DNA of 64,000 nt. It comes from Escherichia coli. GTDB taxonomy: Bacteria > Pseudomonadota > Gammaproteobacteria > Enterobacterales > Enterobacteriaceae. The position numbers were made by a program, and so were the translations under genes. Positions 1 through 64,000 of the stretch are shown one piece after another. How positions within the stretch are numbered: the stretch's first letter is position 1; every line of letters starts with the position of its first letter. The notes under the pieces were generated by a model, which saw nothing but the letters and a program-made list of their open reading frames with translations, was not told the origin of the DNA and ran no database searches. The stretch lies in NCBI RefSeq assembly GCF_003018255.1, contig NZ_CP027440.1. One strand, given 5' to 3'.

Positions 1-2161
1 TGTTGTCTGGGCGTTGCTTGCCGTCTCACTGGTGCGCCACACCGATGGTACGCCGCTCTATTTTATCGCTCAGATTGAAGACATTAACGAGCTAAAACGC
101 ACCGAACAGGTGAACCAGCAACTGATGGAGCGCATCACGCTGGCTAACGAAGCGGGCGGGATTGGCATCTGGGAGTGGGAGCTAAAGCCGAATATTTTTA
201 GCTGGGATAAGCGGATGTTCGAGCTGTATGAAATTCCTCCGCATATCAAACCGAACTGGCAGGTGTGGTACGAGTGCGTACTGCCGGAAGATCGCCAGCA
301 TGCCGAAAAAGTGATTCGTGATTCGTTGCAATCACGCTCGCCCTTTAAGCTGGAATTTCGCATTGCCGTGAAAGATGGCATCCGCCATATCCGCGCCCTC
401 GCCAACCGGGTACTGAATAAAGAAGGCGAAGTCGAACGCCTGCTCGGCATTAATATGGATATGACCGAAGTGAAACAGCTTAACGAGGCATTGTTTCAGG
501 AAAAAGAGCGCCTGCACATTACGCTGGATTCCATCGGCGAAGCCGTGGTCTGTATTGATATGGCAATGAAAATTACCTTTATGAATCCGGTGGCGGAGAA
601 GATGAGCGGCTGGACGCAGGAAGAAGCGTTAGGTGTTCCGCTCCTGACGGTGTTGCATATTACTTTTGGCGACAACGGACCATTAATGGAGAACATTTAC
701 AGTGCCGACACCTCACGTTCCGCGATTGAACAAGATGTGGTGTTGCACTGTCGGAGCGGCGGCAGCTACGACGTGCATTACAGTATTACGCCGTTAAGTA
801 CTCTGGACGGCAGCAATATAGGCTCGGTTCTGGTGATTCAGGACGTCACCGAATCGCGTAAAATGCTGCGCCAGCTGAGCTACAGCGCCTCCCATGATGC
901 ACTGACGCATCTCGCCAATCGCGCCAGTTTTGAGAAGCAACTACGCATCCTGCTGCAAACGGTAAACAGTACACATCAGCGACATGCACTGGTGTTTATC
1001 GATCTTGATCGCTTTAAAGCGGTGAATGACAGCGCCGGGCACGCCGCTGGCGACGCTTTACTGCGCGAACTGGCGTCATTGATGCTGAGTATGCTGCGCT
1101 CCAGCGACGTGCTGGCGCGACTCGGTGGCGATGAATTTGGTCTGCTGCTGCCAGATTGTAATGTCGAAAGTGCGCGTTTTATCGCTACACGCATTATCAG
1201 CGCCGTGAATGACTATCACTTTATCTGGGAAGGACGTGTACATCGGGTAGGTGCCAGTGCCGGGATTACCTTGATTGATGACAACAATCATCAGGCGGCT
1301 GAAGTGATGTCGCAGGCTGATATCGCCTGTTATGCCTCCAAAAATGGTGGACGGGGCCGGGTGACGGTTTACGAACCGCAGCAAGCTGCCGCACATAGCG
1401 AACGGGCGGTGATGTCGCTTGATGAACAGTGGCGGATGATTAAAGAGAATCAGTTGATGATGATCGCCCACGGTGTCGCTTCGCCGCGGATCCCGGAAGC
1501 GCGTAATTTGTGGCTGATTTCACTTAAGCTCTGGAGTTGCGAAGGCGAGATTATTGATGAACAAACATTTCGTCGTAGCTTCAGCGATCCGGCACTTAGC
1601 CATGCTCTTGACCGACGGGTATTCCACGATTTTTTCCAGCAGGCCGCAAAAGCGATTGCCAGTAAAGGCTTAAGCATCGCCCTCCCCCTTTCCGTTGCCG
1701 GTTTGAGTAGCGCCACGCTGGTGAATGAACTGCTTGAGCAGCTGGAAAATAGCCCTCTACCCCCACGGTTATTACATCTGATTATTCCGGCAGACGCGAT
1801 TTTAGATCACGCAGAAAGCGTGCAAAAACTGCGGCTGGCGGGATGTCGGATCGTATTCAGTCAGGTGGGCCGCGATCTGCAAATCTTCAACTCGCTGAAA
1901 GCGAATATGGCAGATTACCTGCTACTTGATGGTGAGTTATGCGCCAATGTGCAGGGAAATTTGATGGATGAGATGCTGATTACGATCATTCAGGGGCACG
2001 CTCAGCGGCTCGGGATGAAGACCATCGCCGGGCCAGTAGTTTTACCCCTGGTGATGGATACGCTTTCTGGCATCGGCGTCGATCTGATTTATGGCGATGT
2101 GATTGCCGATGCCCAACCGCTGGATTTGCTGGTGAATAGCAGTTATTTCGCGATTAACTGA
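1..2161 (+). CDS. dgcE: Diguanylate cyclase DgcE (YegE), C-terminal portion only; gene begins upstream of the window
   Basis: ORF 14..2161 translation contains PAS-like segments, a GGDEF core (RLGGDEFGLLL) and a C-terminal EAL-like region; open reading frame runs to window edge. Confidence 0.8.
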   Translation, partial: VVWALLAVSLVRHTDGTPLYFIAQIEDINELKRTEQVNQQLMERITLANEAGGIGIWEWELKPNIFSWDKRMFELYEIPPHIKPNWQVWYECVLPEDRQHAEKVIRDSLQSRSPFKLEFRIAVKDGIRHIRALANRVLNKEGEVERLLGINMDMTEVKQLNEALFQEKERLHITLDSIGEAVVCIDMAMKITFMNPVAEKMSGWTQEEALGVPLLTVLHITFGDNGPLMENIYSADTSRSAIEQDVVLHCRSGGSYDVHYSITPLSTLDGSNIGSVLVIQDVTESRKMLRQLSYSASHDALTHLANRASFEKQLRILLQTVNSTHQRHALVFIDLDRFKAVNDSAGHAAGDALLRELASLMLSMLRSSDVLARLGGDEFGLLLPDCNVESARFIATRIISAVNDYHFIWEGRVHRVGASAGITLIDDNNHQAAEVMSQADIACYASKNGGRGRVTVYEPQQAAAHSERAVMSLDEQWRMIKENQLMMIAHGVASPRIPEARNLWLISLKLWSCEGEIIDEQTFRRSFSDPALSHALDRRVFHDFFQQAAKAIASKGLSIALPLSVAGLSSATLVNELLEQLENSPLPPRLLHLIIPADAILDHAESVQKLRLAGCRIVFSQVGRDLQIFNSLKANMADYLLLDGELCANVQGNLMDEMLITIIQGHAQRLGMKTIAGPVVLPLVMDTLSGIGVDLIYGDVIADAQPLDLLVNSSYFAIN

Positions 2162-2174
2162 GGCGTGCTTCTCC

Positions 2175-2265
2175 ATCGCCTGATACGACGCTAACGCGTC
2201 TTATCAGGCCTACAAATCGCTCATTCCCCAGGCCGGATAAGGCGCTCGCACCGCATCCGGCGACC
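2175..2265. repeat. REP (repetitive extragenic palindromic) elements, two units
   Basis: Imperfect palindromes gcctgatacgacgctaacgcgtcttatcaggcctac and gccggataaggcgctcgcaccgcatccggcg between convergent genes. Confidence 0.6.
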
Positions 2266-2269
2266 AACG

Positions 2270-3118
2270 TCATGCTTCGTCTGGTTGCCAGCCTTCCGTA
2301 TACCAGATATGCAACAGCGCATAAGAACGCAAGGGCTTCCAGCGTTCGGCATAACGGCGGATTTGTGCCGGTGTCATTCCCGGAAATCGCTGTTTAATCA
2401 GATAATCATCCGGCAGGAAAACATCTTTCGCCTGCCAGCCGCGCAAGGCGAAATAATTCGCCGTCCAGCGCCCGATACCCGGAAAAGTTTGCAGCGTTTT
2501 CATCGCCTGCTCCACATCGCCCGGTATTGTCATTGGTAAGGTGCCCTCCAGCGCCGCATTTGCCAGATGAATCAGCGCCTCTGCCCGTTTCAACGGCATA
2601 CCTAACGCTTTTAATGCCTGCGGATCTGCTGCTGCCAGCCGCTGAGGCGTGGGGAAGCAGACATAATCCGGAAAATCATCCAGCCTTTCGCCATAAAGCT
2701 GTGCCACTCTGGCGGTCAATTTTGCCGCCATCGCCACGCTCACCAGCTGGCCTAAAATCGCCCGCACGCCCTGCTCAAAAGCATCAACACAACCGGGTAA
2801 ACGCAATCCGGGCCGTGCCGCGCCTAACTTGCCCAACGCACCGTTAACAATCTGCGGGTTACATTGCAGATCAAACAGGCGGCTCATTTTCGCCAGACAC
2901 TCTGCGGCAACGGGTTCTAAACCTGCACTTAAATTTATGTGCAGAGTATGGCTGGCTATATCCGGAATAGCAGTCACCACGCCGCGACATTCGCCCACCG
3001 CCAGACTACGGGCATAATAATCGTCAGCGACCGTTTCCACACCGTTCACCGCACGGGCGGCGAGAAATCCCAACATCCACGACCAGTCATACGGCGGCTG
3101 CCAGTTCAGGGTATACAT
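2270..3118 (-). CDS. alkA: 3-methyladenine DNA glycosylase II
   Basis: 282 aa ORF; translation recognised as AlkA (MYTLNWQPPYDWSWMLGFLAARAV...). Confidence 0.9.
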   Translation of the reverse strand: MYTLNWQPPYDWSWMLGFLAARAVNGVETVADDYYARSLAVGECRGVVTAIPDIASHTLHINLSAGLEPVAAECLAKMSRLFDLQCNPQIVNGALGKLGAARPGLRLPGCVDAFEQGVRAILGQLVSVAMAAKLTARVAQLYGERLDDFPDYVCFPTPQRLAAADPQALKALGMPLKRAEALIHLANAALEGTLPMTIPGDVEQAMKTLQTFPGIGRWTANYFALRGWQAKDVFLPDDYLIKQRFPGMTPAQIRRYAERWKPLRSYALLHIWYTEGWQPDEA

Positions 3119-3251
3119 CGCATCTCCTTGTTAATCCGCTTTCAGCATAAACGTTATTCAGACGCTACGCTTTGCTTTCATATTCCGGTTGTCGCGACGG
3201 CAACATTTCGCTAAAGTCACGCCCCTTCTTCACCGGCATGGGGATTATTTC

Positions 3252-4604
3252 GTGTTTATTGGTTTTGATTACGGTACAGCAAACTGTTCAGTGGCGGTCA
3301 TGCGCGACGGTAAGCCGCAATTACTGAAAATGGAAAACGACAGCACGCTGCTGCCTTCAATGCTTTGCGCGCCAACGCGTGAAGCGGTAAGCGAATGGCT
3401 GTACCGCCATCATGATGTTCCGGCAGACGACGATGAAACGCAGGCGCTGTTGCGTCGGGCGATTCGTTATAACCGCGAAGAAGATATCGATGTTACGGCG
3501 AAAAGCGTGCAGTTCGGTCTTTCCTCACTGGCACAGTACATTGATGATCCAGAAGAGGTGTGGTTTGTGAAATCACCAAAATCATTCCTCGGTGCCAGCG
3601 GCTTAAAACCGCAGCAGGTAGCGCTGTTTGAGGATCTGGTCTGCGCAATGATGTTGCACATTCGCCAGCAGGCGCAGGCGCAGCTGCCGGAGGCAATTAC
3701 TCAGGCGGTGATTGGTCGCCCGATCAACTTCCAGGGGCTGGGCGGCGATGAAGCAAACGCCCAGGCGCAAGGGATTCTGGAACGCGCGGCGAAGCGTGCC
3801 GGGTTTAAGGATGTGGTATTCCAGTACGAGCCGGTCGCGGCTGGGCTGGATTACGAAGCCACCTTGCAGGAAGAAAAACGGGTGCTGGTGGTGGATATCG
3901 GCGGTGGTACGACTGACTGTTCATTGCTGCTGATGGGGCCGCAGTGGCGTTCGCGTCTCGATCGTGAAGCCAGCCTGCTGGGTCACAGTGGTTGCCGTAT
4001 TGGCGGTAACGATCTGGATATCGCACTGGCGTTTAAAAACCTGATGCCGTTACTGGGCATGGGTGGCGAAACCGAAAAAGGCATCGCCCTGCCGATTCTG
4101 CCGTGGTGGAATGCGGTTGCCATCAACGACGTTCCTGCGCAAAGTGATTTCTACAGTAGTGCCAACGGTCGTCTGCTTAACGACCTGGTACGCGATGCCC
4201 GCGAACCGGAAAAAGTGGCCCTGTTACAGAAAGTCTGGCGTCAGCGTTTAAGCTATCGCCTGGTACGTAGCGCAGAAGAGAGCAAAATTGCGCTTTCAAG
4301 CGTAGCGGAAACCCGCGCCTCACTGCCGTTTATCAGCGATGAACTGGCTACGCTGATTAGCCAGCAAGGGCTGGAAAGCGCCCTCAGCCAGCCACTGGCG
4401 CGGATTCTGGAACAGGTGCAACTGGCGCTGGATAACGCCCAGGAAAAACCGGATGTTATCTATCTGACCGGCGGTAGCGCCCGTTCACCGCTGATTAAAA
4501 AAGCGCTGACAGAACAGTTGCCGGGCATTCCGATTGCAGGTGGCGATGACTTTGGCTCCGTCACCGCCGGGCTGGCACGCTGGGCGGAAGTGGTGTTTCG
4601 TTAA
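3252..4604 (+). CDS. yegD: Hsp70/actin-fold ATPase YegD
   Basis: ORF 3189..4604; likely GTG start at 3252 giving 450 aa (VFIGFDYGTANCSVAV...), DnaK-like N-terminal phosphate loop. Confidence 0.8.
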   Translation: MFIGFDYGTANCSVAVMRDGKPQLLKMENDSTLLPSMLCAPTREAVSEWLYRHHDVPADDDETQALLRRAIRYNREEDIDVTAKSVQFGLSSLAQYIDDPEEVWFVKSPKSFLGASGLKPQQVALFEDLVCAMMLHIRQQAQAQLPEAITQAVIGRPINFQGLGGDEANAQAQGILERAAKRAGFKDVVFQYEPVAAGLDYEATLQEEKRVLVVDIGGGTTDCSLLLMGPQWRSRLDREASLLGHSGCRIGGNDLDIALAFKNLMPLLGMGGETEKGIALPILPWWNAVAINDVPAQSDFYSSANGRLLNDLVRDAREPEKVALLQKVWRQRLSYRLVRSAEESKIALSSVAETRASLPFISDELATLISQQGLESALSQPLARILEQVQLALDNAQEKPDVIYLTGGSARSPLIKKALTEQLPGIPIAGGDDFGSVTAGLARWAEVVFR

Positions 4605-4616
4605 TTGAAAACTGGC

Positions 4617-6566
4617 TCAGCAACGGCTTAAATCAGCCTGCGCCTGAGCCAGTTTTTCTGCCGCCTGACGTAGCGGTTCCATCAACGGCATGGTCCGTGC
4701 TGGAGCATGAAGGCGGAATCGCTGCAACTCTGTCGCACCGACATTCAGCGCCGATTCCAGCCGATGTCGTTTGGCGGCCATTTTTGCCATTACCGCTTGT
4801 CTGTCTGCAGGCGTTACCGCTTCGTTCGGCCTGAACACAAAACGGCGTTCACAGCTCGCTTTCCAGTCGATAACCGCCTGGGTCAGATGATCACCAAAAC
4901 CTTTCACTTGCTTAACGCTCCGTCGGGTAACATCCGCTGCTGTTTCAATACCAAAGGACCGTAACGCCGCTTTACGCGCAGGGCCAACGCCGGGAATAGA
5001 GGCAACATCAATAAAAAATCCCTCCAGAAACTTCTGCTTCTGCCGTTCCCTTGCGGTGTCCTGAAGTGCTGCCAGATCGCGCTTTTCTTCTTCCGGTAAC
5101 CCAAGAATTTCGTCCTTCATTTTTTCGAGCATCGTCCGTTTGGCGATAAAACCTTCCAGCCCGCCCAACTGCTGGATCTGGCTGACTAAATGGTCATAGT
5201 CCATTTTCGCGCGATTAAACGCCTCACGGCGTTGCTGGATTTCTGCTTTGTACGCTTTGCTTGTCAGGCTGCCAATAATCCAGATAGCCGCCAGCACAGG
5301 AACCAAAATAATATAACGTGGTTCTGTCTGAAGGCCGCAAAGCAGCAGCGATAACGCTGACAGTGCGATCTCAATCAGAATGATGTATTCACGCCTTAAC
5401 AGGCCTAAAGGAAGCGGCCTGCCAGTCGGTTGGAAATGATCGGGTAATGGTAATTGCAATGCTGGCGGTGCTACTGACGCCATCACCATCGCCCAGACTT
5501 TCGCCAGCACAAAATCACCGCTGGTGGTAATGACCTCTTCGCCGAGATCAATAAAATAGATAACGCCTTGATTATCCAGAGCACACCACGGGCAGTCAGC
5601 CAAATGACCGGGATAAACATGCATTGCCGAAACGGTACATTTCTTTAACTGTTGGCGTAGTAAATCAAGTGCCGCTACCCACGCTTTTGCCGTCGGACGC
5701 CCGGTTGCCACGCCACTTTCCGTGAATGCCTGCTGAAACATGGCTTCAACATCGCCCGGTAACATCGACAGCGGAATAGATCGTGGCGGCGGTTTTAAAC
5801 CACGTCGCTGATTATCTGACGCGTAGGCATAACGGAAATGGGCAATATCCGTCTCCAGTGCATTACCCGCATCAGAGACAAGCGGTACACCGGAATAAGG
5901 ATGCCGCCCACCAAACAAGACGTGAAAAATCAGCAACGCAAGGCCAAAATTATCGTGATTCGCGGTGCGTTCAAAGCCGACAAATGATGGCAAGGTTTGT
6001 TGCTCTGGCGGCGTAAAATGCGACACGCCGACTTCGCATAAATGCAGCGTGCCATTGGCGTTAATCTGAAAGGAGTCGCTATCAATCAACACCACTTTGC
6101 TGTCGCGACCTACCATAAAGCTGTTCTGGTTTACGTCACCCACGACGTGCCCGTGCTCGTGAATCGTAGCAAAAGATGAAGCAATATTGCGCGCAACATA
6201 GAGTAGAAAATCCCACGCACAATGAGGGTAACGTTGACGACGATGTGCCGGGCTATAGATCATATGAATCGGTTCTTTACCAGAAACTTTTGGCATCATA
6301 AAACCGATTACTTTTCCGCCTCGTCCACCGTGAAGCGTTGCCTGCGGCCAGGCGACATAATTCAACAACTGCGCGTCAGCTGTCGCAGCCATAAAGGCAA
6401 GTTTGTCCTGTTTTAAGGCGGGTGGCGGCGTGTGATAAATCTTGGCGACGCTATCGACAAACTCCTCGATATCATAAACCGCGCCTTCACCGCCTTTGCC
6501 CAGTTCACAGCCTGGCGTAACGCACTCACCAGTAGCAGTATATAAAGTGGGTTTCATGGTAACCAC
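4617..6566 (-). CDS. yegI: Ser/Thr protein kinase-like membrane protein YegI
   Basis: 649 aa ORF; N-terminal kinase-like domain, central hydrophobic segments, C-terminal helix-hairpin-helix-like region; start overlaps stop of upstream yegK. Confidence 0.8.
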   Translation of the reverse strand: MVTMKPTLYTATGECVTPGCELGKGGEGAVYDIEEFVDSVAKIYHTPPPALKQDKLAFMAATADAQLLNYVAWPQATLHGGRGGKVIGFMMPKVSGKEPIHMIYSPAHRRQRYPHCAWDFLLYVARNIASSFATIHEHGHVVGDVNQNSFMVGRDSKVVLIDSDSFQINANGTLHLCEVGVSHFTPPEQQTLPSFVGFERTANHDNFGLALLIFHVLFGGRHPYSGVPLVSDAGNALETDIAHFRYAYASDNQRRGLKPPPRSIPLSMLPGDVEAMFQQAFTESGVATGRPTAKAWVAALDLLRQQLKKCTVSAMHVYPGHLADCPWCALDNQGVIYFIDLGEEVITTSGDFVLAKVWAMVMASVAPPALQLPLPDHFQPTGRPLPLGLLRREYIILIEIALSALSLLLCGLQTEPRYIILVPVLAAIWIIGSLTSKAYKAEIQQRREAFNRAKMDYDHLVSQIQQLGGLEGFIAKRTMLEKMKDEILGLPEEEKRDLAALQDTARERQKQKFLEGFFIDVASIPGVGPARKAALRSFGIETAADVTRRSVKQVKGFGDHLTQAVIDWKASCERRFVFRPNEAVTPADRQAVMAKMAAKRHRLESALNVGATELQRFRLHAPARTMPLMEPLRQAAEKLAQAQADLSRC

Positions 6567-7315
6567 AGCGCCAGTGCCAACGTTTTATCATCATCGGTAC
6601 GCTCGTTTACCGCCGGGCCGGACAAAAACTGCTTTAACAATTCAGGTAATAAATCGAGTTGTTCCTGCGTTGCTGACGCCAGCCCATTGAAAAACGGGGT
6701 AAAGAAAGGCACATGCGGAGAATTATCCAGCATATTTAACGCCAGCCGCTGGATACCATCCGTAAATGCTGCAACTTTGTGCGCACGCTCAGTGCTGGTG
6801 AAAGTTTCCAGTCTGGAAACGGCATCTTCATCGGTAATGAAGTGCGTCATATTGGTATATTCACCCACCATCGGCGTGAGCGGCAGTTGCAAACCGTGCC
6901 CCAAATCTACCACCACGCCGCCATCGCCAATCTGCATAATCAAGGTGCCATTAGCTGATGAAATCAATCCCAAAAACGTGCAGGCAAAATCGCGAACCGC
7001 TAATTCTTTGGCTTCCGCCTCGGCAAAAAGTCGCTGACGAATGGTCAGCACAATGTCCGTTGCGAGAACATCATTAAGCCCCAATTCCCCGCCCTGCACT
7101 TTTTGCGACATATAAGCCATCGCTTCATTGACGGCGAGCATCGCACCTTCGCCTCCCTGCGAGGCGCTACCTGCGCCATCAGCGACAAATACCGACAATA
7201 ATGGCTGCTGGTCATTTAACCAGGCAACCTGCATCTGGCAGGCATCCTGGCAAGGCAAGTCCGCGCTGATGTGCGACGTTCCAACGGTTGATGCATAGAC
7301 CAGACGCCAGCTCAC
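6554..7315 (-). CDS. yegK: PP2C-family Ser/Thr protein phosphatase YegK (PphC)
   Basis: 253 aa ORF with PP2C-like metal-binding motifs (VADGAGS, FTDGI); overlaps yegL stop by 4 nt. Confidence 0.75.
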
Positions 7316-7971
7316 ACTGACGTCCAGCCTTTTGGCGCTTCCAGCACAACTTCCGTTCCCGGCGTGGAGCGGGAAACCGAACGCAGCGAACTGGATAACC
7401 AGCTAAATAGTTCGCGGAATTGTAATCCTTGAAGAGGCAAAGGCTGACGAACGCTGATTTGGGCCAGCGTCTTCATATCCGCCCCCTGAACACCGATGGA
7501 AAAGAAGGCAAACTTCTTATCTTCTTCCCCCTGAAACACCTTGTTGGCAGCAGCCTGCCACTCATCGGTTGGTGCGCCATCGGTAATCAGGAAAATCCAC
7601 GGACGATAATAGGAAATACCATTGGCGCGATACTCACGTTTGCGCTCCTCAACCATATCCAGGGCTTTGGTAATGGCGGCCCCCATTGGTGTATCGCCCT
7701 GGGCAAACAGGATGGGCGGGAAAAAATTAGCGGCGCTGGTAAATGGTTGTTCCACATGCACCGGGCCGAACGTCACAATGCCGAGTTCCACTCTTTTTAA
7801 GGCCAGCGGATCGGCAAGCAGCTCATCGCGAAAGGTAACCAATCCGGCGTTAAGTTCATTAATAGGTCTACCGTTCATAGAACCAGAAACATCCAACAGC
7901 AAAATGCAGGGGCAACGTGGTTCCGGGTTACTGGCAAAATCGCTGGTGGCAAACGTGATTTGTTCGCTCAT
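7312..7971 (-). CDS. yegL: von Willebrand factor A domain protein YegL
   Basis: 219 aa ORF with MIDAS motif DVSGSM and downstream TDG. Confidence 0.8.
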
Positions 7972-8152
7972 AAGAAATCCTTTCTTAGAGAATTATTGAG
8001 GCCCGGTATCATACCGACTGCAACAATGAAATAAGAGCAAACGAAGAAACTTTCAGAATTAGGCCCGGCGGCGCAGAAAATTTTGCTATTCGCCTCGCAA
8101 GAACGGAGAGCCGTCGATTGACACTAAGGGCGGAGTGACATAATTTCAGGAG

Positions 8153-8300
8153 TGAGGGTTAGGGAGAGGTTTCCCCCTCCCCCTGGTGTTCTTAGTAAGC
8201 CTGGAAGCTAATCACTAAGAGTATCACCAGTATGATGACGTGCTTCATCATAACCCTTTCCTTATTAAAAGCCCTCTTCTCCGGGAGAGGGTTTCCCGTT
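8153..8300 (+). ncRNA. sibA: Sib antisense RNA antitoxin, copy 1 (boundaries approximate)
   Basis: Plus-strand -35 ttgaca 8118-8123, 17 bp spacer, -10 taattt 8141-8146; transcript fully covers ibs ORF; hairpin plus T tract near 8268-8303. Confidence 0.55.
8192..8251 (-). CDS. ibsA: Ibs type I toxin, 19 aa hydrophobic peptide (MMKHVIILVILLVISFQAY)
   Basis: Reverse complement of 8192..8251 reads ATGATGAAGCACGTCATCATACTGGTGATACTCTTAGTGATTAGCTTCCAGGCTTACTAA; SD-like ggaaaggg upstream. Confidence 0.8.
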   Translation of the reverse strand: MMKHVIILVILLVISFQAY

Positions 8301-8487
8301 TCAGCGTCCCGCTGAAATCGTCGGCTTACCTCCTTTCGCCCTGAATGCAGTCTATCGCTAACGCGTGAACAAAATAGTTTCCTCTGTGATTATTGCGTAA
8401 CGACTCGCAAAGAATATTTGCTGGCAGGATCGCAGACTACAAAGCCTGCGGATTGACAATCTTATCGTGAAGGCATAATTTCAGGAG

Positions 8488-8630
8488 TGAGGGTAGAGCG
8501 GGGTTTCCCCCGCCCTGGTAGTCTTAGTAAGCTGGCCAGCTAATAACTAAGAGCACCACGATGATGAGTAGCTTCATCATGACCCTTTCCTTATTTAAGG
8601 CCCCTTCCTCGGGAGGGGCTTTCCCGTTTC
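8488..8630 (+). ncRNA. sibB: Sib antisense RNA antitoxin, copy 2 (approximate)
   Basis: ttgaca 8453-8458, 17 bp spacer, taattt 8476-8481; hairpin ggccccttcctcgggaggggct followed by ttcccgtttc. Confidence 0.55.
8524..8580 (-). CDS. ibsB: Ibs type I toxin, 18 aa (MMKLLIIVVLLVISWPAY)
   Basis: Reverse complement of 8524..8580 gives ATGATGAAGCTACTCATCATCGTGGTGCTCTTAGTTATTAGCTGGCCAGCTTACTAA. Confidence 0.8.
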   Translation of the reverse strand: MMKLLIIVVLLVISWPAY

Positions 8631-8815
8631 AGCGTCCCGCTGAAATCGGCGGCCTACCTCCTTTCGCCATGCAAGCAGTCTATCGCTAACTTGCAGATAA
8701 AATAGTTTCACATGTGATTATTGCGTAACGTCTCGCAAAGAATATTTGCTGGCAGGATCGCAGACTACAAAGCCTGCGGATTGACAATCTAATTGTGAAG
8801 GCATACTTTCAGGAG

Positions 8816-8957
8816 TGAGGGTAGAGCGGGGTTTCCCCCGCCCTGGTAGTCTTAGTAAGCCGGGAAGCTTATGACTAAGAGCACCACGATGATGATCCAC
8901 TTCATCATGACCCTTTCCTTATTTAAGGCCCCTTCCTCGGGAGGGGCTTTCCCGTTT
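8816..8957 (+). ncRNA. Sib-family antisense RNA, copy 3 (approximate)
   Basis: ttgaca 8781-8786, 17 bp spacer, -10-like tacttt 8804-8809; terminator hairpin ending near 8957. Confidence 0.5.
8852..8908 (-). CDS. Ibs-family type I toxin, 18 aa (MMKWIIIVVLLVISFPAY)
   Basis: Reverse complement of 8852..8908 gives ATGATGAAGTGGATCATCATCGTGGTGCTCTTAGTCATAAGCTTCCCGGCTTACTAA. Confidence 0.75.
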   Translation of the reverse strand: MMKWIIIVVLLVISFPAY

Positions 8958-9143
8958 CAGCGTCCCGCTGAAATCATCGGCTTACCTCCTTTCGCCCTGA
9001 ATGCAGTCTATCGCTGACTTGCGGATAAAATAGTTTCACATGTGATTATTGCGTGACGTCTCGCAAAGAATATTTGCTGGCAGGATCGCAGACTGCAAAG
9101 CCTGCGGATTGACAATCGGACCGTGAAGGCATACTTTCAGGAG

Positions 9144-9287
9144 TGAGGGTAGAGCGGGGTTTCCCCCGCCCTGGTAGTCTTAGTAAGCTGGGTAGCTAAC
9201 GACTAAGAGCACCACGATGATGAGTATCTTCATCATGACCCTTTCCTTATTTAAGGCCCCTTCCTCGGGAGGGGCTTGCCCGTTTCA
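9144..9287 (+). ncRNA. Sib-family antisense RNA, copy 4 (approximate)
   Basis: ttgaca 9109-9114, 17 bp spacer, tacttt 9132-9137; terminator hairpin ending near 9286. Confidence 0.5.
9180..9236 (-). CDS. Ibs-family type I toxin, 18 aa (MMKILIIVVLLVVSYPAY)
   Basis: Reverse complement of 9180..9236 gives ATGATGAAGATACTCATCATCGTGGTGCTCTTAGTCGTTAGCTACCCAGCTTACTAA. Confidence 0.75.
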   Translation of the reverse strand: MMKILIIVVLLVVSYPAY

Positions 9288-9444
9288 GCGTCCCGCTGAA
9301 ATCGTCGGCCTACCTCCTTTTGCCCTGAATGCAGTCTATCGCTAACGCGTAGATAAAATAGTTTCCTGTGTTATTACTGGATGGGTGCTCGCAAATGTGC
9401 CCGCCATTCAGACGATTCCCGATAGTGTTTCATAATTCCTCCAT

Positions 9445-9462
9445 TTTTCTCCCTGATTGGCT
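9445..9462 (+). promoter_or_regulatory. BaeR response-regulator binding box in mdtA promoter
   Basis: tttttctccctgattggc resembles the BaeR box consensus as recalled (TTTTTCTCCATDATTGGC); about 55 bp upstream of mdtA start. Confidence 0.5.
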
Positions 9463-9514
9463 GGCTACACTAGTATCATTCCGCGAATCGTTTCAGGAAG
9501 AGAAACTCTTAACG

Positions 9515-10762
9515 ATGAAAAGCAGTTATAAATCCCGTTGGGTAATGGTAATCGTGGTGGTTATCGCCGCCATCGCCGCATTCTGGTTCTGGCAAGGCCG
9601 CAATGACTCCCGGAGTGCAGCGCCAGGGGCGACGAAACAAGCGCAGCAATCGCCAGCGGGTGGTCGCCGTGGTATGCGTTCCGGCCCATTAGCCCCGGTT
9701 CAGGCGGCGACCGCCGTAGAACAGGCAGTTCCGCGTTACCTCACCGGGCTTGGCACCATTACCGCCGCTAATACTGTTACGGTGCGCAGCCGCGTGGACG
9801 GTCAACTGATGGCGTTGCATTTCCAGGAAGGCCAGCAGGTCAAAGCAGGCGATTTACTGGCAGAAATTGACCCCAGCCAGTTCAAAGTTGCATTAGCACA
9901 AGCCCAGGGCCAACTGGCAAAAGATAAAGCCACGCTTGCCAACGCCCGCCGTGACCTGGCGCGTTATCAACAACTGGTAAAAACCAATCTCGTATCTCGT
10001 CAGGAGCTGGATGCCCAACAGGCGCTGGTCAGTGAAACCGAAGGCACCATTAAGGCTGATGAAGCAAGCGTCGCCAGCGCGCAGCTGCAACTCGACTGGA
10101 GCCGCATCACCGCACCAGTCGATGGTCGCGTTGGTCTCAAGCAGGTTGATGTTGGTAACCAAATCTCCAGTGGTGATACCACCGGGATTGTGGTGATCAC
10201 CCAGACGCATCCTATCGATTTGCTCTTTACCCTGCCGGAAAGCGATATCGCTACCGTAGTGCAGGCGCAAAAAGCCGGAAAACCGCTGGTTGTTGAAGCC
10301 TGGGATCGCACCAATTCAAAGAAATTAAGTGAAGGCACGCTGTTAAGTCTCGATAACCAAATCGATGCCACTACCGGTACGATTAAAGTGAAAGCACGCT
10401 TCAATAATCAGGATGATGCGCTGTTTCCCAATCAGTTTGTTAACGCGCGCATGTTAGTCGACACAGAGCAAAACGCTGTGGTGATCCCAACAGCCGCCCT
10501 GCAAATGGGCAATGAAGGCCATTTTGTCTGGGTGCTGAATAGCGAAAACAAGGTCAGCAAACATCTGGTGACGCCGGGCATTCAGGACAGTCAGAAAGTG
10601 GTGATCCGCGCAGGTATTTCTGCGGGCGACCGCGTAGTGACAGACGGCATTGATCGCCTGACCGAAGGGGCGAAAGTGGAAGTAGTGGAAGCCCAGAGCG
10701 CCACCACTCCGGAAGAGAAAGCCACCAGCCGCGAATACGCGAAAAAAGGAGCACGCTCCTGA
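9515..10762 (+). CDS. mdtA: Multidrug efflux RND membrane fusion protein MdtA
   Basis: ORF 9368..10762; start placed at ATG 9515 ([16 protein letters not shown]..., 415 aa) rather than the longest ORF; periplasmic adaptor coiled-coil/lipoyl features. Confidence 0.9.
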
Positions 10763-13700
10763 TGCAGGTGTTACCCCCGAGCAGCACAGGCGGCCCGTCG
10801 CGCCTGTTTATTATGCGTCCTGTCGCCACCACGCTGCTGATGGTGGCGATCTTACTCGCCGGGATTATCGGTTATCGAGCCCTGCCCGTTTCGGCGCTGC
10901 CGGAAGTGGACTATCCGACCATTCAGGTAGTCACGCTCTACCCAGGTGCGAGCCCGGATGTCATGACCTCTGCCGTTACCGCGCCGCTTGAACGCCAGTT
11001 TGGGCAGATGTCTGGCCTGAAACAGATGTCGTCGCAAAGTTCCGGCGGTGCGTCAGTTATCACTTTGCAGTTCCAGCTAACATTACCGCTCGATGTCGCC
11101 GAGCAGGAAGTGCAGGCCGCGATTAACGCTGCGACCAACTTGTTGCCGAGCGATCTGCCTAACCCGCCGGTTTACAGCAAAGTGAACCCGGCAGATCCGC
11201 CGATCATGACGCTCGCTGTCACCTCAACCGCCATGCCGATGACGCAAGTGGAAGATATGGTGGAAACCCGCGTCGCGCAGAAAATCTCGCAGATTTCCGG
11301 CGTCGGCCTGGTGACACTTTCCGGCGGTCAGCGTCCGGCTGTTCGCGTCAAACTTAACGCTCAGGCGATTGCCGCCCTCGGCCTGACCAGCGAAACCGTG
11401 CGCACCGCCATTACCGGCGCTAACGTCAACTCGGCAAAAGGTAGCCTCGACGGCCCTTCTCGTGCGGTTACGCTTTCCGCTAACGACCAGATGCAATCCG
11501 CCGAAGAGTATCGCCAGCTAATCATCGCCTACCAGAACGGCGCGCCGATTCGTCTGGGCGATGTCGCAACCGTAGAGCAAGGTGCAGAAAACAGCTGGCT
11601 TGGCGCATGGGCTAACAAAGAACAGGCCATTGTGATGAATGTTCAGCGCCAGCCCGGTGCTAACATTATCTCCACCGCCGACAGCATTCGGCAGATGCTG
11701 CCACAGCTCACCGAGAGTCTGCCGAAATCGGTGAAGGTGACGGTACTTTCTGACCGTACCACCAATATTCGCGCATCCGTGGATGATACTCAGTTTGAAT
11801 TGATGATGGCTATCGCGCTGGTAGTCATGATTATCTACCTGTTTTTGCGTAATATTCCGGCGACCATCATTCCCGGCGTCGCAGTGCCGCTGTCGTTAAT
11901 CGGCACCTTCGCGGTCATGGTGTTTCTCGATTTTTCAATCAATAACCTGACGCTGATGGCGTTAACTATCGCCACCGGATTTGTGGTCGATGACGCCATC
12001 GTGGTGATCGAAAACATTTCCCGCTATATCGAAAAAGGCGAAAAACCGCTGGCGGCGGCGCTCAAAGGCGCAGGTGAAATCGGTTTTACCATTATCTCGC
12101 TGACCTTCTCGCTGATTGCAGTGCTGATCCCGCTACTGTTTATGGGCGATATCGTCGGGCGACTGTTCCGCGAATTTGCTATTACTCTGGCAGTCGCGAT
12201 TTTGATCTCAGCCGTGGTGTCGCTGACCCTGACACCGATGATGTGTGCGCGGATGCTCAGCCAGGAGTCGCTGCGTAAACAGAACCGCTTCTCCCGTGCC
12301 TCGGAAAAAATGTTCGACAGGATAATCGCCGCCTATGGTCAGGGACTTGCGAAAGTGCTGAATCATCCGTGGCTGACCTTAAGCGTGGCGCTCAGCACGC
12401 TGCTGCTTAGCGTGCTGTTGTGGGTGTTCATTCCGAAAGGTTTCTTCCCGGTACAGGACAACGGCATTATTCAGGGCACTTTGCAGGCACCGCAATCCAG
12501 CTCCTTTACCAATATGGCCCAGCGGCAACGCCAGGTCGCGGATGTGATTTTGCAAGATCCGGCGGTGCAAAGTCTGACCTCATTTGTTGGCGTTGATGGC
12601 ACTAACCCGTCGCTGAACAGTGCGCGTTTGCAGATCAACCTCAAACCGTTGGATGAACGTGATGATCGGGTGCAAAAAGTCATCGCCCGCCTGCAAACGG
12701 CGGTGGATAAAGTGCCGGGCGTCGATCTCTTCCTGCAACCAACGCAGGACCTGACCATCGATACTCAGGTCAGCCGCACCCAGTACCAGTTTACCTTGCA
12801 GGCCACGTCACTGGATGCGCTCAGTACCTGGGTGCCACAGTTGATGGAAAAACTCCAGCAACTGCCACAGCTTTCTGATGTCTCCAGCGACTGGCAGGAC
12901 AAAGGGCTGGTGGCGTATGTCAATGTTGATCGCGACAGCGCCAGCCGTCTGGGGATCAGCATGGCGGACGTCGATAACGCCCTTTACAACGCGTTTGGTC
13001 AGCGACTGATTTCCACTATTTATACTCAGGCCAACCAGTATCGCGTGGTGCTGGAGCACAACACCGAAAATACTCCTGGGCTTGCGGCGCTGGATACTAT
13101 TCGCCTGACCAGCAGCGACGGCGGCGTGGTACCGCTAAGCTCAATTGCCAAAATTGAGCAGCGTTTTGCGCCGCTTTCCATCAACCATCTGGATCAGTTC
13201 CCGGTAACGACCATCTCCTTTAACGTGCCGGATAACTATTCGCTGGGCGATGCGGTGCAGGCGATTATGGACACCGAAAAGACGCTGAATCTGCCGGTGG
13301 ATATCACCACGCAGTTCCAGGGCAGCACCCTCGCCTTCCAGTCGGCGTTGGGCAGCACTGTCTGGCTGATTGTCGCGGCGGTGGTGGCGATGTATATCGT
13401 GCTCGGCATTCTGTACGAGAGCTTTATTCACCCGATCACCATTCTCTCGACGCTACCCACCGCAGGGGTCGGCGCACTGCTGGCGTTACTGATTGCCGGT
13501 AGCGAGCTGGATGTGATTGCGATTATCGGCATTATTTTGCTGATCGGTATCGTGAAGAAGAACGCCATCATGATGATCGACTTCGCGCTGGCTGCTGAGC
13601 GCGAGCAAGGCATGTCGCCGCGCGATGCAATCTACCAGGCTTGTCTGTTGCGTTTTCGTCCGATCCTGATGACCACCCTGGCGGCTCTGCTTGGCGCGCT

Positions 13701-13884
13701 GCCGCTGATGTTGAGTACCGGGGTCGGCGCGGAACTGCGTCGTCCGTTAGGTATCGGCATGGTCGGCGGTCTGATTGTCAGCCAGGTGCTGACGCTGTTC
13801 ACCACGCCGGTGATTTATCTGCTATTCGACCGCCTGGCATTGTGGACCAAAAGCCGCTTTGCTCGTCATGAAGAGGAGGCGTAA
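10762..13884 (+). CDS. mdtB: RND multidrug efflux transporter MdtB
   Basis: 1040 aa ORF, 12-TM RND permease architecture; ATG overlaps mdtA stop (tgATGcag). Confidence 0.9.
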
Positions 13885-16800
13885 GTGAAGTTTTTTGCCC
13901 TCTTCATTTACCGCCCGGTGGCGACGATTTTACTGTCGGTCGCCATTACCCTGTGCGGCATACTGGGTTTCCGTATGCTGCCAGTCGCCCCGCTGCCGCA
14001 GGTCGATTTTCCGGTGATTATGGTCAGCGCCTCGCTGCCCGGTGCGTCACCAGAAACAATGGCGTCTTCCGTTGCCACGCCGCTGGAACGTTCGCTTGGA
14101 CGCATTGCCGGGGTCAGTGAAATGACCTCCAGCAGTTCGCTCGGCAGCACGCGCATTATTTTGCAGTTTGATTTTGACCGCGATATCAACGGCGCAGCGC
14201 GCGATGTGCAAGCGGCGATCAACGCCGCGCAAAGTTTGCTGCCCAGCGGGATGCCAAGCCGTCCGACCTATCGCAAAGCGAACCCGTCGGATGCGCCAAT
14301 TATGATCCTCACGCTGACATCCGATACTTATTCGCAGGGTGAACTGTACGATTTCGCCTCGACGCAGCTGGCTCCGACGATTTCGCAAATCGACGGTGTC
14401 GGTGATGTCGATGTTGGCGGCAGCTCACTGCCCGCCGTACGCATCGGGCTGAATCCGCAGGCGCTGTTTAATCAGGGCGTGTCGCTGGACGATGTGCGCA
14501 GCGCCATCAGCAATGCCAACGTGCGTAAGCCGCAGGGGGCGCTGGAAGATGATACCCATCGCTGGCAGATCCAGACTAACGATGAACTGAAAACCGCCGC
14601 CGAATATCAGCCGTTGATTATTCATTACAACAACGGCGGCGCGCTTCGTCTGGGCGATGTGGCGACGGTGACCGACTCGGTGCAGGATGTGCGCAACGCC
14701 GGGATGACCAACGCCAAACCGGCTATTTTGCTGATGATCCGCAAGCTGCCGGAAGCCAATATTATCCAGACGGTTGACAGCATCCGGGCAAAATTACCGG
14801 AGTTGCAGGAGACCATTCCGGCGGCGATTGATCTGCAAATTGCCCAGGATCGCTCCCCCACCATTCGCGCCTCGCTGGAGGAAGTCGAGCAAACGCTGAT
14901 TATCTCGGTGGCGCTGGTGATTCTGGTGGTCTTTTTATTCCTGCGCTCGGGTCGCGCCACTATTATTCCCGCCGTTGCGGTGCCGGTTTCGCTGATTGGT
15001 ACGTTTGCGGCGATGTACCTGTGCGGATTCAGTCTCAATAACCTTTCGTTAATGGCGCTCACCATCGCTACTGGTTTCGTGGTGGATGACGCCATCGTGG
15101 TGCTGGAAAACATTGCCCGTCACCTGGAAGCGGGGATGAAACCGCTACAGGCCGCGCTGCAAGGCACTCGCGAAGTCGGTTTTACGGTGCTGTCGATGAG
15201 TCTGTCACTGGTGGCGGTGTTTCTGCCGCTGCTGTTGATGGGCGGATTGCCGGGTCGCCTGTTACGCGAGTTTGCCGTGACGCTTTCTGTCGCCATTGGT
15301 ATTTCGCTGCTGGTTTCTCTGACGCTAACGCCAATGATGTGCGGCTGGATGCTAAAAGCCAGTAAGCCGCGCGAGCAAAAGCGACTACGTGGTTTTGGTC
15401 GCATGTTGGTAGCCCTGCAACAAGGCTATGGTAAGTCGCTGAAATGGGTGCTTAATCATACCCGTCTGGTGGGCGTGGTGCTGCTTGGCACCATTGCTTT
15501 GAATATCTGGCTGTATATCTCGATCCCGAAAACCTTCTTCCCGGAGCAGGACACCGGCGTGTTGATGGGCGGGATACAGGCGGATCAGAGTATTTCGTTT
15601 CAGGCGATGCGCGGTAAGTTGCAGGATTTTATGAAAATTATCCGTGACGATCCGGCAGTGGATAATGTCACCGGATTTACCGGCGGTTCGCGGGTGAACA
15701 GCGGGATGATGTTTATCACGCTGAAGCCACGCGGCGAACGCAGCGAAACGGCGCAGCAAATTATCGACCGTCTGCGCGTGAAGCTGGCGAAAGAACCGGG
15801 GGCGAATCTGTTCCTGATGGCGGTACAGGATATTCGCGTTGGCGGACGTCAGTCGAACGCCAGCTATCAGTACACGTTGCTGTCCGACGACCTGGCGGCA
15901 CTGCGCGAATGGGAGCCGAAAATTCGCAAAAAACTGGCGACATTGCCGGAACTGGCGGACGTGAACTCCGACCAGCAGGATAACGGCGCGGAGATGAATC
16001 TGGTTTACGACCGCGACACCATGGCACGGCTGGGAATCGACGTGCAGGCCGCCAACAGCCTGTTAAATAACGCCTTCGGTCAGCGACAAATCTCGACCAT
16101 TTACCAGCCGATGAACCAGTATAAAGTGGTGATGGAAGTGGATCCGCGCTATACCCAGGACATCAGTGCGCTGGAAAAAATGTTCGTTATCAATAACGAA
16201 GGAAAAGCGATCCCGCTGTCGTATTTCGCTAAATGGCAACCGGCGAATGCTCCGCTGTCGGTGAATCATCAGGGATTATCGGCAGCCTCGACCATCTCGT
16301 TCAACCTGCCGACCGGGAAATCGCTCTCGGACGCCAGTGCGGCGATCGATCGCGCAATGACCCAGCTTGGTGTGCCTTCGACGGTGCGCGGTAGTTTTGC
16401 CGGCACGGCGCAGGTGTTCCAGGAGACGATGAACTCGCAGGTGATCCTGATTATCGCCGCCATCGCCACGGTGTATATCGTGCTGGGTATCCTTTACGAG
16501 AGTTACGTACATCCGCTGACGATTCTCTCCACCCTGCCCTCGGCGGGCGTTGGAGCGCTGCTGGCGCTGGAGCTGTTCAATGCCCCGTTCAGCCTAATCG
16601 CCCTGATAGGGATCATGCTATTAATCGGCATCGTGAAGAAAAACGCCATTATGATGGTCGATTTTGCGCTTGAAGCCCAACGGCACGGTAACCTCACGCC
16701 GCAGGAAGCTATTTTCCAGGCCTGTCTGCTGCGTTTTCGCCCGATTATGATGACTACCCTGGCGGCGCTGTTTGGCGCGCTGCCGCTGGTATTGTCGGGC

Positions 16801-16962
16801 GGTGACGGTTCGGAGCTGCGGCAACCCCTGGGGATCACCATTGTCGGCGGTCTGGTCATGAGCCAGCTTCTGACGCTGTATACCACGCCGGTGGTGTATC
16901 TCTTTTTCGACCGTCTGCGACTGCGTTTTTCGCGTAAACCTAAACAAGCGGTAACCGAGTAA
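13885..16962 (+). CDS. mdtC: RND multidrug efflux transporter MdtC
   Basis: 1025 aa ORF, paralogous to MdtB; GTG start immediately after mdtB stop. Confidence 0.9.
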
Positions 16963-18378
16963 ATGACAGATCTTCCCGACAGCACCCGCTGGCAATTGTG
17001 GATTGTGGCTTTCGGCTTCTTTATGCAGTCGCTGGACACCACCATCGTTAACACCGCGCTTCCCTCAATGGCGCAAAGCCTCGGGGAAAGTCCGTTGCAT
17101 ATGCACATGGTCATTGTCTCTTATGTACTGACCGTGGCGGTGATGCTGCCCGCCAGCGGCTGGCTGGCGGACAAAGTCGGCGTGCGCAATATTTTCTTTA
17201 CCGCCATCGTGCTGTTTACTCTCGGTTCACTGTTTTGCGCGCTTTCCGGCACGCTGAACGAACTGTTGCTGGCACGCGCGTTACAGGGCGTTGGCGGCGC
17301 GATGATGGTGCCGGTCGGCAGGTTGACGGTGATGAAAATCGTACCGCGCGAGCAATATATGGCGGCGATGACCTTTGTCACGCTGCCCGGTCAGATCGGG
17401 CCGCTGCTTGGCCCGGCGCTCGGCGGTCTGCTGGTGGAGTACGCATCGTGGCACTGGATCTTTTTGATCAACATTCCGGTGGGGATTATTGGCGCGATCA
17501 CCACACTGATGTTAATGCCGAACTACACCATGCAGACGCGGCGCTTTGATCTCTCCGGCTTTTTATTGCTGGCGGTTGGCATGGCGGTATTAACCCTGGC
17601 GCTGGACGGCAGTAAAGGTACAGGTTTATCGCCGCTGGCGATTGCTGGCCTGGTCGCAGTTGGCGTGGTGGCACTGGTGCTTTATCTGCTGCACGCCAGA
17701 AATAACAACTGCGCCCTGTTCAGTCTGAAACTGTTCCGTACTCGTACCTTTTCGCTGGGTCTGGCGGGGAGTTTTGCCGGACGTATCGGTAGCGGCATGT
17801 TGCCCTTTATGACGCCGGTTTTCCTACAAATTGGCCTTGGCTTCTCACCGTTTCATGCCGGACTGATGATGATCCCGATGGTGCTCGGCAGCATGGGGAT
17901 GAAGCGAATTGTGGTACAGGTAGTGAATCGCTTTGGTTATCGTCGGGTACTGGTGGCGACCACGCTGGGTCTGTCGCTGGTCACCCTGTTGTTTATGACT
18001 ACTGCTCTGCTGGGCTGGTACTACGTTTTGCCGTTCGTCCTGTTTTTACAAGGGATGGTCAACTCGACCCGTTTCTCCTCCATGAACACCCTGACGCTGA
18101 AAGATCTCCCGGACAATCTGGCGAGCAGCGGCAACAGTCTGCTGTCGATGATTATGCAATTGTCGATGAGTATCGGCGTCACTATCGCCGGGCTGTTGCT
18201 GGGACTTTTTGGTTCACAGCATGTCAGCATCGACAGCGGCACCACACAAACCGTCTTTATGTACACCTGGCTTAGCATGGCGTTGATCATCGCCCTTCCG
18301 GTGTTTGTCTTTGCCAGAGTGCCGAGCGATACGCATCAAAATGTAGCTATTTCACGGCGAAAAAGGAGCGCGCAATGA
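16963..18378 (+). CDS. mdtD: MFS transporter MdtD
   Basis: 471 aa ORF with about 14 hydrophobic segments; starts immediately after mdtC stop. Confidence 0.85.
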
Positions 18379-19778
18379 AGTTCTGGCGACCCGGTATTAC
18401 CGGCAAACTGTTTCTGGCGATTTTCGCCACCTGCATTGTCTTGCTGATCAGTATGCACTGGGCGGTGCGTATCAGTTTTGAGCGTGGCTTTATCGATTAC
18501 ATCAAGCATGGTAATGAACAACGGCTGCAAATGCTCGGCGATGCGCTTGGTGAGCAGTACGCCCAGCACGGGAACTGGCGCTTCCTGCGTAATAACGATC
18601 GCTTTGTATTTCAGATCCTACGTTCACTGGAGCATGATAACAACGAAGATAAGCCCGGCCCCGGTATGCCACCACACGGCTGGCGCACGCAATTTTGGGT
18701 GGTTGATCAAAATAATAAAGTGCTGGTTGGCCCGCGAGCACCGGTTCCACCCGACGGCACACGGCGGCCCATTATGGTCAATGGTGCGGAAGTTGGCGCG
18801 GTGATCGCCTCCCCTGTTGAACGACTGACCCGTAATACTGATATCAATTTTGACAGACAACAGCGGCAAACCAGTTGGCTGATTGTGGCTTTATCTACCT
18901 TATTAGCGGCGCTGGCGACATTCCCACTGGCGCGCGGTTTGCTGGCTCCGGTAAAACGACTGGTGGATGGCACGCACAAACTGGCAGCGGGTGATTTCAC
19001 TACTCGCGTAGCCCCCACCAGCGAAGATGAGTTGGGCAGACTGGCAGAGGATTTCAATCAACTCGCCAGCACACTGGAGAAAAACCAGCAGATGCGCCGC
19101 GATTTTATGGCCGATATTTCTCATGAACTGCGCACGCCTTTAGCAGTACTGCGCGGCGAACTGGAAGCCATTCAGGATGGTGTGCGTAAATTCACGCCGG
19201 AGACGCTGGCTTCTTTACAGGCGGAGGTCGGTACACTGACCAAACTGGTTGACGATCTTCATCAGTTGTCGATGTCTGATGAAGGCGCTCTCGCCTATCA
19301 AAAAGCACCGGTAGATTTGATCCCACTGCTGGAAGTGGCGGGCGGCGCATTTCGCGAACGATTTGCCAGCCGTGGCCTGAAACTGCAATTTTCCCTGCCA
19401 GACAGTATTACCGTATTTGGCGATCGCGATCGTTTAATGCAGTTGTTCAATAACTTACTGGAAAACAGCCTGCGCTACACTGACAGCGGCGGCAGCCTGA
19501 AAATCTCTGCCGAGCAGCACGACAAAACGGTGCGCCTGACCTTTGCCGACAGCGCGCCGGGCGTCAGTGACGATCAGCTACAAAAATTGTTTGAACGTTT
19601 TTATCGCACCGAAGGTTCCCGCAACCGTGCCAGCGGCGGTTCCGGGCTGGGACTCGCGATTTGCCTGAACATTGTTGAAGCACATAATGGCCGCATTATT
19701 GCTGCCCATTCGCCTTTTGGCGGGGTAAGCATTACAGTAGAGTTACCGCTGGAACGGGATTTACAGAGAGAAGTATGA
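18375..19778 (+). CDS. baeS: Envelope-stress sensor histidine kinase BaeS
   Basis: 467 aa; HAMP region, H-box ([17 protein letters not shown]), GxGLGL ATP lid; start overlaps mdtD stop. Confidence 0.9.
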
Positions 19779-20497
19779 CCGAGTTACCAATCGACGAAAA
19801 CACACCGCGTATTTTGATCGTGGAAGATGAACCGAAGCTGGGACAGTTGCTCATTGATTATCTGCGTGCCGCGAGCTATGCGCCGACGCTTATCAGCCAC
19901 GGCGATCAGGTACTGCCGTATGTGCGCCAGACACCACCGGATCTGATCCTGTTGGATCTGATGCTCCCTGGCACCGATGGCCTGACGCTGTGCCGGGAAA
20001 TTCGTCGTTTTTCTGACATTCCGATCGTGATGGTGACGGCAAAAATCGAAGAGATCGACCGCCTGCTGGGGCTGGAGATTGGCGCCGATGACTACATCTG
20101 CAAGCCGTACAGCCCACGGGAAGTGGTAGCGCGTGTCAAAACCATTTTGCGCCGTTGTAAACCGCAACGCGAACTTCAGCAACAGGATGCCGAAAGCCCG
20201 TTGATGATCGACGAAGGTCGTTTTCAGGCTTCATGGCGCGGTAAAATGCTTGACCTGACGCCTGCGGAATTTCGTCTGCTGAAAACGCTCTCTCATGAAC
20301 CAGGAAAAGTGTTCTCCCGCGAGCAATTGCTCAATCATCTTTATGACGACTACCGCGTAGTAACCGACCGCACCATCGATAGCCACATTAAAAACCTGCG
20401 CCGCAAGCTGGAATCTCTCGACGCCGAACAGTCATTTATCCGTGCCGTTTACGGTGTCGGTTACCGCTGGGAAGCCGACGCCTGCCGCATCGTTTAG
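19775..20497 (+). CDS. baeR: OmpR-family response regulator BaeR
   Basis: 240 aa; receiver domain (ILIVEDEP...[14 protein letters not shown]) plus winged-helix C-terminus; overlaps baeS stop. Confidence 0.9.
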
Positions 20498-20687
20498 TTT
20501 TAGCGACATGACTTTGTTAGCCGGAGATGGCGTTCAGATCAGATCCGGCAACATTATCCCACGTATGGTCAGCAAACTGACATTATCTCTCCGCCCTGGC
20601 AGGCACCAGAAAATCGCTCATACTTTAATCGGTAAACAGCACCTTTAGATGCTGTTTTCGATACGCAATTTCAATCAAGGAGTCATT

Positions 20688-21020
20688 ATGGCTGGTTGGT
20701 TTGAACTCAGTAAGAGCAGTGATAATCAATTCCGGTTTGTGCTAAAAGCGGGCAATGGTGAGACTATCCTCACCAGCGAGCTGTATACCTCAAAAGCCTC
20801 TGCGGAAAAGGGCATCGCGTCGGTGCGTAGCAACAGCCCGCAAGAAGAACGCTATGAGAAAAAAACGGCAAGCAATGGCAAATTCTATTTCAATCTGAAA
20901 GCCGCCAATCATCAAATTATCGGCTCCAGCCAGATGTATGCCACCGCGCAATCTCGTGAAACCGGAATTGCCTCCGTTAAAGCAAATGGCACAAGCCAGA
21001 CGGTGAAAGACAATACGTAA
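20688..21020 (+). CDS. yegP: Small protein YegP (tandem DUF1508-like repeats)
   Basis: ORF 20649..21020; start placed at ATG 20688 after aaggag RBS (MAGWFELSKSSDNQFRFVLKAG..., 110 aa). Confidence 0.8.
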   Translation: MAGWFELSKSSDNQFRFVLKAGNGETILTSELYTSKASAEKGIASVRSNSPQEERYEKKTASNGKFYFNLKAANHQIIGSSQMYATAQSRETGIASVKANGTSQTVKDNT

Positions 21021-21167
21021 TTACGATGCCGGGCGCGTGTTGTTGGCGTCCGGCGCTTTACCAGCTCCCCCCTACAGCGCTACAATGCCCGCCCTTAAAG
21101 TGGGGGCACTCCCCTGGCCGCTTCATCAGGTGAAGCGGATCTGACCTGTCATCAGAACGAGAGAATT

Positions 21168-22529
21168 ATGTTTAAACCGGAACTCCTTTCCCCGGCGGGA
21201 ACGCTGAAAAATATGCGTTACGCTTTCGCTTATGGCGCAGATGCTGTTTATGCGGGCCAGCCGCGTTACTCCCTGCGTGTGCGCAACAACGAATTCAACC
21301 ACGAAAATCTTCAGCTCGGCATCAATGAAGCCCACGCGCTGGGGAAAAAGTTTTATGTCGTGGTCAACATTGCACCGCACAACGCCAAGCTGAAAACCTT
21401 TATCCGTGACCTGAAACCGGTGGTGGAAATGGGGCCGGATGCGCTAATAATGTCCGATCCAGGGCTGATTATGCTGGTGCGTGAGCACTTCCCTGAAATG
21501 CCGATCCATCTCTCGGTACAGGCTAACGCCGTGAACTGGGCGACGGTGAAATTCTGGCAGCAAATGGGACTGACCCGCGTGATCCTCTCTCGCGAGCTGT
21601 CGCTGGAAGAGATTGAAGAGATCCGCAATCAGGTGCCAGATATGGAGGTAGAGATCTTCGTTCACGGCGCGCTGTGCATGGCCTACTCTGGTCGCTGCCT
21701 GCTCTCTGGCTACATCAACAAGCGCGATCCGAATCAGGGCACCTGCACTAACGCCTGCCGCTGGGAGTACAACGTCCAGGAAGGCAAAGAAGATGACGTT
21801 GGCAACATCGTACACAAGTACGAGCCAATTCCGGTGCAAAATGTTGAGCCGACGCTGGGTATCGGCGCACCAACTGACAAAGTGTTTATGATCGAAGAAG
21901 CCCAGCGTCCGGGCGAGTATATGACCGCGTTTGAAGATGAGCACGGCACTTACATCATGAACTCGAAAGATCTGCGCGCCATCGCCCATGTAGAACGCCT
22001 GACCAAAATGGGCGTGCATTCGCTGAAAATCGAAGGTCGTACCAAATCTTTCTACTATTGCGCACGCACCGCGCAGGTTTACCGTAAAGCTATCGATGAC
22101 GCCGCTGCGGGAAAACCATTCGATACCAGCCTGCTGGAAACTCTGGAAGGTCTGGCGCATCGTGGCTATACCGAAGGTTTCCTGCGTCGTCATACTCACG
22201 ACGATTATCAGAACTACGAATACGGTTATTCAGTTTCTGACCGCCAGCAGTTTGTTGGTGAGTTTACCGGTGAGCGCAAGGGCGACCTCGCGGCGGTAGC
22301 GGTGAAAAATAAATTCTCCGTTGGCGACAGTCTTGAGCTGATGACGCCGCAAGGGAACATTAACTTTACCCTTGAGCATATGGAAAACGCCAAAGGTGAA
22401 GCTATGCCGGTCGCACCAGGCGATGGTTATACTGTGTGGATCCCGGTGCCGCAGGATCTTGAGCTAAATTACGCGCTGCTGATGCGTAATTTCTCCGGGG
22501 AAACCACGCGTAACCCCCACGGTAAGTGA
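21168..22529 (+). CDS. yegQ: U32-family peptidase-like protein YegQ
   Basis: 453 aa ORF recognised as YegQ. Confidence 0.8.
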   Translation: MFKPELLSPAGTLKNMRYAFAYGADAVYAGQPRYSLRVRNNEFNHENLQLGINEAHALGKKFYVVVNIAPHNAKLKTFIRDLKPVVEMGPDALIMSDPGLIMLVREHFPEMPIHLSVQANAVNWATVKFWQQMGLTRVILSRELSLEEIEEIRNQVPDMEVEIFVHGALCMAYSGRCLLSGYINKRDPNQGTCTNACRWEYNVQEGKEDDVGNIVHKYEPIPVQNVEPTLGIGAPTDKVFMIEEAQRPGEYMTAFEDEHGTYIMNSKDLRAIAHVERLTKMGVHSLKIEGRTKSFYYCARTAQVYRKAIDDAAAGKPFDTSLLETLEGLAHRGYTEGFLRRHTHDDYQNYEYGYSVSDRQQFVGEFTGERKGDLAAVAVKNKFSVGDSLELMTPQGNINFTLEHMENAKGEAMPVAPGDGYTVWIPVPQDLELNYALLMRNFSGETTRNPHGK

Positions 22530-22613
22530 TTAATTTCGATTATTTTTCCCGGATGGAAAATTCTTAGAAACCGATCACATACAGCTGCATTTATTAAGGT
22601 TATCATCCGTTTC

Positions 22614-22700
22614 GCTGAAAAACATAACCCATAAAATGCTAGCTGTACCAGGAACCACCTCCTTAGCCTGTGTAATCTCCCTTACACGGGCTTATTTTTT
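22614..22700 (+). ncRNA. cyaR: CyaR (RyeE) Hfq-dependent small RNA
   Basis: Sequence gctgaaaaacataacccataaaatgctagctgtaccaggaaccacctccttagcctgtgtaatctcccttacacgggcttatttttt matches CyaR as recalled, including terminator hairpin and U tract. Confidence 0.85.
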
Positions 22701-22870
22701 ATACATAAACCATAGAGACGGATTGATCCCAGGTCACCGTCTTCCATTGACCACATCGATAGAATCTCCCTTCATAGCACGATGCCTTTCACGTAACGGC
22801 ATCGTGCTCGCACAGGTTCCGGCTAAGCACAACCAGAACGCGGATGTTTGACGCTTACCAAAAAATATTC

Positions 22871-23188
22871 TCACTCTCCACATTTGAATGTCAGACGAGC
22901 GACGCCATGTAATCCTGCACCTTCTGTCTTCAGGTCAACTATCTGCATTTTTTTGCCCTGAGTAACACAGAAATGAACTGCATCATTTTTTACTATATTT
23001 TCTGCACCAGATATTCTACCCCTGGCTAAAGAAGCTTCGGCTTCGGTGTAGTATTGGTTATCGAGTTTACGCTGAATATTACTTTTATATGCAAGACCAA
23101 ATTTACCGATACTTGTCTCATCATTATGTACAGCACACCCAGACATAAGAAAAACACTAATTAATGATATAGCAGCTATCTTTTTCAT
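22871..23188 (-). CDS. yegR: Lipoprotein-like small protein YegR
   Basis: ORF 22871..23248; start placed at ATG giving 105 aa (MKKIAAISLISVFLMSGCAV..., lipobox-like LMSGC). Confidence 0.7.
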   Translation of the reverse strand: MKKIAAISLISVFLMSGCAVHNDETSIGKFGLAYKSNIQRKLDNQYYTEAEASLARGRISGAENIVKNDAVHFCVTQGKKMQIVDLKTEGAGLHGVARLTFKCGE

Positions 23189-23602
23189 CTCACCTTCCCC
23201 CATTAAATACCAACGACACGCTCTGGTGTTTAAATATAATAATGGCATGATTATTATAATTGAATAGGATTATAATAAATGTTCTGTACAACATTTCCTA
23301 CATAAGTAGGAATTACATACACGGATGCCCTTCCAGGTAACCCCATGGGGGGGTTAATATATTTTTAATAGTATATTGAAGATGCCACTGTTTAGTTGAA
23401 TATTAGGTATATGTTCTTTTTTGAAATTTACCGGTGGCTACCGTTAATATTCGCTGTTCCCATTGCAAGCTCCTGGTGGTAACCACTGAATCCTCCATAC
23501 TTGAACTGACTTTTTATCCTCCGACTTTCATCCTGTTCTGACTCCACCTTTTCTTTTCTGCTCTACACTATCTACAGTCCAATCATAAAGGCACATACGA
23601 TC

Positions 23603-24502
23603 ATGGCAGAATTTCCCGCCAGCTTACTGATTCTTAATGGCAAAAGTACTGACAATCTACCCTTGCGCGAAGCAATTATGCTGTTGCGTGAGGAAGGAAT
23701 GACGATCCATGTGCGGGTCACCTGGGAGAAAGGCGATGCCGCACGATATGTAGAGGAGGCACGGAAGTTGGGCGTCGCAACGGTGATTGCCGGTGGTGGC
23801 GATGGCACCATTAATGAAGTTTCTACGGCGTTGATTCAGTGTGAGGGGGATGACATACCCGCGCTGGGAATTTTACCATTAGGAACCGCCAATGATTTTG
23901 CCACCAGTGTAGGGATTCCTGAGGCACTGGATAAGGCGCTGAAACTGGCAATTGCCGGTAACGCCATTGCGATAGATATGGCGCAGGTCAATAAACAAAC
24001 CTGTTTTATTAATATGGCGACAGGCGGATTTGGGACGCGTATTACCACAGAAACGCCGGAAAAATTAAAAGCCGCGCTGGGTGGCGTCTCTTACATCATT
24101 CATGGCTTAATGCGCATGGATACTCTGCAACCGGACCGTTGTGAGATCCGCGGTGAAAACTTTCACTGGCAAGGTGACGCCCTGGTCATTGGTATTGGTA
24201 ACGGGCGTCAGGCCGGTGGCGGTCAGCAATTGTGCCCGAACGCGTTAATTAACGATGGCTTGCTGCAACTGCGCATTTTTACCGGCGATGAAATTCTTCC
24301 AGCTCTCGTATCAACCTTAAAATCTGACGAAGATAACCCGAATATTATCGAAGGCGCTTCGTCGTGGTTTGATATACAAGCCCCACACGAAATCACTTTT
24401 AATCTTGATGGCGAACCGTTGAGCGGACAAAACTTTCATATTGAAATACTTCCGGCGGCGTTGCGTTGTCGATTACCACCAGATTGTCCATTGTTGCGTT
24501 AA
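23603..24502 (+). CDS. yegS: Lipid kinase YegS (DAGK-catalytic-domain family)
   Basis: 299 aa; diacylglycerol-kinase-like GGDGT motif. Confidence 0.85.
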
Positions 24503-24540
24503 TCAAACTATTCTCTCTTGAACCAGGGAGAATCCGTAAT

Positions 24541-24574
24541 GCCGGATGCGGTGTAAACACCTTATCCGGCATAC
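24541..24574. repeat. REP element
   Basis: gccggatgcggtgtaaacaccttatccggcatac palindromic unit between convergent yegS and gatR. Confidence 0.6.
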
Positions 24575-24583
24575 AGAACAATA

Positions 24584-25363
24584 CTACACCGTAATTAATT
24601 TCACCCGTGTCTTCTGCAATGCCAGTTTATCCACCTCTGACACAGCATCGTCGGTAATAATAATGTCGATTTTTTCGATTGGCAGTACCTGATTAAAACC
24701 GCGACGATTAAATTTCGATGAATCGAGAACGGCAATCACTTTATTTGCGGCGGTGACCATCGCCCCGCTAATCGAATAACCTTCATTAAAGGTCGTAATA
24801 CCATTAACCGCATCAATACCATCAGCACCGACAAACATTAAATCGGCATTAATATCCTGCAATGAACGCTCGGCAATGGAACCATGCATCGAGCGTGTTT
24901 TATGGCGGACGGTCCCACCACAGACGACCAGAGTAATGTCTTTATTTTCGGAAAGGGCAAACGCCGCCGGGAGACTGTTGGTAATCACCGTGATATTTTT
25001 GGCGGTCATTAAACCTTCGGCGATAAGCATTGTGGTACTTCCGCTGTCGAGAATAACGGTCATCCCTTCGTGGATCATTTTGACTGCCGCCTGCGCTATT
25101 CTGTTTTTTGGCGCACTGGCGAGCTGAAATCGCTCTTTAAACCCAACTTCCTGGGTCTCGGTTTCGCTATTACCGGACATTATTTTCGCCGCACCGCCAT
25201 GAAAGCGCGTAACCACGCCTTTTTGTTCGAGAAAGCGCAAATCGGCACGGATTGTCGCTTCCGAGGCAGCAAATACTCCCGCCAGATCCTGAACAAGCAC
25301 GGTTCCCTGTTCATTCACTAATTGGATGATCTTATTCCTTCGCTCGAATGAATTCATCGTCAT
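24584..25363 (-). CDS. gatR: DeoR-family galactitol operon repressor GatR, uninterrupted
   Basis: 259 aa continuous ORF; N-terminal HTH (ERRNKIIQLVNEQGTVLVQDLAGVF) and DeoR sugar-binding C-terminus. Confidence 0.8.
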   Translation of the reverse strand: MTMNSFERRNKIIQLVNEQGTVLVQDLAGVFAASEATIRADLRFLEQKGVVTRFHGGAAKIMSGNSETETQEVGFKERFQLASAPKNRIAQAAVKMIHEGMTVILDSGSTTMLIAEGLMTAKNITVITNSLPAAFALSENKDITLVVCGGTVRHKTRSMHGSIAERSLQDINADLMFVGADGIDAVNGITTFNEGYSISGAMVTAANKVIAVLDSSKFNRRGFNQVLPIEKIDIIITDDAVSEVDKLALQKTRVKLITV

Positions 25364-25462
25364 TTACCCATATTCAATTGTGGCTAGTGTAAACGAAGGG
25401 GGACCATTGGTGAATGATCTGTTTTGCACAATACCGGGCCAGCATCACGCTGGCCCGCGGTT

Positions 25463-26503
25463 TCAGGGAATGAGCAACACTTTGCCCGGCATAGCATTAC
25501 GAGCGATGTCACGCACCGCCTGGGCGAAGCTTTCAAAGCTTCCACGGTGAACGATTAATGGCTCCAGGCTTAACTTACGTTCTGTCAGCAACCGACTCGC
25601 CGTTTCCCACTCCTGCCCCGGCCAAGGGCTGGAGTAGTTCATCCAGCTGCCGATCACCGTCAGCTCTTTACGTAATATTTTGCCAAACGTTGTCGATGTT
25701 AAATGCAGATCCTGATGCAACGTGCCCACCAGCGCCAGCTGGGCATGAGGCCCGGCAATCTCTACCGCCAGTTCGACAGTTTGCGGGACGCCAGCCGTCT
25801 CGAGGATAAGCTGATTAAAGCGCAGCTCGCGTAAAACGCCCTGCATTTGCGGCGCGCTCATTTCAAGGCTGTTAAATGTTTGCATCGCACCGAAAGATTT
25901 TGCCAGTGCCAGTTTTTCTGAGCTAATGTCGATAGCCGTCACACTCTTTGCTCCCAGCGCGACAGCGCACTGAATAGCCAGCAGGCCAATGGTTCCGGCA
26001 CCAATAATAATAACGTTTTTATTCTCACAACCTTGCGCTAAATGAAAAGCATGCAGGCCAACGGTAATCGGCTCAATAAAAGCCCCATCCTCAATAGGCA
26101 TATCCGTGGGTAGAGCAAAGACATTTTTTCGCTTAACGACAATATATTCAGCAAGTCCACCATCACGCCGCGAGCCAATAAAATCATATTTTGCGCACTG
26201 GGAATAAAACCCTTTCAAACACTCTGGACAAGTAAAACAGGGTAATAACGGCACACAGGCAACCACATCGCCAGGGTGTAAATCATCAACACCGGATCCC
26301 ACCGCATCAATATAGCCGCTAAATTCATGACCTAACGTTATTGGATAATAATGTGCACCATTTTTAAATATCCTGGGTAAATCGGAACCACATAAGCCCG
26401 AGCTGGCAATTTTTACCCGCACCTCATCCTGATGTTTAATTTCAGGAATGACGCTTTCTGCTACGCGCACGATACCATCAGTATCATTCACCACTGATTT
26501 CAT
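25463..26503 (-). CDS. gatD: Galactitol-1-phosphate 5-dehydrogenase
   Basis: 346 aa Zn-dependent MDR-family dehydrogenase with Rossmann GAGTIG motif. Confidence 0.9.
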   Translation of the reverse strand: MKSVVNDTDGIVRVAESVIPEIKHQDEVRVKIASSGLCGSDLPRIFKNGAHYYPITLGHEFSGYIDAVGSGVDDLHPGDVVACVPLLPCFTCPECLKGFYSQCAKYDFIGSRRDGGLAEYIVVKRKNVFALPTDMPIEDGAFIEPITVGLHAFHLAQGCENKNVIIIGAGTIGLLAIQCAVALGAKSVTAIDISSEKLALAKSFGAMQTFNSLEMSAPQMQGVLRELRFNQLILETAGVPQTVELAVEIAGPHAQLALVGTLHQDLHLTSTTFGKILRKELTVIGSWMNYSSPWPGQEWETASRLLTERKLSLEPLIVHRGSFESFAQAVRDIARNAMPGKVLLIP

Positions 26504-26550
26504 AAAAACTCCTGATTGTTAAGGGGGATAACATCCCCCTCAGGTAAAAA

Positions 26551-27906
26551 TTATTCTGCGAGAACGGCTTTCTCTTGTTTAATAAAACCACGCGCTCTAC
26601 GCCAGGTCATGAAAATACCGGTAAGATAAATTGTGCCGATAATAATGAAGCCGGGAATATTTTGCGGGGAGAAAACCTGAATCAGTAACCAGGTAATGGG
26701 AGAACCGCCCTGATCCATTGAAGCCACCATACCCCCGGCTTTTAACGCCCCAGCATTAGCCGCCAGTTGGGTGTGCAAACCAATAGTTTGCGTCGCGATC
26801 CACAGGGTGATGCTCATAATGATGACACCCGAGATTAAGGTGCGGAACAGATTTCCACGATGCACCGCGACCGCCATCGCTACAAAGAAACCGATGGTGG
26901 CAAGGTCGCCAAACGGCAGTACCTGATTACCCGGAACACAAACAGCAATTAAAATGGTGAGCGGGATAAAAATCAGGCTTGCCGATACCACCGCCGTATG
27001 CCCCAGCAGCAACGCCGGATCAAGGCCAATCAGGAACTCCTGACCGCCGAACTTCGCCTGTAAACGACTACGGGCCTGCTTAGCGATGGGCGTTAAACCA
27101 TCCATGATGGGTTTAATCACCCGTGGCATCAGCAGCATAACTGCCGCCGTTTTTACCGCCAGCTGCAATACACCTTTGACATCGTAACCCGCGAGGATGC
27201 CGATAATCAGCCCCATCACAAAGCCCACGGTGACAGGTTCGCCAAATGGGCCAAATTTGCGCTGAATATCGTCGGCGCTAAATTTAATACGGTTAACGCC
27301 TGGGATTTTCTCGATGATAGCATCCACCAGCACCGCAATTGGCCCCAGATACGCCGACGTACCGTGCGGAATAGCAATGCCTTCCAGCTCAAAGAAATTT
27401 CGGGTATCGCGGGCAAACCAGTCGCCGAGCTTATAAACAAACGCCGCGTGAATTACCACACCCGCCATCCCTATCATCCATGAACCGGTTGCCAGATGCA
27501 GCAATGCGCCGGTGAAGGTCATATGCCAGATATTCCAGATATCAACATTTACCACCCGCGTCATACGGGTCAGTAGCATCGCCACGTTAACCAGAATCGC
27601 AATCGGAATCGCCACCAGCGCAATTTGCGACGCCCAGGTCATTGGTGAAGAGCCCGGCCAACCGACATCGACCACATGCAGATTCAGGTCAAAATTTTCC
27701 GCCATCGCTTTCGCCGCCGGGCCAATGGAATCCAGCATTAAGCCAATCACAAGGCCAATACCAACAAAGCCAATCCCGATATGCAGACCTGCTTTAAAGC
27801 AATCGCCTGCCTTCATGCCTAATATTTTAGAAAAAATAATGATGACAATCGGCAGCATCACCGTAGGGCCGAGGTCGAGAATATAACGCATGACTTCTGA
27901 AAACAT
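26551..27906 (-). CDS. gatC: PTS galactitol-specific EIIC component
   Basis: 451 aa polytopic membrane protein in gat operon context. Confidence 0.9.
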   Translation of the reverse strand: MFSEVMRYILDLGPTVMLPIVIIIFSKILGMKAGDCFKAGLHIGIGFVGIGLVIGLMLDSIGPAAKAMAENFDLNLHVVDVGWPGSSPMTWASQIALVAIPIAILVNVAMLLTRMTRVVNVDIWNIWHMTFTGALLHLATGSWMIGMAGVVIHAAFVYKLGDWFARDTRNFFELEGIAIPHGTSAYLGPIAVLVDAIIEKIPGVNRIKFSADDIQRKFGPFGEPVTVGFVMGLIIGILAGYDVKGVLQLAVKTAAVMLLMPRVIKPIMDGLTPIAKQARSRLQAKFGGQEFLIGLDPALLLGHTAVVSASLIFIPLTILIAVCVPGNQVLPFGDLATIGFFVAMAVAVHRGNLFRTLISGVIIMSITLWIATQTIGLHTQLAANAGALKAGGMVASMDQGGSPITWLLIQVFSPQNIPGFIIIGTIYLTGIFMTWRRARGFIKQEKAVLAE

Positions 27907-27909
27907 AGG

Positions 27910-28194
27910 TCACCCCTGTAAGATAGTCAGAATTTTATTTTGTAATGCTTCGATACCGACACCAGAAACAAAAGGCATGCCGTGAACTAACGGAATATCG
28001 CCAAAACTTCGATCCACCCTGGCAGTGGTGCATATCAAATGCACGCCATCCATATAGGTTTCTATTTCATTAACCCGACACTGGATTAATTCAACAGGAA
28101 TATTATGACTCTGACACAACTCTTTAATTTCTTCCGCCGCCATCGTAGAGGTCGCAACCGCGCCTCCGCAAGCGACAATAATCTTGCGTTTCAT
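27910..28194 (-). CDS. gatB: PTS galactitol-specific EIIB component
   Basis: 94 aa with N-terminal active Cys ([12 protein letters not shown]). Confidence 0.9.
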
Positions 28195-28224
28195 AAATAG
28201 TCCTTTTTATTGTTACAGAGGGAT

Positions 28225-28677
28225 TTATTCGTCTGAATCTAAAACATACTTTGTGAAGTATTCCTTTAACTGGGTTTCAGGAAGAGTGATTAGTGTCTCG
28301 ACGATCTCGGGCTGTTGTAACTTGCCAAATAAACAGCGTAAAAGTTTCAATTGCTGCTGCGGATTTTCCACAATTAACGCAATAACCAACGATACCGCCA
28401 CGTCGTTATCATCATCCGCTTGCTGAAAATGAACTTTATTTGTTGGCCTTAACAGATAAATGGCTGACGACTTAGCATGAATCGCCTCACAATGCGGTAT
28501 TGCAATGGCGTGCTGCTCAAGCATTATCCCGGTAGGGAATTCTGCTTCTCTGGCAATTAATGCCTGTGGCCAGGTATCATGAACCACACCTTTCGCGAGC
28601 ATCTCATTACCGATATGGGTTAAAACTTCGCTACGATCGACAAAAGAAATTCCGCTACGAACAAACAGGTTAGTCAT
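28225..28677 (-). CDS. gatA: PTS galactitol-specific EIIA component
   Basis: 150 aa EIIA-like ORF in gat operon context. Confidence 0.9.
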   Translation of the reverse strand: MTNLFVRSGISFVDRSEVLTHIGNEMLAKGVVHDTWPQALIAREAEFPTGIMLEQHAIAIPHCEAIHAKSSAIYLLRPTNKVHFQQADDDNDVAVSLVIALIVENPQQQLKLLRCLFGKLQQPEIVETLITLPETQLKEYFTKYVLDSDE

Positions 28678-28686
28678 ATACCGTCC

Positions 28687-30886
<2,200 letters not shown>

Positions 30887-30997
30887 TTAAATGTCGCGAT
30901 AACGATCACAAAAACGACAATATGAAAATCAATCCAGGAATGAAAGGCAAAAAAAACGGCCTCCCGGGGGAAGCCGTAACAAAGTACGCGTGGTTTT

Positions 30998-31032
30998 ATG
31001 CCGGATGTGGCGTTAACGCCTTTTCCGGCCTA
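30998..31032. repeat. REP element
   Basis: atgccggatgtggcgttaacgccttttccggcctac palindromic unit between fbaB 3' end and gat promoter. Confidence 0.55.
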
Positions 31033-31060
31033 CGGGGTAGTGCTGTTCGTATGAAGCGCA

Positions 31061-32113
31061 TCAGGCGATAGTAATTTTGCTATCGAGATAAACGTCCTGC
31101 ACGGCGTTAATCAGTTTCACGCCGTCAGCCATCGATTTCTTGAACGCCTTACGTCCAAGAATCAGCCCCATTCCGCCTGCGCGTTTGTTGATAACCGCAG
31201 TACGCACTGCATCGCTGAGGTCAGTTTCACCGCCTGCAGCACCGCCGGAGTTTATCAACCCGGCCCGGCCCATATAGCAGTTAGCTAACTGATAACGCAC
31301 CAGGTCAATCGGGTTTTCACTGGTCAGTTTGCTGTAGACTCGATCGTCGGTATAACCGTAGTTAATCGCTTTATAACCGCCGTTATTTTCCGCCATTTTT
31401 TGTTTGACGATATCTGCACCTATGGTCGCCGCCAGATGGTTTGCCTGACCGGTCAGGTCGGCGAAAACATGGTAATCAACGCCATCTTTCTTAAAGGCGG
31501 AGTTACGCAAATAGGCCCACAGCACTGTCACCATGCCCAGCTCGTGCGCACGTTCAAAAGCCGCAGAAATTTCTTCAATCTGGCGACGTGACTCTTCCGA
31601 ACCAAAATAGATAGTCACACCAACCGCCACCGCGCCCATGTTGAAGGCCTGCTCCACGCTGGCATACAGCGTTTGATCGTAGGTATTCGGGTAACTTAGC
31701 GTCTCGTTGTGATTAAGTTTGACGAGGAATGGAATGCGATGCGCGTAACGCCGCGATACCGATGCCAGCACGCCGTAAGTTGACGCCACACAGTTACAGC
31801 CCGCTTCGATCGCCAGTTCAACAATGTTTTTCGGGTCAAAGTAGAGCGGGTTAGCGGCAAATGAAGCTCCGGCAGAGTGCTCAACGCCCTGGTCAACCGG
31901 CAGAATAGAAAGATATCCTGTGCCAGCCAGACGCCCAGTGTTGTACAACGTCTGCATATTACGTAACACCGCTGGCGGGCGATTATTGTCAATCATCACG
32001 CGGTCTACGTAGTCATGTCCGGGGAGATAAAGCTGGTCAGAAGGAATAGTCATACAACGGTGCTGTAAAAGGTTGTCGGCGTCTTTGCCAAGCAACTGCG
32101 CAATATCTGTCAT
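31061..32113 (-). CDS. fbaB: Fructose-bisphosphate aldolase class I
   Basis: ORF 31061..32185; start placed at ATG 32113 ([19 protein letters not shown]..., 350 aa). Confidence 0.9.
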
Positions 32114-32369
32114 TACTATGCTCCCGTAAATTCCGATTGGATATCGGCTATGGATTGTCCTGGCCCGCCTTTTGCGGGCAATCATAATCCTGGTCGTTAC
32201 AGGCGAGTTTTTCCATCTTTTGGATGTTTTTTCAGCGTTTTCTGTTGGCTCGATTCATCAGAAAAAATGTTACCGCGGTCAAGTTTTCACCGCAAAGGTA
32301 TTTAAAAGGTATTATTAAATGGTATTGTCATCGCGTACCTTACATTACCTGTCATGAAGGAATTAAAAG

Positions 32370-33647
32370 ATGAAAACAACAGCAAAGCTGTCGTTCATGA
32401 TGTTTGTTGAATGGTTTATCTGGGGCGCGTGGTTTGTGCCATTGTGGTTGTGGTTAAGTAAAAGCGGTTTTAGTGCCGGAGAAATTGGCTGGTCGTATGC
32501 CTGTACCGCCATTGCGGCGATCCTGTCGCCAATTCTGGTTGGCTCCATCACTGACCGCTTTTTCTCGGCGCAGAAAGTGCTGGCGGTATTGATGTTCGCT
32601 GGTGCGGCGCTGATGTATTTCGCTGCGCAACAGACCACTTTTGCCGGGTTCTTCCCGTTACTGCTGGCCTACTCGCTAACCTATATGCCGACCATTGCGC
32701 TGACTAACAGTATCGCTTTTGCCAACGTGCCGGATGTGGAGCGTGATTTCCCACGCATTCGTGTGATGGGCACTATCGGCTGGATTGCCTCCGGTCTGGC
32801 ATGTGGATTTTTGCCGCAAATGCTGGGTTATGCCGATATCTCTCCGACTAACATCCCGCTGCTGATTACCGCCGGAAGTTCTGCTCTGCTCGGTGTGTTT
32901 GCGTTTTTCCTGCCCGACACGCCGCCAAAAAGCACCGGCAAAATGGACATTAAAGTCATGCTCGGCCTGGATGCGCTGATCCTGCTGCGCGATAAAAACT
33001 TCCTCGTCTTTTTCTTCTGTTCATTCCTGTTTGCGATGCCACTGGCGTTCTATTACATCTTTGCCAACGGTTATCTGACAGAAGTCGGCATGAAAAACGC
33101 CACCGGCTGGATGACGCTCGGCCAGTTCTCTGAAATCTTCTTTATGCTGGCATTGCCGTTTTTCACTAAACGCTTTGGTATCAAAAAGGTATTGTTGCTT
33201 GGTCTGGTCACCGCTGCGATCCGCTATGGCTTCTTTATTTACGGTAGTGCGGATGAATATTTCACCTACGCGTTACTGTTCCTCGGCATTTTGCTGCACG
33301 GCGTCAGTTACGATTTTTACTACGTTACCGCTTACATCTATGTCGATAAAAAAGCCCCCGTGCATATGCGTACCGCCGCGCAGGGGCTGATCACGCTCTG
33401 CTGCCAGGGCTTCGGCAGTTTGCTCGGCTATCGTCTTGGCGGTGTGATGATGGAAAAGATGTTCGCTTATCAGGAACCGGTAAACGGACTGACTTTCAAC
33501 TGGTCCGGGATGTGGACTTTCGGCGCGGTGATGATTGCCATTATCGCCGTGCTGTTCATGATTTTTTTCCGCGAATCCGACAACGAAATTACGGCTATCA
33601 AGGTCGATGATCGCGATATTGCGTTGACACAAGGGGAAGTTAAATGA
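32370..33647 (+). CDS. yegT: Nucleoside-permease-like MFS transporter YegT
   Basis: 425 aa, 12 hydrophobic segments, NupG/XapB-like. Confidence 0.8.
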   Translation: MKTTAKLSFMMFVEWFIWGAWFVPLWLWLSKSGFSAGEIGWSYACTAIAAILSPILVGSITDRFFSAQKVLAVLMFAGAALMYFAAQQTTFAGFFPLLLAYSLTYMPTIALTNSIAFANVPDVERDFPRIRVMGTIGWIASGLACGFLPQMLGYADISPTNIPLLITAGSSALLGVFAFFLPDTPPKSTGKMDIKVMLGLDALILLRDKNFLVFFFCSFLFAMPLAFYYIFANGYLTEVGMKNATGWMTLGQFSEIFFMLALPFFTKRFGIKKVLLLGLVTAAIRYGFFIYGSADEYFTYALLFLGILLHGVSYDFYYVTAYIYVDKKAPVHMRTAAQGLITLCCQGFGSLLGYRLGGVMMEKMFAYQEPVNGLTFNWSGMWTFGAVMIAIIAVLFMIFFRESDNEITAIKVDDRDIALTQGEVK

Positions 33648-34648
33648 AAACAGAACGTATTCTCGGTGCTCTTTATGGGCAGGCGTTAGGGGATGCGATG
33701 GGGATGCCCTCCGAGCTTTGGCCGCGCAGTCGCGTCAAAGCACACTTTGGCTGGATTGACCGTTTTCTGCCTGGGCCAAAGGAGAATAACGCAGCCTGTT
33801 ATTTTAACCGCGCCGAATTCACCGACGATACCTCGATGGCGCTGTGTCTGGCGGATGCGTTACTGGAACGTGAAGGCAAGATCGATCCGGATCTGATTGG
33901 GCGTAATATTCTCGACTGGGCGCTGCGTTTCGACGCCTTTAACAAAAACGTACTAGGTCCGACCTCGAAGATTGCTCTCAACGCCATTCGCGACGGTAAA
34001 CCCGTTGCTGAACTGGAAAACAACGGCGTGACCAACGGCGCAGCGATGCGCGTCTCGCCATTAGGTTGTTTGCTTCCGGCGCGTGATGTTGATTCCTTTA
34101 TTGATGATGTGGCGCTGGCCTCCAGCCCGACACATAAATCCGATCTGGCGGTTGCGGGGGCGGTAGTCATCGCATGGGCGATTTCTCGTGCCATTGACGG
34201 AGAAAGCTGGTCAGCGATTGTTGATTCACTGCCTTCAATTGCGCGACATGCTCAACAAAAACGCATCACTACCTTCAGCGCCTCACTGGCAGCACGTCTG
34301 GAGATTGCGCTGAAAATTGTGCGCAATGCCGACGGCACCGAATCCGCCAGCGAACAGCTTTACCAGGTCGTTGGCGCAGGTACCAGCACTATTGAGTCCG
34401 TTCCGTGCGCCATTGCGCTGGTTGAACTGGCACAAACCGACCCGAACCGTTGCGCCGTCCTGTGCGCTAACCTTGGCGGCGACACAGACACCATCGGTGC
34501 TATGGCGACGGCAATTTGCGGCGCGTTGCATGGCGTTAATACTATCGATCCTGCGTTAAAGGCGGAACTGGATACAGTAAATCAGCTTGATTTCAACCGC
34601 TATGCCACGGCGCTGGCGAAGTATCGCCAACAACGGGAGGCGATATGA
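33644..34648 (+). CDS. yegU: ADP-ribosylglycohydrolase-family protein YegU
   Basis: 334 aa; ARH-family N-terminal motif (LGALYGQALGDAMGMP) and C-terminal GGDTDT; overlaps yegT stop. Confidence 0.8.
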   Translation: MKTERILGALYGQALGDAMGMPSELWPRSRVKAHFGWIDRFLPGPKENNAACYFNRAEFTDDTSMALCLADALLEREGKIDPDLIGRNILDWALRFDAFNKNVLGPTSKIALNAIRDGKPVAELENNGVTNGAAMRVSPLGCLLPARDVDSFIDDVALASSPTHKSDLAVAGAVVIAWAISRAIDGESWSAIVDSLPSIARHAQQKRITTFSASLAARLEIALKIVRNADGTESASEQLYQVVGAGTSTIESVPCAIALVELAQTDPNRCAVLCANLGGDTDTIGAMATAICGALHGVNTIDPALKAELDTVNQLDFNRYATALAKYRQQREAI

Positions 34649-35610
34649 GCGGCGCTCGATTACACACGCTGCTGCCTGAATTAACCTCGCGTCAGCCAGT
34701 TATGGTGATTGGCGCGGCGGTCATTGATGTGATCGCCGACGCTTATGCCCTCCCCTGGCGTGGGTGCGATATCGAACTGAAACAGCAGAGCGTTAACGTT
34801 GGCGGCTGTGCACTGAATATTGCCGTGGCATTAAAGCGCCTCGGCATCGAAGCGGGTAATGCCTTGCCGCTCGGTCAGGGGGTGTGGGCGGAGATTATTC
34901 GCAACCGGATGGCAAAAGAGGACTTAATCAGCCTGATCGATAACGCCGAAGGTGATAACGGCTGGTGTCTGGCGCTGGTTGAGCCTGATGGCGAACGCAC
35001 TTTTATGTCATTCAGCGGTGTGGAAAATCAGTGGAATCGCCAGTGGCTGGCGCGATTAACCGTTGCGCCTGGCAGCCTGCTCTATTTTTCCGGTTATCAA
35101 CTGGCCTCGCCCTGCGGCGAATTGTTAGTGGAATGGCTGGAAAAGCTGCAAGACGTGACGCCGTTTATCGATTTTGGCCCACGTATTGGCGATATCCCGG
35201 ATGCATTACTGGCGCGGATCATGGCCTGTCGACCTTTAGTGTCACTCAATCGTCAAGAGGCTGAGATTGCCGCCGAACGTTTTGCTTTATCCGCAGAGAT
35301 AACAACACTTGGCAAGCAATGGCAGGAGAAATTTGCCGCGCCGTTGATCGTTCGTCTCGATAAAGAGGGCGCATGGTATTTCAGCAACGACGCTTCTGGC
35401 TGCATTCCGGCATTTCCAACGCAAGTTGTAGACACCATTGGGGCGGGCGACAGTCATGCCGGTGGCGTACTTGCCGGGCTGGCCTCTGGTCTGCCACTGG
35501 CGGATGCCGTATTACTGGGCAATGCAGTGGCGTCGTGGGTTGTCGGGCATCGGGGCGGTGATTGTGCGCCAACGCGCGAGGAACTACTCCTCGCACACAA
35601 AAACGTATAG
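34645..35610 (+). CDS. yegV: PfkB-family sugar/nucleoside kinase YegV
   Basis: 321 aa; PfkB signature DTIGAGDSHAGG; overlaps yegU stop. Confidence 0.8.
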   Translation: MSGARLHTLLPELTSRQPVMVIGAAVIDVIADAYALPWRGCDIELKQQSVNVGGCALNIAVALKRLGIEAGNALPLGQGVWAEIIRNRMAKEDLISLIDNAEGDNGWCLALVEPDGERTFMSFSGVENQWNRQWLARLTVAPGSLLYFSGYQLASPCGELLVEWLEKLQDVTPFIDFGPRIGDIPDALLARIMACRPLVSLNRQEAEIAAERFALSAEITTLGKQWQEKFAAPLIVRLDKEGAWYFSNDASGCIPAFPTQVVDTIGAGDSHAGGVLAGLASGLPLADAVLLGNAVASWVVGHRGGDCAPTREELLLAHKNV

Positions 35611-36330
35611 ATCGCTGCGACAGTGGCTGATGCTGTACTCAATAGGCCGTTGCTGTTGGTCAAGCGCCACTTGCTTGATCACCAGCACCGGTATTTTGCT
35701 ATCTAACTGAATATGTGACTGAAACTCGGCATCCGGCATCCGGGCGCTAACGCGGGAACGCGTACGTTGTGGGTAAATGTGCTGGCTGCGGAAGTAGTCA
35801 TAAAGAGAAATCCCGATGGCATCAACATCATGAATTAAATGTGCCGGAACCCACGATTCCTCAATCGATACCGCCTCTTCATCGACATAGCGAATACGCT
35901 TAAGCAAAAAGACATCACTTCCCGCTTCGACCGCCAGCTGCTGCGCGACTTCTTCGGGACATTTCACGACACGCTTGTTAACCCATAACGTATCGGGCTT
36001 TTTCCCGCGCAATACCACCTGCTGAGAAAACCCCCGCGCTTCTTTCAGCGAGTATTCGAAGATGTTGTTGATCTGCGTGCCGTAACCACGCGAACGCGTC
36101 ACCACGCCCTCTTCTTCCAGCGACTGCATCGCCTTGCGCACCGTAATGCGCGAAACGCCGGTTAACTGACTTAAATCACGCTCACCGGGCAAAATATTGC
36201 CATGCTCCAGCACCCCGCTGCGCACGGCATTTTTTACCGTTTCGGCAAACTTAATATAAAGCGGCGTGTTATCCGCCGCTAAAATACGCTCGTTCAGTTG
36301 GGCAATCAGCTGGGTATGCGCTTGTTCCAT
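35584..36330 (-). CDS. yegW: GntR-family (HutC subfamily) transcriptional regulator YegW
   Basis: 248 aa; N-terminal winged HTH and UTRA-like C-terminus. Confidence 0.8.
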   Translation of the reverse strand: MEQAHTQLIAQLNERILAADNTPLYIKFAETVKNAVRSGVLEHGNILPGERDLSQLTGVSRITVRKAMQSLEEEGVVTRSRGYGTQINNIFEYSLKEARGFSQQVVLRGKKPDTLWVNKRVVKCPEEVAQQLAVEAGSDVFLLKRIRYVDEEAVSIEESWVPAHLIHDVDAIGISLYDYFRSQHIYPQRTRSRVSARMPDAEFQSHIQLDSKIPVLVIKQVALDQQQRPIEYSISHCRSDLYVFVCEE

Positions 36331-36381
36331 TTGTCTTTTTCCTGCCGGGGAATCTGGTGGGAGTATATCACTGCTTCTTAT

Positions 36382-37209
36382 TTAAGGCGTTTCTTTAATC
36401 CCATCAACGAATGCCTGCAACTCCTCCACCGTGCCATTAAACACATTAAAATCCACCGGACCATTAATGCCATCGACCTGTCCACGGTCGGAATGCTGCC
36501 AGAAGCGCCAGGCCATGCCGTCATTGTCCGGGCGACGTTGATAATAGTGAGCCACCCACCACGGATATTCATTGAAATAGCCCGCCAGATTGGTGTGATA
36601 AAAAACGGCTCCTGAGTAAATAATTGGCTTTTTACCCGTACGTTTTTCGACCATTTTTAGCCACTGACTTACCCGCTTGCGTAATTCTTTTGCCGATAAT
36701 TTTCCCCGTTCTTCTACGTCCAGCACGGCAGGGAAATCGCCTTGTGAGAAATCCACCGTTTGCAGAAATAATCTCGCCTGAACTGAAGCAGATACCGACG
36801 GGGAAAAATAATGATACGCCCCGCGCAGCAGGCCATTTTCGCGGCTTAGTTGCCAGTTACGCGAAAAATAGGGGTCCACCAGCTTTTCGCCTTCCGTCGC
36901 CTTAATAAAAGCAAACTGTAAGCGGATACCGTTGTCGCGCATTTTTGCCACACGCTGCCAGTCGATCCGCTCCTGCCAGCGTGAAACATCTATTCCGTGA
37001 ATGGTGTAACTGGCAGGAATGCGAATAGCGAAAGATTTAACCGGGCGATAACCGTAGAAGTGGATGTAGTCTTTAATCTGAATTGCTGTCGAATAGAAAA
37101 AATTCACCGTCTGACGCGGATAAATTGCAACGATGGAAATTAGCCCAAGAGCGCATAATAAAACGGTGAATTTTTTTCGACTGGTGATTCTCAACTGCAT
37201 TGGTTTCAT
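36382..37209 (-). CDS. yegX: Glycoside hydrolase family 25 (lysozyme-like) protein YegX
   Basis: 275 aa; N-terminal signal/anchor (FTVLLCALGLISIVAIY) followed by GH25-like domain (GIDVSRWQERIDW...). Confidence 0.7.
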   Translation of the reverse strand: MKPMQLRITSRKKFTVLLCALGLISIVAIYPRQTVNFFYSTAIQIKDYIHFYGYRPVKSFAIRIPASYTIHGIDVSRWQERIDWQRVAKMRDNGIRLQFAFIKATEGEKLVDPYFSRNWQLSRENGLLRGAYHYFSPSVSASVQARLFLQTVDFSQGDFPAVLDVEERGKLSAKELRKRVSQWLKMVEKRTGKKPIIYSGAVFYHTNLAGYFNEYPWWVAHYYQRRPDNDGMAWRFWQHSDRGQVDGINGPVDFNVFNGTVEELQAFVDGIKETP

Positions 37210-37264
37210 CCCTGAATGTCAGCACCAAAGGCTGACAATAACCAAAGCAGCTATAGTACGGTGC

Positions 37265-38065
37265 TCACCACCAGGCGTGGAAGTGGTGAACCGGACCAAT
37301 ACCGTGACCAACTTCCAGCGTGTCGGCCTGGGCTAATGCCGATGAAAGCCAGCTTTTTGCCTCCTGTACGGTGTCAGCCCAGTTTGTATGGCGCGGGCGT
37401 AGTGCAGCCAACGCCGCAGAGAGCGTACAACCAGTGCCGTGGGTGTTTTTGGTCATAATGCGCGGTGCAGTAAATCGTTGTTCCCCCTCACGAGTAAACA
37501 GCCAGTCCGGGCTTTGCTCATCATCCAGATGACCACCTTTCATTAGCACTGCGCCACAGCCCATCACCAACAGCGATCGCCCTTGTTCCAGCATTTCCTG
37601 TTCGGTGCGCGCGTGTGGCGCGTCGAGCAAGGCGGCTGCTTCGGGCAAGTTTGGCGTTATTAATGAAACATGTGGCAATAATCGACTGCGCAGCGTAGCA
37701 ACCGCCGAAGGTGAAAGCAGCGGGTCGCCGCTTTTTGCCAGCATAACGGTGTCGAGTACCACGTTTTGGATCTGATAACGTTGCAACCGTTCTGCCACCG
37801 CTTCAACAATATCGGTTTCCGCCAACATACCGATTTTAGTGGTGTCGATTCGCACATCACTGAACACCGAATCGAGCTGGGCGGCGACAAAATCAGGCTC
37901 AATGCGATACACCGACTGTACACCACGGGTATTTTGCGCCACCAGTGCAGTAATAACTGAGCAACCATAAGCGCCAAGTGCCGAGAAGGTTTTAAGATCG
38001 GCCTGAATCCCCGCACCACCACTCGGATCAGTACCGGCAATCGTCAGAGCGTTAATTCGTTTCAT
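37265..38065 (-). CDS. thiD: Hydroxymethylpyrimidine/phosphomethylpyrimidine kinase
   Basis: 266 aa ORF recognised as ThiD; overlaps thiM stop. Confidence 0.9.
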
Positions 38066-38850
38066 GCCTGCACCTCCTGCGTCAATTGCCAGAGCGCATC
38101 AAGGAAATGTGGAACAAAACTGCCTGGCCCCTCGCTTCTGGCAACTGCGCGTTCTCCGGCTTGTTTCATCCAGTGACAGGCAGATGCGATATTTTCCAGC
38201 GTATCGCCTGGTAGCGCACAACAGGCAGCGACAACCGCCGATAGTGCACAGCCAGTTCCTACCACTTTGGCCATTAGCGGATCGCCACCGTGAATGCCAA
38301 CGGTGCGACGACCATCGGTAACATAATCCACCTCGCCAGTGACCACGACGATTGCGCCAGTTTCCCGTGCCAGTGTTTGTGCAGCGGGTATCGCATTAGC
38401 TGCGGCGTCAGTGGTATCCACTCCCCGTCCACCATTAGCAACGCCAGCTAATGCCATGATTTCCGAAGCATTACCACGTATGGCGGTTGGCTTATGGGAC
38501 AGAAGTTCCACACAAAAACGGCGGCGATAATCGAGCGCACCAACCGCAACCGGATCAAGCGTCCAGGGCGTTTGTGATCGTGTTGCTTGCTCAACGGCAG
38601 CACTCATCGCTTGCGCTCGTGGCTGCGTCAGTGTGCCAACGTTAATCAGCAACGCACTGGCGATAGCCGCAAACTGACTGGCTTCTTCGGTTTCGATAAC
38701 CATCGCTGGCGATGCACCGAGCGCCAGCAAGGTATTGGCAGTAAAGGTTTGCACCACATCGTTGGTCATACAGTGCACAAGAGGGGAATGTTGGTGAAAA
38801 AGGTGTAACGCGTGCGCAGATTGCGCTGAACTCAGCAGGTCGACTTGCAT
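38062..38850 (-). CDS. thiM: Hydroxyethylthiazole kinase
   Basis: 262 aa ORF recognised as ThiM. Confidence 0.9.
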
Positions 38851-38859
38851 AGTTTGCTC

Positions 38860-38975
38860 CTGCCATAACGTGAAGAAGCAATGACCTGGTGGTCCGTGAC
38901 TTCCCTACGCTGGCATTATCCAGATCAGGTGATACGGGTATTTCTCAGCCTTCACAAAGAAGGGCACCCCGAGTC
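38860..38975 (-). promoter_or_regulatory. TPP (THI-box) riboswitch in thiMD leader
   Basis: Minus-strand sequence ...ctcggggtgcccttct...ctgagaaatacccgtatcacctgatctggataatgccagcgtagggaagtcacggacc... matches the thiM thi-box aptamer as recalled. Confidence 0.85.
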
Positions 38976-39072
38976 GTTTGGTTGCGATAATAAATCGCAG
39001 AGGAGGATGGTAATGTCCAGCGCACGCGTTGTAAACGGGGAAAAACGGCGGTATTACAATCGCGTTAATAAA

Positions 39073-39345
39073 TTATTTGATATAAGAATCCAGCACCTTC
39101 AGAACGACATCCAGATCTTCTTCACGTTTTAGCTCATCCCCCTGGTGAACGATGTGTTCCGTCAGATGGCCTTTAATCACTTCCCGCATCAGACCGTTTA
39201 CCGCGCCACGGATAGCAGCAATCTGTTGTAAAACTGCAGCGCATTCATGCGGTTCGTCGAGCATTTTCTTGAGCGCCACGACCTGGCCCTGAATCTTACT
39301 GGCACGCGCTTTCAGTTTCTGTTTATCACGGATTGTATGAGACAT
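39073..39345 (-). CDS. rcnR: Ni/Co-responsive transcriptional repressor RcnR
   Basis: 90 aa ORF recognised as RcnR (CsoR/RcnR family). Confidence 0.9.
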
Positions 39346-39392
39346 GGCAACACCTGGTTAACAAGAATATGAAAAATCATAGCACTATTAAT

Positions 39393-39428
39393 CTACTGGG
39401 GGGTAGTATAAGGTACTGGGGGGGAGTA
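39393..39428. promoter_or_regulatory. Two tandem RcnR operator sites (TACT-G6/7-N-AGTA) in rcnR-rcnA intergenic region
   Basis: tactggggggtagta (39393-39407) and tactgggggggagta (39414-39428), G-tract-centred inverted repeats. Confidence 0.75.
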
Positions 39429-39465
39429 GAATCAGATTGCCGAATTAATACTAAGAATTATTATC

Positions 39466-40290
39466 ATGACCGAATTTACAACACTTCTTCAGCAAGGAAA
39501 CGCCTGGTTCTTCATCCCCAGCGCCATCTTACTTGGTGCGCTTCATGGCCTGGAACCGGGGCACTCAAAAACGATGATGGCGGCGTTTATCATCGCCATC
39601 AAAGGCACCATTAAACAGGCGGTGATGCTCGGACTGGCAGCAACTATTTCGCATACCGCAGTGGTCTGGTTAATTGCCTTTGGCGGGATGGTGATCAGCA
39701 AACGCTTTACTGCTCAATCAGCAGAACCGTGGCTCCAGTTGATTTCCGCAGTGATCATTATTAGCACCGCGTTCTGGATGTTCTGGCGTACCTGGCGCGG
39801 CGAACGCAACTGGCTGGAGAATATGCACGAGCATGATCATGAGCATCATCACCACGATCACGAAGATCACCACGACCATGGACATCATCACCATCACGAA
39901 CATGGCGAGTATCAGGATGCCCATGCACGAGCCCATGCCAATGACATTAAACGACGCTTTGATGGTAGAGAGGTCACCAACTGGCAAATTTTGCTATTTG
40001 GCTTAACCGGTGGCCTTATCCCCTGCCCGGCAGCAATTACCGTGCTGTTGATTTGCATTCAGTTGAAAGCCCTGACACTGGGCGCAACACTGGTCGTCAG
40101 TTTCAGCCTCGGCCTGGCGTTAACGCTTGTCACCGTAGGCGTTGGCGCAGCAATCAGCGTTCAGCAGGTCGCAAAACGCTGGAGCGGATTTAACACTCTC
40201 GCTAAACGCGCTCCCTATTTTTCCAGTCTGTTGATTGGCTTAGTTGGTGTGTATATGGGCGTACATGGCTTCATGGGCATAATGCGATAA
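39466..40290 (+). CDS. rcnA: Ni/Co efflux protein RcnA
   Basis: 274 aa membrane protein with His-rich cytoplasmic loop (HEHDHEHHHHDHEDHHDHGHHHHHEHGEYQDAHARAH). Confidence 0.9.
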   Translation: MTEFTTLLQQGNAWFFIPSAILLGALHGLEPGHSKTMMAAFIIAIKGTIKQAVMLGLAATISHTAVVWLIAFGGMVISKRFTAQSAEPWLQLISAVIIISTAFWMFWRTWRGERNWLENMHEHDHEHHHHDHEDHHDHGHHHHHEHGEYQDAHARAHANDIKRRFDGREVTNWQILLFGLTGGLIPCPAAITVLLICIQLKALTLGATLVVSFSLGLALTLVTVGVGAAISVQQVAKRWSGFNTLAKRAPYFSSLLIGLVGVYMGVHGFMGIMR

Positions 40291-40508
40291 CTCAATCCTT
40301 TAGGCTTGCATGTTATCTTCAGCCCAGGATGATTCTTAAATCAGCTATTTCCGCTGACTCTCTGCTCGCTAAGGATGCTTTTAGGGCATCCTTTCATTTA
40401 CACTTTTTACGAAATCATGGGATCACTAACAAAATATCGCTTGTCAGTTATATTGTATGGCAGGAAAGATATGCGACTGATATTACAGATCCCCAAAGTG
40501 GAGAGTTT

Positions 40509-40847
40509 ATGACCATTAAAAATAAGATGTTGCTGGGTGCGCTTTTGCTGGTTACCAGTGCCGCCTGGGCCGCACCAGCCACCGCGGGTTCGACCAATAC
40601 CTCGGGAATTTCTAAGTATGAGTTAAGCAGTTTCATTGCTGACTTTAAGCATTTCAAACCAGGTGACACCGTCCCAGAGATGTACCGCACCGATGAGTAC
40701 AACATTAAGCAGTGGCAGTTACGTAACCTGCCCGCGCCTGATGCCGGGACGCACTGGACCTATATGGGTGGCGCGTACGTGTTGATCAGCGACACCGACG
40801 GTAAAATCATTAAAGCCTACGACGGTGAGATTTTTTATCATCGCTAA
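40509..40847 (+). CDS. rcnB: Periplasmic Ni/Co homeostasis protein RcnB (YohN)
   Basis: ORF 40329..40847; start placed at ATG 40509 (MTIKNKMLLGALLLVTSAAWA signal peptide, 112 aa). Confidence 0.8.
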   Translation: MTIKNKMLLGALLLVTSAAWAAPATAGSTNTSGISKYELSSFIADFKHFKPGDTVPEMYRTDEYNIKQWQLRNLPAPDAGTHWTYMGGAYVLISDTDGKIIKAYDGEIFYHR

Positions 40848-40873
40848 AAAAAAGCCCCCTCGGAGAGAGGGGG
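40845..40873 (-). terminator. Rho-independent terminator downstream of yehA
   Basis: GC hairpin gccccctcggagagagggggg with adjacent A run on the plus strand (U tract on the minus strand). Confidence 0.6.
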
Positions 40874-40928
40874 GAATGCAGACACCTTAATATTTTTATT
40901 ATTAGCCACTTGCTCGTCTTGCTTGTTA

Positions 40929-41963
40929 TTAGTCGTATTTCACGTTGATTAATGCGGTTGCCTCCAGTGCGCCAGATTTAACTTTGTTTGTATCGTAGAC
41001 GTAGTAACTGGCCGTTATCGGAATTGAAACCGTTGTATCTGTAAGTTTTGACTTTGCCGCAATTTCTTTTAAATTTGTATATCCTTTACTGCTGTTAGTG
41101 ATATTTAAAAGTGTGACTGGCGTACCATTACTTTCAAGAATAAATCCTACGCCATTATCTTCCGCACCTTTCAGGATCGTGTTGCTGTTGGTTAACAAGT
41201 CAGAACTTGATAAATACACCTGCATTTTCCGTGATGTTTGATTTTGTTGACCTAATAAATTTTTACAACGCAGAATAATATCCCCTTTTTTACTATTTAT
41301 TGTTGTTTTGTTACCTGTGGCTGGTAATTGTGAAACGGGAATACTCTCTAACGTAATTAATAAATCGTCCGGTTTGCAGGTTGTGGTTATCGGGTTGTAT
41401 GACAATGTCAGATTAAAGGAATAGACACCTGCATTTTGTGCCAATGCATTTCTGTAGCTATTTACACATGCATCCCATGACTTACCACCTAATAAACACA
41501 GTAGAAATTGTACTGCGGCACTCCCGCGTGTCGATGATGAAGCACTGGATAATGTCGCAACTCCATTAATCATCACTGAACCACCGCCCCCCGCAGAAAC
41601 ATTCACTTTTGCATTACTGGCCGCAGGTGTCACCGTCACCGAATAACCACTGGTGAAACTGGTCTGATTATTTGACAACGTAATGTTGTTTTTATTGGTC
41701 CATTCAAAATGTAAATTTAATTTAATGGTATCGTTATAAAGTCCAACAATAATATCCGACGGGCTCATAGGTGTGATAGTATTTGTACTCACGCATGACG
41801 AATCATTAAAATTATGCTCATATGTCGCCATTTGTGTTTGAGTAAGTGCAAAATCCCCCTGAACAACCAAATTGTGCTGAACAGATAACTCACTATAACA
41901 TGCCGCATAGCTCACAGGCATAACCATCATCATTACTATAAATAGCATTATGCGAATTTCCAT
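40929..41963 (-). CDS. yehA: Fimbrial adhesin-like protein YehA
   Basis: 344 aa, signal peptide, Thr/Ser-rich; last gene of chaperone-usher operon. Confidence 0.8.
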   Translation of the reverse strand: MEIRIMLFIVMMMVMPVSYAACYSELSVQHNLVVQGDFALTQTQMATYEHNFNDSSCVSTNTITPMSPSDIIVGLYNDTIKLNLHFEWTNKNNITLSNNQTSFTSGYSVTVTPAASNAKVNVSAGGGGSVMINGVATLSSASSSTRGSAAVQFLLCLLGGKSWDACVNSYRNALAQNAGVYSFNLTLSYNPITTTCKPDDLLITLESIPVSQLPATGNKTTINSKKGDIILRCKNLLGQQNQTSRKMQVYLSSSDLLTNSNTILKGAEDNGVGFILESNGTPVTLLNITNSSKGYTNLKEIAAKSKLTDTTVSIPITASYYVYDTNKVKSGALEATALINVKYD

Positions 41964-41978
41964 AGAACCACCTGACTA

Positions 41979-44474
41979 TTACTGGCAAATATAATTTCTA
42001 CTTTCATCAATCTCTTTACCGAAGGTGATTGTGCATGAAAGCCCTTGTTGCTTATCAATTGCCACATTAACCGATGGCGGTACTTCATTGGTGCGAATAA
42101 ATAACTGGCTTCCCTGGCCGACAACACCAATATTATGACCATGGATATCATTGACTTCATAACCAAACGTTAATGGTTGCCCATCCGCTCTTAACGCTTT
42201 TATAAACCATGGCTTGCGCTGATCGGTATCAAAATTAACCAGTACAACCGCGCCGCGATAAGGGGCGGCAATTTTCCGGTTGCCACGTAATTCTGCTTCG
42301 CTATCGCTTTGTGACACATCCAACATCAGGTAATTTTCCCGATAAGGTGTCATTCCGTCGTATACCACCACTCCATTACGGTTTGTTGTGCGATATTTTT
42401 GCCCATTGACATAAGCATCTTTAATTCCTGGCGCATTCATCACAGCAAACGTTTCAGAAAGACGGTTTGCCAGATTAACGCCACCCGACCAGGCGACAAT
42501 GCCCCCTGAAACACTGGCTCCAGCCTGTCGATAAGCACTCGACTGACTATAACTGCCATTCACTGTCGCAACCGGCGCGTTCCAGGTTAAATTCGCCCCA
42601 GCTGTCGTTTCATTTCCCTGATACTGATAACTCAGGTTGACCCCATAGTTAAACTGATCCCGGCTTCCAACGGTTCCTGATAATCCCGTATTATTTGAGG
42701 CAACCCCCTGATCATCAAACGTCGTTGAGTTAGACATATATATTTGCCGACGAGGCGTCGTAACGTCATCACCCCAATCAAAGGGAATCGATATAAAAAT
42801 ATTAAAACGTTTCTCTTCATGATGATTCTCGTCATAAGCATGGCTTGCCGCGAGGGTATAGCTTATCCTTCGCAGGTTGTTGGAATAACTCAACTGATAA
42901 TCCTTACTGCTGCCGCTACGCCCCCAGTAATCTCGCCATAACGTACTTAAGGACACAGAACCCCAGCCTTCTGGCAATGACTGACTCATATTGGCAGAGA
43001 AGCTATTTTTACGGCCAAAATCGTTCTGGTAATAATCGGCAATGTCATAGATATCGTTTTCATCACGGCGATAATTATCTTTATTGTTTGCCCATACGTG
43101 ATCATTAAATGTCCGATAATCACGCGACGAATAACGCCAGGCCGCCAGACCAAAACGTGTCGACGTTTGGCTCACAAATTTGTTGTAGGCAATTTGATAA
43201 CTTTGCCCGTCAAACACATCGCCGTTGTCTTGTTTACTATGCGACTTCGTGGCATCGACGGAAATGGCACCAATGCGTGTATTCCAGCCAGTCCCCAAAG
43301 TGAACGCGTAATAATTATTCGCGACCATCGAGCCACCATACAGCGTTAATAAGTTATTAAAACCATACTGATGACCCGCCTGGACAAAATCACTTTGTTT
43401 GCTCGCCCCTTCAATATGGCTACGACCCGCCGCAAAATCATATTTCGACACGCCGGGTTGCAGCATATTTGGTACCGCTGCATAAGGCACCAGATAGGTG
43501 GTTACCGAACCGTCCGCCTCTTTCACGCTGACATCAAGATCTGCTCCACCTCCGGCCAACTGCAAATCTGTAATCGCAAACGGGCCAGGAGGAACCTCTT
43601 TCTGATAAACCACAAAACCATTCTGTTCAATAGTTACCAGCGCGTTACTCTGAGCAATCCCCTGCACCCGTGGCGTAAAATTTTGTTTCGAGTTAGGCAA
43701 CATCTGCATATCACGAAACAACCGCACACCGCTGAAGCGAACAGAATCAAAAATATCGCTTGATGTGTACATATCACCCACACGAAGCGTGCCGAGAAGT
43801 TGGGCAAATCCACGTTCCAGATACAGGGTATTGCTTTTCCACACCCCTGGATTGTTATTTGTTTTACTGAAACTGGCATCAGAATGCAGTTGCCACCCCT
43901 GTAAATTTAACCCGCTGTTAAAACGTACATATGTACTCTTGCTATTACCCGACGCTTTATAGTCGCTGTAATACTGACTCACATAATAAGAGGTATAAAA
44001 CGCATTAATACCCCGCTCCCAGTTTTCCGGTGGAACATAGCCACTTTCCAGTTCTTCCACCCACGCCTGCGGGACACTGAAATCGAGACGAAAAACTCCG
44101 ATATCCCAGGTATAGCTCCCACCCTGAACAAGTTGCTCAAATGTTAAACATTGCTTACCGCTGGCAAAGTTATCGGTATTAATGCCTAACCGCTTGATAA
44201 TTTCCCTTGATAAACATGTTTCTTGCGGGTTGTCTTTAACAATAATCTCATATTTCCCGCGCCATTGCTTATTGACATAAATATCGATGTCATACTGCCC
44301 CGGCAAGGGTTGATTATCATCAAGACGAATATTTGCAACCTGCTGGTCTTTCATTCCACCTATCATGAAATGGGTATCAAAGGTTTCTTCAGCTGCATAA
44401 GCTTCAATGCCGAGCAATAACGCTACGATTGCTGATGCAAGTGGGGTCATTCTCAACATAGGCAGCTCCTGCAA
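41979..44474 (-). CDS. yehB: Fimbrial outer-membrane usher YehB
   Basis: 831 aa ORF, signal peptide, usher-family architecture (true start may be a downstream in-frame ATG). Confidence 0.85.
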   Translation of the reverse strand: MQELPMLRMTPLASAIVALLLGIEAYAAEETFDTHFMIGGMKDQQVANIRLDDNQPLPGQYDIDIYVNKQWRGKYEIIVKDNPQETCLSREIIKRLGINTDNFASGKQCLTFEQLVQGGSYTWDIGVFRLDFSVPQAWVEELESGYVPPENWERGINAFYTSYYVSQYYSDYKASGNSKSTYVRFNSGLNLQGWQLHSDASFSKTNNNPGVWKSNTLYLERGFAQLLGTLRVGDMYTSSDIFDSVRFSGVRLFRDMQMLPNSKQNFTPRVQGIAQSNALVTIEQNGFVVYQKEVPPGPFAITDLQLAGGGADLDVSVKEADGSVTTYLVPYAAVPNMLQPGVSKYDFAAGRSHIEGASKQSDFVQAGHQYGFNNLLTLYGGSMVANNYYAFTLGTGWNTRIGAISVDATKSHSKQDNGDVFDGQSYQIAYNKFVSQTSTRFGLAAWRYSSRDYRTFNDHVWANNKDNYRRDENDIYDIADYYQNDFGRKNSFSANMSQSLPEGWGSVSLSTLWRDYWGRSGSSKDYQLSYSNNLRRISYTLAASHAYDENHHEEKRFNIFISIPFDWGDDVTTPRRQIYMSNSTTFDDQGVASNNTGLSGTVGSRDQFNYGVNLSYQYQGNETTAGANLTWNAPVATVNGSYSQSSAYRQAGASVSGGIVAWSGGVNLANRLSETFAVMNAPGIKDAYVNGQKYRTTNRNGVVVYDGMTPYRENYLMLDVSQSDSEAELRGNRKIAAPYRGAVVLVNFDTDQRKPWFIKALRADGQPLTFGYEVNDIHGHNIGVVGQGSQLFIRTNEVPPSVNVAIDKQQGLSCTITFGKEIDESRNYICQ

Positions 44475-45149
44475 TTAAATTTTGTCACTAATATAGTTGC
44501 CATGGTCATCGATAATGGTCAGATGCCAGTTATTCGCATTATTACTTTTGACATTAATACTCTGACTTTCTAAGGGGGCAATCATAATAGTTTCATAATT
44601 GACTTTGACATTATTAGCTTTGACATCCGAAATCGTTACCCAATTTTCTGAGTCATTTTTTATCACCAATCCATTGCCACTGCGATTTACCAGTAACTTT
44701 TTAAATGTCGCTTTATTTACCGGAGCAATACCCGCTGGCCGGTAAAACAACTTAATTCTGTTTTGCATCGCAAACTTCAGTGCATTCTTACCTTCTTGTT
44801 CTGGACTATTTGGTGGAATATCCAGAACATTCAGATAAAAAATACTCTCTTTATTAGTGGGTAGTTTATTCGGCATAATTTTAATTTTTACTTGCTGCCC
44901 GGAATTTGCCCCTATTTTTGCCACTGGTGGCGTTAACATGAAAGGAACCTGAATTTTTTCTGGTGGTAATGACGTATCGCCATCATCAATCCACGCCTGC
45001 AGCAGCGAAGAACGGTTTCCCTGGTTCATCAACTGCACCATCACTTCTTTATTTTCTGCCGGGTAAATAATGCGCGTCCCGTAGATAACAATACCGGCAT
45101 GTGCAGGAAGGACCATAGAAGAAATGAGTAAAGCTAATAATCCTTTCAT
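44475..45149 (-). CDS. yehC: Periplasmic fimbrial chaperone YehC
   Basis: 224 aa, signal peptide (MKGLLALLISSMVLPAHA), PapD-like chaperone. Confidence 0.8.
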   Translation of the reverse strand: MKGLLALLISSMVLPAHAGIVIYGTRIIYPAENKEVMVQLMNQGNRSSLLQAWIDDGDTSLPPEKIQVPFMLTPPVAKIGANSGQQVKIKIMPNKLPTNKESIFYLNVLDIPPNSPEQEGKNALKFAMQNRIKLFYRPAGIAPVNKATFKKLLVNRSGNGLVIKNDSENWVTISDVKANNVKVNYETIMIAPLESQSINVKSNNANNWHLTIIDDHGNYISDKI

Positions 45150-45157
45150 CTTAATGC

Positions 45158-45193
45158 CTCTTAAATTAAAAGGCCGCCATGGGGATAGCGGCC
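45158..45193 (-). terminator. Intra-operon rho-independent terminator/attenuator between yehD and yehC
   Basis: Hairpin ggccgccatggggatagcggcc; on the minus strand it is followed by TTTTAATTT. Confidence 0.55.
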
Positions 45194-45229
45194 ATGTTTA
45201 TTACCTGGAGAAACTTGCAATTTTATTTA

Positions 45230-45772
45230 TTAATCCTGCGCCACACGCATAACCAGAGAAGATAACACATCACCTGATTGCACTGAATTATCTGTCAGCT
45301 TCAGGTATTTTGCTTTAAACGGAATAGCATATTGACCTTCCGCTGTTTTATAACTCTCAATGTTAAAAGGTGCAGAAATATCCAGGACATCACTGTTATC
45401 ACCTAAATAGAGATAGTAACCCACGGTATCGTTGCTACTGGCTATCGCCTTATCGTTGCCGGTTATTTTGTCGTTTGTGATCAACGAGAGTTTTACACCA
45501 GCAACTTCTTTCGGGCAGCTAATTTTTAACATGCTGCTGGTTACACCGACTGCATCATCATAGGTAGAATATTTAGCTTTACCTTCAAAGACAGTGGTTG
45601 GTACAGTTGGCATATTAATACTTACTGAATCGCCACCTGCTTCGAATTTACACGGAGATTCTGCAATATTCCCTTTAATGGTTAATGTTCCGGTATCAAC
45701 GTCTGCGGCAAATACCCCAGCGCTCATAAAAAAAGAAGAAAAAACAGCGGCAGCAATAATTGAACGTTTCAT
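45230..45772 (-). CDS. yehD: Major fimbrial subunit-like protein YehD
   Basis: 180 aa, signal peptide, fimbrial-subunit-like C-terminus. Confidence 0.8.
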   Translation of the reverse strand: MKRSIIAAAVFSSFFMSAGVFAADVDTGTLTIKGNIAESPCKFEAGGDSVSINMPTVPTTVFEGKAKYSTYDDAVGVTSSMLKISCPKEVAGVKLSLITNDKITGNDKAIASSNDTVGYYLYLGDNSDVLDISAPFNIESYKTAEGQYAIPFKAKYLKLTDNSVQSGDVLSSLVMRVAQD

Positions 45773-46001
45773 AATATGCTCCTTAATAAAATCTATTTTT
45801 GGTTGTTAAGAGTCTGTATCTCTTGGAAACAAATTTCTCACACCCAAAAAGTTGCCGCAATGTAAACACATTGTTTTATTGATTTAAAGCAAATTAACCA
45901 TTGCAATATAAACACAACAAATACTTAAACGCATTAAATATTTATCAAATCTATTAATTAATGTAGATTTCTATAAATGGTATTATTAATATCAATAAAA
46001 A

Positions 46002-46040
46002 AGCTTAAATCATTCATGTGAATGATTTAAGCTTTCTAAA
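46002..46040 (-). terminator. Rho-independent terminator downstream of yehE
   Basis: Perfect 15 bp inverted repeat agcttaaatcattca/tgaatgatttaagct with 2 bp spacer; U tract on the minus strand. Confidence 0.55.
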
Positions 46041-46064
46041 TCCGATTAAAACCAGGGTGGCAAA

Positions 46065-46346
46065 TTAATCGTAGCGATTTAACACGATTCGACGTTTGCT
46101 ATCGCTATCTGCAGCAATCACTTCCGTCGTTACACCTTTAACTGGCGAAGAAACCTGATGACGGGTATCAACATTATACGTTAACTGACCACAATGCTGT
46201 TGAGGTTGACCATTAACCATAGCCATACTGCATGTCGGGGGACTGATCCTACCATTAATCGTTAATGTGGCAGTTTCTGAAGAGAACGCGGGAGAGGCCA
46301 ATCCATAGGCAAGAAAAATAATTCCTGACAGCCAATACTTATTCAT
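46065..46346 (-). CDS. yehE: Small secreted protein YehE
   Basis: 93 aa with signal peptide. Confidence 0.7.
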   Translation of the reverse strand: MNKYWLSGIIFLAYGLASPAFSSETATLTINGRISPPTCSMAMVNGQPQQHCGQLTYNVDTRHQVSSPVKGVTTEVIAADSDSKRRIVLNRYD

Positions 46347-46608
46347 TGAACGTTATCCCTGTAGTAAAGGTTATGCCTGGATAGAATGAGTGCATAACAA
46401 ACTATAGCTGTACATCCACTACACAGCCACGAAGGATGATAATGAAGCATTGCCTGTACGATCAATCGACTTTGTAGAGTTTCGGACGAAGGTCCGCAGA
46501 ATATTCGCAGCATTAAATAAGTGTTCATTAATGCGGCAAAAACAAATACACCGCATCAATGTAACATCTCTGCGGTGTATGAAGAATAACCAGAATGGTT
46601 AATACGCG

Positions 46609-47718
46609 TTAGACCGCGCGGAAGGAAATCTCGCCTGGAATGACTTCACCCTGCCAGTAAAGCTGAGCTGCAACGCGGTCAGCCAGCTGGCGGTAGATAG
46701 CGGTAAATTCGCTCTCAGGACGGCTGATAACCGTTGGCGTGCCTTTATCGAGATCCTCACGTAAGGAGATGTGTAACGGCATCTGCCCCAGCAGCTGTGT
46801 GTGGTATTTCTCGGCCAGTTTCTCTGCACCACCGGTACCGAAAATCGGTTCATGGTGACCACAGTTACTGCAAATATGCACACTCATGTTCTCGACAATA
46901 CCGAGCACCGGAACCTCGACTTTCTCGAACATCACAATGCCTTTTTTCGCATCGATCAACGCGATGTCCTGCGGGGTGGTGACCACGACTGCACCGGTTA
47001 CTGGAATGTTTTGTGCCAATGTCAATTGAATGTCACCGGTACCTGGCGGCATATCAAGCACCAGATAGTCGAGATCCGGCCACAAGGTTTCCTGCAACAT
47101 TTGCATTAACGCCTTGCTCGCCATTGGGCCACGCCACACCATCGCATTGTCGTCTGTCACCAGATAACCAATTGAATTAGTTGCCAGGCCATGAGACATA
47201 ATCGGTGCCATATGGGTACCGTCCGGCGAAGTTGGACGCTGATTTTCTGCACCCAGCATGTTAGGGATTGATGGGCCGTAGATATCGGCGTCCAGAATGC
47301 CGACTTTCGCCCCTTCCGCCGCCAGTGCCAACGCCAGGTTTACCGCCGTGGAGGATTTACCCACGCCACCTTTACCGGAACTGACCGCGATAATGTTCTT
47401 CACGCCGTTAATTCCCGGCTGATTCTTCACGCGTTTCAGAGTGGCTATGTTATGCGACAGTTTCCAGTCGATAGCTTTCGCTCCGGTGATGCGCAGCAGT
47501 TCGGCGCTACATTGCTCTTTTAACTCTTCGAACGCGCTATGCCAGACGAATGGCATAACCAGTTCCACATGCAGCGTGTCGTCCATCCAGGCGACATGGT
47601 GCAACGCTTTCAGCGTTGTGAGGTTATGCTTCAGGGTTGGGTGCTGAAAATTGGCCAGTGTCCCGGCGACCATTGCGCGCAAGGCTTCTGGTGATTTGGC
47701 CTGGGATTGTTCGTTCAT
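46609..47718 (-). CDS. mrp: Fe-S cluster carrier ATPase Mrp/ApbC
   Basis: ORF 46609..47748; start placed at ATG 47718 (MNEQSQAKSPEAL..., 369 aa); P-loop SGKGGVGKS, CxxC motif. Confidence 0.9.
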   Translation of the reverse strand: MNEQSQAKSPEALRAMVAGTLANFQHPTLKHNLTTLKALHHVAWMDDTLHVELVMPFVWHSAFEELKEQCSAELLRITGAKAIDWKLSHNIATLKRVKNQPGINGVKNIIAVSSGKGGVGKSSTAVNLALALAAEGAKVGILDADIYGPSIPNMLGAENQRPTSPDGTHMAPIMSHGLATNSIGYLVTDDNAMVWRGPMASKALMQMLQETLWPDLDYLVLDMPPGTGDIQLTLAQNIPVTGAVVVTTPQDIALIDAKKGIVMFEKVEVPVLGIVENMSVHICSNCGHHEPIFGTGGAEKLAEKYHTQLLGQMPLHISLREDLDKGTPTVISRPESEFTAIYRQLADRVAAQLYWQGEVIPGEISFRAV

Positions 47719-47849
47719 CCCGACTCCTTTTTTGTATAGATAAACCATCAGTTGATAGTTTACCTGAAGAATATAGAGAAGTACTTACTTAACATTTTCC
47801 CATTTGGTACTATCTAAGCCCTTTTCACTATTAAGAAGTAATGCCTACT

Positions 47850-49883
47850 ATGACTCAAGTCGCGAAGAAAATTCTGGTGACGTGCGCACTGCCGTACGCT
47901 AACGGCTCAATCCACCTCGGCCATATGCTGGAGCACATCCAGGCTGATGTCTGGGTCCGTTACCAGCGAATGCGCGGCCACGAGGTCAACTTCATCTGCG
48001 CCGACGATGCCCACGGTACACCAATCATGTTGAAAGCTCAGCAGCTTGGTATCACTCCGGAGCAGATGATTGGCGAAATGAGTCAGGAGCATCAGACTGA
48101 TTTCGCAGGCTTTAACATCAGCTATGACAACTATCACTCGACGCACAGCGAAGAGAACCGCCAGTTGTCAGAACTTATCTACTCTCGCCTGAAAGAAAAC
48201 GGTTTTATTAAAAACCGCACCATCTCTCAGCTGTACGATCCGGAAAAAGGCATGTTCCTGCCGGACCGTTTTGTAAAAGGCACCTGCCCGAAATGTAAAT
48301 CCCCGGATCAATACGGCGATAACTGCGAAGTCTGCGGCGCGACCTACAGCCCGACTGAACTGATCGAGCCGAAATCGGTGGTTTCTGGCGCTACCCCGGT
48401 AATGCGTGATTCTGAACACTTCTTCTTTGATCTGCCCTCTTTCAGCGAAATGCTGCAGGCATGGACCCGCAGCGGTGCGTTGCAGGAGCAGGTGGCAAAT
48501 AAAATGCAGGAGTGGTTTGAATCTGGCCTGCAACAGTGGGATATCTCCCGCGACGCCCCTTATTTCGGTTTTGAAATTCCGAACGCGCCGGGCAAATATT
48601 TCTACGTCTGGCTGGACGCACCGATTGGCTACATGGGTTCTTTCAAGAATCTGTGTGACAAGCGCGGCGACAGCGTAAGCTTCGATGAATACTGGAAGAA
48701 AGACTCCACTGCCGAGCTGTACCACTTCATCGGTAAAGATATTGTTTACTTCCACAGCCTGTTCTGGCCTGCCATGTTGGAAGGTAGCAACTTCCGCAAG
48801 CCGACCAACCTGTTTGTTCACGGCTATGTAACGGTGAACGGCGCGAAGATGTCCAAGTCTCGCGGCACCTTTATTAAAGCCAGCACCTGGCTGAATCATT
48901 TTGACGCTGACAGCCTGCGTTACTACTACACTGCGAAACTCTCTTCGCGCATTGATGATATCGATCTCAACCTCGAGGATTTCGTTCAGCGTGTGAATGC
49001 TGATATCGTCAACAAAGTGGTTAATCTGGCGTCCCGTAACGCGGGCTTTATCAACAAACGTTTTGACGGCGTGCTGGCAAGCGAACTGGCTGACCCGCAA
49101 CTGTACAAAACCTTCACTGATGCCGCTGAAGAGATTGGCGAAGCGTGGGAAAGCCGTGAATTTGGTAAAGCAGTGCGCGAAATCATGGCACTGGCTGACC
49201 TGGCTAACCGCTATGTCGATGAACAGGCTCCGTGGGTGGTGGCGAAGCAGGAAGGTCGCGATGCTGACCTGCAGGCGATTTGCTCTATGGGCATTAACCT
49301 GTTCCGCGTACTGATGACTTACCTGAAGCCGGTACTGCCGAAACTGACTGAACGAGCAGAAGCATTCCTGAATACGGAACTGACCTGGGATGGTATCCAG
49401 CAACCGCTGCTGGGCCATAAAGTGAATCCGTTCAAAGCACTGTATAACCGTATCGACATGAAGCAGGTTGAAGCACTGGTGGAAGCGTCTAAAGAAGAAG
49501 TGAAAGCCACTACCGCGCCAGTTACTGGCCCACTGGCAGATGATCCGATTCAGGAAACCATCACCTTTGACGACTTCGCTAAAGTTGACCTGCGCGTGGC
49601 GCTGATTGAAAACGCAGAGTTTGTTGAAGGTTCTGACAAACTGCTGCGCCTGACGCTGGATCTCGGCGGTGAAAAACGCAATGTCTTCTCCGGCATTCGT
49701 TCTGCTTACCCGGATCCGCAGGCACTTATTGGTCGTCACACCATTATGGTGGCTAACCTGGCACCACGTAAAATGCGCTTCGGTATCTCCGAAGGCATGG
49801 TGATGGCTGCTGGTCCTGGCGGGAAAGATATCTTCCTGCTAAGCCCGGATGCCGGTGCTAAACCGGGTCATCAGGTGAAATAA
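47850..49883 (+). CDS. metG: Methionyl-tRNA synthetase
   Basis: ORF 47841..49883; start at ATG 47850 ([10 protein letters not shown]..., 677 aa); HIGH motif ([12 protein letters not shown]), KMSKS present, Zn knuckle CPKC...CEVC. Confidence 0.95.
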
Positions 49884-49893
49884 TCCCCCCTTC

Positions 49894-49925
49894 AAGGCGC
49901 TGCATCGACAGCGCCTTTTCTTTAT
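49894..49925 (+). terminator. Rho-independent terminator of metG
   Basis: Hairpin aaggcgctgcatcgacagcgcctt followed by ttctttat. Confidence 0.7.
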
Positions 49926-50024
49926 AAATTCCTAAATTTGTTTTCTTGCGATTTTGTCTCTCTCTAACCCGCATAAATACTGGTAGCATCTGCATTCAAC
50001 TGGATAAAATTACAGGGATGCAGA

Positions 50025-53000
50025 ATGAGACACTTTATCTATCAGGACGAAAAATCACATAAATTCTGGGCGGTGGAGCAGCAGGGAAACGAACTGCACA
50101 TCAACTGGGGTAAAGTCGGCACCAACGGACAAAGCCAGGTAAAAAGTTTTGCGGATGCAGCAGCGGCGGAAAAAGCGGGACTGAAGCTGATTGCAGAGAA
50201 GGTGAAGAAGGGGTATGTGGAGCAAGCGAAGGATAATTCTTTGCAACCTTCCCAAACGGTAACGGACTCTCTCAAGGTAGCTGACTTATCCACCATTATT
50301 CAGGAACAACCCTCTTTCGTAGCAGAAACCCGTGCGGCTGACAAAAATACAGATGCTGTTTTACCGTGGCTGGCGAAAGATATTGCTGTCGTTTTTCCGC
50401 CCGAAGTTGTACACACCACGTTAAGTCATCGCCGCTTTCCCGGAGTTCCTGTTCAGCAAGCAGACAAATTGACCCAATTACGTCGCTTAGCCTGTAGTGT
50501 GTCGCAACGGGATAATAAAACAGCCACATTTGACTTCAGCGCCTGTTCTTTAGAATGGCAAAACACCGTCGCCCAGGCGATCAGTCAGATCGACGGCCTG
50601 AAAACAACACAGCTACCATCACCCGTAATGGCTGTACTCACTGCACTTGAAATGAAATGCACAAGATATAAAGAGCGTGAGGATGTTATGGATCAGATTA
50701 TTCAGGAAGGCGGTCTGGAATATGCTACTGATGTAATAATACATCTTCAACAAATATCTATTGAATGGGATTATGTCAACAATAATATTGTTTTCCTGTC
50801 GTCTGGCATTTCACCTGATTACTTGCAGCAATATTCCAGCTTTGAATTACGCCTACGTAAACATTTATCACTGGCGGAAGAGTCTCTCTGGCAAAAATGT
50901 GCACAAAAACTTATTGCCGCAATTCCACATATTCCAGAATGGCGGCAACCATTAATTGCTTTGTTATTACCCGAAAAACCAGAAATTGCACATGAAATTT
51001 CCCAGCGTCTACTGGGGCAAAAGAAATTACCCTCGCTTGAGTGGCTAAAAATAGTGGCGACTGATGAGCACATTCTTGCCTCATTAGAAAAATATCACGA
51101 GCCATATGCCATTTTTGATGATTACTATTGTGGTGCGATATGGTCAGCCACCGTATTACAGGAGCAAGGTGTTACAGCCCTGCCCCGATTTGCTCCCTAT
51201 GCCGCAAGTGACTACTGCGCCGATGTGTTGCGTCATATCAATCATCCGTTCGCATTAACACTGCTTATACGTGTAGCCGGGCATACTAAACGCTGTCACG
51301 ATCGAATGACGAAAGCCTGCGCTGCGTTCCCACACGCAGCACTGGCAGCACTGGCGGAACTTCTAGTGCAAAAAGAAGAGAATAGTTGGCGCATTATGCT
51401 AATGACGATGCTTATCTCGCATCCGACACTAGCAGAACAGGTCATTCCCTGGCTTTCGACACCCGCAGTTGCAGTGCTGAAATCATGTCAGCAACAACTG
51501 ACACAGCCCTCAAACCATGCCAGCGCCGATCTACTGCCGGCCATAGTAGTCTCCCCACCATGGCTTTCGAAAAAGAAAAAATCGCCGATTCCGGTGCTGG
51601 ATTTAGCACCGCTCAACCTCGAATCCATATGCACAATAACCGACACAGAAGCTAAAGAGTTTCAAACTCATTGGGACTGGGAACCGCATAAGCCAAGTGA
51701 AGGTGCTAAAAATTTCCTTTACTCGCTGGGGTATCGCCGCTGGGATTTTGACACATATAAATATATCGGCGCTTCTGACTCGGCAATTGACGCATGGGAA
51801 CGTGAGGACTTCGCTACACTCATCCAAATGTTTAAAGCCCACCATGCACCGTATCAGGGGGAGTGGCATCTCAACTCACTTCCCTTTTTACCTATGCAAA
51901 AAGCGATTAAGCTATGGGAATTTCTCAGCAAAGAGCCGCATACCGCGATAAAACCAGTCATGCTTTATTTGCGACTGGCAGGTATGAGTGGTTTTCTACA
52001 CTCGTTTTCACGCTACCCTCAAGAAGGTTTTGCGGTTGCTAATTATTTTGCCGCAACGGAACTGGCTCCTGCCGTCGCCCGCGCCTTCAACAAACTCAAA
52101 ACATTACGACAAGACGCCAGTAGCTGGCTGCTGAAATACCCGGAACACGCCATTACCGGCCTGCTGCCTGCAGCGCTCGGCAAAGCCAGTGAAGCACAGG
52201 ACAACGCCCGTGCTGCCTTGCGTATGCTTACCGAAAACGGTCATCAGCCATTGCTGCAAGAAATCGCCCGGCGTTATAACCAGCCGGAAGTAACCGATGC
52301 GGTGAACGCTCTACTTGCGCTCGATGCCTTAGATAATCACCCGACAAAAATCCCCACTCTTCCGACCTTTTATCAGCCATCGCTCTGGACGCGCCCGTTA
52401 TTAAAAGCAAACGCCCAATCACTGCCTGATAGCGCACTCCTCCACCTCGGTGAAATGCTCCGCTTCCCTCAGGAAGAGGCACTGTATCCGGGATTATTGC
52501 AGGTGAAAGATGCCTGTACCACCGACTCACTGGCTGAATTTGCCTGGGATCTGTTTACCGCCTGGCAGACCGCTGGCGCGCCGTCGAAAGAGAGTTGGGC
52601 GTTCACTGCGTTAGGCGTTCTCGGTAACGATGACACCGCCCGCAAACTGACGCCTTTGATTCGCGCCTGGCCTGGTGAATCCCAGCATAAACGCGCCACC
52701 GTCGGGTTGGATATTCTCGCTGCTATCGGTAGTGATATCGCCCTGATGCAGCTTAACGGCATCGCCCAGAAACTGAAATTCAAAGCATTACAGGAGCGGG
52801 CAAAAGAAAAAATTGCCGACATTGCCGAGAGCCGCGAACTCACGGTGGCGGAGCTTGAAGATCGGTTAGCACCGGATCTCGGTCTGGATGATAATGGTTC
52901 GTTGTTGCTGGATTTCGGCCCACGCCAGTTCACCGTCAGCTTTGATGAAACCTTAAAACCGTTTGTGCGTGACGCTTCCGGCAGTCGTCTGAAAGACCTG

Positions 53001-53813
53001 CCCAAACCAAACAAAAGCGATGATGAATTACAGGCGAACAATGCTGTTAACCGCTACAAATTGCTGAAAAAAGATGCGCGTACCGTCGCCGCCCAGCAGG
53101 TAGCAAGGCTGGAATCCGCCATGTGCCTGCGTCGCCGCTGGTCACCGGAAAACTTTCAGCTCTTCCTGGTTGAGCATCCGCTGGTCCGCCACTTAACCCG
53201 CCGTCTGATTTGGGGCGTTTATAGCGCCGAAAACCAGCTACTGGCTTGCTTTCGCGTAGCGGAAGATAACAGCTACAGCACCGCTGACGATGATCTTTTC
53301 ACCCTGCCGGAAGGCGATATCTCTATTGGTATTCCTCACGTTCTGGAAATATCACCGACGGATGCTGCCGCCTTCGGGCAGCTTTTTGCCGACTACGAAC
53401 TGTTACCACCGTTCCGCCAGCTTGATCGTAACAGTTACGCGCTGACAGAAGCCGAGCGCAATGCCAGCGAACTGACACGCTGGGCAGGCAGAAAATGCCC
53501 GAGTGGTCGGGTAATGGGGCTGGCAAATAAAGGCTGGATGCGTGGTGAACCGCAGGACGGTGGCTGGATCGGCTGGATGATCAAACCTCTGGGCCGCTGG
53601 TCGTTAATCATGGAAATCGATGAAGGTTTTGCGGTCGGCATGTCGCCAGCCGAACTCAGTGCCGAGCAACTCTTAAGCAAGCTGTGGCTATGGGAAGGCA
53701 AAGCGGAAAGCTATGGCTGGGGGAGTAATTCAACACAGGAAGCGCAGTTCTCCGTACTCGATGCCATCACCGCCAGCGAGCTAATTAACGATATTGAAGC
53801 CCTGTTTGAATAA
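50025..53813 (+). CDS. molR: Large WGR-domain / DUF4132 protein (MolR/YehH family), uninterrupted 1262 aa
   Basis: Single continuous ORF; N-terminal WGR-like domain (FWAVEQQGNELHINWGKVGTNGQ); extensive similarity to the downstream paralog. Confidence 0.75.
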   Translation: MRHFIYQDEKSHKFWAVEQQGNELHINWGKVGTNGQSQVKSFADAAAAEKAGLKLIAEKVKKGYVEQAKDNSLQPSQTVTDSLKVADLSTIIQEQPSFVAETRAADKNTDAVLPWLAKDIAVVFPPEVVHTTLSHRRFPGVPVQQADKLTQLRRLACSVSQRDNKTATFDFSACSLEWQNTVAQAISQIDGLKTTQLPSPVMAVLTALEMKCTRYKEREDVMDQIIQEGGLEYATDVIIHLQQISIEWDYVNNNIVFLSSGISPDYLQQYSSFELRLRKHLSLAEESLWQKCAQKLIAAIPHIPEWRQPLIALLLPEKPEIAHEISQRLLGQKKLPSLEWLKIVATDEHILASLEKYHEPYAIFDDYYCGAIWSATVLQEQGVTALPRFAPYAASDYCADVLRHINHPFALTLLIRVAGHTKRCHDRMTKACAAFPHAALAALAELLVQKEENSWRIMLMTMLISHPTLAEQVIPWLSTPAVAVLKSCQQQLTQPSNHASADLLPAIVVSPPWLSKKKKSPIPVLDLAPLNLESICTITDTEAKEFQTHWDWEPHKPSEGAKNFLYSLGYRRWDFDTYKYIGASDSAIDAWEREDFATLIQMFKAHHAPYQGEWHLNSLPFLPMQKAIKLWEFLSKEPHTAIKPVMLYLRLAGMSGFLHSFSRYPQEGFAVANYFAATELAPAVARAFNKLKTLRQDASSWLLKYPEHAITGLLPAALGKASEAQDNARAALRMLTENGHQPLLQEIARRYNQPEVTDAVNALLALDALDNHPTKIPTLPTFYQPSLWTRPLLKANAQSLPDSALLHLGEMLRFPQEEALYPGLLQVKDACTTDSLAEFAWDLFTAWQTAGAPSKESWAFTALGVLGNDDTARKLTPLIRAWPGESQHKRATVGLDILAAIGSDIALMQLNGIAQKLKFKALQERAKEKIADIAESRELTVAELEDRLAPDLGLDDNGSLLLDFGPRQFTVSFDETLKPFVRDASGSRLKDLPKPNKSDDELQANNAVNRYKLLKKDARTVAAQQVARLESAMCLRRRWSPENFQLFLVEHPLVRHLTRRLIWGVYSAENQLLACFRVAEDNSYSTADDDLFTLPEGDISIGIPHVLEISPTDAAAFGQLFADYELLPPFRQLDRNSYALTEAERNASELTRWAGRKCPSGRVMGLANKGWMRGEPQDGGWIGWMIKPLGRWSLIMEIDEGFAVGMSPAELSAEQLLSKLWLWEGKAESYGWGSNSTQEAQFSVLDAITASELINDIEALFE

Positions 53814-53822
53814 GGAAAGAGC

Positions 53823-56800
53823 ATGGACAAGGAATTACCGTGGCTGGCGGATAACGCCCAACTGGAACTGAAATATAAAAAAGGCAAAACACCACTCAGC
53901 CATCGCAATTGGCCAGGCGAACCGGTACCTGTTATCACTGAAAACATCATTCAGACACTGGGTGATGAATTGCTACAAAAAGCAGAGAAGAAAAAAAACA
54001 TTGTCTGGCGTTATGAAAACTTTTCACTGGAGTGGCAGTCCGCCATCACGCAGGCCATCAACTTGATCGGCGAACACAAACCCTCAATCACGGCCCGGAC
54101 AATGGCGGCGCTAGCCTGTATCGCGCAAAATGATAGCCAACAGTTGCTCGACGAAATCGTCCAACACGAGGGGCTGGAATATGCAACTGAGGTGGTGATT
54201 GCACGCCAGTTTATTGTACGGTGTTATGAGAGTGATCCTCTGGTAGTAACATTGCAATATCAGAACGAGGACTATGGCTATGGTTATCGCTCAGAAACCT
54301 ATAACGAATTCGATCTCCGATTGCGTAAGCATCTCTCTCTGGCAGAGGAAAGCTGCTGGCAGCGTTGCGCCGACAAACTCATTGCCGCACTGCCAGGAAT
54401 AACCAAAGTTCGCCGCCCTTTTATTGCGCTGAACCTCCCGGAAAAACCCGAAATCGCCAACGAGCTGGTAAGCCTTGAATGTTCGCAAACTCATTTTCGC
54501 TCAAAAGAGTGGTTAAAAGTTGTTGCTGATGACCCTAAGGCGGTGAAAGAACTCGCACGTTACTGGAGCCAGGATATATTTAGCGATCGAGAAGCCAGCT
54601 ACATGTCGCATGAAAACCACTTCGGCTACGCGGCCTGCGCTGCCCTTTTGCGCGAACAAGGACTGGCAGCCGTTCCGCGCCTCGCGATGTATGCACATAA
54701 AGAAGATTGCGGCAGTCTGCTGGTACAAATTAACCATCCGCAAGTCATCCGCACCTTGCTACTGGTGGCTGATAAAAACAAACCCAGCCTGCAACGTGTG
54801 GCTAAATACAGTAAAAACTTCCCCCATGCGACGCTCGCCGCACTGGCAGAACTGCTGGCGTTAAAAGCCCCCCCTGCGCGCCCTGGTTATCCCATCATCG
54901 AAGACCAAAAGCTGCCTGCACAGCAAAAAGCACGTGATGAATACTGGCATACGCTGTTACAAACGCTGATGGCATCGCAGCCACAACTGGCAGAAGAGGT
55001 GATGCCGTGGTTAAGTACTCAAGCCCGGGCAGTGCTGAATAGTTATTTATCGGCACCGCCCAAAACGGTTATTGATAGCACCGATAACAGCCAAATGCCT
55101 GAAATCCTCGTTTCACCACCGTGGCGTAGTAAGAAAAAAATGACAGCTCCACGTCTTGATTTGGCACCGCTCGAATTAACCCCGCAAGTTTACTGGCAAC
55201 CAGGCGAACAAGAGAGGCTTGCCTCCACTGAGTCTGCCCGTTATTTCAGCACGGAATCTCTTGCTGAACGCATGGAACAAAAAAGTGGACGAGTTGTATT
55301 ACAGGAACTGGGTTTTGGGGATGATGTATGGCTGTTTCTGAATTATATACTCCCCGGAAAACTGGATGCTGCACGCAATTCACTCATTGTTCAGTGGCAT
55401 TACTACCCAGGGCGGGTTGAAGAGATCATGAATGGCTGGAGCTCCCCGGAAGCTCAATTAGCAGAACAGGCGCTTCGCAGCGGTCACGTAGAAGTGTTAA
55501 TTAACATATGGGAAAATGACAGCTACTCACGTTATCGTCCGGAAAAGAGTGTCTGGAACCTGTATTTATTGGCACAGTTGCCGCGTGAGATGGCTTTGCC
55601 TTTCTGGCTACGTATCAATGAGAAAAAGCATCTGTCTGCGGGTGAGGACTATTTTCTCAGTATCTTCGGATTGGATGCTCTACCAGGTCTGCTGTTGGCT
55701 TTTTCACATCGTCCAAAAGAAACATTTCCGTTAATTTTAAATTTTGGCGCAACAGAACTGGCCCTGCCCGTTGCCCGCGTCTGGCGACGTTTCGCGGCGC
55801 AGCGTGATCTGGCCCGCCAGTGGATTTTACAATGGCCGGAACATACGGCTACTGCACTTATCCCTCTTGTCTTCACCAAACCCAGCGATAATAGCGAAGC
55901 TGCATTACTTGCCCTACGTTTACTTTACGAACAGGGACATGGTGAATTGCTGCAAACCGCGGCAAACCGCTGGCAGCGTACAGATGTATGGCCTGCCCTG
56001 GAGCATTTACTTAAACAGAGTCCAATAGAGATTTACCCGGCACGCATGCCAAAAGCCCCTGATTTCTGGCATCCGCTAATGTGGTCCAGGCCGCGCCTAA
56101 TCATTAATCATCAACTTATTACCGATGACGCTCTGGAAATTATCGGCGAAATGCTGCGCTTTACCCAGGGGGGACGTTTTCATAGCGGGCTGGAACAACT
56201 GAAAACGTTCTGCCAGCCGCAAACGCTGGCAGCTTTTGCCTGGGATCTCTTCACTGCGTGGCAACAAGCTGGTGCCCCCGCAAAAGACAACTGGGCATTT
56301 CTGGCGTTAAGTCTCTTTGGTGACGAAAGCACGGCACGGGATCTAACGACACAGATCCTCGCCTGGCCACAAGAAGGCAAATCTACCCGTGCTGTCAGTG
56401 GCCTGAACATCCTTACCCTGATGAATAATGATATGGCGCTGATACAGCTGCATCATATATCGCAACGGGCGAAATCCCGCCCCTTACGTGATAACGCGGC
56501 GGAATTTCTTCAGGTGGTCGCAGAAAATCGCGGGCTAAGCCAGGAAGAGTTAGCGGACAGATTAGTCCCAACACTGGGCCTTGATGATCCGCAGGCGTTG
56601 AGTTTTGATTTTGGTCCCCGGCAGTTTACCGTTCGCTTCGATGAAAACCTTAACCCGGTTATCTTTGATCAGCAAAACGTTCGCCAGAAAAGCGTTCCCC
56701 GGTTGCGCACCGATGACGATCAACTGAAAGCGCCCGAGGCACTGGCCCGATTAAAAGGGCTAAAAAAAGATACGACTCAGGTGAGCAAAAACCTGCTCCC

Positions 56801-57455
56801 CCGTCTTGAAGCTGCCCTGCGTACCACCCGACGCTGGTCGCTGGCAGATTTTCATTCTCTGTTTGTTAATCATCCCTTTACCCGTCTGGTTACCCAGCGA
56901 TTAATATGGGGCGTGTATCCGGCAAATGAACCGCGTCGTTTACTCAACGCCTTTCGTGTGGCCGCAGAGGGGGAGTTCTGCAATGCGCAAGATGAGCCCA
57001 TTGACCTGCCTGCGGATGCTCTGATTGGCATTGCCCACCCGTTAGAAATGACAGAAGGAATGCGCAGTGAATTTGCACAGCTTTTTGCCGATTACGAAAT
57101 TATGCCGCCTTTTCGCCAGTTGGCGCGGCGCACGGTGCTGCTCACACCTGACGAGTCAACCAGTAACAGCCTGACTCGCTGGGAAGGTAAATCCGCTACC
57201 GTTGGGCAGCTTATGGGAATGCGATACAAAGGCTGGGAGTCAGGCTATGAGGACGCATTTGTCTATGGCCTGGGCGAGTACCGGCTGGTCCTTAAGTTTT
57301 CACCCGGTTTTAACCACTACAATGTTGATAGCAAAGCGTTAATGAGCTTCCGTTCTCTTCGAGTGTACCGTGACAATAAATCCGTCACTTTTGCCGAACT
57401 TGATGTGTTTGATTTGAGTGAGGCGTTAAGCGCACCTGACGTCATTTTCCATTAA
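53823..57455 (+). CDS. yehI: Large DUF4132 protein YehI, paralog of MolR
   Basis: 1210 aa ORF; shared blocks with MolR (LRLRKHLSLAEES, AWDLFTAWQ.AGAP, GEMLRF). Confidence 0.8.
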   Translation: MDKELPWLADNAQLELKYKKGKTPLSHRNWPGEPVPVITENIIQTLGDELLQKAEKKKNIVWRYENFSLEWQSAITQAINLIGEHKPSITARTMAALACIAQNDSQQLLDEIVQHEGLEYATEVVIARQFIVRCYESDPLVVTLQYQNEDYGYGYRSETYNEFDLRLRKHLSLAEESCWQRCADKLIAALPGITKVRRPFIALNLPEKPEIANELVSLECSQTHFRSKEWLKVVADDPKAVKELARYWSQDIFSDREASYMSHENHFGYAACAALLREQGLAAVPRLAMYAHKEDCGSLLVQINHPQVIRTLLLVADKNKPSLQRVAKYSKNFPHATLAALAELLALKAPPARPGYPIIEDQKLPAQQKARDEYWHTLLQTLMASQPQLAEEVMPWLSTQARAVLNSYLSAPPKTVIDSTDNSQMPEILVSPPWRSKKKMTAPRLDLAPLELTPQVYWQPGEQERLASTESARYFSTESLAERMEQKSGRVVLQELGFGDDVWLFLNYILPGKLDAARNSLIVQWHYYPGRVEEIMNGWSSPEAQLAEQALRSGHVEVLINIWENDSYSRYRPEKSVWNLYLLAQLPREMALPFWLRINEKKHLSAGEDYFLSIFGLDALPGLLLAFSHRPKETFPLILNFGATELALPVARVWRRFAAQRDLARQWILQWPEHTATALIPLVFTKPSDNSEAALLALRLLYEQGHGELLQTAANRWQRTDVWPALEHLLKQSPIEIYPARMPKAPDFWHPLMWSRPRLIINHQLITDDALEIIGEMLRFTQGGRFHSGLEQLKTFCQPQTLAAFAWDLFTAWQQAGAPAKDNWAFLALSLFGDESTARDLTTQILAWPQEGKSTRAVSGLNILTLMNNDMALIQLHHISQRAKSRPLRDNAAEFLQVVAENRGLSQEELADRLVPTLGLDDPQALSFDFGPRQFTVRFDENLNPVIFDQQNVRQKSVPRLRTDDDQLKAPEALARLKGLKKDTTQVSKNLLPRLEAALRTTRRWSLADFHSLFVNHPFTRLVTQRLIWGVYPANEPRRLLNAFRVAAEGEFCNAQDEPIDLPADALIGIAHPLEMTEGMRSEFAQLFADYEIMPPFRQLARRTVLLTPDESTSNSLTRWEGKSATVGQLMGMRYKGWESGYEDAFVYGLGEYRLVLKFSPGFNHYNVDSKALMSFRSLRVYRDNKSVTFAELDVFDLSEALSAPDVIFH

Positions 57456-57516
57456 AAACACAGCGGGCAGTGATGCAACTGCCCGTTATCAACACGACTT
57501 ACCAGCGGGGAAAGCG

Positions 57517-57870
57517 ATGATCGTGCAAAAAGAGCTGGTTGCTATTTACGATTATGAGGTCCCTGTACCTGAAGATCCGTTTTCCTTCAGACTTGAGATC
57601 CATAAATGCTCTGAATTATTTACAGGTTCCGTCTATCGACTGGAGCGATTCCGGCTACGTCCAACATTTCATCAACGTGATCGAGAAGATGCTGACCCGC
57701 TAATAAATGATGCGTTGATTTATATAAGAGATGAGTGTATTGATGAGCGGAAATTACGAGGTGAATCACCTGAAACTGTAATAGCAATTTTTAATCGTAA
57801 ACTACAGAATATATTCAACCAACTAATAGAATATTACTTTATTAAAGGGGGAAGCGGTTTTCCCCCTTAG
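57517..57870 (+). CDS. yehK: Small uncharacterised protein YehK
   Basis: 117 aa ORF; its last codons run into the terminator hairpin shared with zorO. Confidence 0.65.
   Translation: MIVQKELVAIYDYEVPVPEDPFSFRLEIHKCSELFTGSVYRLERFRLRPTFHQRDREDADPLINDALIYIRDECIDERKLRGESPETVIAIFNRKLQNIFNQLIEYYFIKGGSGFPP
57844..57867. terminator. Bidirectional hairpin terminator shared by yehK (+) and zorO (-)
   Basis: Stem ggggga/tccccc with loop agcggttt; T-rich on both sides. Confidence 0.55.
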
Positions 57871-57889
57871 TTGCGTTTCAATTTGCCCA

Positions 57890-57979
57890 TTACTTCAACA
57901 AATCAATCAACCGTAACAGAGCCACTAATAGCTCCAGTACAGCAATGAGCACGGTTAACTTTTGTGTCAGCGTGTCCAT
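57890..57979 (-). CDS. zorO: ZorO type I toxin, 29 aa (MDTLTQKLTVLIAVLELLVALLRLIDLLK)
   Basis: Reverse complement of 57890..57979: SD aaggagag, ATGGACACGCTGACACAAAAG...TTGAAGTAA; matches ZorO as recalled. Confidence 0.85.
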   Translation of the reverse strand: MDTLTQKLTVLIAVLELLVALLRLIDLLK

Positions 57980-58160
57980 CCGCTCTCCTTATTAAGGAGC
58001 GCAACACCAGCACCTTACCCTTACACTGCCTGTCGACACTGGTTTACGTTTGTTGAGTCGCCATGTTGCACTCCGGATCAGAGCACTACCTGCGGCACCA
58101 CCCGTCCGGTAGCCAGGACTTGAAATGGGTTCGATCCGGCGCAACTTCCCAACAGTCAGG

Positions 58161-58211
58161 ATTATAAATCTCATTATCTTAATTGCAACACGGTCCAGCG
58201 GTGGTTATAAT
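58161..58211. promoter_or_regulatory. Divergent sigma70 promoters for zorO (-) and orzO (+) sharing one palindromic -35 hexamer
   Basis: + strand: -35 ttgcaa 58183-58188, 17 bp spacer, -10 tataat 58206-58211. - strand: -10 tataat (complement of 58161-58166), 16 bp spacer, same ttgcaa hexamer. Confidence 0.6.
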
Positions 58212-58217
58212 TCGTTC

Positions 58218-58304
58218 GTTGAGATGCCATGTTGCACTATCAGTAACTTAACATCAAAGTAGTAAATAAAAGAACCTGCCTCACCAGCAGGTTCTTTTAT
58301 TTTC
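58218..58304 (+). ncRNA. orzO: OrzO small RNA antitoxin (approximate ends)
   Basis: Starts about 7 nt after tataat; contains gccatgttgcact complementary to the zorO 5' UTR (plus-strand coordinates about 58060-58073); terminator aaagaacctgcctcaccagcaggttctttt plus T tract. Confidence 0.65.
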
Positions 58305-58497
58305 TGCGATCTACTTTCCAGATATTTTTCGCCAATAGCCCACCATAAATATTCACATCCCGGCCAAATAGTACGTTGATTATAAAATCGATGAATTTAT
58401 AAATAAAAATGAGTTATATGATGAATTAATAAAAACAGTAATCATTTTATTAAAGGGGGAAACGGTATTCCCCCTTAGATGCGTTTCAATTTGCCCG

Positions 58498-58587
58498 TTA
58501 CTTCAACAAATCAATCAACCGTAACAGAGCCACTAATAGCTCCAGTACAGCAATGAGCACGGTTAACTTTTGTGTCAGCGTGTCCAT
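58498..58587 (-). CDS. zorP: ZorP type I toxin, second copy, 29 aa
   Basis: Reverse complement of 58498..58587 encodes a peptide identical or near-identical to ZorO, with the same SD. Confidence 0.8.
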   Translation of the reverse strand: MDTLTQKLTVLIAVLELLVALLRLIDLLK

Positions 58588-58768
58588 CCGCTCTCCTTAT
58601 TAAGGAGCGCAACACCAGCACCTTACCCTTACACTGCCTGTCGATACTGGTTTACGTATGTTGGTACGAAACGTTGCTCTCCGGATCAGGGCACCGCCTG
58701 CGGCACCACCCGTCCAGCAGCCAGGACTTAAAATTGGTCCGATCCGGCACAACCTCCCAACGGGCAGG

Positions 58769-58819
58769 ATTATAAATCTCATTCACTGAATTGCAATGGA
58801 GTGTGGATATGGTTATAAT
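58769..58819. promoter_or_regulatory. Divergent promoters for zorP (-) and orzP (+), second module
   Basis: + strand: ttgcaa 58791-58796, 17 bp spacer, tataat 58814-58819. Confidence 0.55.
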
Positions 58820-58825
58820 TTATTC

Positions 58826-58909
58826 GTTGGTACGAAATGTTGCACAATCAGCAAGTTAGCGTCATTGTAGTAAATAAAAGAACCTGCCTCACCAGCAGGT
58901 TTTTTTATT
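58826..58909 (+). ncRNA. orzP: OrzP small RNA antitoxin (approximate ends)
   Basis: Contains ttggtacgaaatgttgcac, imperfectly matching gttggtacgaaacgttgc in the zorP leader; terminator aaaagaacctgcctcaccagcaggttttttt. Confidence 0.6.
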
Positions 58910-59017
58910 TACTGTGATCTGCTTTCCAGATATTTTTCGCTCAAACAACTAATGCGGCAAACATTTATTGCGCGTAAAATATCGTTTATTTCATTAATAC
59001 ATTTCAGGGATGAATAT

Positions 59018-60106
59018 ATGTCACCGCAGAATAATCATCTGCAGCGTCCGCCTGCCGCTGTGTTATACGCCGATGAACTGGCAAAATTAAAACAAAATGA
59101 TCACGCACCTTGCCCGCCCGGTTGGCAGTTAAGTTTGCCTGCGGCCCGCGCTTTTATCCTTGGCGATAGCGCGCAAAATATTAGCCGTAAAGTCGTGATC
59201 AGTCCCTCCGCTGTCGAACGCATGTTAGTCACTCTCGCTACCGGGCGCGGTTTGATGTTGGTGGGGGAACCTGGCACCGCAAAATCGCTCCTGTCTGAAT
59301 TACTGGCAACCGCTATTAGCGGCGATGCCGGGTTAACCATCCAGGGCGGCGCATCTACCACCGAAGATCAAATCAAGTACGGCTGGAACTACGCCCTGCT
59401 TATCAACCATGGTCCGTCAACGGAAGCGCTGGTCCCTGCCCCGCTTTACCAGGGAATGCGCGACGGCAAAATTGTCCGTTTTGAAGAGATAACGCGTACA
59501 CCGCTGGAAGTACAAGACTGTCTGTTAGGTATGCTTTCTGACAGGGTAATGACGGTGCCGGAACTCACCGGTGAAGCCAGTCAGCTCTATGCGCGAGAAG
59601 GCTTTAATATTATTGCCACTGCCAATACCCGCGATCGCGGCGTCAATGAGATGAGTGCCGCGCTAAAGCGTCGCTTCGATTTTGAAACCGTCTTTCCGAT
59701 TATGGATTTCGCCCAGGAGCTGGAACTGGTCGCCAGTGCTTCGGCGCGTTTGCTGGCCCATAGCGGTATTCCGCATAAAGTGCCTGACGCGGTACTGGAG
59801 TTACTGGTCCGCACCTTCCGCGATCTGCGTGCCAACGGCGAAAAGAAAACGTCAATGGATACCCTGACGGCAATTATGTCCACCGCTGAAGCCGTGAACG
59901 TGGCCCACGCAGTGGGCGTCCGCGCCTGGTTTTTAGCGAATCGCGCAGGTGAGCCAGCCGATCTGGTGGACTGTATTGCCGGAACCATCGTCAAAGATAA
60001 CGAAGAAGATCGCGCTCGTCTGCGCCGTTACTTCGAACAGCGAGTCGCCACACATAAAGAAGCTCACTGGCAGGCTTATTATCAAGCTCGCCACCGCCTG
60101 CCGTGA
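59018..60106 (+). CDS. yehL: MoxR-type AAA+ ATPase YehL
   Basis: ORF 58952..60106; start placed at ATG 59018 (MSPQNNHLQRPP...); Walker A GEPGTAKS, Walker B-like IVRFEEI. Confidence 0.8.
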   Translation: MSPQNNHLQRPPAAVLYADELAKLKQNDHAPCPPGWQLSLPAARAFILGDSAQNISRKVVISPSAVERMLVTLATGRGLMLVGEPGTAKSLLSELLATAISGDAGLTIQGGASTTEDQIKYGWNYALLINHGPSTEALVPAPLYQGMRDGKIVRFEEITRTPLEVQDCLLGMLSDRVMTVPELTGEASQLYAREGFNIIATANTRDRGVNEMSAALKRRFDFETVFPIMDFAQELELVASASARLLAHSGIPHKVPDAVLELLVRTFRDLRANGEKKTSMDTLTAIMSTAEAVNVAHAVGVRAWFLANRAGEPADLVDCIAGTIVKDNEEDRARLRRYFEQRVATHKEAHWQAYYQARHRLP

Positions 60107-60116
60107 GGAAAGATGC

Positions 60117-62396
60117 ATGAGCGAGCCGTTAATTGTCGGCATCCGGCATCATAGTCCGGCCTGCGCCCGGCTGGTGAAATCGTTAATCGAAAGCCAGCGG
60201 CCACGATACGTGTTGATTGAAGGCCCGGCTGATTTTAATGACCGGGTAGACGAACTGTTTTTAGCCCACCAGCTTCCGGTAGCTATTTACAGTTATTGCC
60301 AGTATCAGGACGGTGCAGCCCCCGGGCGTGGTGCCTGGACGCCATATGCTGAATTTTCGCCGGAGTGGCAGGCGCTACAAGCCGCTCGTCGTATTCAGGC
60401 ACAAACTTACTTCATCGATTTGCCTTGCTGGGCGCAGAGTGAAGAAGAGGACGATTCGCCTGATACGCAAGAGGAAAGCCAGACCTTGCTGCTGCGTGCC
60501 ACCCGCATGGATAACAGCGACACCCTGTGGGATCACTTGTTCGAAGATGAAAGCCAGCAAACTGCATTACCCTCTGCACTGGCGCACTATTTTGCACAAC
60601 TGCGGGGCGATTCCCCCGGAGATGCTCTCAATCGTCAGCGCGAAGACTTTATGGCCCGCTGGATTGGTTGGGCGATGCAGCAAAACAATGGCGACGTGTT
60701 AGTCGTCTGCGGTGGCTGGCACGCTTCTGCACTGGCAAAAATGTGGCGCGAATGCCCGCAGGAAATTAACACGCCGGAATTGCCCTCGCTGGCAGATGCC
60801 GTTACAGGTTGTTATCTCACCCCCTACAGTGAAAAGCGCCTTGATGTGCTGGCAGGATACCTTTCCGGTATGCCTGCCCCGGTCTGGCAAAACTGGTGCT
60901 GGCGGTGGGGCTTGCAGCAGGCAGGTGAACAACTGCTGAAAACGGTTCTTACCCGTTTGCGCCAGCACCACTTGCCTGCTTCAACAGCGGATATGGCTGC
61001 CGCTCATCTGCATGCGATGGCACTGGCACAGTTGCGTGGTCATACACTACCGTTACGCACTGACTGGCTGGATGCCATAGCAGGCTCGCTGATTAAAGAA
61101 GCCCTGAATGCGCCGTTGCCGTGGAGCTATCGCGGCGTTATTCATCCCGATACCGATCCGATTCTGCTAACGTTGATAGACACATTAGCGGGTGACGGAT
61201 TCGGTAAACTTGCCCCCTCTACGCCACAGCCGCCTCTGCCAAAAGATGTCACCTGCGAACTGGAACGTACAGGAATCTCTTTTCCGGCGGAGCTTACTTT
61301 AAATCGCTTTACCCCCGATGGACTGGCGCAAAGTCAGGTGTTACATCGGCTGGTAATACTGGAGATCCCAGGGGTTGTGCGCCAGCAGGGAAGTACACTG
61401 ACACTTGCAGGCAACGGTGAAGAACGCTGGAAATTAACCCGCCCGCTTAGCCAACATGCGGCATTAATTGAGGCCGCCTGCTTTGGTGCCACACTCCAGG
61501 AAGCCGCACGCAATAAATTAGAAGCCGATATGCTGGACGCGGGTGGAATCGGCAGTATCACCACATGTCTTAGCCAGGCGGCGTTAGCGGGTCTGGCGTC
61601 CTTCAATCAACAATTACTGGAGCAACTCACATTATTAATCGCCCAGGAAAATCAGTTTGCCGAAATGGGCCAGGCGCTGGAAGTGCTATATGCCTTATGG
61701 CGGCTGGATGAAATTAGCGGTATGCAGGGCGCGCAGATATTACAAACGACATTATGCGCGGCCATCGATCGCACGCTGTGGCTATGTGAATCCAACGGCA
61801 GACCGGATGAAAAGGAGTTTCACGCTCACCTGCATAGCTGGCAAGCGCTTTGCCATATCCTGCGCGATCTACATAGCGGCGTTAATTTACCCGGCGTTTC
61901 TCTTTCTGCGGCGGTAGCCTTACTGGAGCGACGCAGTCAGGCGATTCATGCCCCGGCGCTGGATCGCGGCGCGGCACTTGGCGCACTGATGCGTCTGGAA
62001 CATCCCAACGCCAGTGCCGAAGCGGCGCTGACAATGCTGGTGCAATTATCCCCGACACAATCCGGCGAGGCGCTGCACGGTTTGCTGGCATTAGCCCGTC
62101 ATCAACTGGCCTGTCAGCCGGTATTTATCGCCGGTTTCAGCAGTCATTTAAATCAACTGAGTGATGCCGATTTTATCAATGCCCTGCCCGATTTACGCGC
62201 GGCGATGGCCTGGCTACCACCACGAGAACGCGGGACGCTGGCGCATCAGGTGCTTGAGCATTATCAACTGGTGCAACTTCCCGTTTCGGCACTGCAAATG
62301 CCGTTGCATTGTCCACCACAAGACATTGCACATCATCAACAACTCGAACAGCAGGCACTGGCATCGCTGCAACACTGGGGAGTTTTCCATGTCTGA
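60117..62396 (+). CDS. yehM: Large uncharacterised protein YehM (759 aa)
   Basis: ORF 59949..62396; start placed at ATG 60117 (MSEPLIVGIRHHSPACARLVK...) 11 nt after yehL stop. Confidence 0.75.
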   Translation: MSEPLIVGIRHHSPACARLVKSLIESQRPRYVLIEGPADFNDRVDELFLAHQLPVAIYSYCQYQDGAAPGRGAWTPYAEFSPEWQALQAARRIQAQTYFIDLPCWAQSEEEDDSPDTQEESQTLLLRATRMDNSDTLWDHLFEDESQQTALPSALAHYFAQLRGDSPGDALNRQREDFMARWIGWAMQQNNGDVLVVCGGWHASALAKMWRECPQEINTPELPSLADAVTGCYLTPYSEKRLDVLAGYLSGMPAPVWQNWCWRWGLQQAGEQLLKTVLTRLRQHHLPASTADMAAAHLHAMALAQLRGHTLPLRTDWLDAIAGSLIKEALNAPLPWSYRGVIHPDTDPILLTLIDTLAGDGFGKLAPSTPQPPLPKDVTCELERTGISFPAELTLNRFTPDGLAQSQVLHRLVILEIPGVVRQQGSTLTLAGNGEERWKLTRPLSQHAALIEAACFGATLQEAARNKLEADMLDAGGIGSITTCLSQAALAGLASFNQQLLEQLTLLIAQENQFAEMGQALEVLYALWRLDEISGMQGAQILQTTLCAAIDRTLWLCESNGRPDEKEFHAHLHSWQALCHILRDLHSGVNLPGVSLSAAVALLERRSQAIHAPALDRGAALGALMRLEHPNASAEAALTMLVQLSPTQSGEALHGLLALARHQLACQPVFIAGFSSHLNQLSDADFINALPDLRAAMAWLPPRERGTLAHQVLEHYQLVQLPVSALQMPLHCPPQDIAHHQQLEQQALASLQHWGVFHV

Positions 62397-63525
62397 ACTG
62401 AACGATCTTCTGACCACCCGTGAGCTACAACGCTGGCGATTAATTCTTGGCGAAGCGGCAGAAACGACGCTTTGTGGGCTGGATGACAACGCCCGGCAGA
62501 TAGACCACGCGATGGAGTGGCTGTATGGGCACGATCCTGAACGGTTCCAGCGTGGTGAACGCTCCGGTGGATTAGGTTGCTCAAATCTCACCCCCCCTGA
62601 GTGGATCAACAGTATTCACACGCTGTTTCCGCAACAGGTGATTGAACGGCTGGAAAGCGATGCCGTACTGCGCTACGGCATTGAAGATGTGGTGACGAAT
62701 CTCGACGTGCTGGAACGTATGCAACCGTCTGAAAGCCTGCTACGCGCCGTTTTGCACACCAAACATCTGATGAATCCCGAAGTACTGGCTGCCGCCCGCC
62801 GGATAGTACGCCAGGTTGTTGAAGAAATTATGGCTCGACTGGCAAAGGAAGTTCGTCAGGCTTTTTCTGGTGTCCGCGATCGCCGCCGTCGCTCATTTAT
62901 TCCACTGGCGCGTAATTTCGATTTCAAAAGTACGCTGCGTGCCAACCTGCAACACTGGCATCCGCAACACGGCAAGTTGTATATCGAATCCCCCCGCTTT
63001 AACAGCCGCATTAAGCGCCATAGCGATCAATGGCAACTGGTCTTACTGGTTGATCAAAGCGGATCGATGGTTGACTCGGTGATCCACTCAGCGGTGATGG
63101 CGGCCTGTTTATGGCAGTTACCCGGCATTCGTACCCATCTGGTGGCGTTTGACACCAGCGTGGTTGATCTCACGGCAGACGTTGCCGATCCGGTAGAGTT
63201 ATTAATGAAAGTACAACTGGGCGGCGGGACCAATATCGCCAGTGCCGTGGAGTATGGTCGGCAACTTATTGAACAACCTGCAAAAAGTGTCATTATCCTC
63301 GTGAGCGATTTCTATGAAGGTGGTTCATCATCATTGCTGACGCATCAGGTGAAAAAGTGTGTCCAGAGCGGCATCAAAGTGCTGGGACTGGCGGCGCTCG
63401 ATAGCACCGCAACACCTTGCTATGACCGCGATATGGCCCAGGCACTGGTTAATGTCGGTGCACAAATAGCCGCCATGACGCCGGGCGAACTGGCGACCTG
63501 GCTTGCGGAGAATCTTCAGTCATGA
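62389..63525 (+). CDS. yehP: von Willebrand factor A domain protein YehP
   Basis: ORF 62161..63525; start placed at ATG 62389 (MSELNDLLTTRELQRW..., 378 aa) overlapping yehM stop; MIDAS motif LVDQSGSM. Confidence 0.8.
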   Translation: MSELNDLLTTRELQRWRLILGEAAETTLCGLDDNARQIDHAMEWLYGHDPERFQRGERSGGLGCSNLTPPEWINSIHTLFPQQVIERLESDAVLRYGIEDVVTNLDVLERMQPSESLLRAVLHTKHLMNPEVLAAARRIVRQVVEEIMARLAKEVRQAFSGVRDRRRRSFIPLARNFDFKSTLRANLQHWHPQHGKLYIESPRFNSRIKRHSDQWQLVLLVDQSGSMVDSVIHSAVMAACLWQLPGIRTHLVAFDTSVVDLTADVADPVELLMKVQLGGGTNIASAVEYGRQLIEQPAKSVIILVSDFYEGGSSSLLTHQVKKCVQSGIKVLGLAALDSTATPCYDRDMAQALVNVGAQIAAMTPGELATWLAENLQS

Positions 63526-64000
63526 ATTCACTACGTCCGGAATTATTAGAACTGACACCACAGGCACTGACGGCGTTAAGCAATGCCGGTTTTGTTAAGC
63601 GCAGCCTTAAAGAACTGGAAAATGGCAACGTCCCGGAAATCAGTCATGAGAACGGCGCTTTAATCGCCACCTTCAGTGACGGTGTCCGCACCCAGCTGGC
63701 GAACGGCCAGGCACTGAAAGAGGCTCAGTGCAGCTGCGGGGCCAGCGGCATGTGCCGCCATCGCGTGATGCTGGTTTTAAGTTATCAGCGACTTTGCGCC
63801 ACCACCCAGCCTACGGAAAAAGAAGAAGAGTGGGATCCGGCAATCTGGCTGGAAGAACTGGCTACCCTGCCCGATGCCACCCGCAAACGCGCACAGGCGC
63901 TGGTCGCTAAAGGCATCACCATTGAGTTGTTCTGTACGCCGGGCGAAATTCCCTCTGCCCGCTTACCGATGAGCGATGTACGTTTTTATTCCCGCAGCAG
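63522..64000 (+). CDS. yehQ: SWIM zinc-finger protein YehQ, N-terminal portion; continues past the window end
   Basis: ATG 63522 overlaps yehP stop (caTGAat); translation MNSLRPELLELTPQALTALSN... contains CSCGASGMCRHRVMLVL (CxC...CxH SWIM-like); no stop before window end. Confidence 0.7.
   Translation, partial: MNSLRPELLELTPQALTALSNAGFVKRSLKELENGNVPEISHENGALIATFSDGVRTQLANGQALKEAQCSCGASGMCRHRVMLVLSYQRLCATTQPTEKEEEWDPAIWLEELATLPDATRKRAQALVAKGITIELFCTPGEIPSARLPMSDVRFYSRS

Follow-up and report, generated by a model that had tools for sequence, protein, structure and literature searches.

Three open reading frames in a row were found on the minus strand at positions 4617-7971 of the window, that is, the whole stretch of 64,000 nucleotides of Escherichia coli DNA that was analysed. 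The DNA of this triad was 100% identical to that of E. coli 2014C-3338, in which the genes bear the RefSeq names yegL, pphC and yegI. The sequence-only reading of the stretch, which had described three minus-strand genes for a VWA/MIDAS protein, a PP2C phosphatase and a kinase-like membrane protein, was confirmed by the ORFs, the Pfam matches and the RefSeq names. The genes and the start region of the operon were located as follows:

7972..7990, minus strand: ribosome-binding region of yegL, with AAGGA 7 nt ahead of the ATG (sequence inspection)
7312..7971, minus strand: yegL, 219 aa, cytoplasmic vWA protein, first gene of the operon (ORF, RefSeq name, Pfam VWA)
6554..7315, minus strand: pphC (yegK), 253 aa, PP2C-type Ser/Thr phosphatase (ORF, RefSeq name, Pfam PP2C_2)
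4617..6557, minus strand: yegI, 646 aa, inner-membrane Hanks-type Ser/Thr kinase (ORF, RefSeq name, published activity and topology)

The stop codon of yegL and the GTG start of pphC shared 4 nt (gtGTGAgct), just as had been noted before. The pphC stop and the ATG start of yegI at 6557 also shared 4 nt (ATGA), and the overlap of 13 nt claimed earlier for this junction is obtained only from the most upstream GTG at 6566, with which the longest yegI ORF (4617-6566) reaches 649 aa; the ATG at 6557 is the start given by RefSeq, by the published work and by an alignment of the N-termini of 32 homologues. The GTGA and ATGA overlaps couple the three genes in translation. The neighbouring yegD on the plus strand ended with TAA at 4602-4604 and yegI on the minus strand ended at 4617-4619, with 12 nt between the two stop codons, so the arrangement is convergent and not divergent as had been stated. 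In the promoter and terminator scan the counts equalled the shuffled expectation, and no yegL promoter was detected above chance. The GC content of the triad (51.5-52.3%) was unremarkable against that of the window (50.9%), and base composition is uninformative on a foreign origin.

The yegL-pphC-yegI genes are an E. coli operon that has already been named and biochemically characterised. The genes of the window are those studied by Rajagopalan, Nagle and Dworkin (J Bacteriol 2018) and by Rajagopalan and Dworkin (FEBS Lett 2020) (preprints 10.1101/303594 and 10.1101/819920), and the YegI residues investigated there (K39, D141 and D159-S-D-S162) were all present in the window. The existence and the enzymology of the triad are therefore in the literature, and the finding itself is not new; the published YegI/PphC papers are silent on the helix-hairpin-helix (HhH) module and the CHCC motif, on the cassette that spans phyla and on the idea of TerY-P, all of which are treated below.

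The conservation of the triad in Escherichia was evaluated. Its DNA was present in 5402 of 5426 complete E. coli genomes (99.6%), where it forms a fixed core locus outside the variable islands, and the three ORFs were intact in all five E. coli genomes examined. The dN/dS values within Escherichia were 0.01-0.05 for yegL, 0.09-0.15 for pphC and 0.12-0.21 for yegI; the triad is under purifying selection in E. coli, and positive or diversifying selection was ruled out by this range of 0.01-0.21. Chance ORFs are not a concern, because the frames are long, conserved and under purifying selection. Raised synonymous divergence was seen in pphC alone; the dgcE row of the same table, calculated in a wrong frame, was left out of account. 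The alleles of the window shared 91-97% DNA identity with those of BL21 and K-12. About 35% of genomes carry yegJ as an insertion that splits the operon, and some of them have IS1 there additionally. In the window pphC directly abutted yegI without yegJ between them, which is the REL606/B type of layout, with the ATGA overlap of pphC and yegI and yegJ absent.

YegL was matched by Pfam VWA (E 6.9e-10), and its AF2 model had a pLDDT of 87. The Foldseek matches of the model included vWF-A3, integrin I domains, the anthrax receptor vWA and the ArnAB vWA. Sequence searches for the triad gave no close solved structure. The MIDAS metal site was complete, consisting of D27-x-S29-x-S31, T94 and D131, all of them invariant in 36-45 homologues, so that both the vWA fold and the DxSxS...T...D motif are present in YegL. 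The first part of the site was mapped to:

7879..7893, minus strand: yegL codons 27-31 (DVSGS), which make up the DxSxS portion of the MIDAS metal site, with invariant D27, S29 and S31

YegL was the most conserved of the three proteins of the triad. The PphC protein gave a strong match to Pfam PP2C_2, with E 3.7e-52 and 177 bits where the cut-off is 24. The metal ligands of YegK, whose inspection had been suggested from the sequence, were found as conserved aspartates of a PP2C domain: the acidic residues D24, D46-G47, D186-G187 and D241-243 were conserved to at least 95% across 47 homologues. PphC has been reported as a Mn-dependent PP2C with 6 of the 8 canonical PP2C residues, which dephosphorylates YegI (bioRxiv 10.1101/303594).

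The architecture of YegI was resolved from the AF2 model (pLDDT 88.6), family alignments and published data, and the following segments were distinguished:

5658..6557, minus strand: kinase domain, aa 1-300 (Foldseek, invariant residues in family alignments)
5583..5639, minus strand: putative zinc knuckle, aa 307-325, C307-x5-H313-x8-C322-P-W-C325, right behind the kinase domain
5259..5387, minus strand: transmembrane hairpin, aa ~391-433 (hydropathy, AF2 helices, published topology)
4842..5240, minus strand: coiled coil (aa ~440-512) and two helix-hairpin-helix motifs (aa ~515-572), cytoplasmic
4623..4811, minus strand: C-terminal long helices, aa 583-645 (AF2 helices 583-605 and 607-645), which include S602 and S644

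The AF2 model of the N-terminal domain showed the bilobal protein-kinase fold, and its best Foldseek matches were PknB and PknA of Mycobacterium tuberculosis (E 1e-7, target-normalised TM 0.66-0.74), with many eukaryotic kinases matched too; over all these matches E was ~1e-7, the probability 1.00 and the target-normalised TM 0.6-0.74 over ~300 columns. The kinase motifs were recognised as the GKGGEG P-loop, VAK39, the catalytic loop GD141VNQNS, D159-S-D-S162 and TPPE182-185, among which G22-G23, K39, D141, D159 and TPPE182-185 were invariant in the family. Replacements were observed of HRD by VGD, of DFG by DSD and of the motif VI Asn by Ser; the motif III Glu, the motif VI Asn and the motif XI Arg are also listed as replaced (bioRxiv 10.1101/819920). 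Pfam Pkinase gave no match to E. coli YegI at E <= 0.1; of 32 family members it matched 16, with 1.5e-7 as the best value. The sequence-only reading had named the lack of essential catalytic residues together with a lack of activity in vitro as the result that would speak against it; HRD and DFG are indeed absent, yet the kinase has been published as active, with a preference for Mn, inactive K39D and D141N mutants and inhibition of autophosphorylation by staurosporine (bioRxiv 10.1101/819920). The autophosphorylation shows second-order kinetics and needs Ser162 of the DSDS loop, while the autophosphorylation sites S602 and S644 are non-essential. YegI is a divergent Hanks-type Ser kinase, and a hairpin of two helices anchors it in the inner membrane.

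The hydropathy of YegI peaked in windows starting at 389-393 and 413-417, in line with AF2 membrane helices at 389-408 and from 413 onward, with a loop of ~5 residues, and PhoA-LacZ fusions gave two inner-membrane passes with both termini cytoplasmic (bioRxiv 10.1101/819920). The hairpin is a membrane anchor and carries no periplasmic sensor domain. Ahead of it, the four CHCC residues of the putative knuckle were invariant in 32 sequences and at least 95% conserved in 42 aligned sequences, and a short beta hairpin (E304-306, E314-316) was predicted by AF2 at this stretch. Behind the hairpin, the two HhH motifs read IPGVGPARKAALRSFGIETAADV and VKGFGDHLTQAVIDW, both of the GhG type. Pfam HHH_5 matched residues 518-554 with E 2.9e-4 and 21.7 bits, under the curated cut-off of 27, and matched 9 of 32 family members; G536, I537, A540 and W565 were conserved in the module. 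Relatives of YegI carry the source name 'helix-hairpin-helix domain-containing protein'. The C-terminal module also recurred in membrane proteins that are not kinases and that have TPR, TonB_C or PG-binding domains in the periplasm. Because the same module occurs in such proteins, it may serve dimerisation or a juxtamembrane role instead of sensing DNA.

The distribution and neighbourhoods of the three genes were surveyed in other bacteria. The survey yielded 43 loci from a set of genomes of 100,044 species, and in nearly all of those with enough sequence YegL, PphC and YegI were adjacent and in the same order, with recurring sizes of about 219, 253 and 646 aa. The cassette was found in at least eight phyla and on plasmids, its taxa including Escherichia, Klebsiella, Beta- and Gammaproteobacteria, Actinobacteria, Acidobacteria, Planctomycetes, Cyanobacteria, Myxococcota and Lentisphaerae, and a YegI relative was encoded on 82 plasmid records, pQBR103 among them. 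On pQBR103 a HhH protein is also encoded close to the triad, but it was unrelated to YegI. Carriage by phages was essentially nil, with three weak vWA matches in unannotated faecal contigs. The earlier view of the triad as self-contained was borne out by this synteny, since the three genes stay adjacent and the flanks differ. The cassette is fixed and self-sufficient, and it has moved between at least eight bacterial phyla and plasmids.

No conserved fourth gene was detected among the flank ORFs of 29 loci, which held 137 different Pfam families among 137 ORFs in one batch and 107 among 145 ORFs in the other. Several candidates were dismissed, namely yegD, which adjoins the triad only in Escherichia and is convergent; a secreted SNase upstream of the vWA gene, which was limited to a Piscinibacter/Burkholderiales clade; and a basic ORF of 69 aa, which was frequent near triads and was found far from them too. 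Restriction, Wadjet, Abi, toxin or transposon neighbours were present in 5 of 10 annotated contexts outside Escherichia, which is a raw count and no measure of enrichment. These five contexts contained, respectively, SLFN helicase, ScoMcrA, BrxR and JetB; GmrSD, type I RM, BrnA and SymE; AbiH, KAP and Tn7; type I RM and Mrr; and Cap4 nuclease with HEPN-RES. The flanks of the 29 loci added Wadjet, type I RM, MADS, PD-Lambda-1, PIN, HNH and caspase/CHAT genes, and the remaining half or so of the neighbourhoods consisted of ordinary housekeeping genes.

The composition of the triad was compared with known systems. The TerY-P triad (Anantharaman, Iyer & Aravind 2012) combines a TerY-like MIDAS vWA, a PP2C and a Ser/Thr kinase that bears an additional domain of the nucleic-acid-binding type at its C-terminus, and TerY-P has been described as a stand-alone anti-phage system acting on T7-like phages (Gao et al. 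2020) and also as a module found in CoCoNuT systems of types II and III-A. The same three components are encoded by yegL-pphC-yegI in one operon of overlapping genes in the order vWA-PP2C-kinase, and its relatives likewise frequently adjoin restriction or nuclease genes. The kinases differ behind the catalytic domain: those of TerY-P carry at the C-terminus a zinc ribbon in the CoCoNuT type or an OB fold in the Gao type, whereas YegI has the short CHCC knuckle, the transmembrane hairpin, the coiled coil and the two HhH motifs, a different domain in an analogous position. No Pfam TerY_C or OB-fold match was obtained in 32 YegI-family kinases. With PADLOC, the YegL of the window gave a partial match to TerY (E 0.014), PphC gave none and YegI gave weak matches to PD-T4-6 and MkoA kinases only; 5 of 36 YegL homologues matched the TerY model at E <= 0.01 (best 0.0015). 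The triad is not recognised as TerY-P by PADLOC and was not filed as a member. The literature search found no report linking yegI to phage resistance.

YegI and PphC also resemble PknB-PstP of M. tuberculosis and PrkC-PrpC of Bacillus subtilis in the kinase fold, the activation-loop autophosphorylation, the membrane anchor and the cognate PP2C in the kinase operon. They differ in that YegI has a periplasmic loop of ~5 residues in place of extracellular PASTA or other sensor domains, has VGD/DSD for HRD/DFG and is missed by Pfam Pkinase, and in that a vWA partner gene is obligatory. A vWA protein working with Hanks-type kinases and a phosphatase is known from Sulfolobus ArnA/ArnB, and ArnB is itself phosphorylated; the ArnAB vWA chain (PDB 8s05) was among both the sequence and the fold matches of YegL. 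The DRA0331-0334 operon of Deinococcus comprises vWA, kinase, FHA and PP2C. Both of these systems include FHA phospho-readers, which the triad lacks, and their gene order and kinase architecture differ from it.

The explanation that we favour, with a probability of roughly 0.55, joins the known operon, a branch of the TerY-P type and a silent conflict or DNA-stress module. The cassette would represent a branch of its own within the triads of the TerY-P type, in which vWA and PP2C accompany a kinase with a C-terminal domain of the nucleic-acid-binding type. The cytoplasmic coiled-coil/(HhH)2 part would oligomerise, possibly on DNA, and switch YegI on by trans-autophosphorylation; PphC would reset YegI, and YegL, with its MIDAS-vWA and as the most conserved of the three, may be the phospho-regulated output or adaptor. 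The likeliest role would be that of a normally silent module of conflict or DNA stress, directed against phages or mobile elements, and not that of controlling yegD or mdt next door. The rigid cassette, the defence neighbours, the HhH tail and the constrained vWA point away from such local control and towards a module of this kind. Its silent state would agree with the published studies, in which no condition of expression has come to light, and with the listing of H-NS at the yegI/yegJ spacer in K-12. A link to DNA is suggested by the HhH motifs, by the zinc ribbon or OB fold of TerY-P at the same position, and by the DNA damage that is raised on overproduction of YegL or of YegI; this phenotype stems from overproduction, and the membrane proteins MdtA and MdtB score likewise. 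Against a defence reading stand the failure of PADLOC to recognise the triad, the core location, the sub-cut-off HhH match and the housekeeping half of the neighbourhoods. A defence or DNA-sensing role is what we infer from these data. The earlier remarks that the substrates are not known and that any role is inferential still hold, and no substrate beyond YegI itself is reported in the published work. Under this explanation YegL becomes a prime object of study beside the kinase.

A more specific proposal is that the triad is an unclassified TerY-P-like immune branch, fixed in the core genome of Escherichia and normally silenced by H-NS, in which the coiled-coil/(HhH)2 tail of the membrane-bound YegI detects foreign or damaged DNA in the cytoplasm, trans-autophosphorylation follows and the highly conserved YegL, which damages DNA when overproduced, is driven as an abortive or DNA-targeting output, PphC keeping the system off. 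We regard this as possible but doubtful; if true, E. coli would hold in its core genome a defence module missed by current defence-finding profiles. It is somewhat unlikely that YegI and PphC form a housekeeping, Escherichia-adapted signalling pair, reversibly phosphorylating ordinary cellular proteins, for instance in stationary phase or envelope stress, with YegL as scaffold, perhaps together with the chaperone-like ATPase yegD and the efflux genes mdtABCD-baeSR. Such a pair would fit the fixed core position in 99.6% of complete genomes, the purifying selection, the faint stationary-phase expression reported, the induction of yegD by yegJ overexpression, the recurrent yegI mutations in the long-term evolution experiment and the differential expression of pphC, yegL and yegI in AIEC strains. 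However, yegD and mdt never adjoin the triad outside Escherichia, and yegD is convergent with yegI and not co-transcribed with it; the link to yegD hinted at earlier is unsupported because the two adjoin only in Escherichia. The cassette is spread patchily over phyla and plasmids, in contexts that have nothing in common, as is typical of an accessory mobile module, and the sole known substrate is YegI itself.

A switch for metal or xenobiotic stress, in which the MIDAS of YegL and the CHCC of YegI act as sensors of a metal ion or of tellurite-like stress and thereby gate the balance of kinase and phosphatase, is quite improbable. TerY-P triads have been hypothesised as metal-sensing, phosphorylation-dependent switches tied to tellurite resistance, the MIDAS and CHCC residues are invariant, and both enzymes prefer Mn2+. 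But ter genes were absent from the annotated neighbours and from the 25 flank families met most often, and the lack of a Pfam TerY_C match in 32 kinases also counts against this switch, as does the fact that the MIDAS metal of vWA and integrin I domains normally serves protein-ligand binding and not metal sensing. The last alternative, a silenced leftover that was acquired horizontally at the base of Escherichia and is out of use, is very improbable. It draws on several studies in which no expression condition or robust expression of the triad was found, on H-NS being listed at the yegI/yegJ spacer in K-12, on the splitting by yegJ and IS1 and on the loss-type mutations implied in the long-term evolution experiment. 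The triad DNA is nevertheless kept in 5402 of 5426 complete genomes, with intact ORFs in the five examined, and the enzymes are active in vitro; the dN/dS values are incompatible with neutral decay and largely refute this alternative.

The three minus-strand genes that the sequence-only reading had placed at window 4617-7971 were confirmed as ORFs in a row, 219, 253 and 646/649 aa long. The 6-kb region around them (window 4000-10000) showed 100% identity with the chromosome of E. coli 2014C-3338, whose RefSeq record for this region names yegD, yegI ('protein kinase YegI'), pphC ('protein-serine/threonine phosphatase PphC') and yegL ('vWA domain-containing protein'), together with four ibs toxin genes and mdtA/mdtB.

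2270-3118, minus strand: alkA, an intact 282-aa ORF
3189-4604, plus strand: longest yegD ORF, 471 aa from TTG 3189
4617-6557, minus strand: yegI, kinase
6554-7315, minus strand: pphC (yegK), PP2C phosphatase
7312-7971, minus strand: yegL, vWA protein
8118-9251, plus strand: four tandem SIB_RNA antitoxin genes in the yegL-mdtA interval

The claimed overlap of yegL and yegK was found: a GTGA holds both the stop of yegL and the GTG with which pphC begins. The 13-nt overlap claimed for yegK and yegI requires the longest ORF, from GTG 6566; in RefSeq, in published work and in the alignment of homologue N-termini the yegI start is ATG 6557, and the pphC stop and yegI ATG share an ATGA instead. Through the GTGA and ATGA overlaps the three genes are translationally coupled, and the window carries no yegJ between pphC and yegI, an uninterrupted layout like that of REL606. 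yegD, described as divergent, is convergent with yegI, with 12 nt between the stop codons. Except for these two small anatomical errors, in overlap length and yegD orientation, the earlier observation was correct; its interpretation was also right, and both genes and enzymology had been published before.

Several minor features of the locus were also recorded. The 450-aa yegD product from 3252 was backed by RefSeq and by the NCBIfam equivalog PRK11678 (808 bits, residues 22-471 of the longest ORF). alkA is annotated as a frameshifted pseudogene (850 bp) in the RefSeq record matching window 4000-10000 at 100% identity. The SIB_RNA genes (Rfam RF00113, 137-150 bits) face four ORFs annotated as Ibs type I toxins on the minus strand, and their copy number at the yegL-mdtA site differs by strain: 2 in K-12-like J53 and MS8324, 3 in NT1F10 and 2014C-3050, and 4 in BL21 and the window.

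The triad is already known, because two Dworkin laboratory papers settle the checks on catalytic motifs and kinase activity that had been proposed for it. Of the 8 canonical PP2C residues PphC holds 6; it acts as a Mn-dependent Ser/Thr phosphatase and takes the phosphates off autophosphorylated YegI (10.1101/303594). The kinase assignment of YegI survived the inspection of its motifs: HRD is changed to VGD, DFG to DSD, and three of ten 'invariant' kinase residues are missing, yet the published protein is an active, Mn-preferring and staurosporine-sensitive kinase, whose activity is abolished by K39D, by D141N and by conversion of DSD to DFG (10.1101/819920). Autophosphorylation, mapped to S153, S160, S162 (essential), S602 and S644, follows second-order kinetics, and YegI makes two passes through the inner membrane, its two termini lying in the cytoplasm (10.1101/819920). 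An HhH domain, a zinc motif and the TerY-P concept appear in neither paper. The interest of the triad rests on the question of its physiological role and on comparative hints.

Pfam matched PP2C_2 in PphC (3.7e-52) and VWA in YegL (7e-10). The sole Pfam match in E. coli YegI was a sub-threshold HHH_5 at 518-554, with no match to Pkinase, while among 32 homologues Pkinase was found in 16 and HHH_5 in 9. The layout of YegI was taken from an AlphaFold2 model (32-sequence alignment, pLDDT 88.6).

Predicted layout of YegI (AlphaFold2)
aa 1-300: kinase domain; top Foldseek matches PknB and PknA
around C307/H313/C322/C325, invariant in the alignment: small beta hairpin, putative CHCC knuckle
after the CHCC motif: linker of low confidence
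aa ~391-433: two hydrophobic helices (TM hairpin)
tail, in order after the TM hairpin: long coiled coil, two predicted HhH motifs, two long C-terminal helices

YegL was predicted as a classical MIDAS vWA domain (pLDDT 87.3), and the MIDAS residues D27, S29, S31, T94 and D131 were invariant in homologue alignments. Its conservation was far above that of PphC or YegI, with 56-85% identity across phyla and 83 of 219 positions at least 95% conserved, including a FAxNPEPR patch near the N-terminus and, at the C-terminus, a Ser-rich helix and tail whose invariant S193, S195, S200 and S202 are candidate targets of YegI phosphorylation. For an 'adaptor', such constraint in the alignments suggests a universally conserved partner, or that the Ser-rich helix may be the kinase target.

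One genome from each of 100,044 species was scanned with degenerate peptides, which yielded 43 loci, in Escherichia, Klebsiella, Beta- and Gammaproteobacteria, Actinobacteria, Acidobacteria, Planctomycetes, Cyanobacteria, Myxococcota and Lentisphaerae. By tblastn, nearly every locus with sufficient sequence had its YegL, PphC and YegI homologues side by side and in unchanged order, and a YegD homologue was near the cassette only in Escherichia. Gene sizes were nearly constant (about 219, 253 and 646 aa). YegI relatives were also carried by plasmids (82 records), among them the Pseudomonas megaplasmid pQBR103 and plasmids of Agrobacterium and Rhizobium; in the phage genomes searched, the cassette kinase was essentially absent. 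No fourth conserved gene was detected by Pfam in the flanks of 29 loci, which gave 137 families from 137 ORFs (16 loci) and 107 from 145 ORFs (13 further loci). The triad is a mobile, self-contained cassette, as the sequence-only reading had described it in the second respect.

Two smaller genes accompany the cassette in some lineages. A basic 69-aa ORF (MKFGMRKPSLKK...; locus L002, 7719-7928, also L024, L052, L050, L053, L035, L045 and L048), without Pfam match, is a neighbour of the triad, at 72-100% identity, in Betaproteobacteria, Acidobacteria and Planctomycetes. Plasmids of Variovorax, Citrobacter, Clostridium and Lactococcus carry it too, far from triads, and it was not at the E. coli triad locus. 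A gene of the staphylococcal nuclease family, its N-terminus resembling a signal peptide, lies directly upstream of the vWA gene in L002 (7932-8474), L024, L053, L011 and L014. It is confined to the Piscinibacter/Burkholderiales subgroup of the cassette and was not found beside it in other clades or in E. coli.

In a TerY-P triad, a TerY-like vWA protein is combined with a PP2C phosphatase and with a Ser/Thr kinase that has a zinc ribbon at its C-terminus. A variant in which an OB fold closes the kinase has been validated as an anti-phage system, acting on T7-like phages (Gao et al.), and TerY-P modules are found within CoCoNuT type IV restriction systems and a Helicobacter genomic island. The YegL-PphC-YegI family has all three components and the operon structure; in contrast to the TerY-C or OB fold of TerY-P kinases, YegI carries the putative CHCC knuckle, TM hairpin, coiled coil and HhH motifs. 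YegL and its homologues were barely detected by the PADLOC TerY model, and PphC matched nothing in PADLOC. Relatives carry the JGI label 'uncharacterized protein YegL', and the COG entry for YegL presumably calls its vWA domain 'TerY type'. Because membership was recovered neither from the extra domains of the kinase nor by PADLOC, the triad is described as working like TerY-P and not as a demonstrated member; it probably forms a separate branch.

Recognised defence genes were found within 10 kb in 5 of 10 non-Escherichia contexts with gene-level annotation.

Defence-type neighbours of the cassette
Piscinibacter: NYN, SLFN-type helicase, MazG-like, ScoMcrA_N, SNase, BrxR, JetB
Klebsiella: BrnA, GmrSD, SymE, type I RM
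Chromobacterium: AbiH, KAP NTPase, Tn7-like transposon
metagenomic contig: type I RM, Mrr-like
Massilia: Cap4 nuclease, HEPN-RES

The remaining five comprised two housekeeping contexts, one with a transposase and housekeeping genes, and two with unannotated genes. In bulk flanks PADLOC reported Wadjet at two loci, type I RM, MADS, PD-Lambda-1 and candidate systems, and a second batch added PIN, HNH, caspase and CHAT domains (Pfam). These counts are raw, not an enrichment statistic, and are suggestive of a defence-island habit. A tentative reading, to which we give about one chance in four, makes the triad a TerY-P-like immune module of the core genome, silent, sensing DNA and missed by current defence profiles. 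In the Xia et al. screen endogenous DNA damage rose on overproduction of YegL ('strong') and YegI (at least 5-fold). The rise fits a DNA-directed output, but it is an effect of overexpression and is seen with MdtA and MdtB as well.

In the triad, the coiled-coil/HhH tail would mediate the oligomerisation that switches the YegI kinase on, possibly on nucleic acid; its counterpart would be the OB fold or zinc ribbon that other TerY-P kinases have in this place. PphC reverses YegI phosphorylation, as published, and YegL may be the regulated output or an adaptor. The C-terminal module of YegI had about 1,270 representative relatives (E <= 1e-10). Kinase-less relatives of aa 440-646 (proteins P0270, P0352, P0311, P0290 and P0287) were membrane proteins with the coiled-coil/HhH/helical tail, after which another TM segment leads on to TPR, TonB_C, PG-binding or SH3_3 domains. 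From these architectures the tail looks like a reusable cytoplasmic juxtamembrane module, and the idea of a specific DNA sensor is weakened by such relatives.

Within E. coli, the triad occupies one chromosomal site and was found in 5402 of 5426 complete genomes; its base composition was unremarkable. An insertion of ~725 bp carrying yegJ separates pphC and yegI in 1899-1934 of the 5426 (about 35%), as in J53 (L055, 7948-8672), and is absent at window ~6554-6557. It is not limited to K-12-type laboratory strains and is further interrupted by IS1 in some genomes; a published promoter catalogue lists H-NS at the K-12 yegI/yegJ spacer. Pairwise Nei-Gojobori comparison of the window with eight Escherichia alleles gave dN/dS of 0.01-0.06 for yegL, 0.09-0.15 for pphC, 0.12-0.21 for yegI (one unreliable comparison left out) and 0.01-0.08 for yegD, mdtA and mdtB. 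Purifying selection maintains yegL, pphC and yegI, which excludes a decaying remnant. pphC alone had raised dS (0.29-0.83 versus roughly 0.08-0.38 for its neighbours yegL, yegI, yegD and mdtA), with 0.31, 0.29 and 0.83 for window 6554-7315 against BL21, NT1F10 and E69 (loci compared: L054, L056 and L019) at dN/dS near 0.12. This excess looks like the mark of old allelic classes or of recombination limited to pphC, and agrees with the identity of only 92% between PphC of K-12 and B (10.1101/303594).

What the first reader, a model, noticed from the sequence alone, without database searches (positions are those of the whole stretch)
8110..9350. Four tandem Ibs/Sib type I toxin-antitoxin repeats with diverged toxin peptides
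Four ~330 bp units each carry a minus-strand 18-19 aa hydrophobic ORF (MMKHVIILVILLVISFQAY, MMKLLIIVVLLVISWPAY, MMKWIIIVVLLVISFPAY, MMKILIIVVLLVVSYPAY) fully overlapped by a plus-strand antisense RNA with a consensus-like promoter (TTGACA, 17 bp, TAATTT or TACTTT) and a terminator. K-12 has two copies at this locus as far as I recall (ibsA/sibA, ibsB/sibB), so this looks like a copy-number expansion. Peptide variation is concentrated at residues 4-5 and 15-16 while the antisense partner co-varies by construction. That is the pattern expected if each Sib discriminates its own ibs mRNA.
Basis: partly seen in the sequence, partly recalled or inferred. Interest (0 to 1): 0.5.

Follow-up and report, generated by a model that had tools for sequence, protein, structure and literature searches.

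The report
Four-copy ibs/sib toxin-antitoxin array
This is the well-known E. coli ibsA/sibA-ibsB/sibB small-toxin/antisense-RNA locus carrying four tandem copies instead of the two in K-12; that copy number is common, occurs in about one in eight complete E. coli genomes and is already annotated, so the finding is real but ordinary.

Summary
Window 8118-9365 holds four tandem units (335 bp, then 328 bp apart). The locus is the yegL-mdtA intergenic region, where K-12 has sibA/ibsA and sibB/ibsB.

The window is 100% identical to E. coli 2014C-3338, and RefSeq already annotates four ibs genes there. Copy number at this locus is a common polymorphism. Arrays of 1 to 5 units were seen directly. In two samples of 60 of about 5,400 complete genomes, 7 had four copies, 24-27 had three and 24 had two.

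Among units 2-4, 10 of 11 variable Sib positions fall in them (P about 1e-6). They map to the apical loops of Sib hairpins P5 and P6. P5 is TRD1 of Han et al. 2010.

The second published recognition domain, TRD2, is identical in units 2-4. The published rule is that either domain suffices for repression, so these three units are predicted to cross-repress rather than be fully insulated.

Family, mechanism, tandem duplication and copy-number variation are all published. Verdict: already known, low interest.

The parts
8118..9365 (.). Whole tandem ibs/sib array: four units, spaced 335, 328 and 328 bp, in the yegL-mdtA intergenic region
   Evidence: TRF; alignment; promoter pattern
7312..7971 (-). 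yegL (vWA-domain protein), left flank of the K-12 sibA/sibB locus
   Evidence: ORF; RefSeq annotation of the identical genome
9515..10762 (+). mdtA, right flank of the locus
   Evidence: RefSeq annotation (locus 3516-4763 plus offset 5999); sequence
8118..8146 (+). sib1 (sibA) promoter: TTGACA, 17 nt, TAATTT
   Evidence: identical to the MG1655 sibA promoter
8154..8297 (+). Sib1 = SibA antitoxin RNA (144 nt), bounds transferred from the MG1655 annotation
   Evidence: Rfam hit 8118-8266 (the model is offset); fold
8192..8251 (-). ibs1 = ibsA, MMKHVIILVILLVISFQAY, identical to K-12 IbsA (WP_010723109.1)
8453..8481 (+). sib2 promoter: TTGACA, 17 nt, TAATTT
8489..8624 (+). Sib2 antitoxin RNA (136 nt), SibB-like
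8524..8580 (-). ibs2, MMKLLIIVVLLVISWPAY (WP_100249772.1); differs from K-12 IbsB by F15W
8781..8809 (+). sib3 promoter: TTGACA, 17 nt, TACTTT
8817..8952 (+). Sib3 antitoxin RNA (136 nt)
8852..8908 (-). ibs3, MMKWIIIVVLLVISFPAY (WP_012767741.1); the same protein as the second unit of O157:H7
9109..9137 (+). sib4 promoter: TTGACA, 17 nt, TACTTT
9145..9280 (+). Sib4 antitoxin RNA (136 nt); this allele is at least 99% identical in 223 RefSeq records
9180..9236 (-). ibs4, MMKILIIVVLLVVSYPAY (WP_100249771.1)
8197..8219 (+). TRD1 equivalent (P5 stem-loop) of Sib1. Counterparts lie at 8529-8551, 8857-8879 and 9185-9207. This is variable patch 1, antisense to ibs codons about 11-17
   Evidence: mapping to SibC +46..+68; folds
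8237..8245 (+). P6 apical loop of Sib1. Counterparts lie around 8566-8574, 8894-8902 and 9222-9230. This is variable patch 2, antisense to ibs codons 3-5
8579..8598 (+). TRD2 equivalent (single-stranded J1/7, antisense to the ibs Shine-Dalgarno and start) of Sib2. It is identical in Sib3 (8907-8926) and Sib4 (9235-9254). The Sib1 counterpart is 8250-8270, with 2 differences
8597..8622 (+). Sib2 terminator hairpin. Counterparts lie at 8269-8294 (Sib1), 8925-8950 (Sib3) and 9256-9275 (Sib4)
   Evidence: inverted repeats; MG1655 Sib 3' ends
8299..8354 (-). ibs1 upstream region: a perfect 8-bp hairpin (8299-8317) at the expected 5' end of the ibs mRNA, then a weak promoter-like stretch. The promoter is not resolved. 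The region repeats downstream of each unit (8627-, 8955-, 9283-)
   Evidence: position inferred from the 18-nt ibsC 5' overhang in PMC2943612

Best explanation
The region is the chromosomal ibsA/sibA-ibsB/sibB type I toxin-antitoxin locus of E. coli, carrying a four-unit allele.

Each 328-335 bp unit holds two overlapping genes. The minus strand encodes an 18-19 aa hydrophobic Ibs peptide. The plus strand encodes a 136-144 nt Sib RNA, driven by a strong -35/weak -10 promoter, that is perfectly complementary to the whole ibs ORF and its ribosome-binding site.

From the K-12 literature: Sib pairs with ibs mRNA starting at the P5 loop (TRD1, inside the ORF) and at the single-stranded J1/7 segment (TRD2, over the Shine-Dalgarno and start codon). 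This blocks translation and exposes the duplex to RNase III. Unrepressed Ibs inserts into the inner membrane and depolarises the cell.

Inferred here: the copy number arises by unequal crossing-over and gene conversion between the 328-bp repeats. These events also shuffle the P5-loop and P6-loop modules between units. Unit 1 (A type) is distinct from units 2-4 at TRD1, the P6 loop, the P2 hairpin and the terminator, but at only 2 positions in TRD2. Units 2-4 differ from each other almost only in the P5 and P6 loops and share an identical TRD2, so they probably protect one another at least in part.
For: Identity:
- Four full-length SIB_RNA matches at 137-150 bits.
- Peptides verified.
- Unit 1 peptide, Sib1 recognition modules and promoter are identical to MG1655 ibsA/sibA; the Sib RNA differs by one base in the terminator.
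- The context is yegL/mdtA.
- RefSeq names all four CDS as Ibs toxins.

Structure: the MFE folds of all four Sibs give the published P1/P2/P5/P6/J1-7/P7 layout, with the variable bases in the P5 and P6 apical loops.

Hot spots:
- 10 of 11 variable Sib columns among units 2-4 fall in TRD1 plus the P6 loop, hypergeometric P = 1.4e-6.
- The TRD1 patch includes synonymous changes: Pro CCA/CCG/CCC, Val GTT/GTC, Ile ATT/ATA.

Specificity proxies:
- TRD1 segment duplex energy is -40 to -41.5 kcal/mol for cognate pairs and -20 to -29.5 for non-cognate pairs.
- P6 segment energy is -27 to -30 against -15 to -22.
- TRD2 energy is identical (-25.2) among units 2-4, with 0 mismatches and 50-53 nt perfect runs.

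Array dynamics:
- Arrays of 1-5 units exist, with different unit orders and recombined N-terminal and C-terminal modules.
- One array has two identical adjacent units.
- O157:H7 unit 1 carries a B-type 3' part.
- One single-unit array fuses the A-type promoter to a B-type body.

Mechanism literature: PMC2943612, PMC4147584, PMC8309996.
Against: - Nothing was measured in this strain. Transcription of Sib3/Sib4 and ibs3/ibs4, toxicity and repression are all inferred from homology.
- The ibs promoters of A/B-type units could not be pinned down. Candidates match only 3 of 6 in each hexamer (own reading), and the generic scan found none.
- The Sib terminators have weak T tails.
- The cross-repression prediction rests on SibC/SibD chimera results. 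Han et al. themselves note a counter-example: SibA and SibE share the +90..+113 region, yet SibA does not repress ibsE.
Confidence: 0.9

Rival explanations
1. One reading: the four pairs are mutually insulated. Each Sib represses only its own ibs, and the two variable patches are the specificity code.
For: K-12 Sibs act only on cognate ibs mRNAs, except for ibsA (PMC2943612). Patch 1 is TRD1. Cognate TRD1 and P6 duplexes are 12-20 kcal/mol more stable than non-cognate ones. Variation is sharply clustered and includes synonymous changes.
Against: TRD2 is identical in units 2-4. Han et al. showed that SibC loses repression only when both TRDs are changed, and that a single matching TRD gives repression of ibsD. 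Patch 2 is the P6 loop, whose contact Han et al. called non-productive on its own. One natural array carries two fully identical units, so insulation is not required for an array to persist.
Confidence: 0.35
2. The extra units are decaying, non-functional duplicates, and the clustered differences are drift in unconstrained loops.
For: Loops are the least constrained parts of an RNA. N-terminal Ibs residues are largely dispensable for IbsC toxicity (PMC8309996). Copy number drifts between 1 and 5.
Against: All four ORFs are intact with a Shine-Dalgarno sequence. All four sib promoters keep a perfect -35. All four Sibs score 137-150 bits. Outside the two patches the units are nearly identical, which indicates constraint or homogenisation rather than decay. 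Residue 15 stays aromatic (F/W/Y). The same alleles recur in hundreds of genomes.
Confidence: 0.07
3. The four copies are an assembly expansion artefact.
For: Tandem 328-bp repeats at 90-95% identity can be mis-assembled from short reads.
Against: The window is 100% identical to a finished genome (H1). Four-unit arrays are present in several independent complete assemblies from different countries and hosts. About 12% of complete genomes carry four units in both samples. The units are distinguishable by sequence.
Confidence: 0.01

Closest known systems
E. coli K-12 MG1655 ibsA/sibA-ibsB/sibB (b4667/b4436, b4668/b4437)
   Same: Same locus between yegL and mdtA. Unit 1 encodes the same peptide and has the same promoter; its Sib RNA differs by one base. 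The unit architecture and 328-335 bp period are the same.
   Different: K-12 has two units and this window has four. Unit 2 differs from K-12 IbsB by F15W and at TRD1 and TRD2. Units 3 and 4 have no K-12 counterpart at this locus.
E. coli O157:H7 three-unit array at the same locus
   Same: Unit 3 here encodes the same protein as O157:H7 unit 2 (WP_012767741.1). Unit 4 resembles O157:H7 unit 3, MMKILIIVVLLVISYPAY.
   Different: This window has one more unit. Unit 4 carries I13V and a different TRD1 sequence. O157:H7 unit 1 has a B-type TRD2 and terminator.
SibC/ibsC and SibD/ibsD of K-12 (Han et al. 2010, PMC2943612)
   Same: Same predicted secondary structure, with TRD1 in the P5 loop and TRD2 in J1/7. 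Variation is concentrated where that paper said it is.
   Different: SibC and SibD differ in both TRDs (4 and 7 positions). Units 2-4 here differ in TRD1 and the P6 loop only and share TRD2.
Other tandemly duplicated type I systems: ldrABC/rdl, and zorO-orzO/zorP-orzP (the latter is present in this window at about 58.2-58.9 kb)
   Same: Small hydrophobic toxin plus antisense RNA, duplicated in tandem within one intergenic region, with copy number varying between strains (PMC2887945).
   Different: These are unrelated sequence families. Orz and Rdl RNAs overlap only the 5' UTR of their targets, whereas Sib covers the whole ORF and the translation-initiation region.

Membership tests
Ibs/Sib type I toxin-antitoxin (Rfam RF00113 SIB_RNA; Ibs family toxin) | Antitoxin RNA matches the SIB_RNA covariance model above the gathering score | tested here: met
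   Four hits at 137-150 bits against 56, model positions 1-147 of 147. The five K-12 Sibs score 134-150 bits under the same search.
Ibs/Sib type I toxin-antitoxin (Rfam RF00113 SIB_RNA; Ibs family toxin) | An 18-19 aa hydrophobic peptide (MMK...AY) encoded antisense to the RNA | tested here: met
   Four intact ORFs. Unit 1 is 100% identical to K-12 IbsA. RefSeq names all four as Ibs toxins. The peptides are too short for the Pfam and NCBIfam tools (minimum 30 and 20 aa), so no profile scan was run.
Ibs/Sib type I toxin-antitoxin (Rfam RF00113 SIB_RNA; Ibs family toxin) | The sRNA spans the entire ORF plus the translation-initiation region of its target | tested here: met
   Sib bounds transferred from the MG1655 annotation cover each ORF, with 35-38 nt beyond the stop and 44-46 nt beyond the start codon.
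Ibs/Sib type I toxin-antitoxin (Rfam RF00113 SIB_RNA; Ibs family toxin) | Own promoter and terminator for the sRNA | tested here: met
   TTGACA-17-TA(A/C)TTT occurs four times against 0 expected. Terminator hairpins are present. The generic scans did not call either feature; support comes from identity to the K-12 elements.
Ibs/Sib type I toxin-antitoxin (Rfam RF00113 SIB_RNA; Ibs family toxin) | Own promoter and Shine-Dalgarno sequence for the toxin mRNA | tested here: inconclusive
   The Shine-Dalgarno sequence AAGGAAAGGG is present 4-5 nt before each ATG, and the upstream regions are near-identical to K-12 ibsA/ibsB. No convincing -35/-10 pair was identified.
Ibs/Sib type I toxin-antitoxin (Rfam RF00113 SIB_RNA; Ibs family toxin) | Sib fold presents TRD1 in the P5 loop and TRD2 single-stranded between P1 and the terminator | tested here: met
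   MFE predictions for all four Sibs show this layout. This is prediction only, with no probing data.
Ibs/Sib type I toxin-antitoxin (Rfam RF00113 SIB_RNA; Ibs family toxin) | Overexpressed peptide is toxic and the toxicity is repressed by Sib | not testable with these tools
   This needs induction and co-transformation assays as in PMC2943612.
Cognate-only (insulated) Sib/ibs pairs as described for K-12 SibB-E | Both recognition domains (TRD1 and TRD2) differ between any two family members in the cell | tested here: not met
   TRD1 differs by 3-5 positions between all pairs. TRD2 has 0 differences among units 2-4 and only 2 between unit 1 and the others.

The most novel reading that the evidence does not exclude
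The non-A units of this array form a shared-TRD2 group. Their P5-loop and P6-loop modules would be kept different within an array by selection and reshuffled between arrays by recombination. Across the population this would be a combinatorial antisense-specificity system layered on a common cross-protecting domain, rather than simple drift of duplicated units.
Probability: 0.15. Interest if true: 0.4.

Novelty: already known. Interest (0 to 1): 0.12.

Why it matters
It matters little as a discovery. The family, its mechanism, its tandem organisation and its strain-to-strain copy-number variation are all published, and the four genes are already in RefSeq for this strain.

Two points have modest value:
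- The population figures: 1-5 units at the locus, and about 12% of complete genomes with four.
- Units 2-4 share TRD2 while differing in the P5 and P6 loops. This gives a natural, ready-made test of whether one matching recognition domain is enough for antisense repression in vivo.

Tried and rejected
- Fozo et al. 2008, the founding Ibs/Sib paper, could not be read by PubMed id or by PMC id. What it says about copy number in other strains is therefore cited only through later papers.
- A keyword search for copy-number literature returned mostly irrelevant abstract books.
- The generic promoter/terminator scan found none of the sib promoters or plus-strand terminators. I treated this as a limit of the scan's thresholds, because a targeted pattern search and the K-12 annotation agree on their positions.
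- My first regular expression for units missed alleles with a GCA alanine codon. It was replaced by an ORF-based search.
- Rfam hit coordinates were rejected as transcript bounds. In K-12 they start 36 nt upstream and end 31 nt short of annotated sibA.
- I tried to locate the ibs promoter in A/B-type units by aligning them to K-12 ibsC/D/E. A 22-nt insertion disrupts the correspondence and only weak candidates remain.
- I did not inventory the sibC/D/E-type loci of the source strain, so cross-talk with those was not assessed.
- Peptide profile searches were not possible because the peptides are shorter than the tools' minimum lengths.

Full report
**What is there.** Tandem Repeats Finder reports one array at 8139-9365, period 328, 3.7 copies, 90% matches. 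An alignment of the four units has 88% mean column identity, and units 2-4 are much closer to each other than to unit 1.

Rfam gives four full-length SIB_RNA (RF00113) matches on the plus strand, at 137-150 bits against a gathering score of 56. The pattern TTGACA-N17-TA(A/C)TTT occurs four times in 64 kb, only here, against none in 100 shuffles.

Two qualifications apply. The -10 hexamers match the consensus at only 3 of 6 positions. The terminator hairpins have T-poor tails. A generic scan called neither feature.

**Where the transcripts lie.** Rfam coordinates are not the transcript bounds. In MG1655 the hits start 36 nt upstream of annotated sibA and end 31 nt short of its 3' end. Transferring the MG1655 annotation by alignment gives:
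- Sib1 8154-8297 (144 nt)
- Sib2 8489-8624 (136 nt)
- Sib3 8817-8952 (136 nt)
- Sib4 9145-9280 (136 nt)

Each starts 7 nt after its -10 hexamer, ends just after its terminator hairpin, and covers the whole ibs ORF plus its Shine-Dalgarno region.

**Is four copies unusual?** No. The window is 100% identical over 5.5 kb to E. coli 2014C-3338. RefSeq already annotates four ibs genes there: ibsA WP_010723109.1, WP_100249772.1, WP_012767741.1 and WP_100249771.1. MG1655 has two units and O157:H7 has three.

I estimated the distribution in two ways:
- From the span of the match in 60 records taken at even steps down the ranking of 5,427 records, after correcting for a 734-bp yegJ indel: 7 had four copies, 24 had three and 24 had two.
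- From the number of matches per record to an 86-nt spacer specific to A/B-type units: 7 with four, 27 with three, 24 with two, 1 with one and 1 with five. The whole collection gave 14,355 matches in 5,416 genomes, a mean of 2.65, a median of 3 and a maximum of 8.

Arrays with one unit and five units were inspected directly. The Sib2 and Sib4 alleles of this window are found at 99% identity or more in 627 and 223 records. Independent complete assemblies carry the same or similar four-unit arrays, so an assembly artefact is excluded for practical purposes.

Copy-number differences are also in the literature: 6 Ibs genes in EDL933, 7 in Sakai, 7 in Shigella boydii and E. fergusonii, against 5 in K-12, with lineage-specific duplications noted (PMC2887945).

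**How it works.** The mechanism is taken from K-12 work, not shown here. Sib RNAs are made constitutively and repress the toxic Ibs peptides. SibC has two independent target-recognition domains. TRD1 is +46..+68, the P5 loop, and pairs inside the ORF. TRD2 is +99..+115, the single-stranded J1/7 segment, and pairs over the translation-initiation region. Either one suffices for repression, and repression is lost only when both are changed (PMC2943612).

Pairing blocks translation, and the duplex is an RNase III substrate (PMC4147584). Overproduced IbsC depolarises the membrane within minutes. Its C-terminal and central hydrophobic residues are needed for toxicity, while the N-terminal ones are mostly dispensable (PMC8309996). 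A preprint reports that Salmonella IbsA inhibits the Fo sector of ATP synthase.

MFE folds of all four Sibs reproduce the published layout of P1, P2, P5, P6, J1/7 and the P7 terminator. Among units 2-4, 11 of the 136 Sib positions vary. Ten of these fall in the TRD1 equivalent or the P6 loop (hypergeometric P = 1.4e-6).

The patches map as follows:
- Patch 2, residues 4-5, is the P6 apical loop and not TRD2.

Patch 1 contains synonymous differences (Pro CCA/CCG/CCC, Val GTT/GTC, Ile ATT/ATA), and residue 15 stays aromatic. This fits selection, or tolerance, acting at the RNA level.

Segment duplex energies:

| Segment | Cognate pairs (kcal/mol) | Non-cognate pairs (kcal/mol) |
|---|---|---|
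| TRD1 | about -40 | -20 to -29.5 |
| P6 | -27 to -30 | -15 to -22 |
| TRD2, units 2-4 | -25.2 | -25.2 (identical) |

TRD2 has zero differences among units 2-4 and lies inside a 50-53 nt perfectly shared run. Unit 1 differs from the others there at only 2 positions.

By the published either-domain-suffices rule, Sib2, Sib3 and Sib4 should each recognise all three ibs2-4 mRNAs. The caveat is that Han et al. note that SibA and SibE share the +90..+113 region, yet SibA does not repress ibsE. The outcome has to be measured.

**How the array evolves (inferred).** I compared 44 units from 12 of the 13 genomes examined; no unit was detected in the thirteenth (52F4).
- The N-terminal/P6 module has four alleles: HV, LL, WI and IL.
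- The C-terminal/TRD1 module has about six alleles.
- The modules occur in different combinations. LL occurs with SFP, SWP and SYP. IL occurs with SYP, VSYP and SFP.
- Unit order differs between arrays.
- MRY15-131 has two identical adjacent units.
- O157:H7 unit 1 combines the IbsA ORF with a B-type 3' part.
- The single unit of SC455 joins the A-type promoter to a B-type body.

These are the expected footprints of unequal crossing-over and gene conversion between 328-bp repeats.

**Verdict.** This is a real and correctly identified Ibs/Sib array. It is a common, already annotated allele of a well-studied locus, and the specificity idea is already published. The only mildly new point is that units 2-4 share TRD2, which argues against strict one-to-one insulation and is easy to test.

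Noticed in passing
window 58225-58298 and 58833-58906 (+): Two Rfam OrzO-P antitoxin RNA matches (90 and 89 bits against 60). This is a tandem zorO-orzO/zorP-orzP type I toxin-antitoxin locus, described from O157:H7 and absent from K-12 (PMC2887945).
   Followed up: no
window 22612-22697 (+) and 38885-38981 (-): CyaR sRNA (100.7 bits) and a TPP riboswitch (71.2 bits), as expected for this part of the E. coli chromosome.
   Followed up: no
window 8407-8421, 8735-8749, 9063-9077; related 8073-8086: Inverted repeat GCAAA-GAATA-TTTGC centred about 75 nt upstream of the Sib2-4 start sites. A similar GCAGAAAATTTTGC sits at the same distance from Sib1. The adjoining TTTGCGAG (ibs-sense strand) is also conserved upstream of K-12 ibsC and ibsD. 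It may be a transcription-factor site; its function is unknown.
   Followed up: partly
window about 8319-8341 (-), repeated in each unit: A/B-type units carry an insertion of about 22 nt (GCGAAAGGAGGTAAGCCGACGAT on the ibs-sense strand) relative to K-12 ibsC/D/E. It contains a perfect Shine-Dalgarno-like AAGGAGGT with no canonical start codon after it.
   Followed up: partly
window 8299-8317, 8627-8645, 8955-8973, 9283-9301: A perfect 8-bp hairpin, TTTCAGCG-N3-CGCTGAAA, lies immediately after every Sib terminator. This is where the 5' end of the ibs mRNA is expected by analogy with ibsC.
   Followed up: partly
L006 1276-1424 against annotated sibA 1312-1455: The Rfam RF00113 model is shifted about 36 nt upstream of the annotated Sib transcripts. 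It includes the promoter and lacks the terminator.
   Followed up: yes
L013 (MRY15-131) 1744-1800 and 2072-2128: A five-unit array in which units 2 and 3 are identical in peptide, TRD1, P6 loop, TRD2 and promoter. This looks like a recent duplication.
   Followed up: partly
L003 (O157:H7 F6667) unit 1; L012 (SC455) single unit: Chimeric units. O157:H7 ibsA/sibA has a B-type TRD2 and terminator. The only unit of SC455 has the A-type sib promoter joined to a B-type body.
   Followed up: partly
between yegI and pphC, left of the window region (query positions about 560); L011 763-1224: A 734-bp presence/absence polymorphism carrying yegJ. It is present in K-12 and several other strains and absent from the source strain of this window.
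   Followed up: partly
E. coli genome collection: Seven matches to the A/B-type unit spacer lie on records labelled as plasmids, and one genome has 8 matches. Neither was inspected.
   Followed up: no
L016 (52F4) 1897-1956: This single-unit array is annotated ibsA with a different protein (WP_071528451.1). My ORF pattern did not pick it up, so it probably has a variant N-terminus.
   Followed up: no
window 8561-8689, 8871-9017, 9217-9345 (+): Repeated 42-48 aa plus-strand ORFs start at the AUGAUG of the Sib P6 stem (one at an ATG just upstream) and run through the terminator. They have no Shine-Dalgarno sequence and are probably a by-product of the palindromic ATGATGA/TCATCAT.
   Followed up: no

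Follow-up and report, generated by a model that had tools for sequence, protein, structure and literature searches.

The window analysed here, a stretch of 64,000 nucleotides from contig NZ_CP027440.1, is Escherichia coli chromosome, and its 1.5-kb segment at 9300-10800 matches, at 100% identity, E. coli chromosomes in which mdtA and mdtB are annotated. Six genes follow one another on one strand in the order mdtA-mdtB-mdtC-mdtD-baeS-baeR. Both this order and the junctions described below agree with how RefSeq annotates an identical strain and K-12, and all six proteins (MdtA/B/C/D, BaeS and BaeR) exceed their curated NCBIfam cut-offs, as follows:

9515..10762, plus strand: mdtA, 415 aa, RND periplasmic adaptor (NF008589, 721 bits against a cut-off of 391)
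10762..13884, plus strand: mdtB, 1040 aa (NF007798, 2242 bits against a cut-off of 1584)
13885..16962, plus strand: mdtC, 1025 aa, GTG start (NF007905, 2209 bits against a cut-off of 1774)
16963..18378, plus strand: mdtD/iceT, 471 aa, MFS transporter (NF007799, 961 bits against a cut-off of 426)
18375..19778, plus strand: baeS, 467 aa, sensor kinase with HAMP, HisKA and HATPase_c domains (NF007837, 930 bits against a cut-off of 603)
19775..20497, plus strand: baeR, 240 aa, OmpR/PhoB-family response regulator (NF007982, 450 bits against a cut-off of 380)

In Pfam, BaeR consists of a Response_reg domain (PF00072) and a winged-helix Trans_reg_C domain (PF00486). The region is very probably the promoter and the start of the E. 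coli mdtABCD-baeSR operon, activated by BaeR via an array of hexamers.

Chained stop and start codons had been described for the whole operon in the first-pass annotation, and all five junctions are as claimed (-1, 0, 0, -4 and -4 nt). The mdtA stop codon (TGA, 10760-10762) and the mdtB start codon (ATG, 10762-10764) share one nucleotide in TGATG, while the mdtB TAA (13882-13884) directly abuts the mdtC GTG at 13885, and the mdtC TAA (16960-16962) abuts the mdtD ATG at 16963. The last two junctions are ATGA overlaps of 4 nt, formed by the mdtD TGA (18376-18378) with the baeS ATG at 18375 and by the baeS TGA (19776-19778) with the baeR ATG at 19775. Across 80 Enterobacteriaceae loci the gene order is kept and the junctions stay tight, with mdtC/mdtD being looser. 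Of the 80 loci, 79 have -1 nt at mdtA/mdtB, and 65 of 66 have -4 nt at baeS/baeR; at mdtB/mdtC, 66 loci have 0 nt and 4 have -4 nt, and at mdtD/baeS, 45 have -4 nt and 17 have -1 nt. The most variable is mdtC/mdtD, with -4 to +4 nt in 62 loci and 20 to 99 nt in 6. As a baseline, about 30 other neighbouring pairs of genes on the same strand are annotated across the window, and 7 of them overlap as well. Single overlaps are thus common; five in a row are uncommon without being extraordinary.

Conservation of the promoter was assessed across the 80 Enterobacteriaceae loci, with a 23-genus alignment scored by mean majority frequency. The region upstream of mdtA contains the following elements:

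9428..9448, plus strand: conserved block TTTCATAATTCCTCCATTTTT, with hexamers H1 TTTCAT (9428-9433) and H2 CTCCAT (9439-9444); majority frequency 0.94
9444..9461, plus strand: BaeR box TTTTTCTCCCTGATTGGC, which holds hexamer H3 CTCCCT (9449-9454); 17/18 match to TTTTTCTCCATDATTGGC
9465..9480, plus strand: core-promoter block CTACACTAGTATCATT; majority frequency 0.96
9490..9503, plus strand: 5'-UTR block GTTTCAGGAAGAGA, purine-rich, SD-like and unusually far from the ATG; majority frequency 0.94

The BaeR-box-like sequence that had been noticed upstream of mdtA is indeed present, 71 nt upstream of the mdtA ATG, although its true start is 9444, so that the earlier position of 9445 was off by 1 nt. 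Its sole mismatch, C for A at position 10, is to the BaeR motif 5'-TTTTTCTCCATDATTGGC-3' of Nishino et al. (2005), as quoted in PMC3799227 and PMC3915751. A second BaeR consensus, TCTNCANAA, is attributed to Yamamoto et al. (2008) by a paper that quotes it, and the box core TCTCCCTGA agrees with the core of that consensus at 5 of 7 specified positions. When the 64-kb window was shuffled 100 times with its dinucleotides preserved, no shuffle matched TTTTTCTCCATDATTGGC at ≤1 mismatch, and a chance origin of the box was therefore rejected. Nishino and colleagues are said to have built the 18-mer consensus in 2005 from the mdtA, acrD and spy promoters. Because the mdtA promoter helped to define the 18-mer, the match is partly circular and does not constitute independent evidence.

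The 18-mer as a whole is not conserved across orthologous promoters. At the homologous position, two or fewer mismatches were found in 7 of the 80 loci (all Escherichia), three to five in 15 and at least six in 58; the first 5 nt are kept, while the other 13 nt are at background (0.56), and this 3' portion is conserved only within Escherichia and Citrobacter. The TTTCATAATTCCTCCATTTTT block shares only those first 5 nt with the box, and the 21 nt at 9428-9448 that adjoin the box on its upstream side are nearly invariant in the 80 loci. H2 reads CTCCAT in 75/80 loci and CTTCAT in the other 5/80, with an invariant offset to the -10 block, while H3 reads CTCCCT in 20/80. The three hexamers start at 9428, 9439 and 9449 and form direct repeats with spacings of 11 and 10 bp. 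This motif was defined post hoc, and as single 10-mers it shows no enrichment in the window (5 matches against 3 expected). Judging from these patterns, the 18-mer is probably not the complete operator, and it may not be the principal one either; the TTTCATAATTCCTCCATTTTT block is a candidate for the core BaeR dimer site.

Downstream of the hexamers, the CTACACTAGTATCATT block offers two overlapping -10 candidates, TACACT (9466-9471) and TAGTAT (9471-9476), and between it and the H1-H2 block lies a 16-nt spacer, which is variable in sequence and fixed in length in 80/80 loci. We infer from the sequence where the hexamers would lie relative to +1 and that they would overlap the -35 position; the Cappable-seq supplement lists no mapped transcription start near 21539xx, and a literature search yielded nothing useful on the mdtA start site. 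The SD-like element of mdtA reaches a best anti-SD pairing of only -4.3 kcal/mol, at a spacing of 15 nt to the start codon. As for other regulatory elements, no convincing CpxR box (GTAAA-N5-GTAAA) was found within 3 mismatches at 9251-9520, and the Rfam search of 7500-21500 found only four SIB_RNA copies; the mdtA leader gave no match. The mdtA promoter was also considered as a part of the sib/ibs repeat, but this was rejected, as the repeat homology stops at 9395, some 30 nt short of the conserved block.

According to published K-12 ChIP-exo data, the two highest signal-to-noise peaks of BaeR genome-wide are located at the mdtA promoter, and none lies inside the operon. Peak_5 (K-12 2153931-2153967) contains the orthologous box (2153945-2153962) and maps to 9430-9466 of the window, with the TTTCATAATTCCTCCATTTTT block inside it, while peak_6 maps to 9471-9497. 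The first-pass annotation had held that a BaeR footprint elsewhere in the promoter would speak against its box, and peak_5 covers the orthologous box. Under ethanol, deletion of baeR in K-12 lowers expression (log2) by 4.0 for mdtA, 3.8 for mdtB, 3.6 for mdtC, 3.35 for mdtD and 4.6 for baeS, so that expression drops 10- to 25-fold together in each of the five operon genes for which data exist. Reviews and primary papers likewise describe one operon with a well-characterised BaeR site. Within the operon in this window, promoter-like matches do not exceed chance (9 against 7.2), no strong plus-strand terminator was found, and no notable terminator-like site lies between the mdtA promoter and baeSR. 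The earlier proposal of a single autoregulated operon is thus backed by the published K-12 ChIP-exo peaks and by the joint fall of mdtA to baeS in the baeR deletion. A BaeR-activated, positively autoregulated single operon had already been established by these K-12 experiments; mdtABCD-baeSR is a known drug-efflux and envelope-stress operon, and its operon structure, BaeR dependence, autoregulation and 18-mer motif are all on record in the literature and standard databases, which makes the observation correct and ordinary.

In the mechanism we propose, phosphorylated BaeR, a winged-helix regulator of the OmpR/PhoB type, would bind to CTCCAT-like hexamers that are arrayed directly upstream of a weak core promoter. 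The array would comprise H1 (9428), H2 (9439) and H3 (9449), such that the published 18-mer, which amounts to one hexamer with its flanks, would correspond here to H3, the promoter-proximal member of the three. Binding of BaeR would lead to transcription of one six-gene mRNA and, since the operon ends with baeS and baeR, to positive autoregulation, that is, a self-amplifying system. The stop/start overlaps would keep the genes packed and might let ribosomes that end one gene begin the next, with reinitiation most plausible where a gene's own ribosome-binding site is weak, at mdtD and at baeR. Published K-12 experiments, from which all the functional data derive, and the sequence itself show that BaeR occupies the site, that the genes are co-expressed in dependence on BaeR, which genes these are, and how their junctions are built and conserved. 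Which pair of hexamers is used by BaeR, where transcription starts and whether any translational coupling takes place are points that we infer.

It falls a little short of an even chance, in our estimate, that the ancestral BaeR dimer site is H1-H2 (TTTCAT-N5-CTCCAT, 9428-9444), with the 18-mer not being primary and with H3 and the rest of the box representing an extra half-site of Escherichia and Citrobacter. The H1-H2 block has a majority frequency of 0.94 against the background value of the remaining 13 nt of the box, and H2 occurs as CTCCAT or CTTCAT in 80/80 loci against H3 in a quarter of them. Peak_5 reaches 14 nt upstream of the box and only 5 nt downstream, although ChIP-exo peak calls are coarse, and at spy in K-12, CTTCAT-N5-CTGCAA lies under the upstream BaeR peak, while the perfect 18-mer lies outside both peaks. 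The 11-bp spacing of H1-H2 is also that of the repeats of DzrR. Induction of mdtA by an activating mutation in baeS is also seen in Klebsiella pneumoniae, and the sampled Klebsiella species are without H3 (K. pneumoniae itself being outside the sample). However, the hexamer of the 18-mer at K-12 acrD has an upstream partner at 11 bp (CTCCTT-N5-CTCCAC), and, with H2 and H3 spaced 10 bp apart at mdtA, this pair might just as well form the dimer site of E. coli. The post hoc definition of the motif from the same sequences and the lack of enrichment of its single 10-mers also weigh against H1-H2. If H1-H2 were the ancestral operator and the 3' two-thirds of the 18-mer a recent addition, searches with the 18-mer would mis-define the BaeR regulon outside E. 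coli; for enterobacterial searches of this kind, only its first 5 nt and the 16 nt preceding them are conserved at mdtA.

As regards translation, the junction geometry is compatible with coupling and would permit it, but does no more. Such overlap geometry supports termination-reinitiation in other operons. Coupling, which is often assumed from overlaps, would bear on the MdtB2C stoichiometry and on the BaeS:BaeR ratio, and the MdtB2C stoichiometry does not fit simple 1:1 coupled synthesis. That the overlaps represent compact packing only, with each cistron initiating at its own ribosome-binding site and no functional coupling, seems to us possible, if somewhat doubtful. Strong conserved SDs precede mdtB (AAGGAG, 9 nt upstream, pairing -7.9 kcal/mol), mdtC (GAGGAGG, -12.0 kcal/mol) and baeS (AAGGAG), as packing alone would have it, but mdtD is almost without an SD (-3.0 kcal/mol) and that of baeR is weak (GAGAGA, -4.1 kcal/mol). 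Other neighbours in the window often overlap by 4 or 1 nt (the 7 of about 30 pairs mentioned above), and the mdtC/mdtD junction tolerates gaps of 20-99 nt in 6 genera; on the other side stands the near-complete retention of ATGA at baeS/baeR and of TGATG at mdtA/mdtB. Among the papers searched, none addresses translational coupling of mdtABCD-baeSR. A hairpin (AGGAG...CTCCT) at the mdtA/mdtB junction that could mask the mdtB SD was examined as a coupling device and set aside. It is not unusually stable (-9.4 kcal/mol, z = -1.18), and covariation was uninformative for it, because both of its arms are invariant.

It is quite unlikely that the 5' half of the H1-H2 block is kept as a BaeR-independent sigma-70 promoter (TTCAGA-18-CATAAT, 9407-9436) for basal BaeSR rather than as a BaeR contact: a consensus scan gives 9/12 matches, the TTCAGAC region is moderately conserved (0.73) and basal baeS without stimulus is nearly BaeR-independent in K-12 (log2 -0.41), but one such match per 400 nt is near chance (0.3 expected), the 18-nt spacer is suboptimal, the invariance of CTCCATTTTT downstream of the putative -10 is left unexplained, and the same TTCATAAT..CT.CA element lies under a BaeR ChIP-exo peak at spy.

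Compared with known systems, the K-12 mdtABCD-baeSR operon (b2074-b2079) has the same six genes, order and junction geometry as the operon described here, and the proteins show 96-99% identity with minor amino-acid differences. The K-12 promoter is 92% identical over the aligned upstream region, with no indels from the box to the ATG, and the K-12 box differs only at degenerate position 12 (T in K-12, G here). Further upstream, K-12 has two tandem Sib/Ibs repeats, and the window has four. The stop/start geometry of all five junctions, which is conserved across genera, is also that of translationally coupled bacterial operons with ATGA or TGATG, while three of the five downstream genes in this operon differ from them in having strong independent SDs.

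Hexamer repeats 10-11 bp apart are also found at K-12 acrD and spy. BaeR shares the winged-helix type of the PhoB/OmpR family, although the hexamer of the PhoB pho box (CTGTCAT) differs in sequence from those at mdtA, and operators of the OmpR/PhoB type have two or four half-sites, as compared with three candidate hexamers at mdtA. As in PhoB/OmpR-type operators and the CTCCAT-type repeats of DzrR and AdeR, the mdtA hexamers are 10-11 bp apart; they would fall at about the -35 position and keep a fixed distance to the -10 block. The footprint of DzrR, which is a related regulator, falls on two CTCCAT repeats with a spacing of 11 bp.

This part of the window is E. coli chromosome. Several complete E. 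coli genomes match 9300-10800 at 100% identity, and the segment is present in 5415 of 5426 genomes. In RefSeq, an identical strain and K-12 are both annotated with the gene order yegL, Sib/Ibs repeats, mdtA, mdtB, mdtC, mdtD, baeS, baeR and yegP. Each of the six translated operon products scores above the curated NCBIfam cut-off for its family (MdtA, MdtB, MdtC, MdtD, BaeS and BaeR). BaeS carries HAMP, HisKA and HATPase_c domains, while BaeR belongs to the OmpR/PhoB family, because it combines a receiver with a winged-helix Trans_reg_C domain. Elsewhere in the window, alkA (about 2269-3118) and a DUF4132 gene adjoining yehI (about 50023-53812) are frameshifted pseudogenes in the RefSeq annotation of strain 2014C-3338, which was matched to the window over 9300-10800 and from which these coordinates were mapped.

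Genes of the operon, with the junction to the next gene and the gap at that junction across Enterobacteriaceae loci
mdtA, 9515-10762; TGATG, -1 nt; -1 nt in 79/80 loci
mdtB, 10762-13884; TAA/GTG, 0 nt; 0 nt in 66, -4 nt in 4
mdtC, 13885-16962, GTG start; TAA/ATG, 0 nt; -4 to +4 nt in 62, 20-99 nt in 6
mdtD, 16963-18378; ATGA, -4 nt; -4 nt in 45, -1 in 17, +2 or +3 in 4, -32 in 1 (likely a start-codon mis-assignment)
baeS, 18375-19778; ATGA, -4 nt; -4 nt in 65/66
baeR, 19775-20497

According to reviews and primary papers, mdtABCD-baeSR is one operon under BaeSR control, and its BaeR site is well characterised; the site, the single operon and its autoregulation are already known. In K-12, deletion of baeR under ethanol lowered mdtA, mdtB, mdtC, mdtD and baeS by log2 4.0, 3.8, 3.6, 3.35 and 4.6, respectively (Choudhary et al. 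2020, PMC7657598), and this joint fall of five genes fits one transcript with positive autoregulation; the first-pass annotation had proposed a single autoregulated operon. BaeR ChIP-exo in the same study gave its two strongest peaks genome-wide here, peak_5 (K-12 2153931-2153967, signal-to-noise 10.96; window about 9430-9466) and peak_6 (2153972-2153998, 14.99; about 9471-9497), and none within the operon (PMC7657598). The BaeR box of K-12 (2153945-2153962) lies entirely within peak_5, so these data do not bear out the refuting case of a BaeR footprint away from the box.

The BaeR-box-like sequence claimed upstream of mdtA is present as TTTTTCTCCCTGATTGGC, though it starts at 9444 rather than 9445; it spans 9444-9461, ending 71 nt short of the mdtA ATG by the published distance measure used here, and departs from the published motif TTTTTCTCCATDATTGGC (as given in PMC3799227 and PMC3915751) at a single position. 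Across 100 shuffled windows, the motif was never matched with one mismatch or fewer. In the box, degenerate position 12 is T in K-12 and G in the window. The motif was reportedly derived bioinformatically by Nishino et al. (2005) from BaeR-responsive promoters, mdtA among them, so the match is partly circular.

In a promoter alignment of 23 genera, scored by majority frequency, three blocks are nearly invariant, namely TTTCATAATTCCTCCATTTTT at 9428-9448 (0.94), CTACACTAGTATCATT at 9465-9480 (0.96), which holds two overlapping -10 candidates, and the leader block GTTTCAGGAAGAGA at 9490-9503 (0.94). The 13 nt of the box past 9448 reach 0.56, the same level as upstream sequence under no constraint. 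The whole 18-mer is found at the homologous position with at most two mismatches only in the seven Escherichia sequences and has at least six in 58 of 80, whereas the hexamer at 9439-9444 is CTCCAT in 75/80 and CTTCAT in 5/80, and its distance from the -10 block is constant. Three similar hexamers can therefore be read in the E. coli sequence, TTTCAT (H1, 9428), CTCCAT (H2, 9439) and CTCCCT (H3, 9449), spaced 11 and 10 bp apart, and the published box reads as H3 with its flanks. Such an array would be expected for binding of an OmpR/PhoB-type dimer, and the candidate BaeR site may comprise H1-H2, H2-H3 or all three. The hexamer motif, defined after the fact, is not enriched in the window as isolated 10-mers (five matches, three expected). 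The one point of specialist interest is the position of the conserved operator core, just upstream of the textbook 18-mer and scarcely overlapping it.

On the best-supported account, BaeS would phosphorylate BaeR under envelope stress, and BaeR~P would bind the hexamer array at the would-be -35 position, a fixed 16 nt from the conserved -10 block, and recruit RNA polymerase; the resulting six-gene mRNA would yield more BaeS and BaeR. Peak_6 may reflect polymerase or an open complex. No mdtA transcription start was found in the literature or Cappable-seq supplement searched, and all placement relative to +1 is therefore inferred. A sigma-70-like TTCAGA-18-CATAAT at 9407-9436, whose -10 hexamer overlaps H1, could be a basal, BaeR-independent promoter; a single such match in 400 nt is near chance. 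The leader block GTTTCAGGAnGAGA (9490-9503) has a Shine-Dalgarno (SD)-like AGGA unusually far (16 nt) from the mdtA ATG and may serve either as a ribosome-binding site with long spacing or as a target of regulation; it has no Rfam match.

The five overlapping or abutting stop/start junctions are exactly as first described. Seven of about 30 other same-strand neighbouring pairs in the window overlap, so single overlaps are ordinary and a run of five merely uncommon. Among 80 Enterobacteriaceae loci (at most 10 kb each side, from one MdtA scan of species-representative genomes), gene order is kept in every contig that extends far enough. The looseness of the mdtC/mdtD junction accords with a dispensable mdtD, which is absent altogether from Erwinia. 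In these loci the mdtC start (13885) is GTG in Escherichia, Enterobacter and others and ATG in Citrobacter and Raoultella, and the baeS start (18375) is ATG, GTG or TTG by lineage; the weaker mdtC start could be related to the reported MdtB2C stoichiometry.

This conserved geometry permits translational coupling. Strong conserved SDs precede mdtB (AAGGAG, -7.9 kcal/mol), mdtC (GAGGAGG, -12.0) and baeS (AAGGAG, -7.9), and only mdtD (-3.0) and baeR (-4.1) look reliant on upstream ribosomes. An inverted repeat, AGGAG-CACG-CTCCT (10747-10760), allows the mdtB SD to pair with the final codons of mdtA, immediately ahead of TGATG. Of 66 distinct orthologous sequences, 53 can form four or more of its five pairs, its stability is not unusual (z = -1.18), and covariation is uninformative, because both arms are invariant. 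The literature searched held no paper linking coupling with mdtB or mdtC. Coupling is therefore put no higher than a reasonable prediction. A promoter-like TTGCCT-16-CATAAT (19661-19688, + strand) lies in the baeS 3' end, some 90 nt ahead of where baeR starts; promoter-like matches across the operon do not exceed chance in total.

Four Sib/Ibs type I toxin-antitoxin repeats stand in tandem between yegL and mdtA with a 328-bp period (8118-9251; Sib RNAs at 8118-8266, 8453-8595, 8781-8923 and 9109-9251), whereas K-12 has only sibA/ibsA and sibB/ibsB there. An additional inter-repeat spacer copy (9253-9395) ends about 30 nt short of the conserved mdtA promoter block, on its upstream side.

Similar hexamer pairs are found at other K-12 BaeR targets. 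K-12 acrD has the hexamer pair CTCCTT-N5-CTCCAC, the second hexamer lying within its 18-mer, and K-12 spy has CTTCAT-N5-CTGCAA under the upstream BaeR ChIP-exo peak. The perfect spy 18-mer (K-12 1825764-1825781; 765-782 of spy promoter sequence L083) falls between two called peaks, outside both, and the upstream peak covers TCATAATCTCTGCAAAATCAT (1825823-1825843; 824-844), similar to the conserved mdtA block. Likewise, the footprint of the related regulator DzrR covers two CTCCAT repeats with 11-bp spacing.

Follow-up and report, generated by a model that had tools for sequence, protein, structure and literature searches.

The window analysed here, a 64-kb stretch of Escherichia coli DNA, carries the sRNA gene cyaR (ryeE) directly 3' of yegQ/trhP, followed by yegR on the opposite strand and then by yegS and gatR (Table 1). 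The same order of yegQ and cyaR recurs in almost every one of the 120 Enterobacterales loci listed. The cmscan search matched CyaR/RyeE (RF00112) to positions 22612-22697 on the + strand with 100.7 bits, the gathering score being 47, and the match spanned model positions 1-85 of 85, the full length. The gene limits used here were set by collinearity with the K-12 gene. According to the terminator scan, cyaR ends in a stem-loop at 22665-22692 and a T-run at 22693-22700, and the MFE fold contains both CyaR hairpins, namely the terminator and the hairpin with the anti-Shine-Dalgarno-like CCUCC loop. From the sequence we also read a CRP-like site, TTAGAAACCGATCACA, at 22564-22579, centred ~42 bp upstream of the cyaR +1, and a -10 hexamer, TATCAT, at 22601-22606. 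CyaR transcription is CRP-dependent (PMC3333887).

The stop codon of yegR occupies 22871-22873, leaving 170 bp between the cyaR T-run and yegR. This spacer holds a hairpin with an 11-bp stem (AGCACGATGCC...GGCATCGTGCT), located 3' of yegR and at the position that the ogr terminator takes in P2-like phages; it has no T-run. Roughly one in six of the sampled E. coli genomes bear an AT-rich insertion of 169 bp just 3' of the yegR stop, as in E. coli DE17 (locus positions 1956-2124), at a point equivalent to ~22866 of the window, which itself has no such insertion. By sequence reading, the 169 bp hold a 41-aa ORF on the yegR strand. Further downstream, gatR is unbroken in the window, whereas the K-12 gatR is split by IS3E.

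Table 1. Features of the window, with the evidence on which each was placed
Feature	Position	Strand	Basis
Sib RNA genes (four)	8118-8266, 8453-8595, 8781-8923, 9109-9251	+	RF00113
yegQ/trhP, upstream of cyaR	21168-22529	+	453-aa ORF; annotation taken from matching E. coli genomes
Predicted cyaR promoter	22564-22606	+	Read from the sequence
cyaR (ryeE) sRNA gene including intrinsic terminator	22614-22700	+	Rfam RF00112, terminator scan, MFE fold, collinearity with K-12
P2-type att core (putative attB), one copy	22674-22700	+	27/27 identity to the annotated P2 attP core
Putative degenerate P2 P-arm copy (IHF and Int arm-type sites)	22701-22765	+	Alignment to the P2 attP and PR-X arm
Hairpin with 11-bp stem	22776-22808	unassigned	Sequence and fold of the - strand
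yegR	22871-23188	-	105-aa ORF and annotation in E. coli records
Orphan terminator-like hairpin	23338-23356	+	Terminator scan; no + strand gene upstream
Putative degenerate P2-type P'-arm copy	23394-23488	+	Alignment to the P' arm at the RM9245 attR
Putative vestigial second att core	23489-23515	+	18/27 identical to the core
yegS promoter region and yegS (ancestral flank)	23523-23602 and 23603-24502	+	MAFFT alignment with seven other taxa resumes here
gatR	24584-25363	-	Intact 259-aa ORF
OrzO-P antitoxin RNAs (two)	58225-58298, 58833-58906	+	RF02083

An earlier note on this DNA had pointed to the short distance (~170 bp) between cyaR and the oppositely oriented yegR, and had placed a P2-like remnant with ogrK and yegZ between the two genes in K-12. 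Both statements were borne out. In the annotation of MG1655, cyaR (2167114-2167200) is followed by the 'cryptic prophage PR-X' (2167183-2167811) with ogrK and the yegZ pseudogene, and yegR follows at 2167989. The cyaR-yegR gap is thus 788 bp in K-12 versus 170 bp in the window, and an equally short K-12 gap, which would have refuted the note, is not seen. Alignment of the window with K-12 by BLAST and MAFFT showed that a block of ~615 bp comprising ogrK and yegZ is exactly what the window is without, and neither PR-X DNA nor the Ogr and YegZ peptides had a match anywhere in the 64 kb by blastn and tblastn. K-12 has kept the P arm intact, together with ogrK, part of gene D (yegZ) and 18 nt of a second core, and PR-X is in all likelihood the stump of a prophage once integrated at the cyaR core. 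In K-12, P2 is reportedly diverted to secondary sites by this remnant. PR-X occupies the same chromosomal site as the empty spacer of the window and shares its left junction, in which the cyaR core is followed by a P2 P arm, but the window passes from the core directly into an older and degenerate relic of a P arm.

The search for a P2-type att core at the 3' end of cyaR was successful. The window sequence at 22674-22700, AATCTCCCTTACACGGGCTTATTTTTT, is identical in 27 of 27 positions to the P2 attP core (AF063097, 24356-24382), and within the cyaR terminator it starts with the final two bases of the 5' stem and runs through the loop and the 3' stem to the end of the T-run. The exact 27-mer occurs once in the 64-kb window, where no copy is expected by chance. 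We call the site unoccupied because the window contains this single copy of the core. Moreover, the 64-kb window contains no ogr, gene D or PR-X DNA, and the only relics of att arms present in it are degenerate ones. These data argue strongly that the 27 bp constitute the attB of P2 and its close relatives, unoccupied in this strain.

In the annotated P2 attP, the IHF and Int P-arm sites lie on the ogr side of the core, and the Cox and Int P'-arm sites on the int side. As the attP holds the same 27 bp, Int-mediated integration would duplicate the core and restore an intact 3' end of cyaR, so that the sRNA gene would be rebuilt upon integration from the identical stretch carried by the phage. 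The integrated prophage would then lie between cyaR and yegR, with ogr adjoining cyaR and int adjoining yegR. In its identical 27-bp core and in its position between yegQ/cyaR and yegR, the site in the window is the same as the P2 attB at cyaR; we see no difference of substance, and the window provides an unoccupied example of it. We take the P2 site at the 3' end of cyaR to be locI of E. coli C, the preferred P2 site, an equation that reportedly goes back to work by Barreiro and Haggard-Ljungquist in 1992. We infer that this strain would accept P2 at 22674-22700.

Occupied examples of the same site are found in other E. coli genomes. Strain 98207 has two exact cores (locus positions 1056-1082 and 37143-37169) separated by 36,087 bp, and the complete gene set of a P2-like prophage of 36 kb lies between them, with ogrK adjoining cyaR and int adjoining yegR. 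The same arrangement is seen from one side in RM9245, where the int of the prophage adjoins yegR, and from the other in 30EVA2, where ogr and D adjoin cyaR. The match of 30EVA2 to the window stops at the end of the core; it was considered as a possible genome without the DNA around yegR, and was rejected as such when the site proved to be occupied. Where the interval is split in E. coli genomes, the breaks in the match fall at query positions 275 and 301, equivalent to 22674 and 22700 of the window and hence exactly to the two edges of the core. The proposal of the earlier note that the 3' end of cyaR is a phage integration hotspot, left vacant in this strain, is therefore upheld by the cores flanking P2-like prophages elsewhere and by the single core in a window devoid of PR-X and prophage genes.

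A vacant site is not a distinguishing mark of this strain. The locus is present in 5,423 of 5,426 complete E. coli genomes, and ~78% of those 5,423 are empty in the same way as the window; the empty site is thus the majority state and the norm in E. coli, and K-12 is the exception. The cyaR-yegR interval was contiguous in 4,565 complete genomes and interrupted by more than ~950 bp in ~858 (16%). All five interrupted cases that were sampled are consistent with site-specific occupation. The K-12-type junction, with yegZ and a partial core, was found in 356 of the 5,426 genomes (6.6%), including laboratory derivatives of K-12 such as ER1709. Among the 5,426 complete genomes, the best match to positions 17000-29000 of the window reached 99.1% over 12 kb, and the lineage of the window is accordingly without a very close complete relative in RefSeq.

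The present emptiness could also be secondary. The site may once have been occupied in this lineage and then emptied by precise excision mediated by Int and Cox. Site-specific excision restores attB exactly, so that an empty site keeps no record of a former prophage, and the occupation of ~16% of E. coli genomes at present implies frequent turnover. The sequence is silent on this point in either direction, and a past excision is compatible with our main explanation and would leave the identity of the site unchanged. We regard such an episode as possible but doubtful.

The empty site itself borders on what appears to be an older insertion. The 815 bp that follow the core (22701-23515) and carry yegR have a GC content of 39%, versus 51% for the window. 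A MAFFT alignment showed that this island is absent from 'E. coli E69', E. whittamii, Silvania, C. koseri, Enterobacter, Klebsiella and Atlantibacter, in all of which the promoter region of yegS, ...GACTTTCATCCTGTTCTGAC..., begins within ~10 nt of the cyaR T-run; the name 'E. coli E69' here is the label of a separate Escherichia lineage. Among the matches listed, the start of yegS lies no more than 320 nt from the start of the cyaR pattern in 68 of the 94 species in which it could be located. The spacer with yegR is fixed in E. coli, and it is absent from E. whittamii, E69, E. albertii and most Enterobacterales.

Both ends of the island resemble the arms of a P2 attachment site. On the cyaR side, the segment directly after the core aligned with the P arm of P2 and PR-X, with a Smith-Waterman score, calculated without the core, of 25 against 7.9 ± 1.3 for 2000 shuffles. 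One Int arm repeat, CATTGACCACATCGA, is exact in this relic, while the other repeat is lost and the IHF region is partly degenerate. Most E. coli genomes have suffered a further deletion of ~12 nt here, and the window keeps the fuller version. On the yegS side, the segment resembling a P' arm scored 15.5 against 8.2 ± 1.5, a value reached by 2 of 2000 shuffles. It runs into AATCCTCCATACTTGAACTGACTTTTT, an apparent vestige of a second core, identical to the intact core in 18 of 27 positions; an identity of at least 18/27 occurs at 3 of 127,948 positions of the window, one of which is the true core. When the P' arm and the core vestige were combined, the score rose to 23 against 8.8 ± 1.4, which none of 2000 shuffles reached. 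The vestige, identical in K-12, lies 7 nt before GACTTTCATCC, and in E69 and in the attR of E. albertii an intact core lies 8 nt before the same motif. Read from left to right, the window thus presents a core, a P arm, yegR, a P' arm and a core vestige, which is the layout of an integrated P2 prophage. The interior holds an orphan terminator-like hairpin, which could conceivably be the leftover of a lost gene. When the island was compared with a full P2-like prophage and with P2 by blastn and tblastx, nothing beyond the arms was matched and no remains of phage genes were found.

Because relics of the arms lie inside both ends, a core vestige lies at the yegS side and the insertion is absent from the outgroups, we consider it rather likely that 22701-23515 is the ghost of an earlier P2-like prophage. 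This is the sole part of our analysis that may be new; a literature search found no description of the yegR spacer as a prophage ghost, the older papers on P2 att sites lying outside its coverage.

A fresher parallel was found in E. albertii. In strain NBRC 107761, the interval between cyaR and yegS contains no yegR but an island of 3.4 kb (locus positions 4930-8330) with the cytolethal distending toxin genes cdtA, cdtB and cdtC (5932-8074). At its left end the island has the cyaR core and a P arm that is truncated; at its right end, a clear P' arm is joined by a core abutting the yegS promoter. Judged by these junctions, it is a decayed P2-like prophage. It shares with the island of the window the insertion point, the start in core and P arm and the end in P' arm and core. 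The two differ in size, content and preservation: 3.4 kb with toxin genes and a well-preserved attR in E. albertii versus 815 bp with yegR and an attR decayed to 18/27 in E. coli.

The use of cyaR as an integration site extends well beyond Escherichia. Species-representative genomes were scanned with a cyaR pattern, which yielded at least 120 loci; E. fergusonii, E. marmotae, E. ruysiae and clade I are not represented among those listed. Of the 120 loci listed, 13 have a P2-type P arm after a cyaR terminator that is the host's own; they belong to Escherichia, Citrobacter, Enterobacter and Buttiauxella. The typical P arm in these loci includes ...GAAATAAA(A/T)GGATTTATTTC...GTCCACACATTGACCACATCGA, an ogr-type terminator comes next in most of the 13, and the att core varies with the terminator stem of each host. 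The recurrence of P arms after cyaR in several genera suggests that the hotspot is old and widespread. An odd member of the scan was JAIJJM010000051.1, a contig of 9.7 kb labelled 'MAG: Collinsella sp.', in which a cyaR of the E. coli type is followed by a P arm matching that of P2 exactly and by an Ogr of 100% identity. Almost certainly, this is E. coli/P2 DNA that was binned by mistake with an actinobacterial MAG.

Prophages at cyaR also carry variable cargo between the P arm with its terminator and ogr, as observed in 30EVA2 and at three of the scanned loci. In 30EVA2 the cargo is a 98-aa TM2-domain protein encoded on the - strand (locus positions 4417-4713), the same strand as yegR. The cargo between P arm and ogr amounts to ~0.9 kb in C. 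youngae and ~2.3 kb in an Enterobacter locus, and further examples include a protein of 201 aa and a pair, of 306 and 230 aa, that look secreted. The attP-ogr slot is thus a place where P2-like phages carry cargo genes. It is not among the three moron regions given in PMC6823313.

The gene inside the island of the window encodes a predicted lipoprotein of 105 aa with the lipobox LMSGC, and its GC content is 38%. Precomputed domain annotation assigns homologues of YegR to the family PF27694; a Pfam scan of YegR itself gave no significant match. Hardly any members of the family occur outside E. coli and Shigella. Against PHROG, YegR matched phrog_21109 strongly (6e-72), but this match probably stems from prophage records with host flank among the seeds. 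The phage collection contained two records with yegR, and both include host flank: that of vB_EcoM-720R8 holds yegS and gatR beside yegR, and 'Phage TP' is a clone of a K-12-like junction. No phage-borne homologue of yegR was found in the phage collection apart from these records. Since living relatives carry cargo in the slot between attP and ogr, yegR may be cargo of the lost prophage, situated in the same slot. At least one strain can do without the gene, as E. coli FDAARGOS_1077 has lost most of it through an internal deletion of ~306 bp (equivalent to window 22833-23138). The 'direct' junction of cyaR and yegS in this strain was considered as a possible ancestral state and rejected, being the product of the ~306-bp deletion inside yegR.

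Alternatively, yegR and its AT-rich surroundings could have arrived by another route, such as an IS-mediated or illegitimate event, the arm-like ends being separate scars or partly due to chance. The distant homologues of YegR would fit such a history, as one lies in an IS/Tn3-rich Enterobacter island and the other at an unrelated chromosomal locus, a mug-proximal one on a metagenome contig, and neither setting is P2-like. The lack of any P2 gene remnant within the 815 bp and the modest signals of the P' arm and the core vestige point the same way. However, the start of the insertion coincides exactly with the 3' edge of the core, and it ends at a core-like 27-mer that stands in register with the ancestral flank (7 versus 8 nt before GACTTTCATCC). 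An integrated P2 prophage shows the same succession of core, P arm, P' arm and core, and P2-like prophages at this site do carry cargo between P arm and ogr, in 30EVA2 on the very strand of yegR. Taking both sides together, we consider an origin of this kind rather unlikely.

The likeness of 22701-22765 to the P arm could also be read in reverse, with an ancestral P2-like phage having captured host DNA by aberrant excision. Homology as such carries no direction, and aberrant excision is a known route by which phages gain flanking host DNA. However, the taxa without the yegR island are also without the sequence of 22701-22765 beside cyaR. The prophages of Citrobacter, Enterobacter and Buttiauxella all keep a well-conserved arm with annotated IHF and Int sites, whereas in E. 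coli the chromosomal copy has degenerated and continues to lose bases. Capture would, moreover, leave the relic of the P' arm and the vestige of the core at the far end unexplained, and we judge it improbable.

Least credible is the notion that the short spacing was left when a K-12-type ogrK-yegZ remnant was deleted, with K-12 ancestral and the window derived: deletions do happen here, the K-12 remnant being itself a deletion product and FDAARGOS_1077 having lost ~306 bp of yegR, but the junction in the window consists of the canonical core and the flank seen in ~78% of genomes and next to the attR of intact prophages, just 356 of 5,426 genomes have the K-12-type junction, and random deletion would not recreate exactly one core, so that this highly improbable reading is effectively refuted by the junction alignment and the junction counts.

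We therefore keep to an empty P2 site that adjoins the probable ghost of an older relative. The observation made in the earlier note is real and its interpretation right, but the hotspot as such has already been published. The 3' end of cyaR/ryeE is said to be discussed by De Lay and Gottesman in 2009 and by Wassarman in 2001. A search of the literature for cyaR as a phage P2 attachment site, or for locI and locH, returned nothing specific. For E. coli, PMC3603311 describes ryeE as 'previously known to be targeted by phages' and cites Wassarman 2001. More generally, phages and islands integrate at the 3' ends of tRNA, tmRNA and sRNA genes, examples being ryeB/sdsR in Salmonella and ssrA for Fels-2 and SopE-phi (PMC3603311, PMC3333887, PMC3448106). 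The cyaR site resembles these systems in that the core takes in the 3' portion of a structured RNA gene and the phage brings the replacement, by which the gene survives. In contrast to targets of the tRNA-like acceptor-arm type, the target in cyaR is the Rho-independent terminator of an Hfq-type sRNA.

Two further features of the window concern type I toxin-antitoxin systems. Upstream of the mdt operon, four Sib antitoxin RNA genes (RF00113, 137-150 bits each) stand in tandem on the + strand. K-12 presumably has two Sib genes, sibA and sibB, at this locus, so that the Ibs/Sib array would be expanded here. Elsewhere in the window, the two OrzO-P RNAs indicate a tandem locus of the zorO/zorP type, which we take to be absent from K-12.

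The main finding carries little weight on its own, as it concerns the classical P2 site at the cyaR terminator, which stands empty here as it commonly does. It does predict that P2-like phages would be taken up by this strain at 22674-22700, and it makes the cyaR-yegR interval a convenient PCR target for the presence of a prophage. The older insertion would have wider meaning. If 22701-23515 is indeed the ghost of a P2-like prophage, the P2 phages of today insert next to the remains of an older relative, and K-12 presents two stacked generations of remnants. Such a history would also trace yegR, which is fixed in E. coli but uncharacterised, to a phage. It would further mean that an att site can gather stacked prophage remnants while the sRNA gene that contains it stays intact.

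Follow-up and report, generated by a model that had tools for sequence, protein, structure and literature searches.

On the minus strand of the 64,000-nt stretch of Escherichia coli DNA analysed here (the window), an open reading frame exactly spans positions 24584..25363, with an ATG start, 259 sense codons and a TAG stop. The earlier note had described a continuous gatR frame of 259 amino acids belonging to the DeoR family, without giving its strand, and the description held: the frame is whole and encodes both DeoR domains. The N-terminal DNA-binding domain, HTH_DeoR, is encoded at 25184..25342 on the minus strand (amino acids 8-60; Pfam PF08220, E 1.3e-16), where it reaches 60.5 bits against a cut-off of 21. 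The C-terminal, effector-binding sensor domain, DeoRC, follows at 24650..25111 on the same strand (amino acids 85-238; Pfam PF00455, E 2.5e-51), with 174.2 bits against a cut-off of 31.8. These scores, and a length of 259 amino acids in a family of about 250, place the protein among the DeoR/GlpR regulators, and because Pfam finds both domains, the interval is a real gene and no chance frame. The sole solved relative identified by sequence is 7L6L, a DeoR C-terminal domain. The NCBI pipeline places the start at the second ATG (25357), which gives 257 amino acids; both lengths are found in public annotation, and exact copies of the 259- and 257-residue proteins are encoded on no fewer than 1000 public contigs.

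The encoded protein is identical at 259 of 259 residues to GatR of E. coli HS, and it is also 100% identical to GatR of NCM3722. HS, NCM3722, TUM14771 and 2014C-3338 share one accession for GatR, WP_001295426.1. Aligned with gatR of 2014C-3338, the gene is gapless over all 780 nt with three differences, and neither this alignment nor the one with K-12 gatR after excision of its IS3 reveals an amino-acid change, a frameshift or an internal stop.

The gene lies directly downstream of a full-length gatYZABCD and on the same strand, which is the position of the orthologue. The six structural genes occupy 25463..30832 on the minus strand, as gatD (25463-26503), gatC (26551-27906), gatB (27910-28194), gatA (28225-28677), gatZ (28687-29949) and gatY (29978-30832). 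Each is full length and scores above its NCBIfam cut-off, none has an internal stop, and their lengths match those in 2014C-3338. Among the four proteins searched for exact copies, GatD, GatC, GatZ and GatY, each was found on between 65 and more than 1000 public E. coli contigs. GatD carries V80, L117, L213, T271 and V318, which differ from both K-12 and 2014C-3338, while GatR has zero differences; that exact GatD, present on 65 public contigs, is therefore a natural allele. In gatY, a longer frame of 286 amino acids starts at an ATG (window 30833-30838) that is GTG in 2014C-3338 (locus L003, 1526-1531), and RefSeq uses the second ATG, for 284 amino acids.

fbaB precedes gatY, and a terminator-like hairpin with a T-run at the end of fbaB (30956..30977, minus strand) bounds the gat control region on its upstream side. 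On the other side, yegS converges on gatR from its downstream end. The gap between the two genes holds a REP-like palindrome (24541..24575, no strand assigned; fold -33.3 kcal/mol, z = -4.8), which is probably the 3' hairpin of both the yegS and the gatR transcripts. The order gat operon, gatR, yegS is the same in the annotated genomes of TUM14771, 2014C-3338, HS and NCM3722.

Insertion alleles of gatR and their frequency

The statement in the earlier note that K-12 gatR is disrupted by an insertion sequence, leaving the gat operon constitutive, agrees with both sequence and literature (PMC3045373, PMC3446290, PMC4072538, PMC5850726). In an MG1655 derivative, gatR is annotated as two pseudogene fragments flanking an IS3 transposase, and a BLAST comparison of the window with this locus breaks at window 25059-25061 with an overlap of three bases. 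The K-12 insert is an IS3 of 1258 bp with inverted ends TGATCTTACC.../...GGTAGGATCA and GTC, the duplicated target, on either side. In the window, this target site (25059..25061, no strand assigned; about codon 101-102) is unoccupied and GTC is present as a single copy; K-12 IS3 searched by BLAST against the whole 64,000 nt gave no match. The check proposed in the earlier note, an alignment with K-12 gatR for the absence of an insertion, was run and is ungapped, with an empty IS3 site and neither IS sequence nor frameshift within 24584..25363. When IS3 and one GTC are excised from K-12 gatR, a 259-codon frame is restored whose product is identical to GatR of the window. The two genes then align without gaps over 780 nt and differ at 21 nucleotides, 21 of 21 synonymous, and this ratio of 21 synonymous to no non-synonymous differences indicates strong purifying selection on GatR. 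One sentence in the literature names the MG1655 insertion "IS1" (PMC5850726); the MG1655-derived sequence is IS3, and IS1 is the element of BL21.

In the BL21 lineage, the same gene with the same flanks as in the window is interrupted by IS1A. This insertion carries a 9-bp duplication, CTGAAATCG, and is some 65 bp away from where IS3 sits in K-12 (BL21 locus L005, 2051-2835). The corresponding target in the window (25124..25132, no strand assigned; about codon 78-80) is likewise empty. Given that the IS3 and IS1 insertions are separate, both major laboratory lineages lost GatR independently.

The state of gatR was surveyed in 5,426 complete E. coli genomes, 5,109 of which have some gatR match and 317 none. 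At least 80% of the gene is found at one place in 4,756 genomes, a figure that overcounts intact copies and includes BL21-type genomes, because the matching joins pieces across the 768-bp IS1. Searches for the insertion junctions, which served as a correction, found the K-12 gatR::IS3 junction in 345 genomes (80-nt probe) and the BL21-type gatR::IS1A junction in about 62, so that contiguous gatR is present in at most about 86% of the 5,426. An uninterrupted gatR is thus the rule, and interrupted copies are largely those of laboratory lineages. The copy at 24584..25363 is an ordinary, undamaged gatR, in the state of most E. coli and already known.

Codons of about 78 to 102, between the DNA-binding and sensor domains, might constitute a recurrent target for insertion sequences, through which populations would switch from regulated to constitutive use of galactitol. 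IS3 and IS1 were gained independently within 65 bp of each other, and a restored gatR gained new insertions in mouse guts within days (PMC5850726). The proposal is a tentative one and, on balance, somewhat doubtful; if true, the window would represent the state before such a switch, in which neither target site is occupied.

Relation of the strain to K-12

The earlier note had taken the intact gatR as a sign that the strain is not K-12. The conclusion stands and the argument does not, as the K-12 strain NCM3722 has an intact gatR, adjacent to the K-12-specific ogrK remnant. Since NCM3722 retains the gene (also PMC3045373) and an intact copy is the norm in E. coli, gatR is weak evidence against a K-12 origin. 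What excludes K-12 is the nucleotide divergence of 2-4% together with the missing ogrK remnant. In the gat region, the window is 96.2-97.7% identical to K-12 (2.3-3.8% divergence), and the window (22530-22870, compared with 1854-2433 of K-12 locus L001) lacks the cryptic ogrK/P2-like remnant, made up of ogrK and part of a phage D gene, that K-12 carries between yegQ and yegS, or more narrowly between yegQ and yegR. NZ_CP026085.1, a genome that bears the label DH5alpha and has an intact gatR, was considered as K-12 evidence and dropped. It measures 4.83 Mb, an integrase adjoining yegR replaces the K-12 arrangement, and it is probably not a genuine DH5alpha or K-12 genome.

Among the 5,426 complete genomes, the nearest reaches only 98.9% identity to the window across 14-38 kb and 99.5% across 40-64 kb. 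Those closest to window 14000-64000 are JNE23-011, JNE112863, SCU-171 and 2014C-3338. The window appears to come from a sparsely sampled E. coli lineage, whose exact Gat proteins do exist in public draft data; the presence of the exact GatD and GatC on 65-73 public E. coli contigs marks the lineage as a natural one.

Control regions and proposed regulation

The region upstream of gatY (30833..30955, minus strand) contains five TTTCA/TGAAA boxes, at 30833, 30859, 30872, 30923 and 30941, which are candidate GatR operators. Their density is the maximum in the window (5 against 0.53 expected), in a region that is AT-rich and by a test devised after the sequence had been seen. Two of the features within it are an inverted repeat, ATTTCA-N8-TGAAAT (30858-30877), whose core is shared by four strains, and a candidate CRP site, TGTGA-N6-TCGCG (30892-30910). 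Similar operators, CTTTCA...TGAAAG, are predicted for TagR, a related DeoR regulator (PMC12226905), and the CRP-like site is consistent with the reported control of gatY by CRP (PMC3390287).

The 99-bp spacer between gatD and gatR (25364..25462, minus strand) contains a hairpin with a 9-bp stem just past the gatD stop (25435-25457) and a palindrome, GATCATT-N4-AATGGTC (25402-25419). Across six strains this spacer is invariant except for one base in one strain, while the flanking genes differ by 2-4%. Such near-invariance suggests a constrained regulatory element, and the spacer presumably holds the promoter or operator of gatR itself. A scan for consensus sigma-70 promoters upstream of gatY and in the 99-bp spacer upstream of gatR found none. 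A further motif, AAAACARATCATT, which lies upstream of both gatY and gatR (two in the window against 0.33 expected), was considered as an operator and dropped, the pattern having been derived post hoc; in addition, the C of its ATCATT is A in HS and 2014C-3338.

In the proposed mechanism, GatR oligomers would bind through the N-terminal helix-turn-helix to the TTTCA-type repeats in the region of about 120 bp upstream of gatY, and possibly also to the palindrome upstream of gatR. While GatR is bound, GatABC (the PTS transporter), GatD (the dehydrogenase) and GatYZ (the aldolase) would stay repressed. After uptake and phosphorylation of galactitol, one of the intermediates of the pathway would bind the DeoRC domain and the repressor would be released, with cAMP-CRP additionally required for gat expression. 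Candidate effectors, all of them predictions, are galactitol-1-phosphate, tagatose-6-phosphate and tagatose-1,6-bisphosphate (PMC5540944).

It is very likely that this intact, wild-type gatR encodes the DeoR-family repressor of gatYZABCD and that the strain expresses the operon inducibly, unlike MG1655 and W3110 (gatR::IS3) or BL21 (gatR::IS1). Sousa et al. exchanged the MG1655 pseudogene for gatR of HS; the resulting strain regulated the gat operon, and constitutive mutants later arose in it through new IS insertions in gatR (PMC5850726). Because a GatR identical to that of the window restored regulation in MG1655, and because the six structural genes are full length, inducible catabolism of galactitol in this strain is a reasonable and well-supported inference. 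Furthermore, in mouse guts, LF82 and CFT073 with gatR silenced by CRISPRi showed a strong fitness signal, attributed by the authors of that study to gat de-repression, either as a benefit gained from it or as a failure of it (bioRxiv 10.64898/2026.01.05.697630).

Among the alternatives, the one that survives best is that the strain is constitutive or galactitol-negative despite its intact gatR, through cis-acting changes at gatY or changes in the structural proteins. The region upstream of gatY is polymorphic between strains and differs from that of HS at several bases, which leaves room for cis-acting differences; GatD differs from its K-12 and 2014C-3338 counterparts at residues 80, 117, 213, 271 and 318; and both gat-negative and gat-constitutive variants readily emerge in vivo (PMC5850726). 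However, the gatY upstream region keeps its core inverted repeat, the structural proteins score far over their family cut-offs, and the public occurrence of the exact GatD, GatC, GatZ and GatY identifies them as established natural alleles, so that this alternative is improbable. It is scarcely credible that gatR is intact in sequence but silent, which would leave gat in a K-12-like state. The 99-bp spacer lacks a sigma-70 consensus promoter, yet it is almost invariant, read-through from gatD can also transcribe gatR, the exclusively synonymous differences from K-12 place the protein under selection, and silencing of gatR strongly affects wild strains (bioRxiv 10.64898/2026.01.05.697630).

A last alternative, that the frame encodes another sugar repressor of the DeoR family, an AgaR- or SrlR-type paralogue merely located near gat, could draw on the best NCBIfam models, AgaR (232.9 bits) and SrlR (226.3 bits), and on the lack of a GatR-specific model in NCBIfam, but is effectively refuted, as both scores remain under the curated cut-offs of 260 (AgaR equivalog NF040755) and 350, the frame is colinear with the two pseudogene fragments of gatR in K-12 and has an identical product, and the position after gatD is kept in each strain examined (TUM14771, 2014C-3338, HS and NCM3722). 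With no GatR model in NCBIfam and the AgaR and SrlR models below their cut-offs, the family is given as DeoR/GlpR, and the name gatR derives from orthology and context.

Comparison with known systems

With gatR taken as a functional repressor gene, the strain carries a well-known sugar-alcohol operon in its normal, regulated form, which is broken in the usual laboratory strains of K-12 and BL21. The finding matters little alone and is relevant to work on gut colonisation and experimental evolution. In MG1655, where gat is expressed constitutively, the operon is rapidly lost as a consequence (PMC3945185, PMC5850726), and MG1655 should not be taken as the reference state for gat regulation.

The closest known system is GatR of HS, NCM3722 and most wild E. 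coli (WP_001295426.1), which is the same protein, encoded in the same position after gatD, with an identical gatD-gatR spacer and the same convergence of yegS. The alleles encoding it show only synonymous nucleotide differences from the window (three in 2014C-3338 and 21 in K-12), and the RefSeq start lies two codons downstream. Intact gatR has been reported for NCM3722 and REL606 (PMC3045373, PMC3446290, PMC4072538). The MG1655/W3110-type allele of K-12, gatR::IS3 ("IS3E" in the literature), is the same gene, its two halves having 96.4% and 98.4% nucleotide identity with the window. It differs in carrying IS3 after about codon 101, where the window has no insertion, and in its constitutive gat operon (PMC5850726, PMC3045373, PMC3446290); the high or constitutive gat expression in MG1655 has been ascribed to this broken gatR (PMC3045373, PMC3446290, PMC4072538, PMC5850726).

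More distant are AgaR, SrlR (GutR) and TagR, the repressors of other E. coli PTS operons for hexitols and amino sugars, which share the two-domain architecture of GatR and supply its best-scoring family models. Their control regions have a similar layout, with a CRP site and TTTCA-type repeats (PMC12226905). In contrast to these likenesses, GatR does not reach their equivalog cut-offs, and each of these repressors acts on another operon and presumably responds to another effector.
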